NCBI GenBank assembly: GCA_963846575.1
Contig: CAWJWJ010000002.1
Coordinates: 608,001 to 672,000 of the forward strand
DNA length: 64,000 nt
Source of the DNA: an uncultured Nitrospiraceae bacterium
Lineage (GTDB): Bacteria; Nitrospirota; Nitrospiria; Nitrospirales; Nitrospiraceae
Reading direction: 5' to 3'
In this document: one piece after another, positions 1 through 64,000 of the stretch
Position numbering within the stretch: position 1 is the stretch's first letter
How the letters are laid out: every line of letters begins with the position of its first letter
The notes under the pieces: model-generated
What the model was told of the DNA's origin: nothing
The model's input: the letters and a program-made list of their open reading frames with translations, nothing else
The model's database searches: none
Program-made: the position numbers and the translations under genes

Positions 1-453
1 GCCCATGAAGTCGGGTCGGTGGAAGTCGGTAAGCTGGCCGACCTCGTTTTATGGAAACCGGCTTTTTTCGGTGTGAAACCGGAGATTGTCCTCAAGGGCG
101 GATTTCCCCTGTCGGCTGCCATGGGCGATCCCAACGCATCGATCCCGACTCCGCAACCGGTGCTGACCAGACCCATGTTCGGCAGCTTCGGCCGGGCGCC
201 CTTCTCCACGAGCGTGACATTTCTCTCTCAAACGGCCGTGGAGCGAGAGGTGCCGAAACAGCTGGGGTTGCAGAAGCGCGTCGCTGCGGTCAAGGGTTGC
301 CGAAACATCGGCAAACGGGATTTGAAATTGAACGATGCGCTGCCGCAGATCGAGGTGGATTCTGAAACGTACGAAGTACGCGCGGACGGCGAGCTGCTCA
401 CATGTGAGCCGGTAGCGGTCTTGCCGATGGCGCAGCGTTACTTCCTGTTCTAG
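1..453 (+). CDS. ureC: Urease alpha subunit, C-terminal part (runs off the window start)
   Basis: [28 protein letters not shown] and terminal [10 protein letters not shown] are typical UreC motifs; ureF, ureG and ureD follow. Confidence 0.97.
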
Positions 454-459
454 TCCGGG

Positions 460-578
460 TACTGAAACAGGCTCCCCAACTTCGTGCCCGCTTCGGGATA
501 GTCCTCACTGTACCCTTCCGGGTACGCCTCGGTTGAGCGTCGCCTCCGGCCTTGTGGGATGGTCTGTTTGAGCAGTCC
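460..578. repeat. Degenerate intergenic palindromic element (REP/MITE-like)
   Basis: Imperfect terminal inverted repeats (ACTGAAACAG / CTGTTTGAGCAGT) and a central hairpin GTACCC-TTCC-GGGTAC at 510-525; GTACGCCYCGG and CGGNCTTGT are shared with 4130-4235. Confidence 0.5.
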
Positions 579-606
579 GTAGTCGGTCGTGGAAAGGGTT
601 TGTCCT

Positions 607-1296
607 ATGCGTCACACACTTTCGTTGCTCCAGGGCCTCCGGTTCATTGATAGCTTCTTTCCCTCTGGGGGCTATGCCTACTCGTCGGGGCTGGAAGCGG
701 CAGTGCAGGCCAAGGCGGTGCGTTCAGGCGACGATCTCTCGCTCTATGTCGAAGACGTGTTTCGGCGGGGCATCGCGCACCGTGAAGCCGTGGCCGTGGC
801 CGTGGCCCATGACGCTTCCGCGCACATCGATCTCCAGCCGGCGCTGGCGATCGATCACGAACTGCATGCGATGAAGATCGGGCAGGAGTCGCGCCTGGCG
901 AGTCAACAGATGGGCCGGCAGATCTCAAAGATTGCCGTCGAGCGGCTCGATGCGGGTGCCGTCGTGCAGGACTTTCATTCGGCCATAGAAGCAGAGCGCA
1001 CGCCAGGGCATTTCCCGGTTGCCCTGGCCTTGGCGCTGGCCGATGCGGGCTGGGGCAAGACAGAGACGATCGCGGCGTTCTGTTATCACACCGCCGTGGG
1101 ATATGTTTCAGCCGGGTTGAAACTGCTGCCGATCGGACAGCGGGAGGGGCAGCATTTGCTCGAGAGCTGGATGCCGTTGCTCGACGAATGCACAGGTTGT
1201 GCAGCCGAATCGAGCAAGATGAGCGGCTGGTCGCCGATTCAGGATATTTACGCCATGCGCCACCGCCGTTTAGCGTCGCGGCTTTTTCGTTCGTGA
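607..1296 (+). CDS. ureF: Urease accessory protein UreF
   Basis: [26 protein letters not shown] and C-terminal H...SRLFRS. Confidence 0.95.
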
Positions 1297-1309
1297 AGAT
1301 GGCCTGATC

Positions 1310-1981
1310 ATGCATCGTGAAGATGAATATCTTTCCGGGAGCGGTCGCCCGACCAGGGCGCGGGCCAAGGGCATTCCGATCGTCGGGATCGGGGGTCCGG
1401 TCGGATCGGGCAAAACGGCGCTGGTCGAGGCGCTCTGTCTGGGCCTGCGTGACCGCTACAGTCTGGCCGTCGTGACGAACGATATTTTCACAAAAGAAGA
1501 TGCGGAGTTTCTGACCAAGCGCGGTGCGCTTCCTCAGGACCGTATTCTCGGGGTAGAGACCGGCGGCTGTCCCCATACCGCGATTCGCGAAGATGCCTCT
1601 CACAATCAATCTGCGCTCGACGACCTGCTGAAGCGCCATCCCGATGTCGATTTGATGTTCGTCGAAAGCGGCGGAGACAATCTGGCCGCCACTTTCAGTC
1701 CTGAGTTGGTTGATCGCGTCATTTATGTGATTGACGTGGCTGCGGGCGATAAGATCCCCCGCAAGGGCGGGCCCGGGATCACCCGCTCGGATCTATTGGT
1801 GATCAATAAAATCGATCTGGCGCCGCATGTCGGCGCGGATCTCGCGGTGATGGATCGCGACAGCCGGCGGATGCGCGGCGATCTGCCGTTCGTCTTCACC
1901 AATCTGCATCGTGGCGAGGGCCTGGACCGGGTAATCGTGTGGATCGAACAGACCCTCCCGCTACGGGCCCATCGCCATTAG
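1310..1981 (+). CDS. ureG: Urease accessory GTPase UreG
   Basis: [42 protein letters not shown]. Confidence 0.98.
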
Positions 1982-2123
1982 GGGGCGTTAGTACTGTCTC
2001 CTGGCCTGCGTCTCGCCTTGTCCGGGGCCCGATGTCGTCACTGACGGCGCGCGTCGCGTTTTCGTTCGCTGTAGCCGGGCCGGATAGACTCTGTGAACAT
2101 CCTGTCTGAGGGAGCCAGCATCA

Positions 2124-2987
2124 GTGCCGATAGTATCGGTTCACCAGTCGGCCATGGCGGAAGTCGGGCGAGTCGGCCGTCTGGACCTGCACTATCAGCG
2201 GCAGGGACCACGGACGATTCTTGCGGGGTCGCGCTGCTCTACGCCCTGGCATCTCTTCCCGCCGATGTATCTGGATACGTCCGGTTGTGCCTTCACCTCC
2301 CTCGTCAATCCATCGGGCGGCTACGTGGCAGGCGATCGACTGTCGATGCATGCGTCGCTGGATTGCGGTGCCCATGTCGTGCTCTCAACACCATCGGCCA
2401 CTCGCGTCTACCGCTCTTTGGGTGAAGAGGCCAGGCAGACCGTGACTCTCTCCGTGGCATCAGGCGCAATCCTGGAATGGTTCCCGGACGTGACGATTCC
2501 GTTCGCCGGCTCGCGCTTCCTGCAGACGATGGAGGTGCAACTCGCGAAAGGGGCGACGGCCTTAATCTGGGATAGTTTTGCTTCCGGTCGAGTGGCAAGA
2601 CACGAGCGCTGGGCATTCACATCGCTCCGGAACGAGATTCACATGACGACCGCCTCGGGTGCCCAATTGGTCGACCGGTATGCCGTGAGACCCGAACGGG
2701 GGCAGGCTGGTCTCGTGTCCGCGTACGACTATGTCGCGAGCTTCCTTGTGGTCAGTGACGGTATCGGTTCGGGGAGATGGCCGGCGTTGCGCGAGCTCAT
2801 GGGGGGTATCATCGATTCGATGGGGGATGAATTGCTCGGCGGGGTCACGGAACCACCTGTTCCCGGAGTGGCCGTAAAACTGGTCGCACGCTCCGCCCAC
2901 AGCCTGGTCGCGGCTCAGGAGGCGTTGTGGCAGGCCGCCCGCATGTGGCTATTCGATTTGGAGCGGCCAGACCTCCGTCGCAATTAA
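2124..2987 (+). CDS. ureD: Urease accessory protein UreD (start may be 2154)
   Basis: NPSGGYVAGD, STPSATRVY, LEWFPDVTIPFAGS, GRVARHERW; position in the ure cluster. Confidence 0.93.
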   Translation: MPIVSVHQSAMAEVGRVGRLDLHYQRQGPRTILAGSRCSTPWHLFPPMYLDTSGCAFTSLVNPSGGYVAGDRLSMHASLDCGAHVVLSTPSATRVYRSLGEEARQTVTLSVASGAILEWFPDVTIPFAGSRFLQTMEVQLAKGATALIWDSFASGRVARHERWAFTSLRNEIHMTTASGAQLVDRYAVRPERGQAGLVSAYDYVASFLVVSDGIGSGRWPALRELMGGIIDSMGDELLGGVTEPPVPGVAVKLVARSAHSLVAAQEALWQAARMWLFDLERPDLRRN

Positions 2988-2994
2988 GATTGCA

Positions 2995-3906
2995 CTAGGG
3001 CTGGATCGAAGGCCTCCGCGGAGCCGGTTTTGGTTTTGCCTTGGGTACGACGGATTCTATTTCCGTAAGTTGGCGCCGGAGCCTGTCTCGTTCTTCCTTC
3101 AGCTGCTGGAGTTCTTCGGCCTGTTTCACCACCAGATCTTTCGTGGTTTGTAACTCCTGCTGGAGTCGCTTCTGCTCGGTGGTCGGAGCTCCCGCGGGCG
3201 GTTCGGCGGCTGTTTGAGGCTTATCGGCCGGGGCGGGGGTGTCTGCTGACGTTTGGCCGAGCGCATTGATATCGATGGCAACGCGGGGCTGTTCGGGTTC
3301 GATATTCATCCACGACTGTGGTGTATGGGTGCGCAGGAGCGCCTCGGCCGGGCTGAAGGCGAGCGTGAGCGAGGGTGGAAAGGCTTCGGCTTGAGTGGTG
3401 GCAGAACGGTAGCGTGAAAGGCTGAGCACGAGTGTCGTTTCATGCAGATAGAGCGCGCCCTGCGTCAGGAGACCGTCGTCCTGTACTGCAAACCGGATTC
3501 GCTGATCCGGCTGAGCCTGCGCAAAGGCGCGGACAATGAGTGGCGACAAAAACTCCACTTCCTCGGGAGACAGGAGAGGATAGGTCGATGGCACCGGGGT
3601 CCGTCCCGGGCGGTCGACTCCTGAGACCGACAGGCCGTTCAGTACGCGTGATACCACCGTCGCCGACAAGATGGCCGGGTGGGACGCCTGAAACGCATTC
3701 AGCGGACTGCTATATCTGGCGGTGCTCCCTCGACTGACCAGGCGTTCCAACGCCACCGTCCCTAATGGACCTTCTCCAACGGGAGTAAGGCTCGACATGC
3801 CGGTGCAGGCACTCAGGAGCAAGCAGAAGAGGATAAACGGCCAGGCCTTGAAGCGGCGCAGAGACGGAGAGTGAGTTCGGAACAGGCATCGGATCGAGGG
3901 GCGCAT
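2995..3906 (-). CDS. Hypothetical lipoprotein with C-terminal coiled coil
   Basis: Hydrophobic stretch plus lipobox LLSA-C; Q/E/K-rich heptads near the C-terminus; -10-like TACAAT 8 nt before ATG 3906. Confidence 0.7.
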   Translation of the reverse strand: MRPSIRCLFRTHSPSLRRFKAWPFILFCLLLSACTGMSSLTPVGEGPLGTVALERLVSRGSTARYSSPLNAFQASHPAILSATVVSRVLNGLSVSGVDRPGRTPVPSTYPLLSPEEVEFLSPLIVRAFAQAQPDQRIRFAVQDDGLLTQGALYLHETTLVLSLSRYRSATTQAEAFPPSLTLAFSPAEALLRTHTPQSWMNIEPEQPRVAIDINALGQTSADTPAPADKPQTAAEPPAGAPTTEQKRLQQELQTTKDLVVKQAEELQQLKEERDRLRRQLTEIESVVPKAKPKPAPRRPSIQP

Positions 3907-3976
3907 GGCGCGGGATTGTACCATAGGTAGTCCACCGAACCGCATGGGTTTCCTCGGAAAACCTCCGATGGGGCGA

Positions 3977-4006
3977 TTGACAGCCGATTCGGCCTGGTGC
4001 TATATC
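3977..4006 (+). promoter_or_regulatory. Sigma70-type promoter for the nadE leader
   Basis: TTGACA (3977-3982), 18-nt spacer, TG-C-TATATC (hexamer at 4001-4006). Confidence 0.6.
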
Positions 4007-4021
4007 ATCGCCACGCTTTCT

Positions 4022-4116
4022 GGGGACAATGGAGTCTCCGACGGGTACGCGGTCAAACATGGCGCAGGACAACGACGTCCTCTGATCCACCCTGTGGGTC
4101 CGAGGACGTTTTTTTT
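4022..4116 (+). promoter_or_regulatory. ANTAR-type dual hairpin with overlapping intrinsic terminator (attenuator)
   Basis: GGGGAC-AATGGA-GTCTCC (4022-4039) and AGGAC-AACGAC-GTCCT (4066-4081); competing terminator ACGTCCTC...GAGGACGT with a T-run ending at 4116. Confidence 0.8.
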
Positions 4117-4265
4117 ATCAACATGGCAAAATCGGTCCTCAGTCTCGCCCCCGGTTGCCCATCCACCCCGAGGTACGACCCACAGTACGCCCCGGTGTCC
4201 GGGCTCCTTTCGGACTTGTTGAAGGACCAATCGGCCCGCGTTGCTACAAGCCGAGAGATTCGCTG

Positions 4266-6035
4266 ATGCCACCCTTACGAATCGCCATGGTGCAGATGAA
4301 TCCCACGGTGGGCGACCTGTCGGGCAATGTCCGCCGTATCGTGGCCTGGATCCGTGAGGCTCGGCGCGCTCAGGCTCACGTCGTCGCATTTCCCGAACTC
4401 GCCATCACCGGCTACCCGCCAGAAGACCTGCTGTTTAAAACTCGCTTCATCACTGATACCCAGCTGGCATTAAAGGCCGTGGCGGCCGAAGCCCGCGGCC
4501 TCGTTGTCGTGGTGGGTTATGTCGGCCAAGGCGCCTCAACGGTCTCCTTGCCGGCTAGGCCATCATCCCCATCGGCCGATCGACATGATCTGTACAATGC
4601 GGCGGCTTTGCTGTTTGATCGCCGGATCGTGGCCAGTTATTGCAAGCGAGAGTTACCTAATTACGGTGTATTCGACGAAAGCCGGTATTTTCAGCCCGGC
4701 TCTCGCCTTCCTCTGCTGCAGGTGAACGGTACGACGGTCGGGGTGAATATATGCGAAGACATCTGGTCTCCCGACGGACCGACCGGAGCCCAGGCCGCGG
4801 CGGGCGCCGAGGTGATCGTGAATATCAATGCCTCTCCCTTTCATGTGGGCAAGAGTCGGACGAGAGAGCAGATGCTGGCTACGCGGGCTCGGGACAACCA
4901 GGTGCTCGTCACCTATACGAACACCGTCGGCGGGCAGGATGAACTGGTGTTCGACGGCTGCAGCGTGATCGTCGACCAGACCGGCGAGGTTGTTGCGCGG
5001 GGCAAGGCATTTGAGGAAGATTTTCTGGTGGCGGATCTCAATGGCGCGGCAGTCTCTCGGGGACGTCTGGCGCAGGGCCGGAAGAAGCCCCTGCCACCGC
5101 GCGTGGCGGCACTAATCGACCGGATTGAGGTCCGACTGCCGGTGAGGAAGTCGCGGCCGATCGTCGTACCGGCCCTGGAGCCTCCGCTGGAGTGCCTGGA
5201 TGAGGCCTATCGGGCGCTGGTTCTTGGAGTGCAGGATTATGTCCGGAAGAATGGCTTCAAACGTGTCGTGATCGGATTAAGCGGCGGTGTGGACTCGGCC
5301 CTGACCGCTGTCATCGCCGTGGACGCGCTTGGGCCTGAGAACGTGCTCGGCGTGTTCATGCCCTCACCCTATACCTCCCGTGCCAGTCGCGAAGACGTCG
5401 CCGATCTCGGCCGCCGCCTCCGTATACAGGTCGACACACTCTCCATCACGGCCACCTTTAACGGCTATTTGCGCGCTCTCGCCAGGACCTTCGAGGGCCA
5501 TCGGCCTGACACGACGGAGGAAAACATTCAGGCCCGTATCAGGGGCAATCTCCTGATGGCCTATTCGAACAAATTCGGCCACCTGGTGCTGACCACCGGC
5601 AACAAGAGCGAGATGAGCGTCGGCTACGCGACGCTTTACGGAGATATGGCGGGAGGATTCGCGGTCATCAAGGATGTTCCGAAGACGATGGTGTATGAAT
5701 TGTCGCATCTGCGGAATTTGATCGGTCCGGCGCCGGTCATCCCTAAACGCATTCTGGAGCGCCCGCCGACCGCGGAACTCCGCCCCGATCAAAAGGACGA
5801 GGACAGTCTCCCGCCCTATGTCGTGCTGGATCCCATTCTGAAGGCCTATGTCGAAGAAGACCGTGCGCTCGAAGACATTGTGGCCATGGGATTCGAGCGT
5901 GAGACGGTGGCGCGCGTGATCGCCATGGTGGATCGGAGCGAATATAAACGGCGGCAGGCCCCGCTGGGGATCAAGATCACACATCGGGCATTCGGCAAAG
6001 ATCGGCGCATGCCGATTACAAACGGGTATCGATAG
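4266..6035 (+). CDS. nadE: Glutamine-dependent NAD+ synthetase
   Basis: Nitrilase domain (FPEL, LPNYGVFDESRYF, ICEDIW) plus synthetase domain (GLSGGVDS, ENIQARIRG, TGNKSE, GYATLYGD, EYKRRQAP). Confidence 0.97.
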   Translation: MPPLRIAMVQMNPTVGDLSGNVRRIVAWIREARRAQAHVVAFPELAITGYPPEDLLFKTRFITDTQLALKAVAAEARGLVVVVGYVGQGASTVSLPARPSSPSADRHDLYNAAALLFDRRIVASYCKRELPNYGVFDESRYFQPGSRLPLLQVNGTTVGVNICEDIWSPDGPTGAQAAAGAEVIVNINASPFHVGKSRTREQMLATRARDNQVLVTYTNTVGGQDELVFDGCSVIVDQTGEVVARGKAFEEDFLVADLNGAAVSRGRLAQGRKKPLPPRVAALIDRIEVRLPVRKSRPIVVPALEPPLECLDEAYRALVLGVQDYVRKNGFKRVVIGLSGGVDSALTAVIAVDALGPENVLGVFMPSPYTSRASREDVADLGRRLRIQVDTLSITATFNGYLRALARTFEGHRPDTTEENIQARIRGNLLMAYSNKFGHLVLTTGNKSEMSVGYATLYGDMAGGFAVIKDVPKTMVYELSHLRNLIGPAPVIPKRILERPPTAELRPDQKDEDSLPPYVVLDPILKAYVEEDRALEDIVAMGFERETVARVIAMVDRSEYKRRQAPLGIKITHRAFGKDRRMPITNGYR

Positions 6036-6052
6036 CATACGTCCCGTATGAC

Positions 6053-6164
6053 GACCGACAATGACGTCGGTCAGCGAGGCTGGCAATGGCGCCAGAGGAT
6101 AACAGATCGTGGCCTCACCTTGAGGCTGACGGAACAATCTTTCTTATTCTTTGGGAGGTGCCAT
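6053..6164 (+). promoter_or_regulatory. ANTAR-type dual hairpin, possibly controlling access to the downstream RBS
   Basis: GACCGAC-AATGAC-GTCGGTC (6053-6072) and CTGGC-AATGGC-GCCAG (6080-6095); ATGGCGCC (6086-6093) is complementary to GGTGCCAT (6157-6164) at the RBS/start. Confidence 0.72.
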
Positions 6165-7059
6165 GCAAGCGCTCGGAAGAGGATTTGTGCGGAGGTGGGT
6201 CCGGGGAATCGTGGTAGCGGCAACGCTGTTGGCGGGCTCGAACGGTCAGGCGCAGGATGTCGAGGGAGTGGCACCTCAGGTGCTCGACAGCTCGATGGAC
6301 ACGACCAAGCATCCGGTGGCCGTCACCATGGCGATGCAAGCTGATAGTTTTTTCGGGTTTAATCCATCGATTTATGGGACGTATGGTTTGACGGATAACA
6401 TCGCGCTCGCGTTTAACTTTACCTATTGGACGATGATCAGTGGAGTGGGAGTCCACGACAACGCGCCATGGCTGGAAACGGACATGGGGCTCAACTTCAC
6501 CTTCCTCCAAAAGCGGTTGTCCGTGACACCCATGTTCGGGTTCGTTCATGGCAGCCTGCTCTCCTCTCGCGGAGGATTCTTTCCCAATGGCGGTGGAAGT
6601 GTGAACGAACGTACGACGGCATTCGAAGGTGTTGTCCCGAATCTCACCATGAACTACCTGGACAGTCGCCTAGAAGGGGAATTCTATCTGGGCTACTACA
6701 AAGCGATCCGGAGCGAAGGCGGCAGCGGCGGCGGAGGCGCGATCAATTGCAGCAATCCCGGAGGTGCCAATTGCTTGGGGCCGGCTCTGGGTGGGGGTCG
6801 CGGCACCTGGGACTTCCTCCATTATTGGGTAAGCGCGGGTGTTCGTTTGAACAGCATGTGGTCGATGGGGGCTCATTATGAGCATTTGCTGACAACACGT
6901 GACAGCAGTGCTCCGGGGGCGGCTCAGGACTACTATCGCTGGATCGGGCCCTATGTCGAAATGAAACTGCCTGGCAGCATGGCGTTTCGATTTACGGCCG
7001 GAAAAGACCTGACCGACAATCAGGATTTCTACAAACTGAAGTTTACGAAGACCTTTTGA
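6163..7059 (+). CDS. Putative outer-membrane beta-barrel protein (candidate porin)
   Basis: GGAGG RBS, signal peptide (AQA), alternating aromatic/hydrophobic strands, C-terminal YKLKFTKTF ending in Phe. Confidence 0.7.
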   Translation: MQALGRGFVRRWVRGIVVAATLLAGSNGQAQDVEGVAPQVLDSSMDTTKHPVAVTMAMQADSFFGFNPSIYGTYGLTDNIALAFNFTYWTMISGVGVHDNAPWLETDMGLNFTFLQKRLSVTPMFGFVHGSLLSSRGGFFPNGGGSVNERTTAFEGVVPNLTMNYLDSRLEGEFYLGYYKAIRSEGGSGGGGAINCSNPGGANCLGPALGGGRGTWDFLHYWVSAGVRLNSMWSMGAHYEHLLTTRDSSAPGAAQDYYRWIGPYVEMKLPGSMAFRFTAGKDLTDNQDFYKLKFTKTF

Positions 7060-7141
7060 GTTCGGCCAGCCGCGTGAGGCCAGGGCGAGGAAAGGCGGCA
7101 CCTTTCCGGCCCCGGCTTCCCGATGCGAAGGAGGCGCGATC

Positions 7142-8467
7142 GTGACCATTTTGAAACGTTCCGGCATCCTCCTCTGTACGGGGTTAGGACTGCTCATGGC
7201 GTTGGTGATAGGAATTTCCGATGCCGGGGCGCAGAGCGCGGCGTTGACAACCGATAGCGGCGATACGGCCTGGGTGTTGGTGTCGTCAGCATTTGTGCTC
7301 GCGATGCTGATGCCCGGCCTCGCCCTGTTTTACGGCGGCCTGGTGCGAAGTAAAAACGTGCTCGCGACGATCATGCAGAGCGTGATGATCCTAAGCGTGG
7401 TAAGCGTACTGTGGGTTCTCTTCGGATACAGCCTGGCTTTCGGGCCGGATAAGGGCGGGGTGATCGGCGGCTTGGACTGGGTCGGGCTCAGCGGAGTCGG
7501 TGCCGAGCCTCATCCCACTTATGGGCCGACGATTCCTCATCAGGCGTTCGTCCTGTTTCAATTGATGTTCGCCGCGATCGCACCGGCCCTCATCACCGGG
7601 GCCTTTGCGGAGCGGAAGCGCTTTACCTCGGTGGTGCTGTTTGCGGCAATCTGGTCGGTCGTGGTCTATGTCCCGCTCGCACACTGGATCTGGGGGGGCG
7701 GATGGCTGGCCAAGCTTGGTGCGTTGGATTTTGCCGGCGGGGCCGTGATCCACATCAGCTCCGGCGCGTCGGCTCTGGTTTGTGCCGTCATATTGGGCAG
7801 GCGGCGAGGATATGGGACGGATTACATGGCTCCTCACAACCTACCGATGACGCTGCTTGGAACCGGATTCCTGTGGTTCGGGTGGTTCGGGTTCAATGGC
7901 GGCAGCGCGCTGGGTGCGAATGGGCTTGCCGTCTCGGCCATCCTCGCGACCCATACGGCCGCGGCGATGGGAGCCATGGCCTGGTGCGGGGTCGAGTGGG
8001 CACATCGCGGCAAACCGACCGTGCTCGGGGTGGCCAGCGGCGCAGTGGCGGGGTTAGCCACAGTGACGCCTGCAGCAGGCTATATCAGTCCGCTGTTCGC
8101 TCTGGCGATCGGAGCCGTGGCTGGAATGGCCTGCTACGCGGCGATTGTCTGGAAGGGGCGATTCGGCTATGATGACTCGCTTGACGTCGTCGGGATCCAC
8201 GGTGTCGGAGGGGTGATCGGGATTCTCGCCACCGGAATCTGCGCTAGTAAAATCATCAACCCGGCCGGTGCCGATGGGCTCTTGTATGGCAATCCCGGCC
8301 TCCTCGGCGTCCAGCTTCTCGTAGTGGTCGTGACGGCGATTTTCTCCATGGCCGGCACATTCGTCATTCTCAAACTGGTCGATTCGATGACGGGTCTGCG
8401 AGTGTCTTCTGAAGAGGAAGCGACCGGATTGGACTTAAGTCAACACAACGAACGAGCCTATTCGTGA
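7142..8467 (+). CDS. amtB: Ammonium transporter
   Basis: DSGDTAWVL, PGLALFYGG, LDFAGGAVIH, WFGWFGFNGGS, DDSLDVVGIHG. Confidence 0.98.
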   Translation: MTILKRSGILLCTGLGLLMALVIGISDAGAQSAALTTDSGDTAWVLVSSAFVLAMLMPGLALFYGGLVRSKNVLATIMQSVMILSVVSVLWVLFGYSLAFGPDKGGVIGGLDWVGLSGVGAEPHPTYGPTIPHQAFVLFQLMFAAIAPALITGAFAERKRFTSVVLFAAIWSVVVYVPLAHWIWGGGWLAKLGALDFAGGAVIHISSGASALVCAVILGRRRGYGTDYMAPHNLPMTLLGTGFLWFGWFGFNGGSALGANGLAVSAILATHTAAAMGAMAWCGVEWAHRGKPTVLGVASGAVAGLATVTPAAGYISPLFALAIGAVAGMACYAAIVWKGRFGYDDSLDVVGIHGVGGVIGILATGICASKIINPAGADGLLYGNPGLLGVQLLVVVVTAIFSMAGTFVILKLVDSMTGLRVSSEEEATGLDLSQHNERAYS

Positions 8468-8503
8468 ATGACGCCATCGGCCGAGCGCGGTCGGCGATTC
8501 TAG

Positions 8504-8851
<348 letters not shown>

Positions 8852-8853
8852 GT

Positions 8854-11538
8854 ATGTCTCAGCCACCAGAGAGAGGTTCGCAGATGGTGCAGGACGCAGC
8901 CCCTGAGGCGGGGCCGCATCTGCTGGCCGAACAGCGTGGGGCGATTCATCAACGGCTCCTGGCGGGTGCGTCGGGAGATGAGGTGGTCGCTGCGACGACG
9001 GATCTGGTTGACGGGCTGATCGTCGGGCGATACCGGACTGCGGCGCGAACCGGCGGAGAGGCGCTCACGACAGCCGGATTTCAACACTGTTGTCTGATCG
9101 CATTGGGGGGGTACGGTCGACGTGAGTTGGCGCCCCACTCCGATATTGATTTGATGTTTTTGTTTCACTCCGATGCGGCCAAGGTGATACCCGACCTGGT
9201 GAAACAGGTGCTTCACCCTCTGTGGGACAGCGGGTTTCAGGTGGGCCACAGTGTCCGGACGATCCAGGACTGTGTGGATTTGGGGCTGGCCGATCTGACA
9301 GTCCGGACCTCGATGATGGAAGCGCGGTTTCTCGCCGGCAGTGCGGAGTTATTTCAGCAATTCCATGCGCGTTATATCAAAAAAGTCGTGTCGAGACGGT
9401 GCGATGCCTATCTGGAGCAGAAGGTTATCGAGCGGCAGCGCGAGTATGAAAAGTTCGGCGAGACGGTGTACCTGCTGGAGCCGAACGTCAAGAAAAGCAA
9501 AGGCGGTTTGCGCGACCTGCACCTCCTGCAATGGGTCGGGTTGGCCAGATACCAGGCTCCCACGATCCGGGAACTGTCTGATCGCGGAATCATGTCCCAG
9601 GCCGATTATCGGGCGCTGAAAGAGGCGCGGGATTTTCTCCTACGCATCCGGGCCTTTCTCCACCTTCGGGCCGGCATGGCGCAGGAAATTCTCACCTTCG
9701 ACGAGCAGGTCTGGTTGGCTAACCAACTCGGATTCACGGATCGTCCCCATTTGCTGGCGGTTGAGCAGTTCATGCAGCAATATTACCGCCATACGATGGG
9801 GCTTCATGCTGCCTCGATGCGTTTCCTCGAGCGCTGTCGGCGCCGCTCGTGGCGGCAGCGGCTGGTCCGATGGTTGCCATCTCCGCGTATTGATCAGTAC
9901 TTCATCGTTGACGGTGAAGCGTTGACCGTGCCGGTTGAATTGCGCTCCCAGGTGTTGGATCGGCCGGCCTCGCTCCTGAGGCTATTCGACCTGGCACGGT
10001 CGCGAAAACTCAGTATCGATCCGTCGCTGCTGGAGGACATTCACCGCCACGCAGAGATGTTGTCGGTGGAGGGGTTCCGCACACCGGAAACAGGTCGCAC
10101 CTTTCTATCGATTCTGGCGGGACCGGGCACGGCGCGGACGTTGGAAGCCATGCATCGAGCCCATCTGCTGGAGAAGCTGGTGCCGGCCTTCTCGCGGGTG
10201 CGAGGGCTCATGCAATTCAATCAGTACCACAAATATACGGTGGACGAGCATAGTCTCCTCGCAGTGGCGAAGGCCGAAGCTCTGGCGGAGCATCCTGGCG
10301 TGCTGGGGGAGGTATACCGGGAGATCAAGCGCAAGGACGTGCTGCATCTGGCCGTGCTGCTCCACGATTTAGGTAAGGGCCACGAGGAAGACCATAGCGA
10401 AGTCGGCAAGCGTTTGGCGGAAGAGACGGCCGCTCTGCTGGGATTTGATGATCGGGATACGCGTACGCTCGTCATGCTTGTCCATCGCCACTTATTGATG
10501 GCCCATACGGCGTTTCGACGCGATCCTTACGATGAAAAAGTCCTGCTGCCGTTTGCCCGCGAAGTGGGTACGCCGGAAGTGTTGCGCAAATTGTTGGCCC
10601 TGACGGCGGCGGATATCGCGGCGGTCGGTCCGGATGTGCTGACGAAGTGGAAAGAGTCCCTCCTGATCGAACTATATCTCCGTGCCATGCAGGAGGTATC
10701 CGGCGAGCGAGAGACGGTCGATGAACCGCAACGACTGGCGCGCGTGGTGGCCGAGGTCGCGTCGCAGCCGGGGTCCGGTGCGAATCTTTCCATGGACAAA
10801 TCGTGGATGCAATCGGAGTTGGAACAATTTCCATTGCGCTATGTGTATGGAACGACGGCGCGTCGCATCGCCGCGCATTTGGCTGCGATACGTCGTCTGC
10901 ACGTCGGCGGAGTCGTCATCGACACCGAGTTTAATGCGCAACTGGGCACCTGTGAATACGTCGTACTGGCACACAATGATCTGACTCCCGGATTATTCTC
11001 GAAAATCGCCGGCGTGATGGCAGCGAGCGGCTTGCAGATCCTGGATGCCCAGATCGTCACACGCAAGGACGGCATCGTCGTCGATACCTTCCAGGTTGCT
11101 GATCCCGACTATCAAGGCGCGCCTCCTGCGGACCGGCGGGAGTCAATCGGTCAGCGAATCGAAGAGGTATTGACCGGGCGCCAGACCATCGAGGCGATGA
11201 TGCGTCGTGGAGCCAGGCTCCATATGGGACGGTCGTTTCCGGCGCACCGGCAACCAGCCGAGGTGCGGATCGATAATGAGACGTCTGATCGATATACCAT
11301 TCTCGATGTGTTTGCGGATGATCGGCAAGGGTTGTTGTTTGTCATGACCAATGCCATTTTTCAGCTGGGCTTGTCGGTCCATGCGTCACGGATTTCCACC
11401 CGTCTCGATCAAGTCGCGGACGTGTTTTATGTGACCAGTATGGATGGAAAGAAGGTGGAGGATGCCGGTCGCCTGGAATCAATCCGGACGGCGATCCTCA
11501 ACGAGATTGAGACGTTTCTCGGTGCCAATGCGGCGTAG
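8854..11538 (+). CDS. glnD: [Protein-PII] uridylyltransferase/uridylyl-removing enzyme
   Basis: GGYGRRELAPHSDIDL, EPNVKKSKGGLRD, HKYTVDEH/LHDLGKG HD domain, two C-terminal ACT domains. Confidence 0.97.
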   Translation: MSQPPERGSQMVQDAAPEAGPHLLAEQRGAIHQRLLAGASGDEVVAATTDLVDGLIVGRYRTAARTGGEALTTAGFQHCCLIALGGYGRRELAPHSDIDLMFLFHSDAAKVIPDLVKQVLHPLWDSGFQVGHSVRTIQDCVDLGLADLTVRTSMMEARFLAGSAELFQQFHARYIKKVVSRRCDAYLEQKVIERQREYEKFGETVYLLEPNVKKSKGGLRDLHLLQWVGLARYQAPTIRELSDRGIMSQADYRALKEARDFLLRIRAFLHLRAGMAQEILTFDEQVWLANQLGFTDRPHLLAVEQFMQQYYRHTMGLHAASMRFLERCRRRSWRQRLVRWLPSPRIDQYFIVDGEALTVPVELRSQVLDRPASLLRLFDLARSRKLSIDPSLLEDIHRHAEMLSVEGFRTPETGRTFLSILAGPGTARTLEAMHRAHLLEKLVPAFSRVRGLMQFNQYHKYTVDEHSLLAVAKAEALAEHPGVLGEVYREIKRKDVLHLAVLLHDLGKGHEEDHSEVGKRLAEETAALLGFDDRDTRTLVMLVHRHLLMAHTAFRRDPYDEKVLLPFAREVGTPEVLRKLLALTAADIAAVGPDVLTKWKESLLIELYLRAMQEVSGERETVDEPQRLARVVAEVASQPGSGANLSMDKSWMQSELEQFPLRYVYGTTARRIAAHLAAIRRLHVGGVVIDTEFNAQLGTCEYVVLAHNDLTPGLFSKIAGVMAASGLQILDAQIVTRKDGIVVDTFQVADPDYQGAPPADRRESIGQRIEEVLTGRQTIEAMMRRGARLHMGRSFPAHRQPAEVRIDNETSDRYTILDVFADDRQGLLFVMTNAIFQLGLSVHASRISTRLDQVADVFYVTSMDGKKVEDAGRLESIRTAILNEIETFLGANAA

Positions 11539-11587
11539 GACGCAGGGAGTGGGTAGTCATTTCATCGGGGGTTGAAAGGAGGAGGGG

Positions 11588-12997
11588 ATGAACGTTCGTG
11601 AGGTGTTAGAGTTTGCAAAGAAGAACAAGGTCCAGGTCGTGGACTTAAAATTCGTGGACCTGATCGGCACCTGGCAGCATTTCACGATTCCAATCAGTGA
11701 GCTGACCGAGGGTCTGTTCAAGGATGGTTCCGGGCTTGACGGATCATCGATTCGAGGCTGGCGCGCGATCAACAACAGCGACATGCTGCTGGTGCCTGAT
11801 CCGACCACCGCCTTCCTCGATCCCTTCTGTTCCGTGCCGACCCTGAGTCTCATCGGCAATGTCGTCGATCCGATCACGCGGGAAACCTACGATCGGGATC
11901 CTCGTTTTATCGCACAGAAGGCGGAGAAATATCTCCAGAGCACCAAAATCGGCGACATCTCCTACTGGGGCCCCGAAGCCGAATTTTTCATTTTCGACCA
12001 TGCGCGCTATGACCAGACGAATCACAGCGGCTACTACTTCATCGATTCCGACGAAGGCGTGTGGAACATGGGTCAGGAAGGCGTGAACCTAGGCGGCAAA
12101 ATCCGTCACAAGGAAGGGTATTTTCCGGTCCCGCCGACTGACACGCAGCAGGACATTCGCACTGAAATGGTGCTGGAGATGGAAAAGGCTGGCATCGCGA
12201 CCGAAAAACATCACCATGAAGTCGCTACGGCAGGTCAGGCTGAAATCGATATCCGTTTCGACAGCCTGGTCAAAACCGCTGACAAAATGATGATGTTCAA
12301 GTACATCGTCAAGAACGTCGCGCGGCGACACGGCAAGACGGCCACCTTCATGCCAAAGCCGATCTTCGGTGACAATGGTTCGGGCATGCATACGCACCAG
12401 AGCATCTGGAAAGAGGGCAAGCCTCTCTTCGCCGGGAAGGAATATGCCGGGGTGTCCCAATTGTGCCTGCATTACATCGGCGGCATTCTCAAGCATGCAC
12501 CGGCGCTGGCCGCCTTCACCAATCCTTCGACGAACTCGTACAAGCGGTTGACGCCTGGGTTTGAAGCGCCGGTACTCCTGGCCTATTCGAGTCGCAACCG
12601 ATCGGCCGGTATCCGCATTCCCATGTATTCACCGAGCCCCAAGGCGAAGCGTATCGAAGTACGTTTCCCGGACCCTGCGGCGAACCCCTATCTCGCCTTT
12701 GCCGCCATGCTCATGGCCGGTTTGGACGGTATCGAGAATAAGATTAATCCAGGCGAGCCGGCTGAGAAGGATCTGTACGATCTCGAGGCCAAGGAAGCCG
12801 CCAAAATTCGAACCATGCCAGGAAGTCTGGATGAGGCGCTCAGTCACCTCGAAAAGAACCACCAGTTCCTTCTAAAAGGCGGGGTTTTCAGCGAAGATTT
12901 GATCGAATCGTGGATCAGCTACAAGCGCAGCAAGGAAGTCGATACGATGCGCTTGCGGCCCCATCCCTATGAATTTTTTCTGTACTACGACGTGTAG
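11588..12997 (+). CDS. glnA: Glutamine synthetase type I
   Basis: [35 protein letters not shown], adenylylation loop KDLYDL. Confidence 0.99.
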
Positions 12998-13019
12998 TGA
13001 TAATTTCCTGTTCAGACTC

Positions 13020-13048
13020 TTGACGAATCGAACGAAGGATGGTAGAAA
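13020..13048 (+). promoter_or_regulatory. Sigma70-type promoter for the FNT-cynS-nirA leader
   Basis: TTGACG (13020-13025), 17-nt spacer, TG-G-TAGAAA. Confidence 0.55.
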
Positions 13049-13066
13049 TTCAACCCGTAGGTGAAA

Positions 13067-13162
13067 GGAGGCAATGACGCCTCTATCGCCCGCACCAAAT
13101 ACCAAGTAAACGGACAAAGGCGTCCGTCATTCTTTCGAGAGTGGCGGACGCCTCTTTATTTT
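13067..13162 (+). promoter_or_regulatory. ANTAR-type dual hairpin plus terminator (first attenuator)
   Basis: GGAGGC-AATGAC-GCCTCT (13067-13084) and ACGGAC-AAAGGC-GTCCGT (13110-13127); 16-bp terminator stem 13118-13153 with a TTCG loop, then CTTTATTTT. Confidence 0.85.
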
Positions 13163-13164
13163 CA

Positions 13165-13269
13165 GCCGACGTTGTGGTCGGCATTCCAAAAACAAGCGGG
13201 GTCTTCCCCGACTGGCTGAGCAGGACAATGGCGTCCTCATCCCGACAGCGGGGTGGGGACGTTTTTTTT
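13165..13269 (+). promoter_or_regulatory. Second ANTAR-type hairpin plus terminator (tandem attenuator)
   Basis: GCCGAC-GTTGTG-GTCGGC (degenerate loop) and AGGAC-AATGGC-GTCCT (13222-13237); terminator CGTCCTCATCCCG-ACAG-CGGGGTGGGGACG followed by T8. Confidence 0.72.
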
Positions 13270-13308
13270 AGCTTGAACGGGCCCATCGACCACCCACAGG
13301 AGGAGCGT

Positions 13309-14139
13309 ATGCATACAGCGGATCATGAGCGGATCGCAGGTATCGCGGCAAAGAAGTGGTGGTTTTTTGAGCAATCTCCAGGCGGGTATCTCATCCTGTC
13401 CGCACTGGCCGGGATCTATCTCGGATTCGGGATCGCGTTGATCTTCAGCGTAGGGGCACCGTTGGCGGCTGCCGGGTCTCCGGCGGTCAAACTCATCATG
13501 GGGGTCTCCTTCGGGATCGCGCTGACTCTCGTCATTTTCGCGGGATCGGAGTTGTTTACCGGCAACAACATGATCGGAACGATCGGTGGCCTGTCCAGGA
13601 GCCTGTCATGGGGACAGGTCATTCAGCTGAATTTCTGGTCATGGCTGGGGAATCTTGTAGGATCGCTAGGTCTCGCCTGGCTGGTGATTCAGTCGGGCGT
13701 GTTCAGCAAGGGCCCGGCGGCGGAGCTGATCGAGAAAGTGGCCGCGGTCAAGATGTCCCTGCCTGCATGGGAGTTGTTCCTGCGCGGGATTCTCTGTAAT
13801 TGGCTTATTTGTTTGGCGGTCTGGATGACGGGCCGCACGGGCAACGACACGGCAAAAATTCTCCTGATCTTTTGGTGTCTCTTCGCCTTCATCGGCACCG
13901 GCTTCGAACATAGCATCGCCAATCAATCGTTCTTGGGCATGGCGCTCTTCCTGCCCCACGAAGCGGCCATCAGCTGGGCGGGATTTTGGTACAACCAGGC
14001 GTTCGTCGTGCTGGGTAATGTCGTGGGCGGGGGTCTGTTCGTCGGCGGGCTGTACTGGATGGTGAGCCCCTATAGGGTGCCGGACAAGCAGCTGGCTGCG
14101 GCGCCTCAACCCGTTTCTTCGGCAGTCGTCGGTTCGTAA
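13309..14139 (+). CDS. Formate/nitrite transporter (FNT) family; nitrite or cyanate channel candidate
   Basis: LAGIYLGFG, GSELFTGN, GILCNWLICLAVW, GFEHSIAN; AGGAGGAG RBS. Confidence 0.93.
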   Translation: MHTADHERIAGIAAKKWWFFEQSPGGYLILSALAGIYLGFGIALIFSVGAPLAAAGSPAVKLIMGVSFGIALTLVIFAGSELFTGNNMIGTIGGLSRSLSWGQVIQLNFWSWLGNLVGSLGLAWLVIQSGVFSKGPAAELIEKVAAVKMSLPAWELFLRGILCNWLICLAVWMTGRTGNDTAKILLIFWCLFAFIGTGFEHSIANQSFLGMALFLPHEAAISWAGFWYNQAFVVLGNVVGGGLFVGGLYWMVSPYRVPDKQLAAAPQPVSSAVVGS

Positions 14140-14180
14140 CGGTCGAGCTTATTCACACGCAGATCTTTGAAAGGAGAGAC

Positions 14181-14624
14181 ATGATGGAAAAAGAGGTCAT
14201 GAAGAAAGCAATTCGCGCACAACGCATGAACAAAAAGGTGACGATCGCGGAAGTCGCCAAGACCGTCGGTAAGAATCCGACGTTCGTGGCGGCGGCGTTG
14301 AACGGCAATCACCGCCTCACTCCCGAGGAGGCATTGAAGGTCGGAAAATTGCTGGACCTGGATAAGGAACAAATCGGGTCCCTCAGTACCTTTCCCATCC
14401 GGACGGACTTTCCGAATGCAACGGATCCGTTCAAGTATCGCTTGTTGGAAGTCATCGGCGTCTACGGAGATTCGCTACGGGAGATGGCCAATGAAATGTT
14501 CGGCGACGGGATCATGAGTGCCATTGATTTCACTCTGGACCTGGAGAAAGTGACCGGCAGCCAGGGCGAAGCCCGCTGCAAGATCACTCTGAACGGTAAG
14601 TGGCTTGAGTACAAAACATTCTGA
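14181..14624 (+). CDS. cynS: Cyanate hydratase (cyanase)
   Basis: TDPFKYRLLE, EMFGDGIMSAIDF, ITLNGKWL. Confidence 0.96.
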   Translation: MMEKEVMKKAIRAQRMNKKVTIAEVAKTVGKNPTFVAAALNGNHRLTPEEALKVGKLLDLDKEQIGSLSTFPIRTDFPNATDPFKYRLLEVIGVYGDSLREMANEMFGDGIMSAIDFTLDLEKVTGSQGEARCKITLNGKWLEYKTF

Positions 14625-14675
14625 ACGGAATGGCGCGCTAGGGACTGGCCGGCGATCGTACGAAGGGAGGACCTC

Positions 14676-14870
14676 ATGAACACGAACCCGGAATCTGCGG
14701 TGTTGACACTTCTTGAGCAACAAGCTCCCCAAACGTTCGAGAAATTAATGGCCTTGTCCGGTCTGAGCGCGTCACAGGTGCTGCTGGTGGTGGACCGTTT
14801 GAGTCGGAGGGGATCGGTGATACTCAGGAAGTCCGGACCGGACTATTCGGTCGGCTTAGGAGACGTGTGA
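14676..14870 (+). CDS. Small hypothetical protein, possibly winged-helix
   Basis: GGAGG RBS; stop overlaps the nirA start (GTGATGA); pattern resembles helix-turn-helix plus wing. Confidence 0.6.
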   Translation: MNTNPESAVLTLLEQQAPQTFEKLMALSGLSASQVLLVVDRLSRRGSVILRKSGPDYSVGLGDV

Positions 14871-16465
14871 TGAACAAAATTGAGGCGATCAAGTCGGAAC
14901 GAGACGGGTTGTCGGTGCGCGACATGATCGCACAATATGCGCAAACCGGCTGGGAGACCATTCCCGAGGAGGATATCCAACGGTTGAAATGGTACGGGCT
15001 GTTTTTGAGAAACCCCACACCGGGTCATTTCATGCTCCGCGTGCGAATTCCGGGAGGGCGCACGACATCCACGCAGCTCGAGACGTTGGCGGACATTGCA
15101 CTGCAGTTTGGCAACGGTGTCGTCGACGTGACCACGAGACAACAAATCCAACTCCGTCATTTGACCATCGAGCATGTCCCCGCGGTTTTTGCCAGGCTGG
15201 CGGATTCGGGACTCACATCCCTGCAAACCGGCATGGACACGGTCCGCAACATCATGACCTGCCCGGTAGCGGGCTTGAACCCGAATGAAGTGCTGGACGG
15301 CACGGACATCGTGCGCGCCATCAACGAGGAGATCTTGGGCAATCCTGCCTATACCAATCTGCCTCGCAAGTGCAATATCGCTGTGACCGGATGCCCGGAC
15401 AATTGTCTCCATACGGAGACGCAAGATATTGCGCTGATACCGGCTTATCACGATTTGGGACATGACAAGTGTTATGGCTACAACGTGCTCGTCGGGGGGA
15501 AGCTGGGATCCGGCGGGTATCGAATTGCAAGTCCGCTGGACATGTTCGTGAATCCGGCAGAGGCCCTCGAGGTGTGCCGAACCATTCTCCATATCTATCG
15601 CGAGCATGGACCGCGCGAGAATCGCACGCAAGCGCGTCTCGCGTTTCTGGTCGAAGCCTGGGGTGAAGCGCGGCTACGGCAAGAGGTTGAGGCCCGCGTG
15701 GGCCGTGTTCTGCCTGCGGCCGGCGTCGACGCCAGAGGGGCGAGCGAGCGCGACCACATCGGCATTTTTCGTCAGAAGCAACGGGGCATGAACTATATCG
15801 GCCTCAAGGTCCTCGTCGGTCGGGTGAACGCGTCCGATCTTCGGAAGGTTGCCGCATTGGCGGGGCGATACGGCACGGGCGAAGTGCGGCTTTCTCCGGC
15901 ACAGGCCTTCATAATCCCGCATGTCAGCGACCGGCTGGTGGGCGAACTGGCCGAGGAGCCGCTCGTCAAGCAATTCGCCTACAACCCTTCAGCACTCTAT
16001 AAGGGGCTCGTCAGCTGCGTGGGGAGCGACTATTGCAACCTGGCCGTGATCGAAACAAAAAGCCGGGCCGTCGAAACCGCGCAGGTTCTGGATCGCAAGC
16101 TGGGAGATGGCCTCAAGCCCATTACGCTGCATTGGTCCGGTTGTCCGGCCGGCTGCGGAAACCACCTCGTCGCGGACATCGGACTGCTGGGAAAGAAGGC
16201 AAAGGTCGGCGGAAAGGTGGTCGATGCCGTTGATGTGTTCGTCGGCGGCCGATCGGGGCCCGATCCTAAACTGGCCACCAAGATCATGGAAGATGTGCCT
16301 TGCGACAAGCTCCCGGCGGTGCTGGAGTCACTCATGCCCTACCATACGCGAGAAAAAATGCATCGCGTGCGTGGAAAGGCGGTGTCCAAAGGAATGGGAG
16401 CGATGAGGCCTGCAGAAGATCGAAGCGAAACGCGGGCATTTACGCCGCAACCGTTATCAGCCTAA
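14870..16465 (+). CDS. nirA: Ferredoxin-dependent assimilatory nitrite reductase
   Basis: FMLRVRIPGG, TTRQQIQL, TNLPRK, SCVGSDYCN and HWSGCPAGCG siroheme/[4Fe-4S] motifs. Confidence 0.92.
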   Translation: MNKIEAIKSERDGLSVRDMIAQYAQTGWETIPEEDIQRLKWYGLFLRNPTPGHFMLRVRIPGGRTTSTQLETLADIALQFGNGVVDVTTRQQIQLRHLTIEHVPAVFARLADSGLTSLQTGMDTVRNIMTCPVAGLNPNEVLDGTDIVRAINEEILGNPAYTNLPRKCNIAVTGCPDNCLHTETQDIALIPAYHDLGHDKCYGYNVLVGGKLGSGGYRIASPLDMFVNPAEALEVCRTILHIYREHGPRENRTQARLAFLVEAWGEARLRQEVEARVGRVLPAAGVDARGASERDHIGIFRQKQRGMNYIGLKVLVGRVNASDLRKVAALAGRYGTGEVRLSPAQAFIIPHVSDRLVGELAEEPLVKQFAYNPSALYKGLVSCVGSDYCNLAVIETKSRAVETAQVLDRKLGDGLKPITLHWSGCPAGCGNHLVADIGLLGKKAKVGGKVVDAVDVFVGGRSGPDPKLATKIMEDVPCDKLPAVLESLMPYHTREKMHRVRGKAVSKGMGAMRPAEDRSETRAFTPQPLSA

Positions 16466-16571
16466 CAGGGGGACATGCGGGCCGGCCGGTCTGAACCGGT
16501 TTGGGAACGCAATGTAGACTTGAGCCGATGCGAGACTTGCGCTATTCTCTTGAGCTCACCAAGGAGGCAGC

Positions 16572-17348
16572 ATGGCCAAGAGAGTGAAGACAAGCGAGGA
16601 ACCGAGCGAGGGGCTCAATCGCCATATCGAGCAGATTCGCAAGACGTTGCTGGCGTTTCAACCGTTCTTATCCCGAAAAAAGCTGACCCCGTCCCTGGAA
16701 GGCTTTGATGAGCAGGCCGAAGAGGTGCTCATCGAAACCTTTGGGGGAGCATCCGAGGAACTCGAAGCGTATCAATACGCAAAGTTCGGAGAATCCGCGA
16801 TCTTGCCGGAGGAAGCGCAAGAGGCAGGGACGCACAATGTCGACCGTGAAAGCCTCCATCAGCGGAAACAGGTTCTCGAAAGTTGTCTGGCGCAGCTCGA
16901 ACTCAAGAAAACCGCCCGGGCCGGCCGCGATTGGCGACGAACCGTCGAGGAACGGATCGATGGCCACACCGTGGCGGAATTCATGTCCGCCGACGTTCGC
17001 AGCGTGCACAAGGCCGCTTCAATCAAGGAGGCCGGACGCTTGCTGCAAAAGTGGCGAATCGGTTCCCTCCTGGTCGATGACGGATCGCGGTACATCGGCA
17101 TCATTACGGATACGGACCTGAGCAGAAAAGCCGTCGCCAAGGGCCTCGACCCGAATGCCACGACGGTGCATTCTTGTATGAGCAAGGCGGTGGTGACCAT
17201 CGAAGACAGTGAACCGCTCATGGAAGCCTTCTCGCTCATGAAGAAGGAAGGTATCCGGCACCTTCCGGTAACCGAGGACGGCACGATCATCGGGGTGTTG
17301 TCGGTCGGAGATCTGTTGCGGGCATACGAGAAGGTACTCGAGCTGTAA
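16572..17348 (+). CDS. CBS-pair domain protein with unknown N-terminal domain
   Basis: VAEFMS, IGSLLV...GIITDTDL, IRHLPV...GVLSVGDL; AAGGAGG RBS. Confidence 0.88.
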   Translation: MAKRVKTSEEPSEGLNRHIEQIRKTLLAFQPFLSRKKLTPSLEGFDEQAEEVLIETFGGASEELEAYQYAKFGESAILPEEAQEAGTHNVDRESLHQRKQVLESCLAQLELKKTARAGRDWRRTVEERIDGHTVAEFMSADVRSVHKAASIKEAGRLLQKWRIGSLLVDDGSRYIGIITDTDLSRKAVAKGLDPNATTVHSCMSKAVVTIEDSEPLMEAFSLMKKEGIRHLPVTEDGTIIGVLSVGDLLRAYEKVLEL

Positions 17349-17753
17349 GCGGCCGACCGAAGAAGCCGCGGCGATCCATCAGCAAAGCACCGGAAGTGGC
17401 CGCTTCTGTGGCGGCTTCCCGTGTATCCTATGGTGAACAGGGCCGATCGACGGGCCTGTTCACACACCATATTGGGCCATCTCGATTCTTCAACCAAGGA
17501 AGGCAGATGCCTGCCTGCGTCTCGTGTCCATCTCGGCTTAACGTGCCCTGAAGCGCGCTGGCTGTCATTTATCAGGCCACTGTGCCCGCGCCCAGTGGGG
17601 TCTAGTTGGCAGCCGGCCCAGGACTTCCCGTCGATTAAACCGGGCTAGGATACCCTCGGTCACGTGGCGGATGTGTCCCTTGAAACAGGCGAGGGTCGCC
17701 AACCTGTGGGCATCTAGACGGAATCTGTATGCTGAGCCGGCGAGGCGGCAAGG

Positions 17754-19011
17754 ATGAATAACCCAGGCTCTCATTCCCTGTCTGGTGATCCCTGCGGGGC
17801 AACCTCGAGTGGCATCAGGCCCAGAGTTCGGGCTGGTTGGCCGGCCGGAGACGGATGCAGGGCTGCCGGAGTGGTCCTCGTGCTCACTTTCAGCCTGATG
17901 TCGAGCCCTTGGACGGGGCAATCCGGCGCGGGGCCGCCACCTCCCTCCGTGACCAAGGGGGTGAAGTGGCATCCAGGCCACTACGTAACGATCATGGGGT
18001 GGGGAAAAAATCCGAAGTACCTGGAGGATGTGTACGCAGAGCTCAAGGTCACGTCCGCCTTGCGCGGGGTGCAGATTCGATACTTGTGGGCCGAACTGGA
18101 ACCAGCAGAAGGTCGGTATGATTTCACGTCCATCGACCAGCGGCTGGCGGAACTGAACACCCTGGGTAAGCGACTCGTGATCCAGGTGCAAACGAAATCG
18201 TTCGACCCGGGGTCGAAGCTCGTGCCGGACTATCTGAAAGGCGTTGAGTATGACGGGGGGGATTTCCCGTTTGCGTCGCAGAAGAAGGGGAAGCGAGCCG
18301 CCCACAACGTCACTCCAGGAGGGCACAACATCGCCTTATGGAATTCCCGCGTGCGCGATCGTCCGATTGCCCTCTTTCAGGCCCTGGGAGAGCGCTACAA
18401 CTCCCATCCTTCTTTTGAAGGGATCGGGATGATTGAAACAGCGTTAGGGGAATCGCTCGTCCCCCTCTCGACCGACAAGATCGACGGCTTCTACGCGAAT
18501 CTCCTGGAGGTGCACCGGCAGATGCGCGCGCAGTTTCCCAATACGATGACCATTCAAGAGGTGAACTACCCGCGTCCGATTCTCCCGGCCTTCGTCGGCA
18601 GACTTAAAGAAATGGGGACTGCGCTGAGGCAGACTTAAAGAAATGGGGACTGCGCTGAGCGGCCCCGATATATTCAAAGACGAGCCGGGATTGAACATGA
18701 ATACTCCCCCTGCTCCGAGAGGTATCTACACCTACTATCCGGCACTTTCCGGTATCGTCCCCCTGGCGCCGCAGGTGATGAGGAATAACTATCGGAACAC
18801 CCGCGGTGATGGAAAAGGGGCAGTGCCCACCGTGTCAGAAAATCTTGCGTTCGCTCGGGATGGTTTGAAGTCGAACTATGTCTTTTGGGCAAGGACTCCG
18901 GATGACTTTCCACGAGTGCCTGAGATGCTGACTCAGCCCGCACAAACCGGCGATCCGGCCGGGGGATTAGCCTCGATCTGTCCGAAGGCCTATGGGACCT
19001 GCGTGGACTAG
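17754..19011 (+). pseudogene. Secreted glycoside-hydrolase-like protein (beta-galactosidase-like barrel), frameshifted
   Basis: YLWAELEPAEGRYDFTSID and ALGERYNSHP motifs; ORFs 17754-18638 and 18643-19011 join if one copy of the 31-bp duplication is removed. Confidence 0.75.
18597..18658 (+). repeat. Perfect 31-bp tandem duplication
   Basis: GGCAGACTTAAAGAAATGGGGACTGCGCTGA at 18597-18627 and 18628-18658. Confidence 0.97.
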
Positions 19012-19520
19012 TCGGGCTGGTGTCTTTTCCCGGCCGTGGGTAGGAGGGCTTTGGCTGCTGGAGCGCGCGAGTACTTCCCGCTGCCGAGGGGTCGCGCGAG
19101 GGGTCATTGTAAAAAGGCTCCTCGCCCCACTTCCTCACTTCTGACCTTCAGAGACACAACATTGGGTTGCTTCTGGATGGTTGTTCTATCCCACGCTGTT
19201 GTGCAGCAGGGGTTTGGGGATCTTTATTCTGATTGACCATCGTGTGCCGCGCATCTGGCCGTGAATGCTGTGTGTTGAGATTGCTCGGTGCTGTCAGAGT
19301 TCACGTGCCCAATGAACGGCTCACGCGCCTGTCGATTGGGAGAGACAGAGCCAGCCTGTTGCGGGAATAAATATTCGGCGTAGGGGCGTTTCAAGTCTGT
19401 CGAACGGTCTGTCTCCTGGCTCCGCCCGGGCATCGGTTGAGCGAGAGGTGAATGACCACCCCCGGTACCGACAGACTCAATTTGATCCAAGTGTCGCCTT
19501 CGTGCAGCAGACAGTCCTGA

Positions 19521-21788
19521 TCACAACTTCCCAAACATCCTCTCAAAAAACTGCTTCGTTGCTCTCATGTGCTCCTCAAGATCCGTCTGTAGATGCCTCG
19601 CTCCGGCTTGCCAATCGTCGGTGGTGTAGCCGACACGGCGGGCGAGAAAGACAAAATCATCGGAGTCCGTTGCCGGGAGCACGAGATCCTTGGCATTGCC
19701 ACGCACCATGCGCAATCCGTCGATCAGCATCCGAATGAAGAGGTAGGCTTTGCGCAGCTGTTCGCCGTCCTGCCGGGTTACAATTCCACGCCCGACAAGC
19801 CCTGCCAGCGCTTGCATGCTATTGGGTGTCCGCAAGGTCGGGTGTTGGTGTCCATGCATGAGTTGAAGGTATTGAATCGCATATTCAATGTCGACGAGCC
19901 CTCCGGCGCTATGTTTCACATTGACGGTTCCGGGCTCAACGAGTTGCTTCAGTTGCTGCCGCCTGAGGTCGAGGGCGACGGCGAGATCCCACGGTGTGCC
20001 GCTGTAGACGTACCGATCCCGATGGGCTTCGACCTGTTTTCCCAGCGCGGCATCTCCGGCAACGCTCCGAAGCTTGATCATGGCCTGTCGCTCGAAGGGC
20101 GCCGCCAGGCCGCCGGCGCTGTAATAACTGGCGATTTCGTCGAGAGGATTGGTGAGAGAGCCCTTGCCACCATGAGGGCGCAGGCGAATATCGAGATGGA
20201 AGATGCCTTCCTGTTTGGCTTCGATGCCTTGTAGGAGTTCTTGTGCGAGCCGTTCGAAATATTCGCTATTCTCGATGCTTATTTTTCCGCTAGTACGGCC
20301 TGCGCCGCCGTAGACGAAGAGGACCTCAATGTCCGATGCGTAGCCGAGCTCGCGGCCTCCGAATTTCCCCATCCCGAGTACGGCGAAGGGACAGGGTGTT
20401 TTAGTTGTCAGGCGCGGGGCACCATATTGTTTCCCCAACTTGCTTTGGCAATCGCGCAGACTGCGTTCGACGATCACCTCGGCGAGCTCCGTCAGCGCTT
20501 CTGAAAAGTCAGCGAGGCTTGAAGCATCCGCCATGTGCTTCATGTCGATGCGGAAGAGTTCCTGATCCTTGAATCGATTCAGGACCTCCTTGCGCGCAGC
20601 CTCGGTCTTGGCTTTGGCCATGAGGCGGTCGAGTTCCTTCCGGAGACCTGCTTGGGGCTTGATAAGCGGCGCATCGCGGTAGTCTTTTAAGAGGGGCAAC
20701 AGATTGCCATGCTGTCGGCGAAGAAAATCTTCCCATAAAAAGTCGCTGGTCCCCAGCAGGCGGGCGAGAATGGGAAAAGTCTTCTTGTCATTGAGAAAGG
20801 CGAGAGCCTGTTGCTGGGCCTTCCCTTTTGCCTCCTGCACGGTGAGGTCGAGGAATTGGTCGAAGGCTTCCAAGGCCTTGGCCGGGTCCGGCGCCCAGGT
20901 CAGGGCATGAGTGAACTGTTTGATAAGCACCGCGGTCAGACGCAGATGTTGTTGGTCGACGGAATCGGTGAGTTTTCGGCCGTGTCGATTCCGCACGTAA
21001 AAGCGATCGTGCAGCTTGTCACCCTCGATCGAGAATTGTGCTTTGGCAATGTAGATGTTGCGCATGGCCAGGGCATTGGCAAAGGCATAGAGAAAGGCCG
21101 GAGTGTCGTCTGATTGGATCTCCATCACGGTGTCCGTGGGGGACTGGCCATTGTCGAAGGTGATCTGAACAGTGTGCAGAAGGCCGCTGAATGCACTGCG
21201 GCGTTGTCCCAGGTATTCGACCAGTTGCCGGTTCACTGCCTGGCGTGCTTCGTCAAACTGGCCGCCGTCCAAAAGCGTAATCATCGCCGTGAGCTCGTTC
21301 ATCAGCCGGCTGCGATCGCCCTGTTGAAATGACGCGCCGCGCACCGGCTGCACGCGAAAGACGTCGACGATTTTTTTTCTGCCCAGACCGGGGCGGCCTT
21401 TCGGCCGGCCAAGTGTGTCGCCGGTCCAGTTGGTGCGAGTCGCAGGGGGTGCTTCGACGAAGGTGTAAATCCGCCCCTCTTCGATGTTTAGCCCGAAGGC
21501 GGAGAGGAGGCCGCAGATGGTGGCGAACTCGGAGAAGTAGTCATAGGCCACGATGGTGATGGTACAGCGGCCGTCGGTCGCGTCGGCGATTGACAGATCG
21601 CAGAGGTGGTCCGGCGTGAGTGTGGCGGCCTGCTTGATATGGCTCGCGAGAATTTTCGGAGAGAAGGCCGTGAAGTAATCGGGGTCCATCCGGTTGATGA
21701 AGTCCTGCAGAATGTCGGTGTCCACGCCTTGGCAGATCGGCGTGAGAGTCGCGAGGAGACGATCGCGAGCGGCATCAGCAGGCAGCAT
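19521..21788 (-). CDS. glnE: GlnE-like protein: N-terminal ACT-like domains plus one nucleotidyltransferase module
   Basis: LGMGKFGGRELGYASDIEV, DIRLRPHG, FERQAMIK, VKHSAGGLVDIEY; ACT-like TITIVAYDY and TVMEIQSDDTPAFL. Confidence 0.8.
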   Translation of the reverse strand: MLPADAARDRLLATLTPICQGVDTDILQDFINRMDPDYFTAFSPKILASHIKQAATLTPDHLCDLSIADATDGRCTITIVAYDYFSEFATICGLLSAFGLNIEEGRIYTFVEAPPATRTNWTGDTLGRPKGRPGLGRKKIVDVFRVQPVRGASFQQGDRSRLMNELTAMITLLDGGQFDEARQAVNRQLVEYLGQRRSAFSGLLHTVQITFDNGQSPTDTVMEIQSDDTPAFLYAFANALAMRNIYIAKAQFSIEGDKLHDRFYVRNRHGRKLTDSVDQQHLRLTAVLIKQFTHALTWAPDPAKALEAFDQFLDLTVQEAKGKAQQQALAFLNDKKTFPILARLLGTSDFLWEDFLRRQHGNLLPLLKDYRDAPLIKPQAGLRKELDRLMAKAKTEAARKEVLNRFKDQELFRIDMKHMADASSLADFSEALTELAEVIVERSLRDCQSKLGKQYGAPRLTTKTPCPFAVLGMGKFGGRELGYASDIEVLFVYGGAGRTSGKISIENSEYFERLAQELLQGIEAKQEGIFHLDIRLRPHGGKGSLTNPLDEIASYYSAGGLAAPFERQAMIKLRSVAGDAALGKQVEAHRDRYVYSGTPWDLAVALDLRRQQLKQLVEPGTVNVKHSAGGLVDIEYAIQYLQLMHGHQHPTLRTPNSMQALAGLVGRGIVTRQDGEQLRKAYLFIRMLIDGLRMVRGNAKDLVLPATDSDDFVFLARRVGYTTDDWQAGARHLQTDLEEHMRATKQFFERMFGKL

Positions 21789-21855
21789 GGTAGGCGAGTA
21801 TACCCGAAGCCGGTTTCATTGTACCGGAAGAATTGCACCAGTATAATGCGGCTCC

Positions 21856-25328
<3,473 letters not shown>

Positions 25329-25365
25329 CTAATAGTCGTGAGATCGGGGTTAGTCAGATTCAGAA

Positions 25366-25668
25366 TTAGTTGGTGAAAATGCCCAACACGTCTTCTTCCT
25401 TGAGGATCAGGCATTCTTCATCTTCAATGCGGAGTTTGCTGCCGGAATACTTGTCGAACAACACCTGGTCGCCGACCTTGATGTTTTCGACCTTCTTCCC
25501 AATGGCTTGCACGATCCCTCGTTGCGGCTTTTCCTTCGCGGAGTCAGGAACATAGATTCCGCCGGAGGTCCGCTCCATTTCCTCAGTGTAGGTGACGAAC
25601 AAACGGTCACCGAGCGGCTGAAAATTCTTCGCAGCCGTTGATTTCTTCTCTTTCGCTTCCGTAGCCAT
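25366..25668 (-). CDS. groES: Co-chaperonin GroES
   Basis: FQPLGDR, TSGGIYVPDSAKEKP, KVGDQVLF; lies upstream of groEL. Confidence 0.96.
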   Translation of the reverse strand: MATEAKEKKSTAAKNFQPLGDRLFVTYTEEMERTSGGIYVPDSAKEKPQRGIVQAIGKKVENIKVGDQVLFDKYSGSKLRIEDEECLILKEEDVLGIFTN

Positions 25669-25782
25669 ACCCAATCCTCCTTCTGGTGATGAGCGTCGAG
25701 GCCCTAATGTACAGTTGTGTGAAAGCTGGCAAATCAGCTTTGACGTGTTACCGCAAGGGCTCCCTGCAGTAAACTCGAAGCA

Positions 25783-25810
25783 TAGATAGCGCTGGCATGA
25801 GGCAAGTCAA
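25783..25810 (-). promoter_or_regulatory. Candidate groESL promoter (sigma70- or RpoH-like)
   Basis: Minus strand reads TTGACT-N16-TATCTA upstream of groES. Confidence 0.35.
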
Positions 25811-25931
25811 TGGATGGACTATAAATTTATTCTGGCACGAGCTGCAAATGGGATAATCGATCGCAAACGCTTGATTCTAGGCGATATGGTTCCTGCCTCT
25901 GGTCATCTGGTTAGGGCCTCTTCGATGGAGG

Positions 25932-27554
25932 CTACTCTCTGTAGGGGCGTAGCGCCTGTTCACAAGGTCGAGCTGTCTTCCCTGGAGCCTCCGATGGTGC
26001 CATTCCGGCCAGAAATCCAAGAATACGGTGGGTGATCTGCCGGGCGGCCTCGCTGGACCGTGCGTTCCGCAGAGCCGGGGCGTTGTAGTCGTCGAGCCCC
26101 CAACTCCATTGAATGGTGCCGGAGGCGAATACCCGGCCACCGCCGGCTGTCTCATATAGCGTCATATCCCCGTGAACGACCCGTCCGTCGCGGTCATAAG
26201 GAGAATGGGCGAGCACGGTCAATCCGGCCGGTCCGTTTGGAAAGGCCCGGTCGATTTCGTACCCCAGCAGGCCAGGGAGCCGATGATCCTTGGGTAATGT
26301 CACACCGGCGAACAGGGGGTGGGAAGGCATAGTAATGAGAACATCCCCATCTACCGGCACGGTCTCATACATGACCCCGATTAATTCCTGCTCCGGTCTG
26401 TTCACTGGCGGGTCGCGCCATTGGACGGTCACCAAGTGATCGTTCGACGGATCCCCGTCGACAGCATAGGGGTCTTCTGTCTGGCCCGCTTCCTTGTACG
26501 AGACCATCGTTCGGTCGGGCTCGCCCGTCAGCGGGCTGGGTTCGAGCCTAATTTGCCAGTAACAGGTATTGGCCGAGAAAAAGCCGAGACTCAGACCCTG
26601 GTCTCGAGCCCCCTCCACATGGCGCCGCATCTCAAACGACCAGTATTCATCATGCCCCACTGATAGCCATGCTTTGTGTCCCCGCCAAAAGTCCGCACGG
26701 TTATGCGTATCAATGTCGGTGCTGTAGGTGACATCGTACCCATTGCGCTCCAGCCAGCGGACCATGTTGTATTCCCATCCGGCCGTGGAAAGTGAGCGGG
26801 TAGGATGGATCGACAGAGCAGTGAGAAATTCTCCGGCACCGGTACCGCTGCCGCCATTGGGATGTTGGCTACGGGCATAGGGACGGTTAAACGACACTTT
26901 TCTGGCCCATTGTTCATTCAGGCTGTTTGACGGATAGGTCGACTTGCCGCCCCAGTTGTTGTAGGCCTGGAACGTCGTGACGCTGGATTGAAACAGGAAG
27001 TCGGAGGTCCGCTCATCCTCCCGGATCACGAAGATGATGTAACTTTGTTTGCCGCTGGTTGTACCGGTCAACTGGGCCAGATAGACACCGCTCAGCCAGT
27101 CACCAGGATTGTCGGACTGTGTGTTCACCACATAGGACACCTGCCAATCACATTCGATGAGTCCCGTCGCCGGCTCCGGTACCGGCATGGGTTGTTGAAT
27201 GCCCGGCAGGTTGATGCCGCCCAGTACCAGCCGCGCACCGGTTCCTCCATACCACCCCATACGATACAGCGCGACCTTCACCCAAGGATCTGTGCTGTGG
27301 ATGTACAGGCGAAGTGCCTCACCGCGCTGGATGCTGGTGGCTGAGGCATACCCTTCGACCTCGTGGTCGGCTGGATTGGTCAGGACCCAGTCGGCGCTGC
27401 CGGGCCGGGTATTCTCAATTGTCACGGGTGAATCGGTCGTCGGGTAGGCCCTGACAAGGGATGCGGTCACGACCGTGAGCAGGAGGATCGTACTGGCGAG
27501 GCGGACGAGGCACGCCCGGTTACATTCGAAGCCTGTCAAAATCTTTGACATCCT
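25932..27554 (-). CDS. Exported N,N-dimethylformamidase beta-subunit-like protein (start uncertain)
   Basis: YRMGWYGG, TFQAYNNWGG, VSFNRPY, EYNMVRWLE, SVGHDEYW, VFASGTIQWSWGL; N-terminal hydrophobic segment. Confidence 0.75.
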   Translation of the reverse strand, partial: RMSKILTGFECNRACLVRLASTILLLTVVTASLVRAYPTTDSPVTIENTRPGSADWVLTNPADHEVEGYASATSIQRGEALRLYIHSTDPWVKVALYRMGWYGGTGARLVLGGINLPGIQQPMPVPEPATGLIECDWQVSYVVNTQSDNPGDWLSGVYLAQLTGTTSGKQSYIIFVIREDERTSDFLFQSSVTTFQAYNNWGGKSTYPSNSLNEQWARKVSFNRPYARSQHPNGGSGTGAGEFLTALSIHPTRSLSTAGWEYNMVRWLERNGYDVTYSTDIDTHNRADFWRGHKAWLSVGHDEYWSFEMRRHVEGARDQGLSLGFFSANTCYWQIRLEPSPLTGEPDRTMVSYKEAGQTEDPYAVDGDPSNDHLVTVQWRDPPVNRPEQELIGVMYETVPVDGDVLITMPSHPLFAGVTLPKDHRLPGLLGYEIDRAFPNGPAGLTVLAHSPYDRDGRVVHGDMTLYETAGGGRVFASGTIQWSWGLDDYNAPALRNARSSEAARQITHRILGFLAGMAPSEAPGKTARPCEQALRPYRE

Positions 27555-28530
27555 TTTTAATGTAATCGCGGAGCCGCTTAATGATGCGCGCCTCAAGCTG
27601 TCTCGTGCGTTCCTTCGTTATGCCGTATTTGGCCCCCATGTCTTCGAGCGTGAGGGGGGTTTCGGACAGGATACGGTTGCGAAGAATATCTTCCTCGCGC
27701 TCGTCGAGGGTCTTCGTGAATTCGGCCAGCTTCATTCGAAACAGGGCTTTGAGTTGCGTATCGGCCAGTTTTTCGTCGGCCGGTTGTTCATGGGCGGGGA
27801 GCACATCCATGAGCGTCCCGTCCTGTTCCTGGCCGATCGGCTGGTCGAGCGACAATTCCCAGCTTCCCAGCCGCTGGTCCATTTCGATGACGTCTCGCTC
27901 GCGGACATTCAGGCGGTCTGCAAGGAGCTTGCTGTCCGGGGCAAAGCCTTCACGTTCAAGTTTGGCCTTTTCCTTTTTGAGGTTATAAAACAGCTTGCGC
28001 TGGTCTTGGGTAGTGCCGATCTTGATTAAGCGATAGGTGTTCAGCAGATAGCGAAGAATGTACGCCCTGGCCCACCAGGCGGCATAGGCATAGAAGCGGA
28101 CGTTTTTCGTAGGATCAAACTTTTTGATGGCCTGAAGCAGTCCGACATTCCCTTCCTGAATCAGATCCATATGGTCGGCGCCCGTATGGAGATACTCGGA
28201 TGCGATGGAGACAGAGACCCGCAGGTTGGCGAGAATGAGCTTCATAGCCGCCTCGCGGCTACCCCGTTGCTGATATTCTTCGAAGAGACGAAGCTCCTCC
28301 TCCTTCGTGAGATAAGGATACCGCCTGAGTTCCGTGAGGTATTGCTGGATTGTGGTGACGGGAACCAGGGATGTCGAGAGCGGTGTCTCGGCGGGTTCGT
28401 TCAGTGCCTGTCGGTCGGCCGTGGCGTGTTCTTCCGTGACCTCCTCGTCAGTCGGCTCCAAATGTTCGGGGTCGACGGCGTCTTCGGCCAGGTCTTCGTC
28501 GGAATCGGGCGTCTGCTTGCTCTGTGCCAT
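27520..28530 (-). CDS. rpoH: RNA polymerase sigma factor, RpoH (sigma32) type
   Basis: DLIQEGNVGL, RpoH-box-like QRKLFYNL, region 4 GITKERTRQLE. Confidence 0.9.
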   Translation of the reverse strand: MAQSKQTPDSDEDLAEDAVDPEHLEPTDEEVTEEHATADRQALNEPAETPLSTSLVPVTTIQQYLTELRRYPYLTKEEELRLFEEYQQRGSREAAMKLILANLRVSVSIASEYLHTGADHMDLIQEGNVGLLQAIKKFDPTKNVRFYAYAAWWARAYILRYLLNTYRLIKIGTTQDQRKLFYNLKKEKAKLEREGFAPDSKLLADRLNVRERDVIEMDQRLGSWELSLDQPIGQEQDGTLMDVLPAHEQPADEKLADTQLKALFRMKLAEFTKTLDEREEDILRNRILSETPLTLEDMGAKYGITKERTRQLEARIIKRLRDYIKKDVKDFDRLRM

Positions 28531-28729
28531 GCTTCTGTACATTCGCTCGTTGCAAGCTGTGACTATACCAGATGTCAGGCGTAGGACAATACGCGACTTG
28601 CCGCATCGGCATCAGCGATCCCTTGCGTCTCCGAAATCCTGCCTCGTATATTGCCCAAGTCGGGCCGCGATCTGTCACAATCAACGTGAAGCAGTTCGTG
28701 AGATGAACCGACAGCACTCGAGGTCATAG

Positions 28730-29959
28730 ATGAAGGAACATAACCTAGTCGCCGCTCTTCGTTCGGGACATTGGCCCACGCTGGCCGGCGCATGGCTGCA
28801 CCTTACCGTCAGTTTTATGGTGTGGGTGCTGTTCGGCGCGTTGGCTGTGGCCCTCGGGGAAGAACTCCGTCTCACGTCGCCGCAACTGAGCCTGCTGGTG
28901 GCCCTTCCGCTGCTGGGCGGTGCGCTCCTGCGGATCGCGGCAGGGTGGGGCTGCGATTGGTATGGCGCAAGGCGGACCGGGCTTCTGGTGCTGGGTCTTC
29001 AGTTGATCGCAGTGTCCTGGGCGGTGTTCGGTGGGACCAGCTATGGAGAGTTGCTCGGTATCGGACTCTTACTCGGCGCCGGTGGCGCGAGTTTCGCCGT
29101 GGCCATGCCAGTGGCCAGCCGGGCCTATCCCGCGGCTCACCAGGGGCTGGTGTTAGGGCTGGTCGCGTCCGGGAATGTTGGGACTGTCTTGATCCTCTTT
29201 CTCGCCCCGCGGTGGGAATCCTCATTGGGATGGCATGGAGCCTGCGCGGTCATGCTGCTCCCATTACTGCTGGCACTCGGGCTTTTTTCCAGCGTGGTGC
29301 GGGACGAGACGCCGGTGCGGTCCCCTGCCCGCGGTGCCTGGTTGCATGCCGCCACGGAGATGATGCGCGTTCCCTCCGTCTACTGGCTCTGTTTGATCTA
29401 TGGCATTACATTCGGCGGGTTTGTCGGGCTGACGAGTTTTCTTCCGCTCCTCCTGCATGATCACTACGGCAGTGATCCCATTGTCGGCGGTTCAATCGCC
29501 GGGCTCTGCGGACTGGTGGGGAGTTTGATTCGTCCGCTGGGGGGGTATGTGGCGGATCGGTGGGGTGGATGGCGTGTCCTGGTGGGGGTGTTCGTGTTAC
29601 TCGCCCTCCTTAGCCTCCTGACGGCCTCGCTTCCTGCCCTGACCTGGGCCGTGGGATTATTGATGGTTCTGGTTACGGTCATGGGATTCGGGAATGGCGT
29701 CATTTTTCAGATTGTCTCAGAATGGTTTCCCAGGGATATCGGGCTGGCGTCCGGTCTCGTCGGAGCGGCCGGAGGAATCGGTGGATTCTTTGTTCCCATT
29801 TGGTTCGGACTGTTGCGTGAAAGTACGGGGACCTATACCACTGGTTTCATCGGGCTCTCCCTGCTCAGTCTCGTGGCTTCGATGACGGTCACTCCGGCGT
29901 TGCGGTGGCGCCCGCGCACGGTGACCGAGGCTTCGAATGCCGGCGGCTTTTCTCGTTGA
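28730..29959 (+). CDS. MFS transporter, NarK/NasA nitrate/nitrite family
   Basis: GHWPTL, ALLRI..G, GASFAVA, SGNVGT, ITFGGFVG, IRPLGGYVADRWGG, GNGVIFQ. Confidence 0.85.
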   Translation: MKEHNLVAALRSGHWPTLAGAWLHLTVSFMVWVLFGALAVALGEELRLTSPQLSLLVALPLLGGALLRIAAGWGCDWYGARRTGLLVLGLQLIAVSWAVFGGTSYGELLGIGLLLGAGGASFAVAMPVASRAYPAAHQGLVLGLVASGNVGTVLILFLAPRWESSLGWHGACAVMLLPLLLALGLFSSVVRDETPVRSPARGAWLHAATEMMRVPSVYWLCLIYGITFGGFVGLTSFLPLLLHDHYGSDPIVGGSIAGLCGLVGSLIRPLGGYVADRWGGWRVLVGVFVLLALLSLLTASLPALTWAVGLLMVLVTVMGFGNGVIFQIVSEWFPRDIGLASGLVGAAGGIGGFFVPIWFGLLRESTGTYTTGFIGLSLLSLVASMTVTPALRWRPRTVTEASNAGGFSR

Positions 29960-30083
29960 CAGGTGCGGCATGAAAAGAGTTAGCTGAGCCACCGGGGGTG
30001 GAAATGATGATCAGCGGCTGCCGGGGCTGATCAAGCACGAGGAGGGCCTCGGATACGACCCCGGAGCTTACGATTGAGGAGCT

Positions 30084-31292
30084 ATGACGACACCGTTTCA
30101 TTCGATCGAAGATGCGATCAAGGACATCAAGAAGGGGAAGTTTGTCATCCTCATCGATGATGAAGATCGTGAAAATGAAGGCGACCTCGTGATGGCGGCC
30201 GGCAAGGTCACCCCGCACGCCGTGAACTTTATGGCCAAGCATGCGCGGGGTCTGATCTGTCTGGCGCTGACACCGGAACGGGTGGAGGAATTGCAACTGC
30301 CCCCGCAAGCCGTGGAGAACACCGCCACGTTCGGTACGGCCTTCACGGTGTCCATCGATGCGCGCAAGGGTATCACCACCGGCATTTCCGCTGCTGATCG
30401 TGCGACCACCATTCATGTCGCTATCGATCCTCAGTCCAAGCCGGTGGATCTGGCGCGTCCAGGTCATATTTTCCCGCTCAAATCACAGGTTGGGGGTGTA
30501 CTCCGTCGTGCCGGGCAGACCGAAGGGTCGGTGGATCTCGCCCGCTTGGCCGGCCTGTATCCTGCGGGAGTCATCTGCGAAATCATGAACGAGGATGGCA
30601 CGATGGCCCGCGTGCCGGAACTGGCCAAATTCGCCAAGCAGCACAAGTTGAAGCTGGTCACGATCAAGGCACTGATCGAATACCGCATGCATCGTGAAAC
30701 CTTTGTCCATCGTGCGGCAAGCGCGCTTTTGCCCACCACGTTCGGCGACTTCGAGGCGATTGCATTCGAAAGTCAAATCGACGGTGCGACGCACATTGCC
30801 TTGGTAAAGGGACAGGTCGATGCGCCGACGCCGATGCTCGTCCGCGTCCATTCCGGTTGCCTCACCGCAGATGTGCTGGGGTCTCTACGCTGCGATTGCC
30901 GCGAGCAACTCCATCGCGCCATGGAAATTATCCAGAAAGAAGGCCGTGGGGTGCTGCTCTATCTGAATCAGGAAGGTCGCGGGATCGGCCTGCTGAATAA
31001 GATTAAAGCCTACGGTTTGCAGGACCAGGGTAGTGACACCGTCGAAGCGAATCTTCAGCTCGGTTTCAAGGCCGATCTGCGTGATTACGGCGTGGGGGCG
31101 CAGATCCTGGTCCAGCTTGGCCTGCATCGCATCAGATTGATTACCAACAATCCCCGCAAGATCGTCGGGATAGAGGGCTACGGGCTGAAGGTCGTCGAAC
31201 GGGTTCCGATCGAAATTGCCCCGCGTGCCGACAATGAGAAATATCTCCGTACGAAAAAATCCAAACTCGGCCATCTGTTGAAGAAAGTCTGA
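30084..31292 (+). CDS. ribBA: Bifunctional DHBP synthase / GTP cyclohydrolase II
   Basis: [16 protein letters not shown]...[20 protein letters not shown]. Confidence 0.98.
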
Positions 31293-31451
31293 CACCGCAA
31301 GACGGGTTCAATCTGCATCACCTTTCGAGGGTGGCGTAGGTTCGACCACGGCCTGAAACGTGTAGCCATTTGAGGCCCATTCCAGGTATGATCCCCCTCT
31401 TTCTTCCATACAGACACAGTTCATGAGACGTCCGAACCGTCACGCAAGCCG

Positions 31452-31997
31452 ATGAAGCTCCGCAAAGGGTCCCAAGACGCGACGGGTCTGACTTTCGGCG
31501 TCGTGGCGAGTAAATTCAATAAGTTCGTGACGGGCCGCTTGCTGGCAGAATGCGTGAACACCTTGATCAAGGCCGGAGCGAGAGATGAGGCCATCGAGGT
31601 CATTCGGGTCCCGGGCGCCTTCGAGATTCCGTTAGTGGCTCGCCAACTCGCACGATGCGGCCGATTTGATGCGGTGATCTGTCTGGGCGCGGTTATTCGT
31701 GGCGATACTCCTCATTTTGAGTACATCAGCACCGAAGTCAGTCGGGGAATTATGCAGGCCTCCCTGGAGTCGAATGTGCCGGTGGTGTTCGGCGTGTTAA
31801 CGACCGACACGGTGGCTCAGGCGATCGAACGCGCGGATCCGATGAAAATGAATCGCGGGGCCGACGCGGCAAAAACGGCTATCGAAATGGTGAACGTTAT
31901 GCGGTTGCTCGGTAAGGATGCGAGCGGAGGGCCGTCGTCACTGGAGGTCAGTGCTACGCGACGGGCCGGGCGATCTGCGACGAGGCAAAAGCGCTGA
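31452..31997 (+). CDS. ribH: Lumazine synthase
   Basis: [28 protein letters not shown]. Confidence 0.97.
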
Positions 31998-32010
31998 TCG
32001 GCGCCGCATT

Positions 32011-32484
32011 ATGGCCTCTCGACATCATGCCCGTGAACGGGCGGTACAGATTCTCTTTCAATACGACATTCATGGCCAGGCCGGCTCGTGGTTGGACGAG
32101 TTTTGGGCTCAGTATCCCCTGTCCGATGAGTTGCGGGTCTTCGCGGATCGATTGGTCGAAGGCGTACGGACCAGCCGGAAAGAGTTGGATGCCCTGATCA
32201 CCACCTATGCCACCAACTGGAAAGTCAGCCGCATGCCGATCATCGACCGCAATATTCTGCGGATGGGCTGTTTTGAATTGTTGTATGCGCCTGAAGTGCC
32301 CGCGAAGGTGACGCTGAATGAAGCGATCGAACTGGCCAAAAGTTTCGGCGATGACGAAGCGTCCAAATTCGTTAACGGGATTTTGGACAAGTTGTTGAAC
32401 TCCGACGCCCGGCTGGAACGGAAGCGTGCGTTCCCGGAACTGCCCGTCGTGGGGAGTGATCCGGGCGCGAATCGTGGCGCATAA
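32011..32484 (+). CDS. nusB: Transcription antitermination factor NusB
   Basis: [36 protein letters not shown]. Confidence 0.97.
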
Positions 32485-32561
32485 GGCGTTCGATGGACAT
32501 GGTGCGTGCGAGCATCCTAAACGTAGGCCTCCTCACGAACGGGAAACGATGAGAACACACG

Positions 32562-33896
32562 ATGATTGACCGGTATACCCGTCCGCGGATGAGTGCCATC
32601 TGGGACCTGCAGCACAAGTACGAAATCTGGTTGGAAGTGGAACTCCAAGCCTGTGCCGCCTTTGAGCGAGACGGGCAAATTCCTCGTGGAACCAGTGCCC
32701 GTATTCGCAAAAAAGCCGTCATTGACGTGGGTCGCATTGCGGACATCGAAAAGGTCACGAAGCACGATGTCATTGCATTTCTGGAATCACTGATGCATTC
32801 CGTGGGGCCGGAACACCGCTTCCTTCACATGGGCTTGACCTCATCGGACATTGTCGATACGTCGCTTGCGGTGCAAATGACCGAAGCGCTGGATCTCATA
32901 CTCGAAGACCTCGACGGGTTGATCGCCGTGTTGAAGGAACGAGCCCTGGAACATCGCCACACAGTCATGGTCGGTCGTTCGCACGGCATACATGGCGAAC
33001 CGGTTTCGTTCGGCTTTAAACTGGCGATCTGGTACGAGGAGGCCTGCCGGCATCGAACCAGACTGCAAGCGGCCCGCAAAGATATCGCGGTAGGCAAGCT
33101 TTCGGGAGCAATGGGGACCTTCGCACATCAAGGTCCGGAAATCGAGGAATATGTCTGCGGCAAGATGGGACTGGCCTCGGACCCGGTGTCGAATCAAGTC
33201 GTACAACGTGACCGGCATGCAGCCTACGCCTCAGCGCTGGCATTACTGGCGGCCAGCATTGAGAAAATCGCGACGGAGATTCGTCACCTCCAGCGGACGG
33301 AAGTGCTTGAAGCGGAGGAGTATTTCTCTGAGGGGCAAAAGGGCTCGTCGGCGATGCCGCACAAACGCAATCCGATCGCCTCGGAAAATCTCTGCGGCCT
33401 GGCTCGGCTGGTCCGGGGCAACAGTCTGGCTGCACTGGAAAACGTCGCACTCTGGCATGAGCGGGACATCAGCCATTCGTCGGTCGAGCGGGTGATCATG
33501 CCGGACAGCACAATCCTGGTGGACTACATGCTCGCTCGCGTGACCGACCTCGTGAAGAATCTGATTGTCTATCCCGAGCGCATGAAGCGGAACATGGACC
33601 TGACCGGAGGACTGGTATTCTCTCAGCGATTGTTGCTGGCGCTTATCGAGAAGGGGGCACAGCGAAAAGAGTCCTACGAGGCCGTGCAGCGCAATGCCAT
33701 GACCGCCTGGAAAGGCGGGATCGGTTTTCAGGAACTTGTCGGTCAGGATGCGTTCATCACAAAACATCTAAAGCCCAGCGAGATCACGGCTTGTTTCGAC
33801 CCTATGTATTATTTGCGACATCTCGATCAGGTGTTTCGTCGTGTGTTTGGGGCCAGTGCGGTGGCGTCGGGACGAGGCCGTAGGAGGCGGACATGA
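32562..33896 (+). CDS. purB: Adenylosuccinate lyase
   Basis: GSSAMPHKRNP, LWHERDISHSSVER. Confidence 0.98.
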   Translation: MIDRYTRPRMSAIWDLQHKYEIWLEVELQACAAFERDGQIPRGTSARIRKKAVIDVGRIADIEKVTKHDVIAFLESLMHSVGPEHRFLHMGLTSSDIVDTSLAVQMTEALDLILEDLDGLIAVLKERALEHRHTVMVGRSHGIHGEPVSFGFKLAIWYEEACRHRTRLQAARKDIAVGKLSGAMGTFAHQGPEIEEYVCGKMGLASDPVSNQVVQRDRHAAYASALALLAASIEKIATEIRHLQRTEVLEAEEYFSEGQKGSSAMPHKRNPIASENLCGLARLVRGNSLAALENVALWHERDISHSSVERVIMPDSTILVDYMLARVTDLVKNLIVYPERMKRNMDLTGGLVFSQRLLLALIEKGAQRKESYEAVQRNAMTAWKGGIGFQELVGQDAFITKHLKPSEITACFDPMYYLRHLDQVFRRVFGASAVASGRGRRRRT

Positions 33897-34687
33897 AGCT
33901 CTGGGCTATTGTCAGGGGCACGCTGGTGGTTGCTCTGTGTATGGTGGGGCCTGCTCTGTCGGTGAACGCAACGGAACGGGATACGCTGTTGACCGATCCC
34001 GGCGTGTACGGGACCTTTGCCTCATTCCAGGTGGATCACGACTGGTGGGATCTCACGGGCGAAGCGCGCGTCATCGCGGTGTCTGAAGCGAAAGGATTGA
34101 TCGAACAATTCTCGAACAAGATCGTAATCGACTCCTACCTTCTGCGCGGGCTCTCGGACCATGCCGATTTTATGTTGAGGGTGCATGCCCATGCATTGGC
34201 GGATACGCAACAGTTTCTGACCTCATTATTGGGCACACGTTTCGGGCGTCATCTCGTGGCAGTCGACTATCTGCACGGCCTCACCAGGAAGGTCGCGTAT
34301 GTGCCTGGATTTCCCGATCAGATGAAGAAGGACCTGCAGGCACCGAGCGACCCCGGGGCCAAGTCCTATGCGATCGTGATTCCAATCAGAAAAGACGCCG
34401 ACTGGTGGGCTTTGGATCAGAACACGCGCGTGACGCTCATGCAGGAACACACCCAGGCGGCGCTTCCCTATTTGAATGCCGTCAAACGGAAACTGTATCA
34501 CTCCAGTGGTCTCGATGACTTCGACTTCATTACCTATTTTGAGACGGAAAAACTCGACGAGTTTCACGACCTCATCCGGGCACTCGAACAGGTGAAGGAA
34601 TTCCGCCACAACCGACGATTCGGGCATCCAACACTGCTGGGGACCGTCAGGTCGCTGGACGACATTCTTGAATTGTTCGCGCGGTAG
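33893..34687 (+). CDS. cld: Chlorite dismutase (long periplasmic clade-1 type)
   Basis: Signal peptide; IPIRKDADWW, proximal His in QEHT, KRKLYHS with distal Arg, DFITYFET; closely resembles the Nitrospira Cld as I recall it. Confidence 0.93.
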   Translation: MKLWAIVRGTLVVALCMVGPALSVNATERDTLLTDPGVYGTFASFQVDHDWWDLTGEARVIAVSEAKGLIEQFSNKIVIDSYLLRGLSDHADFMLRVHAHALADTQQFLTSLLGTRFGRHLVAVDYLHGLTRKVAYVPGFPDQMKKDLQAPSDPGAKSYAIVIPIRKDADWWALDQNTRVTLMQEHTQAALPYLNAVKRKLYHSSGLDDFDFITYFETEKLDEFHDLIRALEQVKEFRHNRRFGHPTLLGTVRSLDDILELFAR

Positions 34688-34700
34688 TGGAGGAGAAAGA

Positions 34701-35414
34701 ATGACGGTTGAACCTGCGGGCACGATGATTTATGAAGGCAAGGCCAAGAAGATTTTTACGACCGATCGGCCGGACCAGGTGTTGCAGTACTTCAAGGACG
34801 ATGCGACGGCATTCAATGCTCAGAAGCGCGGCACTATTGTCGACAAGGGCGTAGTGAACAATAAGGTGTCCGAACGGCTGTTCCGTCTACTGGAGCAGCA
34901 GGGGGTGCCGACGCACTTCATTGACCGGGTGAGCGACCGCGAGATGCTCACCAAGAGAGTGACGATTGTACCGGTCGAGGTGGTGGTCCGGAACGTGGTC
35001 GCGGGGAGTCTCTCCAAGCGTCTCGGCTTGAAAGAAGGCGCCGCCATCGAGCCGGCGATCATTGAGTTTTATTTCAAAGACGATGCCTTGGGCGATCCGT
35101 TAGTGAATGATGATCATCTTCGTTTATTGAATGTGGCGACTCCGGCTGTCTTGCGGGAGATGCGAGAGCTGGGCCAGAAAATCAATGCGGTATTGCGGCC
35201 GTTCTTCAGTGAACGACACCTGATCCTGGTTGATTTCAAATTGGAGTTCGGCGTCTTTCACAACCGGCTGATCCTGGCGGACGAGATTTCTCCCGACACC
35301 TGTCGCTTCTGGGATCAGACCACGAAGGAATCGATGGATAAAGATCGATTCCGCAAGGACATGGGTAAGATCGAAGAGGCCTATCAGGAGGTGTTAAAGC
35401 GAGTGTGCGGGTAG
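34701..35414 (+). CDS. purC: SAICAR synthase
   Basis: YEGKAK, FKDDATAFN, DFKLEFG, DEISPDTCRFWD. Confidence 0.98.
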   Translation: MTVEPAGTMIYEGKAKKIFTTDRPDQVLQYFKDDATAFNAQKRGTIVDKGVVNNKVSERLFRLLEQQGVPTHFIDRVSDREMLTKRVTIVPVEVVVRNVVAGSLSKRLGLKEGAAIEPAIIEFYFKDDALGDPLVNDDHLRLLNVATPAVLREMRELGQKINAVLRPFFSERHLILVDFKLEFGVFHNRLILADEISPDTCRFWDQTTKESMDKDRFRKDMGKIEEAYQEVLKRVCG

Positions 35415-35540
35415 GAGTCGTGAGGAATGCTTGTGTGTGCGCGTAAAGGCGCAGTCGCGAAGGATTTTCCGAGACCCTGACTTGGCTGTTCCTTTGCTCC
35501 TGTCGGCTGCTGGATTTGGGCGGTGGGAGTGTGAAGAGAA

Positions 35541-35768
35541 ATGAATCGGTTTCTCCAACTGTTTCTCAACTATGGCCTGGTGGCGGCGATCTTAGTGTGG
35601 GCGGCCACGGTCGCATTAATGGCCTATCACCTCAAGGAGTCGCCCTGGCGCTGGGTCTTTATTCTACTGTCGCTGGCAGGACTCGGGACCATCGGCGTCA
35701 TTTTTTGGATCAGGAAGTACGTCAATAAGGTGTCGAACGCGAAGCAGGGAATGGGGAAGGCACGATGA
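35541..35768 (+). CDS. Small two-TM membrane protein
   Basis: Two hydrophobic segments; stop overlaps the purS start (ATGA). Confidence 0.7.
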   Translation: MNRFLQLFLNYGLVAAILVWAATVALMAYHLKESPWRWVFILLSLAGLGTIGVIFWIRKYVNKVSNAKQGMGKAR

Positions 35769-36004
35769 AAGCCAAGATTCATGTGACGTTGAAACAGGGC
35801 ATTCTTGATCCGCAGGGCAAGGCCATCGAACACGCGCTGGACTCACTGGGGTTCAAAAATGCGTCGAATATGCGAGTCGGCAAGTATATGGAACTGGATG
35901 TCAATGAATCGGATAGGGGTAAGGCGGAATCCCAAGTGAAAGCCATGTGTGAAAAGCTGCTGGCCAATACGGTCATCGAGGAGTATCGGTACGAGCTGCA
36001 ATAG
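35765..36004 (+). CDS. purS: FGAM synthase subunit PurS
   Basis: LDPQGKA, RVGK, LLANTVIE. Confidence 0.97.
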   Translation: MKAKIHVTLKQGILDPQGKAIEHALDSLGFKNASNMRVGKYMELDVNESDRGKAESQVKAMCEKLLANTVIEEYRYELQ

Positions 36005-36146
36005 TGTTCGCCGGGATAGCAGGGCCTGGCTCCTCCATCGCAGAACGTATGAGTCACAGCCTTCGCTCCATCTGTGAAGGGCGCCAATTCGCCGGCCCTT
36101 CGATGTGCGTGACAGCTCAGGGAACACGGAGGGCAAGACAGCAAAT

Positions 36147-36869
36147 ATGAAAATCGGTGTGGTGGTATTCCCGGGTAGTAATTGCGATCACGACTGCCAA
36201 TATGTCTTCGGTCACCTGCTCGGTCAGCAGGTGGAAATGATCTGGCACAAAGAAACTCTGCCCGAGAGCTTGGACGCTGTTGTGCTGCCGGGCGGGTTTT
36301 CTTACGGGGACTACCTACGGACCGGCGCCATCGCGCGCTTTTCGCCGGTTATGGGTGCCGTGAAGGAATTTGCCCGTAAGGGCGGGTTGGTGATCGGCAT
36401 CTGCAATGGATTTCAGATTCTGTTAGAGGCCGGTTTGTTGCCGGGGGTGATGCTGCGGAACACCTCGCTGAACTTCATCTGCAAGGATGTGTACATGAAG
36501 GTGGAGAATGCCTCAACCCGCTTCACGAATCGCTGCGCATCAGGCCAGGTGCTGAAGATTCCCATAGCACATGCCGACGGAAATTATTTTACCGACCCGG
36601 TCACGCTTGGCGGTATCAAAGCCAATGCCCAGGTCGTGCTGCGCTATTGCACCGCCGAGGGGAAAGTGTCGGCCGAGGCGAATCCAAATGGCTCGCTTGA
36701 CAACATCGCGGGACTTATAAACGCTGAGGGAAACGTGCTCGGCATGATGCCTCATCCAGAGCGCTCTGCAGAAGCGGTGTTGGGCAACGACGAGGGGCGC
36801 CTCATCTTTCTGTCGATGTTGAACTCCTTCGGAACATCTCAATTGCATCCCAGATTGGTAAGGGCGTAA
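36147..36869 (+). CDS. purQ: FGAM synthase subunit PurQ
   Basis: [30 protein letters not shown]. Confidence 0.98.
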
Positions 36870-36933
36870 AGCTGGCCCGGAGCAGTTCTGGCGGAATCAT
36901 CAGTAACCTTAGATAACTGAGACTGTGTAACCC

Positions 36934-39180
36934 ATGAAATCACCCGTCATTACTCAAGCCGTTCTGGCGCAGCACAAGCTAACGGAAGAGGAGTACAAGA
37001 AAATTCTGGAGATCCTTGGACGGGAGCCGAACTGGACCGAACTGGGGATGTTCTCCGCCATGTGGAGTGAGCATTGTTCGTATAAGAGCTCGCGCATTCA
37101 CCTGAAGAAACTGCCGACGAGCGGGCCACGCGTTGTCCAGGGACCGGGTGAAAACGCCGGTGCGGTGGATATCGGTGACGGCCTTTGCGCTGTTTTCAAG
37201 ATGGAATCTCACAACCATCCCTCGTTTATTGAGCCCTATCAGGGTGCGGCGACAGGTGTGGGCGGGATTCTTCGCGACATTTTTACGATGGGCGCCAGGC
37301 CAATTGCGCTCTTGAACTCCTTGAGATTTGGTGGCCTGGACAATGCTAATACCCGGCATCTGCTCAAAGGTGTCGTGTCCGGTATTGCCGGCTATGGGAA
37401 CTGCATGGGCGTGCCGACGGTCGGTGGGGAGATTGTGTTCAATGACATCTATGCCCTGAACCCATTGGTGAACGTGTTCTGTCTGGGAATTGCCAAGAAG
37501 GATAAGATTTTTCTGGGCAAGGCGGCAGGGATCGGCAATCCGGTGATCTATTTTGGTTCGAAGACCGGACGTGACGGCATCCACGGCGCCACGATGGCCT
37601 CGGATTCCTTCGATGAACAAGCGATGCAGAAGCGGCCCACTGTCCAGGTCGGGGATCCTTTCACTGAAAAGCTGCTGCTGGAAGCTTGCTTGGAACTCAT
37701 GTCCGGCGATTGCCTGGTTGGGATTCAGGACATGGGTGCCGCCGGGCTGACGAGTTCGGCCTGTGAAATGGCGTCGCGGGAAGGAACCGGCATCGAACTG
37801 GAATTGTCTCACGTGCCACGCCGTGAGCCGGGCATGACACCCTATGAGGTAATGCTCTCCGAGTCGCAAGAGCGCATGTTGATGGTGGCCAAGGCCGGGC
37901 GAGAAGACGAGGTCATCGAGATCTGCCGGAAATGGGACCTTGATGTGGCGGTGATTGGACAGGTGACCGATACGGGCAGGGTGGTCCTGAAGGACAACGG
38001 GCTGGTGGTTGCCGATATCCCCGCCAAAGCGTTGGCGGAGGAAGGCCCGCGGTATGACCGACCCAGTGCGCCGCCTGCCTATCAGGACATGCTGCAGGCT
38101 TTGAACTTTGATGCACTGCCGGATGTGAAGGATGCGAATGCCGCGCTGCTGGCCTTATTGGACTCACCCTCCATTGCCAGCAAACGGTGGGTCTACGAAC
38201 AGTACGACCATATGGTGCGGACCAACACGATGGTACGGCCCGGCTCCGATGCCGCCGTGCTGCGAGTCAAGGGAACGGAGAAGGCCCTGGCCCTCTCGGT
38301 TGACTGTAACGCACGTTATTGCCTGTTGAACCCTTACGAGGGCGCGAAGATTGCCATCGCCGAATGCGCGCGCAATCTCGCCTGTTCAGGAGCGGAACCA
38401 ATTGGCGTGACCGATTGCCTGAATTTTGGAAATCCTCAGCGCCCGGAGGTTATGTGGCAGTTCATTCTCGCCATCGAAGGATTGAAGGATGCCTGCGAGG
38501 CATTGGGGGTGCCGATCGTGAGCGGCAATGTGAGTTTCTATAACGAAACGAACGAGCTCTCCATCTACCCCACGCCAATGATTGGCATGGTCGGTTTAAT
38601 CGAGCCGGCCGATCGCGCGGTCACCCAGTGGTTCAAGCAGACGGGCGACGCGGTTATCCTGTTAGGAAGTACCCGTGAAGACCTGGGCGGGACGGAATAT
38701 CTGAAGGTGCTGCACCATCGCGAACAAGGCTCCCCCCCATTGTTAAGCCTGGACACTGAGAAGGCCGTCCAGGCCTGCACGATTCGACTCATCCGAGAAG
38801 GGTTGGTGCAGTCGGCCCACGACTGTTCCGATGGCGGACTGGCCGTGGCTTTAGCGGAATGTTGCATCTCCGGTTCGAATGAGCAGCTGGGCGCTGTGGT
38901 ACAATTACCCCTTAATGGGCTGCGTTGCGATGCCTTGTTTTTTGGAGAAAGCCAATCTCGGGTTGTGCTGTCTGTCAGACCAGATCACCTCGAACGGGTG
39001 TTGACCCTTTGTCGCGAGGCCGGTGTGCCTGCCGGACATATTGGTGCCGTCGGAGGTAATCGACTGGTCATTCAAGCGGACGGCAAGACTTCTGGTGGCG
39101 ACTGCAGAATTGACCTGGACCTTATAACATTGCATGACCGATGGGCGCAGGCCATTCCCAGGGCGTTAGGTCAAGGCTAG
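36934..39180 (+). CDS. purL: FGAM synthase subunit PurL
   Basis: [29 protein letters not shown]. Confidence 0.98.
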
Positions 39181-39191
39181 GATACTGATTC

Positions 39192-40622
39192 ATGCCGAGA
39201 GACTTACCACTGATTTCTCCAGATAAATTCCATGATGAGTGCGCCGTCTTTGGTATATACGGCCACAAGGAAGCAGCCAATCTCGCCTATCTCGGCCTGT
39301 ACGCTCTCCAACATCGAGGCCAAGAAGCGTCTGGAATCGTCTCCAACGACGGGGAGCATTTTTATATCGAGAAGGGTCAGGGCCATGTGGCTGACGTGTT
39401 TTCCCAGCAAATCCTGGCGGGGCTGCCAGGGACAATGGCGATCGGTCACAATCGTTATTCCACGGCCGGTGGAGCAGGGCTCAAGAATGTGCAGCCGTTG
39501 AGTGTCAATTTTGCATTCGGCAATCTGGCCGTGGCGCACAATGGAAACTTGATCAATGCCACCATGCTACGTAGCGAATTGGAGGCCTATGGCGCCATTT
39601 TCCAATCTACGTCGGATACGGAAGTCATCATTCATCTCATCGCCCATTCACGAGCGGATACCCTCCTCGATCGCGTTATCGATTCATTGACTCAGGTTCG
39701 CGGCGCTTTTTCGGTGGTCCTGATGACGGATCAGGGGATTATCGCCGCAAGAGACCCTCATGGATTCAGGCCGCTTTGTTTGGGGCGTTTTCGTGATGCC
39801 TGGATCGTGGCTTCCGAGAGCTGTGCGTTCGATTTGCTGGATGCCGAATATGTGCGGGAGATTGAACCAGGAGAGTTGGTGGTACTGGACCATCAGGGTG
39901 TCACAAGTTACAAGCCATTCGCGTCAACCACTCCGGCAATGTGCGTATTCGAATATGTGTACTTCTCCCGTCCCGATAGTCGAATTTTTGGTGGCCGCGC
40001 GGTCTATTCGATTAGAAAAGCCTTCGGGCGGCAATTGGCACAGGAATCCATGGTGTCGGCGGACATCGTAATTCCGGTTCCCGATTCCGGAGTGCCGGCA
40101 GCGCTTGGATTTTCAGAGGGATCGGGAATTCGTTTTGAGACCGGCCTCATTCGGAATCATTACGTGGGGCGAACCTTCATCGAACCGGAGCAGTCTATTC
40201 GCCACTTCGGGGTAAAGGTAAAGCTGAACGCAGTTCCTGAGGTCCTGGAGGGGAAACGTGTGATCGTGGTGGACGATTCGCTGGTTCGCGGAACTACAAG
40301 TCGAAAAATAGTGAAGATGTTGCGTCATGCCGGGGCAAAAGAAGTCCATATGCGGATCAGTTCCCCGCCAATTGTGTCACCTTGTTTTTACGGAATTGAC
40401 ACACCAACCAAGAAAGAGCTGATTGCCTCAAGTCACACAACCGAAGAAATCCGGAAGTACATCACTGCCGATAGCCTGGCCTATTTGAGTTTGGATGGAA
40501 TGTTGAAAGCCTCGCCGGGTGTCCCAGCGCAGTATTGCAATGCCTGCTTCACGGAACGGTACCCCATTTCGTTTACACGTGCCGAGGAACTTCAATTGGG
40601 TCTCTTCGAGTCCTCCCGCTAA
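39192..40622 (+). CDS. purF: Amidophosphoribosyltransferase
   Basis: Propeptide followed by catalytic Cys (DE-C), [23 protein letters not shown]. Confidence 0.98.
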
Positions 40623-40702
40623 GACTTCCACGCGCCAGTCACCTGCTTGCGCGTAATCTAGGATCGTCTGGACTTCTCTTTCTGCCTTGTTACACTCCTG
40701 TC

Positions 40703-41146
40703 ATGTCCCTTGTTAGGAAATATCAATTGATCGCTGCCACTGGATTCGTGGTGGCTGCGATCCGAATCGCTTTGCGGATGACGAGTCTTCCGCGACTCTT
40801 AAGGTGGTTGACTTGCAAGGCAGTATCTCGAGGGCACGGTCCACTCGCAATGGAAGATGTTGCATACTACGTTGAACGCTGGCTTGCGCTGGCTCCGTAC
40901 AACTCCAAGGGAAACTGTCTTCCTCGTGCCTTGACTCTATATTGGTTTGCCCGCCGCGCCGGTGTCCCCGTCCAGTTTCAATGCGGTGTGATGAAGATTA
41001 GTGAAGGCATCGAGGGCCATGCCTGGTTGATGCTGGATGGGCGGGAGTTCTTTGAGCCATCACCGTACTGGCGTGACTTCACCGTGACGCTTAGTTTCCC
41101 TCCCATGCCCGTCCCGCGGAATACTCAAGCGTCGAATTCTAAGTAA
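40703..41146 (+). CDS. Lasso-type leader peptidase (B2, transglutaminase-like)
   Basis: NCLPRAL...GVPVQFQCGV...EGHAWLMLDG gives the Cys-His-Asp arrangement of lasso B2 proteins. Confidence 0.88.
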   Translation: MSLVRKYQLIAATGFVVAAIRIALRMTSLPRLLRWLTCKAVSRGHGPLAMEDVAYYVERWLALAPYNSKGNCLPRALTLYWFARRAGVPVQFQCGVMKISEGIEGHAWLMLDGREFFEPSPYWRDFTVTLSFPPMPVPRNTQASNSK

Positions 41147-41479
41147 GAGTCTCACTTTCCCTAGAAGCCTGGCCACGATTTTCCTGCGCCTCTCGTTTTA
41201 GTTCTCCTGTTCCCTGTGACACGATCTGTCTATCCTGAGCCTTCGCACAGATCGATTCAACAATCCATCCAACTGTGTCTTCACTCCGACGGCTCCCCCA
41301 AATGGGAGAGCCACCCCAACCTCACGGGAATAGATAAGGCATGGGTGAGAAAGTATGTTTGCCCTTCGGAGGCGAGGACAACGGCGACGGGCAGTGCTAT
41401 CGCTATGATTGCTGTCGCACCGCCGGGAAGAGCGTTCGCTATAGTAGTCGGTTTCATGGTCGTCGTATCAGGAGGGTGC

Positions 41480-41797
41480 ATGCCTGCCATTACACACGAT
41501 TCGGTTGATCGGATGGTCGAGTTGTCTCACCTTTTTCCAAAGCGAAACGAAGATGTACATAGCACGATGTTGGATGGAGAAAGCGTGTTGCTGAATCTCC
41601 ACACCGGACGCTATTACACCTTGAACGTCGTGGGATCGATTGTGTGGGATTTGTCTACGGGAGATCGGTCGCTCAACGAGGTTGTCGCGACTATCTGCGA
41701 AAAGTTTGATGTTACGGCTCGGCAAGCGCAAGACGATCTGCTTGATCTCGTCGTCGAACTTGATCAGGAAGGGCTCATTCAAACCGAAAGGAGGTGA
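41480..41797 (+). CDS. PqqD-family RiPP recognition element (B1/RRE)
   Basis: LDGESVLLNLHTGRYYTLNVVGSIVWDL...AQDDLLDLVVELDQEGLI; GGAGG RBS. Confidence 0.92.
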   Translation: MPAITHDSVDRMVELSHLFPKRNEDVHSTMLDGESVLLNLHTGRYYTLNVVGSIVWDLSTGDRSLNEVVATICEKFDVTARQAQDDLLDLVVELDQEGLIQTERR

Positions 41798-41802
41798 AGT
41801 AG

Positions 41803-41922
41803 ATGGATCAACAGAAGAAAACCGTTTATGTGAAGCCAACGCTTGTGAAGCACGAGTTGCTGCGCGATGTGACGGCTCTACAGCTTTCCCGCGTGCTCAA
41901 TGGAGAGCATCAGGTAACGTAA
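41803..41922 (+). CDS. Putative RiPP precursor, 39 aa: MDQQKKTVYVKPTLVKHELLRDVTA-LQLSRVLNGEHQVT
   Basis: Too short for the ORF track; RBS AAGGAGGTGA overlaps the RRE stop; leader matches YxxPxL-x9-T-x spacing; followed by a strong hairpin. Confidence 0.85.
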   Translation: MDQQKKTVYVKPTLVKHELLRDVTALQLSRVLNGEHQVT

Positions 41923-41948
41923 CGCCGACGCTTTGATGAGAGTGAGGG

Positions 41949-41983
41949 GGGAGTTGGTCGGTCTTCTCGACCGGCCAGCTCCC
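41949..41983 (+). terminator. Stem-loop after the precursor gene (terminator or mRNA stabiliser)
   Basis: GGGAGTTGGTCGGTC-TTCTC-GACCGGCCAGCTCCC, 15-bp stem including GU pairs, no U-tract. Confidence 0.7.
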
Positions 41984-42036
41984 GTCTGCGGAAGTGATGA
42001 GCATAGTAGCACGAGGGGCTGAAAGGAGAGTGGGTA

Positions 42037-43077
42037 ATGTCGATGACATTGGCAACAAATGAGCTTCTCCTCTCTGTCCATGGCATCGATCTGGTCTTTA
42101 CTACCAATTCTCCAGAGTTGGCGAATTCCGTGGCGGCGTTACTGCGTCATTTCCAATGCCAGGCTGTCAATGCGGACGCCATGCTGATGCAGTTTGATAG
42201 GGTCGAGTGTCGTGAGGACATCCCACTCCAGATTTCGAGCACCGCATCCTTATTGTACAGCGGCTCCGGCCTTATGATTGGGGGCAAGAGGAAGGCAACC
42301 TGGCTATGCGACATTTACTCGGAAGAGGGGAGATTGATCGCAGACTTCCACGAAGAAGGAGTCGTGGTTATCGATGGAACATCGCAATCTGTACTAGGAT
42401 ACCTTGTGCGGCCTGAGCTTATGGCGTCAGATATTCAGGTCAGTTTTGTGCACCTTGCCATGATCGAACTCCTCAAACGGAGAGGTCTATATACCTTTCA
42501 TGCCACGGCACTGGAAAAGAATGGGCGAGGCATCTTGATCCCCGGGTTCAGCGGAAGAGGTAAAACCACCTCGTTCCTATCCCTACTTAGAGCTGGATAT
42601 CGCTATATATCGGACGATCATCCATTCTTTCGACTTGCCGGTGATCGCGTGGAGATTCTGCCTTATCCACTCAAAATTAACGTAACCGAAAGTACCGTGT
42701 CGTACTTTCCCGAATTGCGTGATGCGCCGGCAACCGTTCTGCGCGCCGGTTCGCCTAAACGTTATTTTTACGTTGATGATGTATATCCTGGGCCCTTAGG
42801 AGCACCATGTGACGCAACGATGATTCTATTTCCCGAAATTGCTGACTCCGCTCATAGCTGCTTAGAGCCACTCTCGAAACGGCAATCGTTGGAATTGATC
42901 CTCCCGCATTCATTGCTCGTGTACGATGCACAAGTCGCTCGTCATGAATTTCAAGCGCTCGTTAAGTTGATCGATCAGGCAAGTTGTTACCGGTTGCACT
43001 TTGGGCGCGACGTTCTGGATTTGCCTTGGCTGGTGACGCCGCTCCTGGAGAATCAAACAATGAGGCGCGAGCACTGA
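42037..43077 (+). CDS. HPr-kinase-like P-loop kinase (RiPP tailoring candidate)
   Basis: FHATALEKNGRGILIPGFSGRGKTT and YISDD. Confidence 0.85.
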   Translation: MSMTLATNELLLSVHGIDLVFTTNSPELANSVAALLRHFQCQAVNADAMLMQFDRVECREDIPLQISSTASLLYSGSGLMIGGKRKATWLCDIYSEEGRLIADFHEEGVVVIDGTSQSVLGYLVRPELMASDIQVSFVHLAMIELLKRRGLYTFHATALEKNGRGILIPGFSGRGKTTSFLSLLRAGYRYISDDHPFFRLAGDRVEILPYPLKINVTESTVSYFPELRDAPATVLRAGSPKRYFYVDDVYPGPLGAPCDATMILFPEIADSAHSCLEPLSKRQSLELILPHSLLVYDAQVARHEFQALVKLIDQASCYRLHFGRDVLDLPWLVTPLLENQTMRREH

Positions 43078-43079
43078 GA

Positions 43080-44375
43080 ATGAGGAAACCTCTGCAGCCT
43101 ACGGCAATCCGCCGGAATCGATTTCAGTCAAGGGATAGTTCGCACAGGTGCATGACGCCAAATCCAGTAACATCTCAGATGCATCTGGAAGGTCGGCTCA
43201 TCGTGCTCTGTGCGCGGACGACGATCAATGAGTTTATCCGGGTTGAGGTCGAGGATTTGATCAGTGAGACCATCGATTGGGATCGCGTATGGCGGATGTC
43301 GAGGCAACAGGGAGTGGCGCCACTGGTGTATCGCACCCTGTCCTCCCTTTGCCCTTCGGTGGTACCGTCCCACATCCATAACGCCTTCCGTCGGCACATT
43401 CAGGCCAATACCCTTTTAAACAGTTTGCTTGTCAAAGAGTTAGTGGCCGTGATGGAGGGTTTGGCGGCAAAGGGCATTCGAGCCATTCCCTTCAAAGGCA
43501 TAACGCTCGCCATGACTGCCTATGGGGATCTTAGCCTGCGTGAATGCGCGGACTTGGATTTAATCGTCGAGCAAGGGGCAATCGCTCCGGCCAGGCAGGT
43601 ACTATGGTCCCAGGGTTATCAGCTCACTAGTCAGGATAGAGAACAAGCCAGTGAGAGCGATGAACCCTATCATTTCTTCCAGAAAAAGAACGGCATTATC
43701 GCCGTGGATCTTCAGTGGGTAATGGCCAGAAGCCACTTTTCCTTTCGACTGGACCGGAGCGAATTCTGGGCCAGGCTGAAGCCGGTGCATTTACCGGCAG
43801 GAAGTGTGATGGGCCTTAGCCCGGAAGATCTCCTAATCCTGCTTTGTGTGCATGGATCAAAGCACGCGTGGGAACAGTTAAAGTGGACCTGCGATGTGGC
43901 CGAGTTAGTCCGACGGCGACCGACGTTGGATTGGAGCCGGGTCCTATTTCAGGCGGACGAATGGGGTTGTCGTCGAATGGTGCTCCTGGGCCTGACGATG
44001 GCTAGAAACCTGTTCGGCACTGTGCTGCCAGGTGCTATTCTCCACGAAATTGAAATAGATGCAGATATCCCAACGCTGGTCCGCCACATGCCAAATCAGT
44101 TGCTGAAGGAATCTGATGTGGGCATTGATGAAGGTTGCGCGGATGCCCTGTATATGTCTATCAAGGATGCTTGGCTGGAACGTTGGAAGCTTGCTGCTGC
44201 GCTCTGCCGTGAGGACGCGAGCGTGCTCACCATGTCACTTTCTTGGTTCCGGCTGCAATCAAGGCTTCGGGTATTCTATGCATGCATTCAGCCACTCCAT
44301 CGGATTATCGTTAAGTGCGTGCCCTCCACTCGGATTCGCAAAGCGGTTGTTCGGTGGCTACATAACATTGGCTGA
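43080..44375 (+). CDS. Nucleotidyltransferase of the type found in lasso clusters (NTP_transf_5-like)
   Basis: PFKGITLA, YGDLSLRECADLDLIV, VDLQW, LCVHGSKH..LKWTCD. Confidence 0.85.
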   Translation: MRKPLQPTAIRRNRFQSRDSSHRCMTPNPVTSQMHLEGRLIVLCARTTINEFIRVEVEDLISETIDWDRVWRMSRQQGVAPLVYRTLSSLCPSVVPSHIHNAFRRHIQANTLLNSLLVKELVAVMEGLAAKGIRAIPFKGITLAMTAYGDLSLRECADLDLIVEQGAIAPARQVLWSQGYQLTSQDREQASESDEPYHFFQKKNGIIAVDLQWVMARSHFSFRLDRSEFWARLKPVHLPAGSVMGLSPEDLLILLCVHGSKHAWEQLKWTCDVAELVRRRPTLDWSRVLFQADEWGCRRMVLLGLTMARNLFGTVLPGAILHEIEIDADIPTLVRHMPNQLLKESDVGIDEGCADALYMSIKDAWLERWKLAAALCREDASVLTMSLSWFRLQSRLRVFYACIQPLHRIIVKCVPSTRIRKAVVRWLHNIG

Positions 44376-44571
44376 CGGCAGATTTCTCACCCGAAACGAA
44401 CCGCTCCCGTTCTTCTCAGCATGTGCTCCATTCTAAGTGGTTGCTCCCGAAAAAATTCGCATGCTAGGATGCCCCATGTGCCGATAGGGTTTATTGCTGA
44501 ACGTTGACCGCGGAATCAAAGAGACGGGGCATTCTTCGGTCCAGGATCCGGGCCCCCGGAAGGAGGTTCTT

Positions 44572-45114
44572 ATGAAGCGCACTTTGATAGCTCTAGTCAT
44601 CGCACTAGCACCCTTCTGGGCGACAAGTCTCATTTGGGCCGCTGGATTTTTTAAAGTTGGCGAGAAGGCACCGGCGTTTGCATTGACCTCAGTCACGGGC
44701 GATGCCGTTTCACTTGAGAGCATGAGGGGAAAAGTGGTCGTGCTGGGTCTGTTCCACATCTGTGATCCATGTATGATGCAAGGGACAAATTTAGAAAAGG
44801 TTCATGAAGCATTCGCTGGAAAGAATGTGGCCGTGGTCGGTATTAATTCAGCGGGGAACACCAAGCGCGACGTCGGAGAGTTTCTGAGTGCGTTTCCGGT
44901 CAAAATAACGTATCCATACTTACTTGACCCTAATAAGGCTACTGATAAAGTCTATGGCGGCGGAAAGTTTATCCCCAACGTATATATCATCGATCAGCAA
45001 GGCGTGATCCGGTGGCAGCGTGTGGGCAATATGGAACTGGCCGGCGCCGATGTGATCATACAAGAGGTAGAACAGCTTTTGGCGTCTGCGCCGGCTTCTG
45101 CCGGAGCCATGTAA
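44572..45114 (+). CDS. Exported thioredoxin-fold redoxin (TlpA/AhpC-like)
   Basis: Signal peptide, VGEKAPAFAL, CDPC, PNVYIIDQQG; AAGGAGG RBS. Confidence 0.85.
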   Translation: MKRTLIALVIALAPFWATSLIWAAGFFKVGEKAPAFALTSVTGDAVSLESMRGKVVVLGLFHICDPCMMQGTNLEKVHEAFAGKNVAVVGINSAGNTKRDVGEFLSAFPVKITYPYLLDPNKATDKVYGGGKFIPNVYIIDQQGVIRWQRVGNMELAGADVIIQEVEQLLASAPASAGAM

Positions 45115-45131
45115 ACGGAAAAAGAGGATCC

Positions 45132-45371
45132 ATGGACGAGTGGGAAGAGGGTAAAAAGAAGTTTCTCGAGGTTGTGCGTGGGATTCATGAGGCCGTGGAA
45201 GTTGTAATCCCGACGAAGCCGACCAACAATATGTTTCTGATCTCCCTGACGAAAGGGCCAAATCGGAAATTTGTCACCGTCTCAGAGGACGATATTATCG
45301 ATCTCCCCAGCGAAGCGAGCATCCGCGAAAGGGTCACAAAGACCTTGCAAGACGCGATTTCAGCATTGTAA
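45132..45371 (+). CDS. Hypothetical protein
   Basis: AGAGG RBS, protein-like composition, operon spacing. Confidence 0.65.
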   Translation: MDEWEEGKKKFLEVVRGIHEAVEVVIPTKPTNNMFLISLTKGPNRKFVTVSEDDIIDLPSEASIRERVTKTLQDAISAL

Positions 45372-45394
45372 TTCCGAAAATCAAGGCGACGGAA

Positions 45395-45991
45395 GTGAAG
45401 CAAATCCTCCCTGGCATCTGGCAATGGTCTTGGTTCTCTGAAGACAAGCAGATCGACTTTAATGGTCTATTTCTCAGCGTAGGGGAACATAAAATTCTGG
45501 TTGATCCTCCTTCCATGGCCGCTGAAACCAGCACATTTATCAGACGTCAAGGAGGGCTGGATTACATTATCGTCACGAATCGGGACCATACACGGGAAGC
45601 GGCTGCCTATCAGTCTGAGTTTCGTTGCCAGGTGTATTTGCCTGATGCCGATGCGCCGCAAATGGACTTGAAAGCGAACAAAACGTTTAGAGATGGCGAA
45701 CTTCTGCCTGGTGGGATTTGGGTCATACAACTAAATGATCAAAAATCGCCCGGCGAATCAGGCCTATTTATTCAGCAGGGAAAAGGTGTGCTGATCGTCG
45801 GTGATGCGCTGATCGGAAAACCGACTGGGTTCGTGAGTCTGTTATTGCCTGAAAAATACAGTGACCCCGACAAGGCAAAGGAAGGGCTCCGGCGCTTGCT
45901 GAAATACAGCTTCGACTCGATTCTAGTCGGGGATGGCGCTAGCATTGTAGGTGGCGCCAAACAAGCAGTAGAGCGGGCGCTGCAGGCATAG
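45395..45991 (+). CDS. Metallo-beta-lactamase fold protein with degenerate metal motif
   Basis: ILVDP, TNRDH in place of HxHxDH, KSPGE, VGDAL, LVGDG. Confidence 0.8.
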   Translation: MKQILPGIWQWSWFSEDKQIDFNGLFLSVGEHKILVDPPSMAAETSTFIRRQGGLDYIIVTNRDHTREAAAYQSEFRCQVYLPDADAPQMDLKANKTFRDGELLPGGIWVIQLNDQKSPGESGLFIQQGKGVLIVGDALIGKPTGFVSLLLPEKYSDPDKAKEGLRRLLKYSFDSILVGDGASIVGGAKQAVERALQA

Positions 45992-45997
45992 GAGAGC

Positions 45998-46822
45998 ATG
46001 GCGCTTCGAAACGGACTTTCAGAGGAACTCAACCGCCAAGGCAATGAGCACTTTGCGCGCGGGCACTACACGGATGCGTATGCCTGCTACGCGAAGGCGT
46101 TGGAGTGTGATCGGTTGACGGGTGATCATCGAGCGCTCAGCGCGACGCTGGGCAATCTTGGGAATATCTGCGCAGTCAGCGGTCGTCGAGAGTCGGCGCA
46201 GACTTATTATCAGGAAGTGCTTGAACTGCAGAAGGTTCTTGGAGATGAGAAGGGGATAGGAACGACGCTGGCCAATCTTGGAAACTTACGTGCCGATGCG
46301 GGCGAATGGGATCGTGCGAGAGCCTATTATCTGGAAGCGCTTGATATCATGACACGCGTGCATGATGAACTGGGGAAGGCCGTCTTGTTCTCAGATCTGG
46401 GCCTTGTGGCGCGGGAAACCGAGCAGTTTGAGGATGCCCTTCGTTACTATGAGCAGTCCCTCGTCCTCATGCGTCGTCTGAACAACCAAGGGGGTGTTGC
46501 CGATGCCTGGCGCATGATGGGCCGAACCTTCGCCATCCAGAAGCGATATGAAGACGCCATCGCCTGTTGCCATACGAGTCAATCGATTGCCGAACGAAGT
46601 CGTGATGAATTGCGCGCCGGCGGCGCCCGGTACGTTTTGGTACAATGTTATGAAGATCTGGGACAGATTCAGATGGCTGTTGAATTATTGGAGCAGGTGG
46701 TTCGTATGGATCAGAAGTACGATCTCCCGAAATTAGCCGAGAATACCAACAGGCTTGAACGTCTCCGTGTCCGCCTTGCCGCAGGAGACCCTACCTCCCA
46801 CCATTGGCAGTCGCACGTATGA
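45998..46822 (+). CDS. TPR repeat protein
   Basis: Repeated TLGNLG/TLANLG...A..YY..AL units. Confidence 0.9.
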   Translation: MALRNGLSEELNRQGNEHFARGHYTDAYACYAKALECDRLTGDHRALSATLGNLGNICAVSGRRESAQTYYQEVLELQKVLGDEKGIGTTLANLGNLRADAGEWDRARAYYLEALDIMTRVHDELGKAVLFSDLGLVARETEQFEDALRYYEQSLVLMRRLNNQGGVADAWRMMGRTFAIQKRYEDAIACCHTSQSIAERSRDELRAGGARYVLVQCYEDLGQIQMAVELLEQVVRMDQKYDLPKLAENTNRLERLRVRLAAGDPTSHHWQSHV

Positions 46823-47256
46823 ATACCTCTGCCCTTCCTTCATGGGAACGCATTCGATCCCATCTGCGTGCAGTCATTCCACAGTTTTATGAACTTGAGC
46901 CAGAAGGTGCCCTCGCGTTGGATTTAGGGGACGATGGCTGGTTGCTTGAGGTGAGGTCGGATGGGCAGTTCTTCTGTCAATACGGGGTTGCCATGGACGA
47001 TGTCAAAAGTCTGATGTGCGACGGGACGACGGAGGATCTGGGGACCGATGAGGTAGCGAAACAGGCCAAATTTTTTCTGGGTCCTGCAGTATCAAAAATG
47101 CGACCGACTCTACGTAATGCTGGGTTTTCGGAGCAGACAGAAATGAATGATGACTTCGTTGCCATTATCTTTTTTAAGAGCCTCGACTTCGATCGGCCTG
47201 ACGAGATAGTGGCGGCGGTGCATTGGTGTCAGAATCTGTTTAGAACCCGCCCCTAA
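46819..47256 (+). CDS. Hypothetical protein
   Basis: ATGA overlap with the TPR gene. Confidence 0.7.
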   Translation: MNTSALPSWERIRSHLRAVIPQFYELEPEGALALDLGDDGWLLEVRSDGQFFCQYGVAMDDVKSLMCDGTTEDLGTDEVAKQAKFFLGPAVSKMRPTLRNAGFSEQTEMNDDFVAIIFFKSLDFDRPDEIVAAVHWCQNLFRTRP

Positions 47257-47283
47257 TGCGAGTCGAGCCCTGTCCTCACCCCC

Positions 47284-48297
47284 ATGCCGAGAACCTCGAT
47301 AACAACCATTGAAGGCTTCCGTGCAGCGTTAGCCGCTTATCGATTGCCTCGGGTGATTCTTACTGCACTGGATTTGGACCTGTTTACAATCATCGCTTCT
47401 CGAACATGGTCCATTACAAAATTGGCCCATGCCCTCGGCGTGAGCAATCGTGGGCTGGACATTCTTTGCCGGAACTTGGCGATGTCCGGTCTATTAAGAA
47501 AGCGAGGCGATAGCTATAGTAACGGCTCGTTCGCTGCTACTCAATTGAATGCCAAACATCCCCTATATCGGGGCGCTTATCTGGAGCTGCTGAAGAGTCA
47601 ATGGACTGATTGGTCCCGTCTGACGGAATCGGTGAGGTCTGGGCGGCCGTTGGAATCCGATGTGCGCGAGGTGCCGGCTTATCGACGACGGTTTACCTGG
47701 GCTATGCACCAGCGCTCGTTTGAGGTGGCAGCCAGAGTCGCGGCGGCGCTTGATCTGGAGAAAGCTAAAAACCTATTGGATCTTGGGGGCGGACCAGGAA
47801 CCTATGCACTGGCATTTTTAGCTCAAGATGCAAAGTTGAAGGCAACGATCTGTGATCGCCCGGCAGCGCTTTCAGTGGCGAAGAAAATCGCTGCCGCGCA
47901 CAGGGCCCGGGAACGACTATCCTACCTTCCGCTCGACTTAATGCAGGAAGAACTTCCAAAAGGGTTCGATGTGGTGTGGTATTCCAACGTGCTGCATATT
48001 TATTCGCCTGATGAAAATAAGGCTTTGTTTCGGCGTATTATTTCCGCGGTCCCCCCCGGTGGGAGGCTGATCATTCAAGATGCATTCCTTCATGACCGAA
48101 CTGGACTTTACCCCGAAGAGGCGAGTCTGTTTGCTGTGAGCATGTTGCTCTTTACTGAGAGAGGCAATACTTATGCCCGACGGGATACCGCTCAATGGCT
48201 TAAGGAGGCAGGGTATGTAAAGATCAGGCGCGTCAAAATGAGGCAGGGGACCGAAGATTGGGATGGCGGCCTGATGGAGGCCTTTCGTCCGGCCTGA
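47284..48297 (+). CDS. SAM-dependent O-methyltransferase with dimerisation domain
   Basis: LLDLGGGPG, FDVVWYSNVLH, PGGRLII. Confidence 0.9.
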   Translation: MPRTSITTIEGFRAALAAYRLPRVILTALDLDLFTIIASRTWSITKLAHALGVSNRGLDILCRNLAMSGLLRKRGDSYSNGSFAATQLNAKHPLYRGAYLELLKSQWTDWSRLTESVRSGRPLESDVREVPAYRRRFTWAMHQRSFEVAARVAAALDLEKAKNLLDLGGGPGTYALAFLAQDAKLKATICDRPAALSVAKKIAAAHRARERLSYLPLDLMQEELPKGFDVVWYSNVLHIYSPDENKALFRRIISAVPPGGRLIIQDAFLHDRTGLYPEEASLFAVSMLLFTERGNTYARRDTAQWLKEAGYVKIRRVKMRQGTEDWDGGLMEAFRPA

Positions 48298-48649
48298 TTG
48301 TAAGGGCGGAACGGCCACCAAAGACCATTATTAAAAAGTTCAATAGACTGCTCGTCAGTGTGAGTATCAACAGCAGCGGCCGGGGAGCTGTTTGGCTGAC
48401 TTCTTGAACGATGGTCGCCAGGTCGAGTGCCAACGCGACCGTGCTGTACATTACCGCGACCATCGCGATCCATGACTGATGGATCACGAGTAGCCCTCCT
48501 ATCAGCAACGCCGGAAACATGAATAGAAACCCCATCAGTAGGCCATGCTCGATGACCGAGACAGGTGAAGTCGAACCGAAAAGAATGATCGCAGACTCCA
48601 CTGCAGTCAATGCGAGAAGAAAGGCGATGACTAGACGGGCTCCTACCAT
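48233..48649 (-). CDS. Four-TM membrane protein
   Basis: Four hydrophobic segments; 3' end overlaps the convergent methyltransferase gene. Confidence 0.65.
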   Translation of the reverse strand: MVGARLVIAFLLALTAVESAIILFGSTSPVSVIEHGLLMGFLFMFPALLIGGLLVIHQSWIAMVAVMYSTVALALDLATIVQEVSQTAPRPLLLILTLTSSLLNFLIMVFGGRSALTIRPDERPPSGRHPNLRSPASF

Positions 48650-48727
48650 ACTCGCACTATAGCCGTCGGTATAACGTACCGCAAGCGGACTTGTTCACAA
48701 ACCTTGCTCAATGGTACGTTATTGAGC

Positions 48728-49141
48728 ATGGATATCGAAACGCGGGACGGCCTGACAGTCCAGCGAAATTCCTGCACCGTTATCTACGACGGAGAATGTC
48801 GATTTTGTGTGAAGAGCAAGGAGGGTATCGAACGGCTGTCGCCTCCGGATCAATCAGCCAGTGTCAGATACATTCCCTATCGGAGTTTGGAAGCCGAGCA
48901 ACTTTTGGGTCCTGATCATCGACTCGGTAGACCGGATGTGGCCTATTGGATTGGCGCCGACGGCCAGGTTCGAAAGGGTTTGGATGCCATTCTGCCTCTT
49001 CTTCCCAGGCTTCCGGGCGGCCGTTTCTTGATGGCCTTTCTTGCACTGCCTCCTTGCCGATGGATCGCTCTTTGGTTATATCGGGTCGTAGCCAAGAACC
49101 GTTATCGGTGGTTTGGGGTCCTGCCTGTCAAACCGGCGTAA
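48728..49141 (+). CDS. DCC1-like thiol-disulfide oxidoreductase (DUF393-type)
   Basis: VIYDGECRFC and YRVVAKNRYRWFG. Confidence 0.9.
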   Translation: MDIETRDGLTVQRNSCTVIYDGECRFCVKSKEGIERLSPPDQSASVRYIPYRSLEAEQLLGPDHRLGRPDVAYWIGADGQVRKGLDAILPLLPRLPGGRFLMAFLALPPCRWIALWLYRVVAKNRYRWFGVLPVKPA

Positions 49142-49277
49142 GTATTCGACCGGTCAGCATTCGTTCAAGCCTTAGAATAGTTCGATAAACGGACCACCTT
49201 TGGAGGGGAATGCCCGTGCCGGGGTGTCATTTACCCGAGGATGAGAACCGGTGAGAATCCGCCCTACATGAGGGAGG

Positions 49278-50237
49278 ATGCACATGGTTCGATATCAACT
49301 TAAAATAGTCACGCATTGGAATAGGGGACGCAGTTATGACAAATGCCCCAAGGGGCCTAGCTCAGTCTCAAGGGGCAGGATAGCGGCATCAGTAGCGACG
49401 CTATGGATTGCGCTCATATTTTCGTCCAACTCTGCTCTCGCTGCCCCATATTGTCACCGTCAGGAAGTCCTCTCTGTTTGCGAAGCTAACACTCACATTC
49501 TGACTCAGTCATTTGGCCCTCACTCATCTGTTTTGGCCGCGGCATTTGGATTTCAGGCAGCTGGTTCTTCAACCATTACGGTCCGAACATATGATGCACC
49601 CACGGGGTCAATACTGTCCGAAGAATCATTCGACGTAAATGTCAAGGAAGAGGGCGCGGCTGAGTATGATGCCCACAGGGGCCGGATCTTTGCCGGCGGA
49701 ATTGGAACCGACCCAGAAGGTAAATCAAGGTTTATGTTACGGGTGTATGATGCGGAGACCGGTCGATTCCTATGGGAAGGTCAACTGAACTTGCTGAAAT
49801 CGCCTGAAGGTGGAATGACGAGGGCGGTCGCTGTGCTAGTCCCCAATAAGCAGGCAATGATTCAGACCGCATCGGAGGTTCCCGCCTCCTTCAAGACTCT
49901 GTTCTCGGTTCAAGCGGTGAATCCGACGACCGGAAGGATTGTCTGGCAGGATCAGTTTGCGCCAGGAGGCCGAAAGCGAGTGAAAGGTGAGGGGGTGCTT
50001 TTCAATTTGCCGATTGTCCGGTCAATGCAGGAACCCGTGGAGCATGTATTTGATTTGGTCGTGCGCACCTACGAACCGATGTCCGGAACCCTCATCTGGG
50101 AGGACTCGTTTGAGCAATTGGACCGCATCGACGACCCAGCGATCGACCCGGAAGACAATGCCCTGCCCCAGGCAATTCCTTCCTGGCGGTCCCTTGATTT
50201 CGAACGACCCGGGATCTATCGGACGGCATTGCGGTAG
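49278..50237 (+). CDS. Exported hypothetical protein with PQQ-like propeller repeats (start uncertain)
   Basis: Four D/N/E-xxT/SG-xx-W/S units: YDAPTGSILSE, YDAETGRFLWE, VNPTTGRIVWQ, YEPMSGTLIWE. Confidence 0.6.
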   Translation: MHMVRYQLKIVTHWNRGRSYDKCPKGPSSVSRGRIAASVATLWIALIFSSNSALAAPYCHRQEVLSVCEANTHILTQSFGPHSSVLAAAFGFQAAGSSTITVRTYDAPTGSILSEESFDVNVKEEGAAEYDAHRGRIFAGGIGTDPEGKSRFMLRVYDAETGRFLWEGQLNLLKSPEGGMTRAVAVLVPNKQAMIQTASEVPASFKTLFSVQAVNPTTGRIVWQDQFAPGGRKRVKGEGVLFNLPIVRSMQEPVEHVFDLVVRTYEPMSGTLIWEDSFEQLDRIDDPAIDPEDNALPQAIPSWRSLDFERPGIYRTALR

Positions 50238-50240
50238 CGC

Positions 50241-51683
50241 TCAGGATTTAGACTCTAGCAATGTGCCTCCCACGCTGTCGGCCCATTGTTTTTGGAAGTG
50301 GTCATAAGAGAGTCGGAGGCTGTCCTGCATGGCGGCGGCAATTGTTTGACGGGCTTTCAATTGCAGGAGAATCTCGTGCACCTTGTGCATGCCGAAGCGT
50401 TGGATCAGATACTGTGTTGCTGCATTGGCCTCTGCATAGGCAATGTGGGCGTTCTCTGCCGGTAATCCCTCCCAATTGCCTTCTAGCGCGCTCAGTGGGA
50501 CCAGACCGTGTTCCCCGGGAGTCAGTGGTTGTAAGTCCTGAGAAGGGTCACCAGCCAGTTGCATTGCCAGGCCTTCGTTCAGCCAGGTAGGAATGGTTCC
50601 GCCATTGGATCCAAGCTCCTCATGAATGAGGGCATGGACGAACTCATGACGGAGTACACGGGTCAGCCACACGGGATTTGTGGCGGCCCCCTGTGTGGGA
50701 ATTTGAATGCGTCCAAGGGTGGGATCGAACAGACCGTCGGCCCAGGTGGGTCCACCGGTGACTGCTGGAAACTGATCTTTTGTGAGGAGAACGACCATGA
50801 CAGGACGGGAAGGATAAAAGTTGAATTTCTGACCAATCTCTCGATAGGCCTCCTCAAGAATATCGAGGACGGTGGTCCAGGTCGCAGGATCCTCATTGCC
50901 ATCGTACTTGACCGTGAAGTGACTGCTCTTGTGGGTGACGAACTTTTCCTCAACTTTCTCTGAGTGATGTACCTTTGAAGCGACAGCATTCAAATAGGAT
51001 TGCAGGCCAGGGTCACTCTTGATCCGTTCGTTAGCCTGGGCGAGGTGTTTGCCGGCCTCCGTCAGATCACCTCTCTCTTGTAACAGGTCAGCCAGGGCTG
51101 CATGGGGGAATGCCTCGTCCGGAGCTAAGGCTAAAACTTTTCTCAGGAATTCCTCTGTAAGTGCCGGGTCTCGCAGGCCCCAATACGCATTTGCAAGATT
51201 AAGATGGACCACCCGATTCTGAGGGTCCAAGGATACCGCTTTCTTGAAGGCCTTCACCGAAACTTCTGTCCCGCCAACTTTTTCCTGAAGGATTCCGAGA
51301 TTGTTCCACAAAATGGCCACATGCCGCTTGGTGGCCGATTCTGTAAACAGGGACGACGGAAGCTCCCTCAATTTCGTTTCTGCCAAGACAAGGTTGCGTT
51401 TCTCCAGCTCTTCATGAATCACCCCGAGCATCTCTGAATGCCTCGGAAGTGGAATGCTGACGGGATCAAGAGTCCGGGACCGCTTTGCCTCCAGGGCGAC
51501 CCCTGCTTCGTGCGGTACTAATGGGGCCGGCGATACGGCGGGCCCATTTTCAGCGATGACCTGCGGGGGAAGCGAGAGTTTCTCGTGGAAATAGTGGGGC
51601 TTGAGCCAAACTTGATAAAGAATAAAGGCACTGATCAGAACTGCTATTGGCCCCAGGATATGCCTAATATTGCGTCGATACAT
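50241..51683 (-). CDS. Membrane-anchored TPR plus MA-clan zinc metallopeptidase
   Basis: N-terminal TM, TPRs, HEFVH and PTWLNEGLA. Confidence 0.85.
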   Translation of the reverse strand: MYRRNIRHILGPIAVLISAFILYQVWLKPHYFHEKLSLPPQVIAENGPAVSPAPLVPHEAGVALEAKRSRTLDPVSIPLPRHSEMLGVIHEELEKRNLVLAETKLRELPSSLFTESATKRHVAILWNNLGILQEKVGGTEVSVKAFKKAVSLDPQNRVVHLNLANAYWGLRDPALTEEFLRKVLALAPDEAFPHAALADLLQERGDLTEAGKHLAQANERIKSDPGLQSYLNAVASKVHHSEKVEEKFVTHKSSHFTVKYDGNEDPATWTTVLDILEEAYREIGQKFNFYPSRPVMVVLLTKDQFPAVTGGPTWADGLFDPTLGRIQIPTQGAATNPVWLTRVLRHEFVHALIHEELGSNGGTIPTWLNEGLAMQLAGDPSQDLQPLTPGEHGLVPLSALEGNWEGLPAENAHIAYAEANAATQYLIQRFGMHKVHEILLQLKARQTIAAAMQDSLRLSYDHFQKQWADSVGGTLLESKS

Positions 51684-51841
51684 TGGATTTCTTCAGGTGA
51701 AACCGATGATTACTCTAGCATCGAGAGCCTGAACGACCTAATAAAGTCGTGAAACAGGTTGTAACCGCGGACATGCAGCTCCATTCCTGCTGGGCTATGT
51801 CGTTGAGCCCCAGGCATGGCTGTGATACATTTCTGACCAGG

Positions 51842-54382
51842 ATGTCACGTCCTGACCCGACCGATCCCCACGACCCTTTTCAGGATTTTCTTCAACGTGT
51901 AGCAAGACCGATCGAATTTGCCTGTCGCGATGCCTACTCCCATCTTTCCACAGTCAAAAATCTGGACCATTTTGTCTCGGAGCAAGTAATCGGGGCGCTC
52001 AGTCAGCGTGTGTACCCCAGAGCGCTTGAAGCGGAACTATTGTCGCTCCGCAATCTATTCGTCGATTTTCATACTCATCTGGACCCGACTCAACAGAAGG
52101 ACCGGCTGTCACGGGCTATGGAACTTCTGCGCCATCTCCAGCGAAATAGATTCGATCCCGATCAATCGGACATCCTGCCTGCTGAGGGGAGTCCTGCTCA
52201 GGAATCCGATCGTTCCATTCACGCTCGTCCCCTCTGGAACTTGCCTATCCAGTTTGCCAAAGGAGTTGGTCCCAAGAGGACCGTCCTGTTGGAGCGCATC
52301 GGAATCCACACCATAGAAGATGCACTCTGGGCCTTGCCCTGGCGGTACGAAGACCGATCAGCAGTGACGTCAATAGGCAAACTCATTCCGGGGATTCCGC
52401 AGACCATTTGTGGCACCATTGTTAACACGGAGACAACTCGTGCACGGGCTCGGCGGCTATCAATCCTGGACGCCTTGGTCGAGGACGGTACCGGGACGGT
52501 CCACGCAGTATTTTTTAATCAGCCGTATTTGGAGGACGTCTTACAGCAAGGTGTAAGGGTCATGATGTCGGGCAGGGTTGTTGCGGGTCGGGGCGGATGG
52601 ATGGATGTGCGGATGGAACCGACGCAATTTGAAATTTTGAGTGGAGCAGAGGACGAATTGCTGCATGTGGGGCGGATCATTCCGACCTACCATGAGACGA
52701 AAGGTTGGACCTCCCGTCATATGCGGGTCCTAATCTATGGACTGTTGGCGGAATACGGTTCCGACGTGGAGGAGGTGCTGCCGGTCTCTATTCGAGCGCG
52801 CCATCGGTTGCTGCCGATCAGTCTTGCCATTCAGCAAGTGCATTTTCCGTTACCGAAGACAGATCTCTCGAATCTCGACCGGGGCGTGACAGCGGCTCAC
52901 CGCCGCCTGGCTTTCGAAGAGCTCTTTCTACTGCAGGCGGCATTGGTACTGCGCAAACGGGAGACCAAAGAGGAGCGCAAACCATTTCGGTTTAATTCAC
53001 AGGTGACGCAGCTCAAGCGACTCGCAGAGCAGCTGCCGTTCGCGCTCACGTCTGCTCAGGAGCGCGTATTCCAAGAGATTCAGGCAGACATGATGACCTC
53101 GCACCCGATGAATCGGCTGGTGCAAGGGGATGTGGGTTCAGGAAAGACGGTCGTGGCTCTTCATGCCCTGGTCATGGCCTGCGGATCTGGTTGCCAGACG
53201 GCGCTCATGGTTCCAACGGAAATTTTGGCCGAGCAACATTACCTCAATCTTAAACCTCTTTTAGAGGCCGTCGGACTAAGGGCGGTACTTTTGACGAGTG
53301 GCGGCAAGTCAAGGGAGCGCAATGAAAAGCTCAAGCAGTTGGCGTCAGGCACGGCGCACGTAGCCATTGGCACACACGCCCTAATCCAGAAGAACGTGCA
53401 TTTTGCCAAGCTCGGGCTGGTAATTGTCGACGAGCAGCACAAATTCGGCGTGCTACAGCGGAAGACCCTCCTCGACAAGGGGTATCGACCCGACGTCCTC
53501 GTGATGACAGCCACTCCGATTCCCCGCACCCTGGCCATGACGGTCTATGGAGATCTGGATCTATCGGTCATCGATAGACTGCCGCCTGGTCGTAAACCGA
53601 TACGCACTATGCTTTATAGTGAAGGGCAACGACACAAGACTTGGCAGCTAGTCGGCGATGAGATAGCGGCTGGCCGACAGGCGTATGTCGTCTATCCATT
53701 GGTAGAGGAATCCGAGAAAGTCGACCTGAAGGCGGCGATCCAAGGGGCGGAACATCTGCAACGCGACGTGTTTCCCCATGCGCGGGTGGGATTGCTTCAT
53801 GGCAGACTCAAGACGGCCGAGAAGGAGCGTGCGATGGCGGCCTTCAAAGCCGGGGCGATTCAACTGCTCGTGGCGACAACCGTGATCGAGGTCGGGGTAG
53901 ATGTTCCAAATGCGACGGTGATGGTGATTGAACATGCCGAACGATTCGGGTTGGCACAGTTGCACCAACTGCGAGGAAGGGTCGGTCGAGGCGCCCAGCA
54001 GTCGCTCTGTGTGCTCATGGCCTCGTACGGCACGCGAGAGACCCGGCCCCGGGTGACTCGTGAAGGAGCCTCGGAACAGGTTCTTTCTCATGCGCAGCAG
54101 CGCTTGGGGGCCCTCGTCAACTCGAACGATGGATTCATGATTGCAGAGGAAGATCTCCGGATTAGGGGGCCCGGTGAGTTTCTTGGTGTGCGGCAATGGG
54201 GTATGACGGAGTTTCGAGCCGCTAATCTTATACGCGACGCCGATTTGCTCGAGCAAGCGAGACGAGAGGCCTGTGAGCTGTTGGAGCAAGATCCCACTCT
54301 GGCATGGCCTCAGCATCAAGCGTTGAAGGCAGCCATGTGTCGGCGTTGGCAGGCCAAGCTGTCTCTGGGAGATGTGAGCTAA
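51842..54382 (+). CDS. recG: ATP-dependent DNA helicase RecG with N-terminal extension
   Basis: QGDVGSGKT, DEQH, TATPIPRT, QLHQLRGRVGR, DLRIRGPG. Confidence 0.97.
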   Translation: MSRPDPTDPHDPFQDFLQRVARPIEFACRDAYSHLSTVKNLDHFVSEQVIGALSQRVYPRALEAELLSLRNLFVDFHTHLDPTQQKDRLSRAMELLRHLQRNRFDPDQSDILPAEGSPAQESDRSIHARPLWNLPIQFAKGVGPKRTVLLERIGIHTIEDALWALPWRYEDRSAVTSIGKLIPGIPQTICGTIVNTETTRARARRLSILDALVEDGTGTVHAVFFNQPYLEDVLQQGVRVMMSGRVVAGRGGWMDVRMEPTQFEILSGAEDELLHVGRIIPTYHETKGWTSRHMRVLIYGLLAEYGSDVEEVLPVSIRARHRLLPISLAIQQVHFPLPKTDLSNLDRGVTAAHRRLAFEELFLLQAALVLRKRETKEERKPFRFNSQVTQLKRLAEQLPFALTSAQERVFQEIQADMMTSHPMNRLVQGDVGSGKTVVALHALVMACGSGCQTALMVPTEILAEQHYLNLKPLLEAVGLRAVLLTSGGKSRERNEKLKQLASGTAHVAIGTHALIQKNVHFAKLGLVIVDEQHKFGVLQRKTLLDKGYRPDVLVMTATPIPRTLAMTVYGDLDLSVIDRLPPGRKPIRTMLYSEGQRHKTWQLVGDEIAAGRQAYVVYPLVEESEKVDLKAAIQGAEHLQRDVFPHARVGLLHGRLKTAEKERAMAAFKAGAIQLLVATTVIEVGVDVPNATVMVIEHAERFGLAQLHQLRGRVGRGAQQSLCVLMASYGTRETRPRVTREGASEQVLSHAQQRLGALVNSNDGFMIAEEDLRIRGPGEFLGVRQWGMTEFRAANLIRDADLLEQARREACELLEQDPTLAWPQHQALKAAMCRRWQAKLSLGDVS

Positions 54383-54416
54383 TGGTGGAAACCCGCACTT
54401 CGGAGAGGGCTCACCT

Positions 54417-54740
54417 ATGGGAATGTTACAACGCCTGAGTCACGATCTGCGCGCGGGCTGGGTGAACCTGCGCCATGGTACGGCAAAGGCTGCGACACGA
54501 GCACTCGAAGAAGGGGAATTGCTCCGTTATCGTCTGGAGTTACGCAATGTCGATCAGCAACTTGATGACTTGCACGCGGACATCGGGGAAAAAGTAATGG
54601 AGTTGTACGATCGTGGGGAGCCGACAGAGCGGATCCTGTCCGATTCCGACATCGTCCGAATGATCCAACACACACGAACCCTTCAGGACGAGCGGACCAG
54701 ACTCCTGCTTGAGATGAATGATATTACCATTGAGGAGTAG
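54417..54740 (+). CDS. Hypothetical coiled-coil protein
   Basis: GGAG RBS, helical composition. Confidence 0.7.
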   Translation: MGMLQRLSHDLRAGWVNLRHGTAKAATRALEEGELLRYRLELRNVDQQLDDLHADIGEKVMELYDRGEPTERILSDSDIVRMIQHTRTLQDERTRLLLEMNDITIEE

Positions 54741-54750
54741 GGCGCCCTCC

Positions 54751-55707
54751 ATGATCCGTGCACCGAGAGCCTCCCCGCGAATTCTCGCGGGAATCGATAT
54801 CGGCACCCTGACTTGCCGCTTGCTCATCGCGGAGTTCTCTCCATCTAGTGGAGTTCGCGAACTTCGCTCTGATCGGCGCATCCTTCGACTGGGGCAGGGC
54901 GTGGATCGGGACCGCCGATTGCGTGCCGATGCCATGGAGCGGGTGGTGGCTACTCTGAAAGAATGGTGTCACCTGATCGACGGCGCCTGCGTGGAGACCT
55001 CAATAGCTGTGGCGACGAGCGCGGTGCGCGATGCGAAAAATCGAGAAGAATTTCTGTGCCGAGTGAAGCACGAAACCGGTTTTGAGGTTGAAGTGCTCTC
55101 AGGGGAAGAAGAGGCCCGCCGCACGATGCTCGGTATCCGCTCCGGACTTCCCCTTGATGTGACCCACCTGCTGGCGCTGGATATCGGTGGCGGCAGCACG
55201 GAGTTTATTTTGGATCTGCCTCATTGCCCGGCAGTGGTGCATTCGATAGACATCGGTGTGGTGCGACTGAGCGAAAGAATCATGCATGGCGATCCTCCGA
55301 CAGCCGAAGAAATTGAACAAGCGCGTGCATGGGTACGTGGTGAAACGGTTGCGGCTGTCGCGGAAATGCCAAGACCGAGCGAACTGACGTTGGTTGGCAC
55401 AGCGGGCACAATTACTTCTCTGGCTGCCATGGCCCAGCAGTTGCCGAGCTATGAACCGGCGAGAATTCACAATTACACAATGACGCTGGAGAGGGTAAAA
55501 CAGTTGGAGGAACAGCTGCTGAGTTGCTCGAAAGCACAACGAGAGGGGCTTCCGGGTCTCGAGCGAGGGCGGGAGGAGGTCATCGCCGCTGGGGCGGTGG
55601 TCTTGAGTTCGGTGATGGAGACACTGGGCATGACGAAAATCCTCGTGAGCGATCTGGGCCTGCGTGAGGGGGTCCTGATTCATCTTGCGGAAATCACCAG
55701 GCCGTAA
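54751..55707 (+). CDS. ppx: Ppx/GppA phosphatase family protein (short form)
   Basis: GIDIGT, ATSAVRDAKN, SGEEEA, DIGGGSTE, GLREG. Confidence 0.93.
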   Translation: MIRAPRASPRILAGIDIGTLTCRLLIAEFSPSSGVRELRSDRRILRLGQGVDRDRRLRADAMERVVATLKEWCHLIDGACVETSIAVATSAVRDAKNREEFLCRVKHETGFEVEVLSGEEEARRTMLGIRSGLPLDVTHLLALDIGGGSTEFILDLPHCPAVVHSIDIGVVRLSERIMHGDPPTAEEIEQARAWVRGETVAAVAEMPRPSELTLVGTAGTITSLAAMAQQLPSYEPARIHNYTMTLERVKQLEEQLLSCSKAQREGLPGLERGREEVIAAGAVVLSSVMETLGMTKILVSDLGLREGVLIHLAEITRP

Positions 55708-55931
55708 TCCATGCAGCCATTGCCGCCTTTCTTGGGATTGTCGCCCCTCAAGCCTATATCCCCATTTGCGCTTTTCCGACCTCCGAATATAGCCAAGCAA
55801 GAAAACTAGGACAGGCCACCATAAGCGGGCTGTTCCCTGCTCTCGGCGCAGGTCTGTGCCATAACTGCGGGAGCTTTAGAAGGAGGAACGGAGGTTGCCG
55901 GCGGTGCCAGAGACTGAGGCAACAGGGTTCA

Positions 55932-57422
55932 TTATCGCTGCGAATACCAGCGAAAGCCCTTCTGTTCAGTGTAAGAAGTTTGAGGAATGCCCCCGGGTTT
56001 TTCAAGGAGTAGGACTTTGAAATCGATGAGGCCAAACCATGCGGGGTCGGCAATGTCGTGGTAATGGCAACCTTGCAATTTAGGGAGCATGTCGCCTAAG
56101 GCCTTGGTGAGTTCCCCCTCTGTGTAAGCCCGGACAGCAAATTCCTGGCCAAGTCCCTGACAAAAGCGCTGGATGGTGTAGGCCGCGCCGGTACACAGCA
56201 CCTTTGTGTCGGGTTTGATTTGCAAGAACTGCGGGAGCGCAAGATATCTCTCTTGGAAGCCGAGCCATCTCACGGCTTGCCGGACATGGCTGTACTGCAC
56301 CTCATATTCCGTGTGGTGTGGAAGTTTGACGGCGGCAGGCCAGCCCTCATCGATCCCAAATTCAGTCAGGAACGCCCGACCACCTGGTTTGAGTACCCGC
56401 CAGACTTCTGCGACAAATCGCATTGGCCCCAGGTTGAAGATCACTTCTCCAGGTAACTCTTGTTCAGGCGGTAGGCGAAGTCGTCTGACCCAGTCCAGCG
56501 CTTCCTGGTGTTGTGGTGTTGCGCCTCGACCTTCCGCGAGCTCCTGGCCGGTCAGTTTCACGGGGGTCATGTCAGCCATGTTTTCGTTGTCGATGATGAG
56601 ATCGACTGAGTTGTCCTTGAAGGGCAGGCATTCGCCATTAGCATGGATTCCGGTGCCGGTCCAGCCGCCGGCCCTAGCCCGTTTGGTTTGGAGTTGCAAG
56701 AAGGGGCGGGTGACATCCAGCGACACGTACTGAATGCCCTGTTTCTCGAATGGGAGGAGCTCCTGTCCCAGTTCGCGGGCGACATAACCGAGACCACCGC
56801 CGATTTCAACAATCACCTTCGGTTTTGGCTTGAACCAGCCTAGGCGTCGCAGCTGCCGCATGAGAAGGCGACCGTACGTGGTGCCACCCAGGGCCTCACA
56901 GGGCTCGCGGAACAGGTGCGAGACCGTGGTTTCGATGAGGTCGAAGTGGCCGTCCTCCAGATCGCTTTCCTTCAGTTCATGGACATGGAAGTCCTCGAGA
57001 TGTTCCTCGCCTTCAAAGTCTTGCTGCCCAGACCAGCCCTCACGGATCTGTTGCAGCAGCACATCCCATTTGGCCTTGTGCCGGTGGCCGCCGGGTGGTT
57101 CTGTGCCGAAGTAGCAGAGGGAAAAATTTGGGACAGACCAACGCTCCAGATGCCAGGTGCCAGGCTGGCCGTCTGGGCCGCAGATCTTATTGCCGTATTT
57201 TTCCAGCAACGTTCCGACGGTTATGTGGCCATTCATCGACGTGAGCATTTCGATCCCGACCATATTTAGCCGGACGAGCGGGAAATCGTCGTCGAGGGGG
57301 GCCAGCCACCACTCGTCGACCGTATGTTGGTAGGCGACGAGATCCGGAATGCGCCAGGCGAGGAGACTTAAGACGTCGCCGCTCAGGATGAGAGGCTCTT
57401 GGATGACTGCGGCAGCTTTCAT
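55932..57422 (-). CDS. Class I SAM-dependent methyltransferase with possible N-terminal RRE/PqqD-like segment
   Basis: VEIGGGLG, LPFKDNSVD, WRVLKPGG; N-terminal VRLNMVGIEMLTSMNGHITVGTL. Confidence 0.75.
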   Translation of the reverse strand: MKAAAVIQEPLILSGDVLSLLAWRIPDLVAYQHTVDEWWLAPLDDDFPLVRLNMVGIEMLTSMNGHITVGTLLEKYGNKICGPDGQPGTWHLERWSVPNFSLCYFGTEPPGGHRHKAKWDVLLQQIREGWSGQQDFEGEEHLEDFHVHELKESDLEDGHFDLIETTVSHLFREPCEALGGTTYGRLLMRQLRRLGWFKPKPKVIVEIGGGLGYVARELGQELLPFEKQGIQYVSLDVTRPFLQLQTKRARAGGWTGTGIHANGECLPFKDNSVDLIIDNENMADMTPVKLTGQELAEGRGATPQHQEALDWVRRLRLPPEQELPGEVIFNLGPMRFVAEVWRVLKPGGRAFLTEFGIDEGWPAAVKLPHHTEYEVQYSHVRQAVRWLGFQERYLALPQFLQIKPDTKVLCTGAAYTIQRFCQGLGQEFAVRAYTEGELTKALGDMLPKLQGCHYHDIADPAWFGLIDFKVLLLEKPGGIPQTSYTEQKGFRWYSQR

Positions 57423-57506
57423 TGTATTAGTAATCAGTTCTCAGCAGTTGCCGCAGCCTACACGAGGGCAACGTGGCCCTGCAAGAACCTTAAGGAAGAT
57501 GATGGT

Positions 57507-57881
57507 CTAGGTTTGGGAGGGCAGCGCTGAGGAATCATTCACAATGATGAGACCGCGCATAATAGGATGTATGCGACATTGATACGGGTACCGGCCTGGA
57601 GGCAGGCTTGGAATGGTATAGGTACCACCAGGCGCCACTGCACCTGAATCAAAGGCGCACCGGCCGCTGTCTTCAAAGCATTCATCGTGGGTGACCGTGT
57701 GATGGGTTGGTGTTGGGTTATCCCACCTGACCGCGGCACCGGAAGTCACGGTGACAGCGGCAGGCACATAGTAAGGCGATCCGCTATCCATGAAAACTTG
57801 CGCCGCCGGCGGAATTGCCGAAGTCGGCCAAGCCGTCAAGGGGCACACCGTGAGAACAAGAATGATAAGACGCCAGTGCAT
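57507..57881 (-). CDS. Exported cupredoxin (plastocyanin/azurin-like)
   Basis: HTVT...YPYQCRIHPIMRG type-1 copper ligands (H, C, H, M). Confidence 0.9.
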   Translation of the reverse strand: MHWRLIILVLTVCPLTAWPTSAIPPAAQVFMDSGSPYYVPAAVTVTSGAAVRWDNPTPTHHTVTHDECFEDSGRCAFDSGAVAPGGTYTIPSLPPGRYPYQCRIHPIMRGLIIVNDSSALPSQT

Positions 57882-58046
57882 GAGATGGTCAGTCCGATGA
57901 GTGGGTAACTCTTTTATCATCTATTATACATAGAGACCTGTTCGATACGGAAGGATTCATGTAGCTAACCAGTAAAGAATGAGATGTCGAATCGGCGCGT
58001 CATTTCTGGCCAGGGGGTAAATTCAGTACAATTAGGCTGGTTCCTC

Positions 58047-59256
58047 CGTAAGCTTCCCTTAATCTGAGACAGATCAAAAGGAGAATCTTCTGGCACAATA
58101 GCTTACCCTAGCCAGGAGGTTCCCATGCGCCAGTCGAAGTTCACCGAAACCCAAATCGTATCGATTCTAAAAGAGGCCGATGCCGGTCGCCCGGTCAATG
58201 AGCTGTGGCGGACGTACGGGATCAGCTCCGCGACCTATTACAAATGGAAAGCCAAGTACGGCGGCCTCGACGCCTCGGACGTGAAACGGCTGAAAGAATT
58301 GGAACACGAGAACAACCGCCTCAAGCGGATGTATGCGGATCTCTCCCTGGAGAACGCGGCGCTCAAGGATGTGATCGCAAAAAAGCTTTAAGGCCCGCTG
58401 AGCGGCGGGAGGTCGTCACGCACCTGGTGACGGTGAGCGGCCTTCCGGTTCAGCGGGCCTGTCAGGCGGTCGGCCTGGGGCGGGCGACGTACTATCGGCC
58501 GCTCACCAATTGGGCGCAGCGCGATGCGCCCGTGATTGCGGCACTGACGACCTTGAGTGCCACGAAACCTCGTTGGGGGTTCTGGAAATACGTGGGCTGG
58601 CTACGCCATACCGGACAGCCCTGGAATCCTAAGCGGCTGTGGCGGGTCTACTGCCACCTCAGGCTCAATCTGCCACGACGGACCAAGAAGCGGCTGCCGG
58701 TGCGGCTCATGCAGCCGATGGACGTGATCCCACAGCCCAATGTCGTGTGGGCACTCGATTTCATGAGTGATACGCTGTACGGTGGCCGACGGTTCCGGAC
58801 CTTGAATATTCTGGATGAAGGGGTGCGAGAAGTCTTGGCGATCGAAGTCGATACCTCCTTGCCCGCCGAGCGTGTGATTCGGGTGCTGGAGCAAGTGACG
58901 GCCTGGCGGGGCCAACCGCAGGCCATTCGGCTCGACAATGGCCCGGAATTCCTCGCCGACCGCTTTGCGACTTGGTGTGCGGAGCGTGGGATCGCGCTCC
59001 GGTTTATTCAGCCGGGCAAGCCGAATCAGAATGCCTTCATTGAACGGTTCAATCGGACGGTACGACACGAAGTGCTCGATGCATATGTCTTCGAGTCGCT
59101 CGAGCAGGTGCGAGAAATCAGTGCGCAGTGGATGCAGGAGTACAATGAGGAACGCCCCCATGACACCTTGGGGCGAGTGCCACCGGCCCTGTTCAGCGCC
59201 CGACAAACCGCCGGAAGTTCTCCTCTGAAACTGTCTCCTTGACGGGGAAGCTTACG
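58047..59256 (+). mobile_element. Complete IS3-family insertion sequence (1210 bp, IS407-like)
   Basis: 26-bp imperfect inverted repeats (19/26 match; CGTAAGCTTCCC...GAGACAG) at 58047-58072 and 59231-59256; 4-bp target duplication CCTC at 58043-58046 and 59257-59260. Confidence 0.95.
58125..59242 (+). CDS. IS3 transposase OrfAB (OrfA 58125-58391; OrfB joined by -1 frameshift)
   Basis: OrfA HTH (GISSATYYKWK); slippery A-AAA-AAG at 58379-58385; OrfB DDE motifs WALDF, DNGPEF, IERFN. Confidence 0.95.
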
Positions 59257-59433
59257 CCTCCCTTGTGGACGGATCGGAGACGAAAGTTCCTGTTTTGGCA
59301 AAGAGATGTAATGCCGCGATCCTTTATAGGTCTGTCTCGCTTGACCAGGTTGCAAGAAGCCGTTGGTTCATGCTAGATGGAGGCCGCTTTACCACCGACG
59401 TGCCAAGGAGAAGACCTAAGAGGAGGGCGTGGA

Positions 59434-60054
59434 ATGGCAAAGAAGAGCGTGAAGAAGAAAGGCCCCGCGAAGAAAGCCGTGCGGCCGAAGAAAGTCGCCA
59501 CAAAGAAGGCAGCAAAGCCGAAAAAAACGGTAAAGACGAAGAAAGCCGTGACGGTAAAAAGAACCGGAACGACCCCAAAAACGAAGAAAGCAGCCTCCGG
59601 GAGGGCTATCCCGAAAAAAACTGTCAAGAAAGTCTCGGCAAAACCGGCCAAGAAAAAGACGACAGCCAAACCTCAACGAGCCCTCAAGGCAAAACCGGCC
59701 GCCAAATCATCAAAGACCTCAGCGAAACCCGTTTCAAAAGCCAAGTCCGCGATGGTGAAACCCGCGTCGCCAAAGCCCAAGACGCTCAGCGAACCTTCCG
59801 CCGTCGCTCCCGAGCCTAAGGCGGCGTCTGCGGTGATGCCAGAGGCCGGTAAGGCGAAGTTTGAGGTTGAACCGCCACAGCCGGAGTTGGATGACGAAGA
59901 AGAATTAGTGGAAGATATCGATGATGTCTCCGAAGAAATCGAGGAAGAAGAGGTAGAAGAAGAATTAGGCCTCGACAGTCAGGACGACGATGTCGATTAC
60001 ATAGAAAAGTCTGAAGATCTGCTGGATGACACTGACGAATATCGTAACAATTAA
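59434..60054 (+). CDS. Lys/Ala/Pro-rich (histone H1-like) protein with highly acidic C-terminal tail
   Basis: AGGAGG RBS; KKAVRPKKVATKKAAKPKK-type repeats, then a D/E-dominated tail of ~45 aa. Confidence 0.8.
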   Translation: MAKKSVKKKGPAKKAVRPKKVATKKAAKPKKTVKTKKAVTVKRTGTTPKTKKAASGRAIPKKTVKKVSAKPAKKKTTAKPQRALKAKPAAKSSKTSAKPVSKAKSAMVKPASPKPKTLSEPSAVAPEPKAASAVMPEAGKAKFEVEPPQPELDDEEELVEDIDDVSEEIEEEEVEEELGLDSQDDDVDYIEKSEDLLDDTDEYRNN

Positions 60055-60266
60055 GCCTTACTGTTTGGGTGCTGGTCGGATGGTCCTCCTTCTATGAATT
60101 TCCGCGGCCAGCTAGCCCAGCTCATGCACAAATTGACAGGCTGTTCCAGTGTGGTGGATTGGTGTGGCGCGCCACGGCCCAGCCGACCTCGCGGCTCGTA
60201 CTCAAATGCCCTCACTTCCCAGTTCTCGCCCGATCATGCGTGCAGATCAGCTCTCTTCTCCCTCTC

Positions 60267-60719
60267 ATGAGTCATTTTCTCTTTATTGCCGCAGCCTTAC
60301 GCGAGCGAAGTTCCCAGGAAAGCGCCGAACTCCAATTGGGGGCTGGCATTTGGGGACTCTGCACCGCGCTGATTCGGGACAATCTTGAAAAGTTTCTGAC
60401 GTTGGAATCCCATGGATTGGTCTATATTCTGAAAGAGGGGATCTGCGCAGAATTCGTGATCACTTCGAGAGTGCTGCCGGTTCAGGCCTTGGACGATTTC
60501 CTGAAGGACGAGGTACGAACGGAAGCGCGATATGGATTCGTAAGGGTTACGCCGGTGCGGCGCTGGCAAGGCAATGCCCCGGATTGTCAGGCTTTGCTGC
60601 AGAGGGTGCTGGCCATTGAGCAGCCCACGGAACTGACGCGGCGCTTGAGTCTTGGGATGCATCGTCTGGCAGATGCTGAGTATCAGGCGATTCTTACTGG
60701 GTTGGGTCCTGGACCGTGA
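60267..60719 (+). CDS. Hypothetical protein, possibly EVE/PUA-like fold
   Basis: GIWG, LVYI, FVRVTPV and C-terminal GMHRLADAEYQAI resemble EVE-domain patterns. Confidence 0.5.
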   Translation: MSHFLFIAAALRERSSQESAELQLGAGIWGLCTALIRDNLEKFLTLESHGLVYILKEGICAEFVITSRVLPVQALDDFLKDEVRTEARYGFVRVTPVRRWQGNAPDCQALLQRVLAIEQPTELTRRLSLGMHRLADAEYQAILTGLGPGP

Positions 60720-60748
60720 CAGGCTGTCCGGCTGTCGGCGAAGGGGGC

Positions 60749-61420
60749 TTAATCAAGAGTGCCGCCGGTCATGAGATGGTAGGCTTCTTCGATCCTGCCG
60801 ACCCCTTTCACCTCGACGTTAAGATCCCACGCAAGGCGATTGATATTCCATAGCGGATCGTTCCGTTGGGCTTCGGGGATAAGGATGGTGCGATAGCCCT
60901 CGCGAACTGCCGCGCGGATTTTGTCCGGAATACCTCCGACCGGCCCGATTGCGCCGTCTTGCGTAATGGTGCCGGTCATGGCAATGCCTGGGTGGATGCG
61001 ATCCCCTTTCAGAAGGGCGGCAAACCCTACCGTCATCACCGCTCCGGCACTGGGGCCGTCGGTGCCGGTCGAGGCATAGGCGAAGCCCATCGCGCTGACG
61101 GTGCCAACATGATCGACACGGGGCGTATGTTCGATCGCGTATTGAAACGCTCGCGCCATGGAATTGAGATTGCTCTGGCCCGGCCGGATGTTGCCGCCTT
61201 GCCATTGCAGCACCATCGGCGAGGGGCTGGGCCGTCGATCCCACCGGAGGAGGAAGACTTCGAAGACTCCTCGGTCGTTGGCCTCGATCATGGCTAACAC
61301 CGGAATTTCGACGACGGATTCCGCGGTGGCCGGATTAACATCAGCGATCGTCAATGGGGTAAACAGGAATAGGACCCGCAGAGCCATACCAATGACGCTA
61401 TGGGCCGCAGAGGCAATCAT
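60749..61420 (-). CDS. Exported S16 (Lon-like) serine protease domain protein
   Basis: DGPSAG, AMTGTI, IGPVGGIPDK (Ser-Lys dyad); no AAA+ domain. Confidence 0.88.
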   Translation of the reverse strand: MIASAAHSVIGMALRVLFLFTPLTIADVNPATAESVVEIPVLAMIEANDRGVFEVFLLRWDRRPSPSPMVLQWQGGNIRPGQSNLNSMARAFQYAIEHTPRVDHVGTVSAMGFAYASTGTDGPSAGAVMTVGFAALLKGDRIHPGIAMTGTITQDGAIGPVGGIPDKIRAAVREGYRTILIPEAQRNDPLWNINRLAWDLNVEVKGVGRIEEAYHLMTGGTLD

Positions 61421-61506
61421 TTGACAGCAAGTCTAGCAAAGATGTTTCCAGAGTAAAGCATCGTCCAGTGGCCTTTCACCTTTCAATGGTATCCTGCGCA
61501 TAGAAA

Positions 61507-62619
61507 ATGGCTGTATCGGATCCGTTTAGCCGCTTCTTTTCGAGCTTTTTAGTCCCTGTCTGGCTGGCGTTGGGCATTTTGTGGGGTGCGGTCCTGAATC
61601 CTGGAGACCTACGGGCAGGATGTATTCTGGAGAGGGGCGGAACAGGTGCAACTGCAGCGTTGACGTATCGAGTGAGCAGTACCTGCACCGATTCAGAACG
61701 TGAGGCCAATGCCGTCCCCGCAAGAGACCTGTTACGCGCCCTTGCGTCAGGTAAGGGAATAGACCTGGTAGGTGTTGTGATCGAAGGCGACCTGAACTTC
61801 GATGAACTGCCTGCCCAGAAGGTCGAGGCGGTGAGTGATCTCTCGCCTGAGGATCGTGAGATCCTCGGAAGGCTCAATGCTGATGAGGTCCGAGTGATTC
61901 GAGGACCGTTCGTGATTAAGGAGGCGCGGGTCCGAGGCCGGGTCGTCAATCGTCTCAAACGAGGCTTTCTAGTGATGACCGGCCCCGTCGTATTGGCAGA
62001 CACGCGCTTCGAAGGGGTGCTTGATTTGTCGCGCACAGTATTTTTTGGACTGGTTGATGGATCGCGCGCGACCTTCGAGCAGGAAAGTTACTTTGTGCAG
62101 GATCGCTTTACCCAGGGAGTCATGTTTCAGGATGCGCATTTCGGCCCGCACGCCCGTTTTCACCGTTCGATCTTTGCCGGCCCTGCCATTTTTCGAGGCG
62201 CCTCATTTAAAGGTTTGACCGAGTTTCTGGAAGTTGATTTTGTACAGAGCTCGAACTTTTCGCATGCGACCTTTCATCTAGGGACCGGATTTTCAGGCGC
62301 TCATTGTCGTGACAAATGCGACTTTTCTTTCGCGCAGTTCGATCGGGAGGCGTTCTTTCTCTATTCCCGGTTTGACGGTCCGGCCTCGTTTGCCTCAGCG
62401 CGTTTCGAGTCTCAGGTCGATTTTTCTGATGCCTCATTTAAAGAGCCCGATGACCTCGCGCTCGCAACATTTATCCGACCGCCCCTTTTGACCAGGTCCA
62501 CACGCGTGACTGCCACAATGCCCGGTCGCCCTGAGGCATCGTCGACCTCGCAGGCCCTGACGATTGCACTGTTTGTCGCTGCATTAGGCATCCTGCTTTA
62601 TATCATCAAGTCCAAATAG
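61507..62619 (+). CDS. Pentapeptide-repeat protein with N- and C-terminal TM segments
   Basis: Repeated (A)xFxxAxF units. Confidence 0.85.
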   Translation: MAVSDPFSRFFSSFLVPVWLALGILWGAVLNPGDLRAGCILERGGTGATAALTYRVSSTCTDSEREANAVPARDLLRALASGKGIDLVGVVIEGDLNFDELPAQKVEAVSDLSPEDREILGRLNADEVRVIRGPFVIKEARVRGRVVNRLKRGFLVMTGPVVLADTRFEGVLDLSRTVFFGLVDGSRATFEQESYFVQDRFTQGVMFQDAHFGPHARFHRSIFAGPAIFRGASFKGLTEFLEVDFVQSSNFSHATFHLGTGFSGAHCRDKCDFSFAQFDREAFFLYSRFDGPASFASARFESQVDFSDASFKEPDDLALATFIRPPLLTRSTRVTATMPGRPEASSTSQALTIALFVAALGILLYIIKSK

Positions 62620-62718
62620 TCCTATTCTTACCCCCCATATATAGTTTTAGTCTTGCCCGTCCCCACCATAACTTGGTATAAGATTGAAACTTTGTCCAAG
62701 GGAGCGTGTAATTACCTG

Positions 62719-63486
62719 ATGGACCAAACTGATCTTCCCTACCAAGTCAAGATCGAGAACTTTGAAGGCCCCCTCGATCTCCTCTTGCACCTCATCAAAA
62801 AGAACGAGATCAATATCTACGATATTCCGATCGCGCTGATCGCGCAGCAGTATTTGGATTACCTCTCGGTGATGAAGGAACTGAATCTTGCTGTAGCCGG
62901 GGAGTTTCTCGTCATGGCAGCGACATTGCTGCATATCAAATCCCGTATGCTCCTGCCAGTTGAAGAAACGACAGTCGATGAGGAGGACGGCCCCGATCCG
63001 CGAGAAGAACTCGTCCGGCGGTTGCTCGAATATAAGCAATTTAAAGAGGCGGCCTCGCAACTCGATTACAAGGAGCGAATGTGGCGAGACGTGTTTTCTC
63101 GAGAGCCTGGTCCTGCCGTCACACTTACCAAAGACGAAAACCTGCTCGATGAGATTTCATTGTTTGATTTGGTTGACGCACTGCAGGGAGTCCTGTCCCG
63201 CCATCCCGGGAAGCGGCTGGTCGAGATCATTCCTGATAACTTAACTGTTCGCACTCGCATGAGTGCCATCATTGAAGCCTTGGAAGAGCAGGAGTCTCTG
63301 GCCTTCACGGCACTGTTCGAGTCATCGAGCCATCGTCTCGTAGTAATTGTTACGTTCCTGGCCCTGCTCGAACTGATTCGCATCAGGGTGGTACGAGTGT
63401 TTCAGAGCGAGACCTTTGGGGCCATCCTTGTGTCGCGAGCCTTTTCCGCCGTTGCAGAAGGGGAATTAGTGGAGGAGTCTGAATGA
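62719..63486 (+). CDS. scpA: Segregation and condensation protein A
   Basis: FEGPLDLLLHLI, EFLVMAATLL.IKSR, DPREELV, TFLALLEL. Confidence 0.96.
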   Translation: MDQTDLPYQVKIENFEGPLDLLLHLIKKNEINIYDIPIALIAQQYLDYLSVMKELNLAVAGEFLVMAATLLHIKSRMLLPVEETTVDEEDGPDPREELVRRLLEYKQFKEAASQLDYKERMWRDVFSREPGPAVTLTKDENLLDEISLFDLVDALQGVLSRHPGKRLVEIIPDNLTVRTRMSAIIEALEEQESLAFTALFESSSHRLVVIVTFLALLELIRIRVVRVFQSETFGAILVSRAFSAVAEGELVEESE

Positions 63487-64000
63487 AAGAATCTATGATT
63501 CTCGGTACGGAGGACGTGATTGAGGAGTGCGTTGAGGTGAGAGAGCACACGCAGGAAGTCCCTCCATGTTCCTCACCTTCCGAGGTTGGGGGCGAGACTG
63601 ATGAGTCTCAGAGCGCGGCAACGGGATCGCCGTCTTCTGATCCGGCGCTCTCTGACCTGCGTGCGTTGAAGGGAATCATTGAGGCATTACTCTTTGTCAC
63701 GGCTGATCCTATTCCGCTTACCAGATTTCTAGCATTACTTGGGGCGGTCACGCGAGAAGAGGTAGAAGCGGCGTTAGCCAGCCTCAGGTACGACTACGAA
63801 CAGGAAGGCCGAGGGCTGCAGTTAGCTGAGGTGGCCGGGGGCTACCGTATCATGACCAAGGCGGAGTTTGCGCCGTGGCTCAAGCGCCTGGAGAAAGTGA
63901 AGGCGCCCTCAAAACTATCCCGTTCTGCGTTGGAATCATTGGCAATTATCGCTTATAAGCAGCCGATTGTGCGTGCCGAGGTCGAGCAAATTCGTGGTGT
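63483..64000 (+). CDS. scpB: Segregation and condensation protein B (runs off the window end)
   Basis: Translated by hand: LKGIIEALLF, LAEVAGGY, LSRSALESLAIIAYKQP..RAEVEQIRG; ATGA overlap with scpA. Confidence 0.95.
   Translation, partial: MKESMILGTEDVIEECVEVREHTQEVPPCSSPSEVGGETDESQSAATGSPSSDPALSDLRALKGIIEALLFVTADPIPLTRFLALLGAVTREEVEAALASLRYDYEQEGRGLQLAEVAGGYRIMTKAEFAPWLKRLEKVKAPSKLSRSALESLAIIAYKQPIVRAEVEQIRG

Follow-up and report, generated by a model that had tools for sequence, protein, structure and literature searches.

Does a lasso-type gene cluster that lacks a macrolactam cyclase depend on a cyclase acting in trans, or does it make a linear, phosphorylated or nucleotidylated peptide? 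This question is raised by five co-oriented genes in a 64,000-nucleotide stretch of DNA (here called the window, at its full length) from an uncultured Nitrospiraceae bacterium. As the initial annotation had described, the genes follow purF (Table 1). Their catalytic motifs are intact, and the operon lies between purF and a thioredoxin-like gene, a fixed chromosomal site among housekeeping genes. The genome-wide profile searches and synteny comparison proposed there were both run. The genome contains a single B2 peptidase, a single NTP_transf_5 protein and two PqqD matches, a six-frame scan of the whole genome recovered one precursor-like ORF, and the gene order of the operon is kept across the genus; the five-gene cluster is therefore not a chance assembly. 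The host, initially taken for a probable nitrite oxidiser, is Nitrospira-like: the named homologues belong to Nitrospira, and two long molybdopterin proteins resemble NxrA. A separate search for AMO returned no match, its controls being equally blank.

Table 1. Coordinates, within the window, of the five-gene operon and associated features.
Feature	Position	Strand	Length	Evidence and remarks
purF	39192-40622			upstream neighbour of the five-gene operon
Lasso-type B2 leader peptidase	40703..41146	+	147 aa	NF033537 51 bits (cut-off 33), PF13471; single-copy gene
Gap between B2 and RRE	41147..41482	+	336 bp	
Stand-alone RRE, PqqD family	41483..41797	+	104 aa	PF05402 61.9 bits
Precursor	41803..41922	+	39 aa	AGGAGG ribosome site; 25-aa leader; predicted 14-aa core LQLSRVLNGEHQVT
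Codon of core Ser4, predicted phosphate acceptor	41887..41889	+		Ser4-Arg5 in 33/33 clade precursors
RNA hairpin 3' of the precursor gene	41949..41983	+	15-bp stem	z = -2.95
HprK-like peptide kinase	42037..43077	+	346 aa	HprK-related models; motif residues H155, G170, G173, G175, K176, T177, D193, D194
NTP_transf_5 (PsmN/LppN/BsfN-like) nucleotidyltransferase-fold protein	43080..44375	+	431 aa	PF14907 223.6 bits; D158-x-D160 and D210 intact

The pair of an RRE (B1) and a B2 leader peptidase, as found in lasso clusters, is present. The peptidase had been annotated as a Cys-His-Asp enzyme; its B2 type, Cys72 and His106 stand (the two residues are conserved in 59 and 58 of 60 aligned B2 proteins, respectively), whereas the third member of the triad, judging from the alignment, is probably Glu118 (58/60) and not Asp112 (39/60). 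The best PDB sequence match of the RRE is TbiB1 (5v1u), with further matches to 9x90 and 9x8z. The kinase scores 54.7 bits against the HPr-rel-A and HPr-rel-B models (TIGR04352, TIGR04355), below their cut-off of 200, and carries the His, P-loop and Asp-Asp motifs at a spacing identical to that given for BsfK in the available part of its description (H148-G163-G166-G168-K169-S170-D186-D187; PMC10368454). For the nucleotidyltransferase, a structural model with a pLDDT of 86 matches the folds of MenT1 (Z 13.1), ANT(2'') (Z 11.2), LnuA (Z 9.7) and FKRP (Z 7.0), and a search of PDB sequences with its profile gave no credible match.

The precursor leader shows canonical lasso spacing, Y(-17), P(-14), L(-12) and T(-2), that is, a YxxPxL motif with Thr at -2. 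Within the core, Ser4-Arg5 is invariant among the orthologous precursors of the clade, and the tail drifts, including the C-terminal residue, which is Thr in the window. By analogy with BsfK and LppK, Ser4 would be the phosphate acceptor, its numbering resting on the predicted cut site. Downstream of the precursor gene, all 25 clade loci have a hairpin stem, with z values between -1.7 and -6.6 and compensatory changes at eight of ten consensus pairs in 19 sequences. No terminator-like site was found at the hairpin, and no sigma-70-like promoter was found, the gap between B2 and RRE included; the hairpin is probably an mRNA stabiliser or an attenuator, a role that would raise the precursor-to-enzyme ratio.

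The window encodes no asparagine-synthetase-like cyclase (0 such genes), as had been noted, and the search for one was extended to the whole genome and to orthologous clusters. An ordinary split lasso system, in which a cyclase encoded elsewhere closes the ring, would suit the canonical lasso leader, the RRE and the B2 peptidase, the Asp8 present in 12 of the 33 clade cores, and the seven asparagine-synthetase-fold proteins of the genome, two of which reach 336-349 bits on the cyclase model NF033535. All seven, however, retain Cys1, fit the glutamine amidotransferase model better (400-511 bits on TIGR01536 versus 158-349 on NF033535) and sit in glycan-type loci, among glycosyltransferases, methyltransferases and epimerases. 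The cyclase of a lasso cluster from another family (L069) shows the reverse scores, 243 bits on TIGR01536 versus 389 on NF033535, and has Ser in place of Cys1. The NF033535 cut-off is strict, this real cyclase also falling below it, so the conclusion that there is no cyclase draws on relative scores, on Cys1 and on gene context; the same cut-off is passed in none of the 39 genus genomes. Three further high scorers of the genus begin Met-Cys-Gly, and comparable NF033535 scores are also seen in genus genomes from which the precursor has gone, which speaks against a role in this pathway. A lasso cyclase is likewise missing from all 36 further Nitrospiraceae loci whose kinase is close; in one of them (L104) an EPS-type amidotransferase lies some 4 kb upstream. 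The sparse sequence available around more distant kinases (four metagenome and six genome loci, several on short contigs) contains no cyclase-like gene.

The cores themselves are equally unfavourable to a lasso. Lasso peptides are described in the available part of PMC6993621 as 15-30 aa long with the acceptor at position 7-9. The window core is 14 aa long and its sole acidic residue is Glu10; across the 33 clade precursors, cores span 8-14 aa, 18 have no Asp or Glu at positions 7-9, and in the other 15 the acceptor would leave just 1-4 residues behind it. Given these lengths, the missing acceptors and Ser4-Arg5 throughout, the cores cannot form lassos. A cyclase in trans, one of the two options initially put forward, is accordingly rejected, and we regard a split lasso as highly improbable. 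We saw no sign that the cluster has recently lost a lasso cyclase.

Cyclase-free pathways of similar composition have been described. The linear polyphosphorylated peptides (LPP) of Bacillota, reported in 2026 with lppAKBSDN of Paenibacillus alginolyticus (PMC13381572), combine a stand-alone RRE, a kinase resembling HprK and an NTP transferase without a cyclase, as does the window, and in the part of that report available to us they also share with it a YxxP leader, a conserved Ser near the core N-terminus and a variable C-terminus. One to three precursors are a further point in common, as is a linear product, which for the window is predicted. Because cyclase-free RRE, HprK kinase and NTP-transferase pathways to linear phosphopeptides were thus already known, the earlier proposal of an undescribed RiPP type is too strong. 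The window differs in having a lasso B2 cysteine peptidase where LPP clusters, as far as the same part of the source tells, have a signal peptidase I of archaeal type, in lacking an MsbA-like exporter (the window and 28 clade loci), in sharing only YxxP of the leader YxxPxVLxHQxIxFETxxS with Ser3 and placing its conserved Ser at the predicted +4, in its 8-14-aa cores and in its fixed post-purF site in Nitrospira. The bsf cluster of Bradymonas sediminis (PMC10368454, consulted in part) has B1, B2, kinase and nucleotidyltransferase in common with the window, along with the kinase motif spacing, and its RRE-assisted phosphorylation of an internal Ser precedes leader removal, an order for which a counterpart is predicted here. 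It has, in contrast, a cyclase, an ABC exporter, Ile at -2 (Ile or Val in Bsf-type systems) and strict Ser3 selectivity, whereas the window has neither of the two proteins, Thr at -2 and Ser4. Both LppK (PMC13381572) and BsfK (PMC10368454) phosphorylate Ser3 with RRE help, according to the same parts of these sources. The psm and paeninodin clusters, to which the genes were first compared, likewise pair an HprK-like kinase with a DxD NTP-transferase (PsmN D134/D136 versus D158/D160 here), and PsmN transfers a hexose onto phospho-Ser, while LppN gave no detectable change in the available part of the LPP study (PMC6993621 and PMC9266682, both in part; PMC13381572). That comparison is wrong for the site of modification: in those systems the modification falls on the C-terminal Ser of a lasso that has been cyclised, whereas the window has a variable C-terminus, no ring and, like Bsf and LPP, an internal Ser close to the N-terminus of the core. 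On our best reading, the genes do not represent a new class and would work like LPP, but with the B2 peptidase of lasso clusters, with Ser4 and without an exporter.

The explanation that we consider likely is a lasso-derived, cyclase-free pathway to a short linear phosphopeptide, and the lack of a cyclase together with short cores mostly without an acceptor supports this second of the two initial options. Genes, intact motifs, conservation and the missing cyclase are read from the sequence, and from them we infer the steps. The RRE would bind the YxxPxL leader, and the HprK-like kinase would phosphorylate the invariant core Ser4, possibly several times, one residue beyond the Ser3 of BsfK and LppK. 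The nucleotidyltransferase may then cap the phosphate, with an NMP or by a PsmN-like route to a phosphate-linked sugar, which is the least certain step. B2, aided by the RRE, would finally cleave after T(-2)A(-1) to release a 14-residue linear core. In a Nitrospinota MAG, B2 is fused to the nucleotidyltransferase with the kinase adjoining, which ties the leader-removal and nucleotidyltransferase steps together. No ABC ATPase gene occurs in the window, in agreement with the initial reading, no exporter was found there or in 28 clade loci, and the best match of the relatives' exporter in the genome has 31% identity and is no orthologue; the product is therefore probably intracellular or leaves through a general transporter.

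Sister Nitrospiraceae clusters resemble the window in leader motif, RRE, kinase, nucleotidyltransferase, B2 and the lack of a cyclase, and often occupy the same site between purF and the thioredoxin-like gene. Where the window has the B2-RRE gap, sister lineages have two ATP-grasp genes together with either an ABC exporter or a pair of GMC oxidoreductases. Unlike the window, module I clusters have Ser3 cores and an ABC exporter, and module II clusters add a fatty-acid-hydroxylase-like gene as well as two ATP-grasp ligases, their cores taking the form Lys-Tyr3-x-Glu-Lys...Asp-Lys. The clade of the window forms a separate third type (support 100/100) whose closest relatives have the ATP-grasp pair and no cyclase (sister relation supported at 89/95, not starred); single-gene trees could not assign it to module I or II (AU p 0.17-0.55). 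The window cluster probably arose by reduction of a larger one in the Nitrospiraceae that had ATP-grasp ligases. No remnants of ABC, ATP-grasp or hydroxylase genes were detected by blastx in the two intergenic gaps of the operon (best E 1.1 in the B2-RRE gap and 0.2 in the other), and the relatives' two ATP-grasp proteins had no tblastn match, either genome-wide or across 28 clade loci, so that the ATP-grasp ligase expected of a graspetide cluster is absent.

Reduction might have gone as far as decay, leaving a relic of a larger ATP-grasp/kinase cluster whose functional product has been lost. The missing ATP-grasp pairs, hydroxylase and exporter would fit this, as would dN/dS values 6-12 times that of purF and the state of the 32 same-genus loci that span the site: all five genes are intact in 20, and 12 lack an intact kinase through loss or frameshifts, which shows that the cluster is dispensable. 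The operon is nevertheless under purifying selection, with dN/dS of 0.20 for B2, 0.17 for the RRE, 0.13 for the kinase and 0.11 for the nucleotidyltransferase (range 0.11-0.20) at a median dS of 0.7-1.1. Further arguments against a relic, which we judge improbable, are the clade-specific invariant Ser4-Arg5 motif, the conserved hairpin with its compensatory changes, the duplication of precursors in tandem, and two additional genera in which loci are intact.

Selection on the nucleotidyltransferase raises a different possibility, namely that the operon is an intracellular regulatory or scaffolding module, in which the phosphopeptide or the uncut precursor would act as ligand or switch. The nucleotidyltransferase-fold protein, partly together with the RRE, would then have a role of its own that is partly non-catalytic and the main target of selection. 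The nucleotidyltransferase was recovered from 38 of the 39 genus genomes, compared with the 20 of 32 loci that keep five intact genes, and it is intact in 11 of the 12 kinase-less loci, across at least six separate losses. In five genomes (L131, L132, L144-L146) the nucleotidyltransferase carries substitutions at K139 (H/R), D160 (E) and D210 (N/K) but remains constrained over its whole length (dN/dS 0.08-0.32), and four of them keep the RRE (dN/dS ~0.28) while lacking precursor, kinase and B2. A precursor search in five reduced genomes, run without a positive control, gave no match, and their loci were read directly. In another genus (L082, L092, L095), too, a copy with a degenerate DxD motif has been retained next to the thioredoxin-like gene. 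Since the enzyme outlasts the kinase, and one sub-clade without catalytic residues is still under selection, its main job may lie off the peptide; the lack of an exporter orthologue in the genome and the fixed site among housekeeping genes point the same way. Against this, loci of other lineages (L105, L108, L134) keep the kinase, or RRE and kinase, at the same site and have lost the nucleotidyltransferase, a pattern that could point to a positional effect, and the B2-nucleotidyltransferase fusion ties the enzyme to the peptide. We consider such a module unlikely as the whole explanation; it is compatible with a linear phosphopeptide.

More speculatively, and as a tentative proposal, the operon may serve nitrite oxidisers as an intracellular system of signalling or tagging that derives from lasso machinery. 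In it, the kinase would mark Ser4 of a non-exported peptide and the nucleotidyltransferase would convert the phosphate into a phosphodiester linked to a nucleotide or a sugar, which might anchor the peptide to some component of the cell. The nucleotidyltransferase would be kept in nearly every genus genome by a second role independent of catalysis, shared in one lineage with the RRE, and in the sister genera the same leader machinery would operate with ATP-grasp ligases and a Tyr3 core, as a lasso-graspetide hybrid. The string 'Nitrospir' is absent from the searched supplement files of PMC13381572 and from the available passages of PMC8939145, PMC13097080 and PMC7470986, whose supplements may list such clusters. 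The literature searched, which covers few subscription papers, yielded no description of the Nitrospira system, of the sister Nitrospiraceae clusters or of a lasso-graspetide hybrid.

The likely linear phosphopeptide pathway would be a second, separate route to such peptides from lasso machinery, in a widespread nitrite oxidiser. With five small genes and a predicted 14-residue product, it would offer a simple test bed for what PsmN/LppN/BsfN nucleotidyltransferases do and for how kinases count their target position (Ser3, Ser4 and possibly Tyr3 within one enzyme family). In addition, a catalytically altered nucleotidyltransferase and an RRE are retained where the precursor is missing, which suggests that components of RiPP pathways can be taken over for roles outside biosynthesis.

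The five co-oriented genes that the initial annotation had placed behind purF (B2 peptidase, RRE, 39-aa precursor, HprK-like kinase and nucleotidyltransferase, NT) were all located as claimed, within a genome of 4.2 Mb and 99.9% completeness (window G000:C2:608001-672000). Profile searches across the whole genome, which it had proposed, returned one B2 peptidase, one NT, two PqqD matches and seven PF00733 proteins; the genome has a single precursor-like ORF. The kinase homologues that bear names are Nitrospira proteins, and the genome encodes two long molybdopterin proteins, which we take to be NxrA-like.

Coordinates of the operon genes and of related clusters in other genomes
Feature	Position	Remarks
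B2 peptidase	40703-41146	first of five co-oriented genes after purF
RRE	41483-41797	co-oriented with the other four
Precursor, 39 aa	41803-41922	co-oriented with the other four
HprK-like kinase	42037-43077	co-oriented with the other four
NTP_transf_5 protein (NT)	43080-44375	co-oriented with the other four; thioredoxin-like gene next
L069 lasso-type cluster	7601-12681	RRE, B2, cyclase, precursor, kinase, nucleotidyltransferase
ATP-grasp/lasso-leader clusters	L087:3607-12696; also L090, L097, L082, L092, L095, L106, L107	Tyr3 cores
Kinase alone or RRE + kinase at purF site	L105:8836-9969, L108:8267-9762, L134:7524-9002	no precursor or NT seen

The window also holds a nitrogen-assimilation block (2124-16462: UreD, NAD synthase, ammonium transporter, GlnD, glutamine synthetase, formate/nitrite transporter, nitrite/sulfite reductase), a 31-nt exact tandem duplication (18597-18658), a chlorite-dismutase-family gene within the pur run (33893-34687) and an IS-like integrase-core gene (58205-59239). 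GlnE, usually a two-domain protein, appears split into a divergent gene pair (19524-21788, minus strand; 21856-23667, plus strand) with one adenylyltransferase domain apiece and 29% mutual identity.

The seven PF00733 proteins are full-length, all retain the N-terminal catalytic Cys, and they fit the glutamine-hydrolysing model TIGR01536 (400-511 bits) better than NF033535, the model for lasso cyclases (158-349 bits). Among their neighbours, 18 of the 19 scanned had a Pfam match, mostly to glycosyltransferases, methyltransferases and epimerases. A lasso cyclase among the seven was rejected on Cys1, the relative scores and these glycan-type neighbours. As a positive control we used the complete lasso cluster L069, which belongs to a different family in this order; its cyclase shows inverted scores (389 on NF033535 vs 243 on TIGR01536) and has Ser instead of Cys1; since this cyclase reaches 389, the model cut-off of 525, which none of the 39 genus genomes passed, is too strict as a lone criterion.

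The precursors of the window's clade (33, with 27 distinct cores) were read assuming canonical cleavage after T(-2)A(-1). Known lassos, according to PMC6993621, span 15-30 aa with the ring acceptor at position 7-9. On the predicted cleavage the clade cores cannot be lassos, because they are 8-14 aa long, 18 of the 33 carry no Asp/Glu at positions 7-9, and the remaining 15 have just 1-4 residues beyond it; the sole acidic residue of the window's core is Glu10. All 33 have Ser4 and Arg5, and an extra degenerate tandem copy in L031, outside this pattern-collected set, keeps Ser4 and not Arg5. Judging from these cores, selection has retained a Ser motif close to the N-terminus, with the tail free to drift. 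A hairpin lies 3' of the last precursor in 25/25 clade loci, with compensatory changes at 8 of 10 consensus pairs. A split lasso system, with the cyclase acting in trans as the initial annotation had allowed, is highly improbable: candidates exist, but they keep Cys1 and score as glutamine-hydrolysing, and the cores are unfit for lassos.

The kinase search found matches in 27 of 36 same-genus genomes and, at E up to 0.001, in 140 of 284 family genomes, weak distant paralogues included. We read 37 genus loci, of which 32 reach from purF as far as the thioredoxin-like gene (five were dropped at contig edges). The synteny comparison showed a constant order within the genus, purF-B2-RRE-precursor(s)-kinase-NT-thioredoxin-like. 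All five genes are intact in 20 of the 32 spanning loci, and median pairwise dN/dS, for pairs with dS 0.05-1.5, was 0.20 for B2 (55/190 pairs), 0.17 for the RRE (67/210), 0.13 for the kinase (52/253) and 0.11 for the NT (74/325), compared with 0.017 for purF; we regard a relic as improbable.

The operon enzymes look active, to judge by their retained catalytic motifs. The proposed Cys-His-Asp triad of the B2 peptidase stood for Cys72 (59/60 aligned proteins) and His106 (58/60) but not for Asp: the triad is probably Cys-His-Glu, because Asp112 is retained in 39/60 and Glu118 in 58/60. The kinase motif residues (H155, G170, G173, G175, K176, T177, D193, D194) have spacing identical to the experimentally tested motif of BsfK, from the Bradymonas sediminis cluster, as given in PMC10368454. 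The NT carries D158-x-D160, resembling the D134/D136 pair that PsmN, the pseudomycoidin NTP-transferase, requires according to PMC6993621. Its predicted structure (pLDDT 86) matches minimal nucleotidyltransferase folds, namely MenT1 (Z 13.1, rmsd 3.2, 179 aligned), ANT(2'') (Z 11.2, rmsd 3.4, 164), LnuA (Z 9.7, rmsd 3.7, 148) and FKRP (Z 7.0, rmsd 3.7, 152); similarity of a predicted fold is no assignment of function.

No lasso cyclase occurs at 40 chosen loci from other family genera (36 with a close kinase and four belonging to a distant radical-SAM group); roughly 4 kb upstream in L104 lies an EPS-type amidotransferase. L074 and L075, both among the 36, fall inside the window's clade, and the remainder belong mainly to two sister modules, in tandem after purF in some genomes. 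Module I runs RRE-precursor-kinase-NT-B2-ABC exporter and has Ser3 cores. In module II, RRE, precursor, kinase and NT are joined by a fatty-acid-hydroxylase-like gene and a pair of ATP-grasp proteins (TIGR04187 and MvdC/D-like matches, weak and below cut-off), and the cores read Lys-Tyr3-x-Glu-Lys...Asp-Lys. Of their 66 precursors, 44 have Ser at position 3, 18 have Tyr and 4 have Gly. The Tyr3 cores presumably resemble microviridin cores, and these ATP-grasp clusters with lasso leaders are possible lasso-graspetide hybrids. In a 29-row joint tree of kinase, NT and RRE, the window's clade (100/100) groups with the ATP-grasp-bearing L106 and L107 (89/95, not starred); single-gene AU tests left the branching order without resolution. 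The ring-forming enzymes lost in the window's lineage were probably ATP-grasp ligases, with moderate support, because of this grouping, the common gene order, and the ATP-grasp pair inside the B2-RRE gap of L106 and L107, where the window's 336-bp gap is empty of such genes.

Farther afield, the kinase adjoins a B2-NT fusion in a Nitrospinota MAG (L138:295-2861), a Chloroflexi MAG carries ATP-grasp-RRE-precursor-kinase, and in a Nitrospirales MAG a Ser3 precursor accompanies kinase and NT; no cyclase is present in the sequence available for the 10 distant kinase loci. A separate Nitrospiraceae cluster (L110-L113, e.g. L111:8133-12494) combines B2, kinase, radical SAM protein, RRE and nucleotidyltransferase, lacks a cyclase, and gave no precursor by pattern search.

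Genes, motifs, conservation and the absence of a cyclase and of a dedicated exporter are established from the sequence, and we consider a linear phosphopeptide pathway, the other option of the initial annotation, probable. By analogy with BsfK/BsfB1/BsfB2 and LppK, the RRE would bind the leader, the kinase would phosphorylate Ser4, and B2 would free a linear 14-mer core; less certainly, following PsmN, the NT may cap the phosphate with a nucleotide or open a route to a sugar on phosphate. The system departs from lassos in both cyclase and core. The suggestion of an undescribed RiPP type did not hold, as the linear polyphosphorylated peptides (LPP) of PMC13381572 already work likewise; the window's system differs from that description in peptidase, exporter, leader and Ser position (Ser3 in LPP). 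We found no description of the Nitrospira system in the literature searched, and 'Nitrospir' is absent from the main text and six supplement files of PMC13381572.

Retention of the NT counts against this simple reading as a linear phosphopeptide pathway. The NT is present in 38/39 genus genomes. Twelve spanning loci lack an intact kinase, and 11 of them have a full-length, open NT; in the twelfth assembly purF and the thioredoxin-like gene are frameshifted too. Kinase losses map to at least six separate NT-tree branches; in a few lineages it is the NT that is lost and the kinase that stays. In five related genomes (L131, L132, L144-L146) the NT is altered at K139, D160 and D210, yet stays under purifying selection, with dN/dS 0.08-0.32 in each 60-codon window; four of them retain an RRE whose GRYY strand is altered (dN/dS about 0.28), and precursor, kinase and B2 are absent from these loci. 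A DxD-degenerate NT also persists at the same site in a further genus. A mainly regulatory or non-catalytic module seems unlikely for the operon. Since the NT is kept after the peptide genes are lost, this pattern of retention points to some NT role without need for the peptide, in one lineage perhaps independent of catalysis.

Follow-up and report, generated by a model that had tools for sequence, protein, structure and literature searches.

The closest described systems are the linear polyphosphorylated peptides (LPPs) of Bacillota, for which the main text of a 2026 report describes cyclase-free clusters combining an RRE, an HprK kinase, an NTP transferase, a SipW-like peptidase and MsbA (PMC13381572). 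In this system LppK polyphosphorylates Ser3 of a linear core, and deletion of the nucleotidyltransferase (NTase) was described there as having no effect in a heterologous host. The accessible text of PMC10368454 describes an RRE-stimulated kinase, BsfK, which also phosphorylates Ser3 and belongs to a cluster that has both B2 and a cyclase. A PsmN-dependent hexose (+162 Da) on phosphoserine, which needs the DxD motif Asp134/Asp136, is reported in the accessible text of PMC6993621. Nitrospira is not mentioned in the main text of PMC13381572, the main text of a comparative genomics study of Nitrospirales (PMC12342949) has no match for RRE, RiPP, lasso or antiSMASH, and that of a graspetide survey (PMC8939145) has none for Nitrospira. 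We found no published description of the Nitrospira clusters in a literature search conducted largely without subscription journals and supplements.

Here we analysed a window of 64,000 nucleotides (the whole stretch of DNA under study) from an uncultured Nitrospiraceae bacterium. A small ORF in it had been read, in a preliminary description, as an unannotated precursor with a lasso-type leader, a non-lasso core and a chemistry different from cyclisation. We conclude that it is likely the precursor of a B2-processed, cyclase-free, Ser4-phosphorylated linear peptide that resembles the LPPs. The non-lasso core and the missing cyclase stand, but the different chemistry is less unprecedented than the first reading implied, since the LPPs have been published (PMC13381572).

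The precursor gene and its cluster

The ORF at 41803-41922 (+) translates exactly into the 39-aa peptide reported before. The term unannotated holds as far as function is concerned, since no functional name is attached to it, but the ORF itself had been gene-called: the exact 39-aa protein is already in a public protein collection, and its orthologues are entered as 'hypothetical protein'. The precursor matches no Pfam or NCBIfam family and no PDB sequence. Its elements are as follows:

41789..41795, + strand, Shine-Dalgarno sequence AGGAGGT, overlapping the last codons and the stop of the RRE gene
41803..41877, + strand, precursor leader of 25 aa, YxxPxLxxHELLRDVTA
41878..41922, + strand, predicted 14-aa core and stop, with a putative cleavage site
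41887-41889, + strand, codon of Ser4, the predicted phospho-acceptor

As first described, a strong Shine-Dalgarno sequence is embedded at the stop of the RRE gene. AGGAGG (41789-41794) is made up of the final two Arg codons of the RRE, the TGA (41795-41797) follows directly, and the ATG lies 8 nt downstream of AGGAGG; this layout is also present at precursor-bearing orthologous loci. If the peptide is cut after Thr-Ala, the leader has Tyr at -17, Pro at -14, Leu at -12, His at -9, Glu at -8 and Thr at -2. Position -8 of lasso leaders is usually Gly. The lasso-type spacing with Glu replacing Gly was confirmed, and the 14-aa core does start with Leu1, contains Ser4 and has Glu10 as its sole acidic residue. 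In a six-frame translation of the genome (7.34 million residues), the strict leader pattern [YW]..P.[LIVM]..H[EDQ].{5}T matched once, at this ORF. The looser YxxPxL..T pattern near an ORF end gave 15 matches in the genome, and the loose motif is therefore insufficient alone.

The gene order is purF-B2-RRE-A-kinase-NTase-redoxin, A being the precursor, and the same synteny is found in named Nitrospira records, including N. defluvii. The remaining features of the cluster are:

40703..41146, + strand, lasso B2-type leader peptidase (transglutaminase-like cysteine protease; PF13471, NF033537)
41295..41363, + strand, conserved block of non-coding DNA, some 170 nt upstream of where the RRE gene starts, between B2 and the rest of the operon
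41480..41797, + strand, discrete RRE of the PqqD / lasso B1 type (PF05402, 62 bits)
41949..41983, + strand, 15-bp GC-rich hairpin without a U-tract, 3' of the precursor (-41.9 kcal/mol, z -3.8)
42037..43077, + strand, HprK-like peptide kinase (His155, Walker A Lys176, Asp193-Asp194)
43152..44375, + strand, NTP_transf_5 nucleotidyltransferase (PF14907, 224 bits; putative start codon)

The B2 protein scored 69 bits against PF13471 (cut-off 26) and 51 bits against NF033537 (cut-off 33). Its Cys72 and His106 are intact, and the GNC[LF]PR and GHAW motifs are kept in intact orthologues. The kinase matched PF07475 weakly and TIGR04352 and TIGR04355 at about 55 bits, under their cut-offs, and the catalytic set of the NTase consists of Lys115, Asp134-x-Asp136 and Asp186. 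B2, kinase and NTase are each single-copy in the genome. The best PDB relatives of the RRE were TbiB1, 9x90, TfuB1 and 9x8z. An in-frame upstream extension of the RRE (41216-41479) was rejected as coding because the open frames of most orthologues span about 110 aa, and a second PqqD protein of the genome was rejected as a cluster member, being part of a PQQ operon.

The interval from purF to the redoxin gene has no gene for a signal peptidase, and the cluster contains no glycosyltransferase, no exporter and no daptide-type dehydrogenase, aminotransferase or methyltransferase. The ABC exporter that belongs to the clusters of other Nitrospiraceae gave no orthologue in the genome (best 29-37% identity), nor in the four further genus genomes searched (28-31% identity; positive control 93%). 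Two cluster-type ATP-grasp proteins gave no tblastn match in the genome, and the intergenic gaps of the cluster hold no ABC, ATP-grasp or hydroxylase remnants.

Two DNA elements accompany the genes. The conserved block at 41295..41363 was found 5' of the RRE in 25 of the 26 loci tested by motif match and is kept even at loci that lost the precursor; the window copy has a 1-nt deletion, visible only in alignment. It is probably an internal promoter or regulator site, and it showed no regulon recurrence genome-wide (best genome score 18.3 vs 19.1 in shuffled sequence). Five orthologous regions of the hairpin were folded and gave z-scores of -2.9 to -3.9. It was not scored as an intrinsic terminator, no terminator was found 3' of the precursor and a sigma-70 scan gave no promoter; the hairpin likely stabilises the precursor mRNA.

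Binding of the leader by the neighbouring RRE, for which structure prediction had been proposed as a check, was supported by modelling. The predicted complex of RRE and precursor scored 0.67 vs 0.25 for the best control. Of 157 solved complexes, 116 attain the mark used for this score, as do 2 of 215 mismatched pairs; complexes like the RRE-leader pair have been solved, and a pass therefore shows likeness, not binding. At least 80% of the contacts were common to runs, and partner pLDDT was at least 57. In the model, leader residues 6-17 touch RRE residues 43-52 and helix 82-97, and the Tyr-Tyr strand of the RRE pairs with the leader. The invariant RRE residues Asn49 and Asp86 have the same 37-residue spacing as Asn33 and Asp70 of LppB, which are described in the main text of PMC13381572 as holding the Pro kink and the Tyr of the leader.

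Conservation, selection and natural losses

An RRE match, weak in some cases, was found in 33 of 39 genus genomes. Among 30 orthologous genus loci, 25 carry a precursor after the RRE, 4 do not and 1 is disrupted, so the ORF is conserved beside orthologous RREs, as the preliminary description had asked. These 25 loci hold 34 intact precursors, with two copies in 9 of them, and orthologous loci also occur in named records titled Nitrospira or Nitrospiraceae. Ser4, previously named as a candidate phospho-acceptor, is present in 34/34 of these precursors and Arg5 in 33/34. Core length ranges from 8 to 14 aa, and the tail varies in both length and sequence.

The pN/pS was 0.076 for leader positions -17 to -1, 0.23 for core positions 1-6 and 0.90 for core positions 7-12 (34 precursors; pooled pairwise and uncorrected values from pairs that are not independent). 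Selection therefore acts on the leader and on the region around Ser4 but not on the tail: the leader is under strong purifying selection, the tail past residue 6 is almost neutral, and the ORF at 41803-41922 is a real, selected precursor gene.

In the window and at nearly all precursor-bearing loci, the three enzymes have intact catalytic residues (B2 Cys72/His106; kinase His155/Lys176/Asp193-Asp194; NTase Lys115/Asp134/Asp136/Asp186), with the exception of locus L032, where B2 is frameshifted, and L103, where the second NTase is divergent. Loci L037-L040 keep only the RRE and the NTase of the cluster, as open frames. The kinase was not found in any of the four genomes, and B2 and precursor were not found in the two tested; three of the four genomes are 84-89% complete and one is a single contig. 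In these NTases Lys115, Asp136 and Asp186 are all replaced, and the Tyr-Tyr leader strand of the RRE is lost or altered. A second kind of loss was seen at L118 and L120, where the kinase stands alone between purF and the redoxin gene, with an intact frame in both genomes:

L118:7950-8960, lone kinase
L120:7726-8736, lone kinase

This kinase has His155 replaced by Tyr and the Walker Lys176 by Arg, and no precursor was found at either locus in a search with two positive controls. Catalytic residues of the orphaned kinase or NTase have thus been lost where the precursor was lost, which ties both enzymes to the precursor; these natural controls represent about two evolutionary events, not six, both in the same direction. 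As a separate observation, the degraded RRE and NTase of L037-L040 may represent a repurposed pseudo-enzyme.

Proposed pathway and competing explanations

Alongside the conservation, the selection, the absence of a cyclase and the joint loss of precursor and enzyme active sites observed in this analysis, we propose, with a probability of roughly 65%, that the cyclase-free five-gene cluster converts the precursor into a short linear peptide phosphorylated on Ser4, whose phosphate is probably capped and which is freed by B2. The RRE would bind the YxxPxL leader, as modelled, and present the bound precursor to the HprK-like kinase, which may place one or more phosphates on Ser4; we infer this site because the Ser is invariant and because LppK and BsfK act on Ser3. 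The NTP_transf_5 enzyme would then decorate the phosphoserine, most likely with a hexose by analogy with PsmN. This is the weakest step of the proposal, and capping is uncertain even in the LPP precedent because of the silent NTase deletion. Finally, a B2 cut after Thr-Ala would release a ringless core of 8-14 residues, xQLS(P)R[VI] followed by the variable tail.

An unlikely variant retains the linear Ser4 peptide and has the NTase add an NMP or X-phosphate unit to Ser4 or phospho-Ser4, in the manner of ANT/LnuA- or FKRP/LicD-like enzymes. The NTase model (pLDDT 89) has a Pol-beta-like fold, and the NTase alignment gave no PDB sequence match. Its nearest solved folds are the NMP transferases MenT1 (the nearest; Z 14.5, rmsd 3.3, 181 aligned residues), ANT(2'') (Z 12.7, rmsd 3.4, 164 aligned) and LnuA (Z 11.1, rmsd 3.6, 148 aligned), together with FKRP (Z 8.1, rmsd 3.7, 149 aligned), which transfers ribitol-phosphate from CDP-ribitol. 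However, these matches are 10-21% identical, which is not proof of function, and the fold does not choose between hexose capping and nucleotidylation. The lack of a glycosyltransferase and of an exporter in the cluster also fits an NMP or X-phosphate transfer, and with no linked exporter a nucleotidylated or phosphodiester-linked product would possibly be intracellular. Against it, PsmN, the only PF14907-type enzyme with a product reported in the literature consulted, gives a +162 Da hexose on the phosphate (PMC6993621).

In another reading, the cluster would be a decaying remnant, without functional product, of the larger purF-site cluster of other Nitrospiraceae that includes an exporter, two ATP-grasps and a fatty-acid hydroxylase. 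Site and gene order are indeed shared, with the additional genes lying in the B2-RRE gap at L101, L107 and L119, decay is seen in relatives (L037-L041, L088, L118 and L120), and the exporter is missing from the lineage. We nevertheless consider this very unlikely, given the intact active-site residues in the window and at the intact precursor-bearing loci, the purifying selection on leader and core positions 1-6, a separate clade of 13 Ser4 kinases (SH-aLRT 100 in a quick tree) and gaps that hold no relic of the additional genes.

A lasso peptide cyclised in trans by an asparagine-synthetase-like protein of the genome (Leu1-Glu10 here, Ile1-Asp8 in many orthologues) is largely refuted, and we leave it a very slim chance. 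Lasso features are present, namely the YxxPxL leader in full register with Thr at -2, the RRE and the B2 protease, Asp8 occurs in 12/34 orthologues, and the genome encodes seven full-length asparagine-synthetase homologues. However, all seven start with Cys-Gly (the glutaminase motif), score above the TIGR01536 cut-off and reach 158-349 bits against NF033535, whose cut-off is 525, and all adjoin polysaccharide-type genes as judged by eye. No NF033535 cyclase above cut-off was found in any of the 39 genus genomes, and the asparagine-synthetase C-terminal domain was found in none of 80 metagenome loci (full 6-kb flanks in 22) and none of 39 larger genome loci. The second lasso feature that is missing, besides the macrolactam cyclase, is a conserved Asp/Glu at core positions 7-9 with a threadable tail. 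An acid occupies these positions in 14/34 genus cores, with just 1-4 residues beyond it, which are too few to thread, and a further 14/34 cores contain no acid anywhere, so that moving the cleavage site does not restore a ring. The consistent D/E at 7-9 that would have contradicted the preliminary description is thus absent; its lasso-type leader on a non-lasso core and its missing cyclase were both upheld, and a role of Glu10, present in 1/34 orthologues, was not supported.

Least probable of all is chemistry at the C-terminal Thr (paeninodin-like terminal phosphorylation or a daptide-type conversion) or at Asn8-Gly9, both of which the preliminary description had singled out: the window core has a terminal Thr and an Asn-Gly pair, 10/34 cores end in Ser or Thr, and the paeninodin and pseudomycoidin kinases act on a C-terminal Ser, but a terminal Thr and Asn8-Gly9 are each found in 2/34 orthologues, in a tail with a pN/pS of 0.90, and the cluster has no daptide-type dehydrogenase, aminotransferase or methyltransferase.

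Related clusters in Nitrospiraceae and comparison with known systems

A search with the kinase alignment gave matches at E<=1e-10 in 38 of 301 phylum genomes: the genome of the window, 31 of 60 other family genomes (nearly all very strong) and six weak matches outside the family; 196 distant relatives of the kinase were found at E<=1e-30. In other Nitrospiraceae a pattern search returned 31 precursors (22 with Ser3, 3 with Ser4 and 6 with Tyr3 and no Ser4), whose leader invariance is partly built in by the search pattern and whose core counts are unaffected by it. Manual reading added eight precursors that the pattern had not matched; five belong to the Ser3, Ser4 or Tyr3 classes, and the three at L119 do not, having neither Ser nor Tyr at core positions 3-4. 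An HMM census of the 80 metagenome loci yielded 95 distinct complete precursors (46 Ser3, 37 Ser4, 10 Tyr3 and 2 other), 31 of which have D/E at core 7-9.

At the purF site of other Nitrospiraceae the same leader is accompanied by an ABC exporter, a pair of ATP-grasp proteins and a member of the fatty-acid-hydroxylase family, and at L101, L107 and L119 the additional genes sit exactly in the B2-RRE gap. The exporter is present in both Ser3 and Tyr3 clusters of these bacteria, and the ATP-grasp genes occur only beside Tyr3-type and related cores. Cores at ATP-grasp loci are rich in Lys, Asp and Glu and mostly start with xKY[RK][ED]; in metagenomes, Tyr3 cores were seen at 8 loci, 7 of which also gave an ATP-grasp match, the remaining locus being 2.7 kb long. 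In a quick unrooted tree of 34 family kinases and 12 distant ones, the Ser4 (13 rows, SH-aLRT 100), Ser3 (13 rows, 99) and Tyr3 (4 rows, 95) kinases formed separate groups; kin share labels, and the tree is therefore no evidence of co-evolution.

Several of these clusters have further particularities. Tyr3 or related cores with two ATP-grasps and an exporter were seen at L101:3029-10418, L103:3762-12398, L107, L119, L154, L178, L179, L189, L196 and L201, together with one or two fatty-acid-hydroxylase-family proteins, which at L119 are replaced by a GMC oxidoreductase pair; these may be phosphotyrosine-graspetide hybrids. One genome carries two near-identical, inverted Ser3-type clusters (L102:874-4363 and L102:16295-19786) on either side of some 12 kb of genes unrelated to them. 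At L104, L108, L110, L112 and L115, where the Ser3-type cluster is not at the purF site, a gene for a PhoD-family alkaline phosphatase (an assignment checked with Pfam at L104) is found within 1-3 kb of it, which makes a link to phosphate handling possible. Finally, Ser3 and ATP-grasp clusters stand in tandem in single genomes at L103, L109 and L113. With their 2-3 RREs and nearly identical leaders, these offer a natural setting for the question of leader discrimination posed in the main text of PMC13381572.

As a tentative wider idea, which we hold to be doubtful but worth stating, the near-invariant lasso-derived leader YxxPxLxxHELLRD[VI]T[AG] may serve in Nitrospiraceae as a common platform into which three cyclase-free chemistries are plugged, a separate clade of kinases serving each. 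If so, these would be Ser4 phosphopeptides without an exporter, as in the window, Ser3 phosphopeptides that are rich in Gly and exported, and Tyr3 cores that have a hydroxylase and two ATP-grasp ligases as neighbours. With a tyrosine kinase of HprK fold, the Tyr3 type would then yield a phosphotyrosine-graspetide hybrid processed by B2 and RRE, and the window product would be an intracellular phospho-nucleotidyl or phospho-glycosyl peptide rather than a secreted antibiotic.

The locus indicates lasso B1/B2 leader processing without a cyclase in a Gram-negative phylum, and points to a peptide pathway conserved in Nitrospira, nitrifying bacteria with a major part in nitrite oxidation and complete ammonia oxidation. 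It bears on the structure of the finished LPP-type peptides, on their role and on the function of the PF14907 nucleotidyltransferases. With a minimal set of five genes, a 14-residue core, one candidate Ser and natural loss controls, it is an easy system in which to address the kinase-NTase product question.

Graspetides have an ATP-grasp ligase that acts on a Ser/Thr/Lys and Asp/Glu-rich core, and the window genome gave no tblastn match to the two cluster-type ATP-grasp proteins. Daptides, as far as the accessible text of bioRxiv 10.1101/2025.07.11.664356 describes them, are also RRE-dependent linear RiPPs, and the window core ends in Thr; the C-terminal Thr, invariant in daptides, is limited to 2/34 orthologues and the cluster has no DapB/C/D/M-type genes. 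Paeninodin and pseudomycoidin (PadeK, PsmK, PsmN; accessible text of PMC6993621) share an HprK-like kinase, an uncharacterised NTP transferase and B1/B2 with the window, and PsmN and the window NTase have the DxD motif Asp134/Asp136 in common, whereas the lasso ring and the modification of a C-terminal Ser are not conserved in the window family.

The Bsf system of Bradymonadales, a phosphorylated lasso type (accessible text of PMC10368454), resembles the window in its Gram-negative host, split B1/B2, RRE-stimulated HprK-like kinase, N-terminal core Ser and N gene. By visual inspection of the bsfA gene as printed there, the Bsf leader also has His at -9, and in other Nitrospiraceae the Ser3 type matches the Bsf register exactly. 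Bsf has a cyclase C, Gly1, Asp8, Ile at -2 and a transporter D, whereas the window has Thr at -2, Ser at position 4 and neither a cyclase nor a conserved acid.

The LPP cluster of Paenibacillus alginolyticus (lppA-K-B-S-D-N; main text of PMC13381572) comes closest. Like the window, it has no macrolactam cyclase and combines a stand-alone RRE, an HprK-like kinase and an NTP transferase, and its leader, YxxPxVLxHQxIxFETxxS, places Tyr, Pro, His, Gln/Glu and Thr in the register of the window leader. In both families an N-terminal Ser is conserved, the tail is variable and a cluster has one to three precursors. The Ser lies at Thr+5 in the window (core position 4) and at Thr+3 in the LPPs, which are cut directly after Thr (Ser3), and cores are 8-14 aa long in the window family as opposed to 45 aa in LppA. 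The leader peptidase is a lasso B2 cysteine protease in the window and a SipW-type signal peptidase in the LPPs, which also have an MsbA-like exporter in the cluster, whereas the window lineage has none. The window cluster lies beside purF in Nitrospirota, the LPP cluster in a capsule locus in Bacillota. Without two LPP features (peptidase type and exporter) and two lasso features (cyclase and ring acid), the cluster, judged by its genes, would still work like an LPP system.
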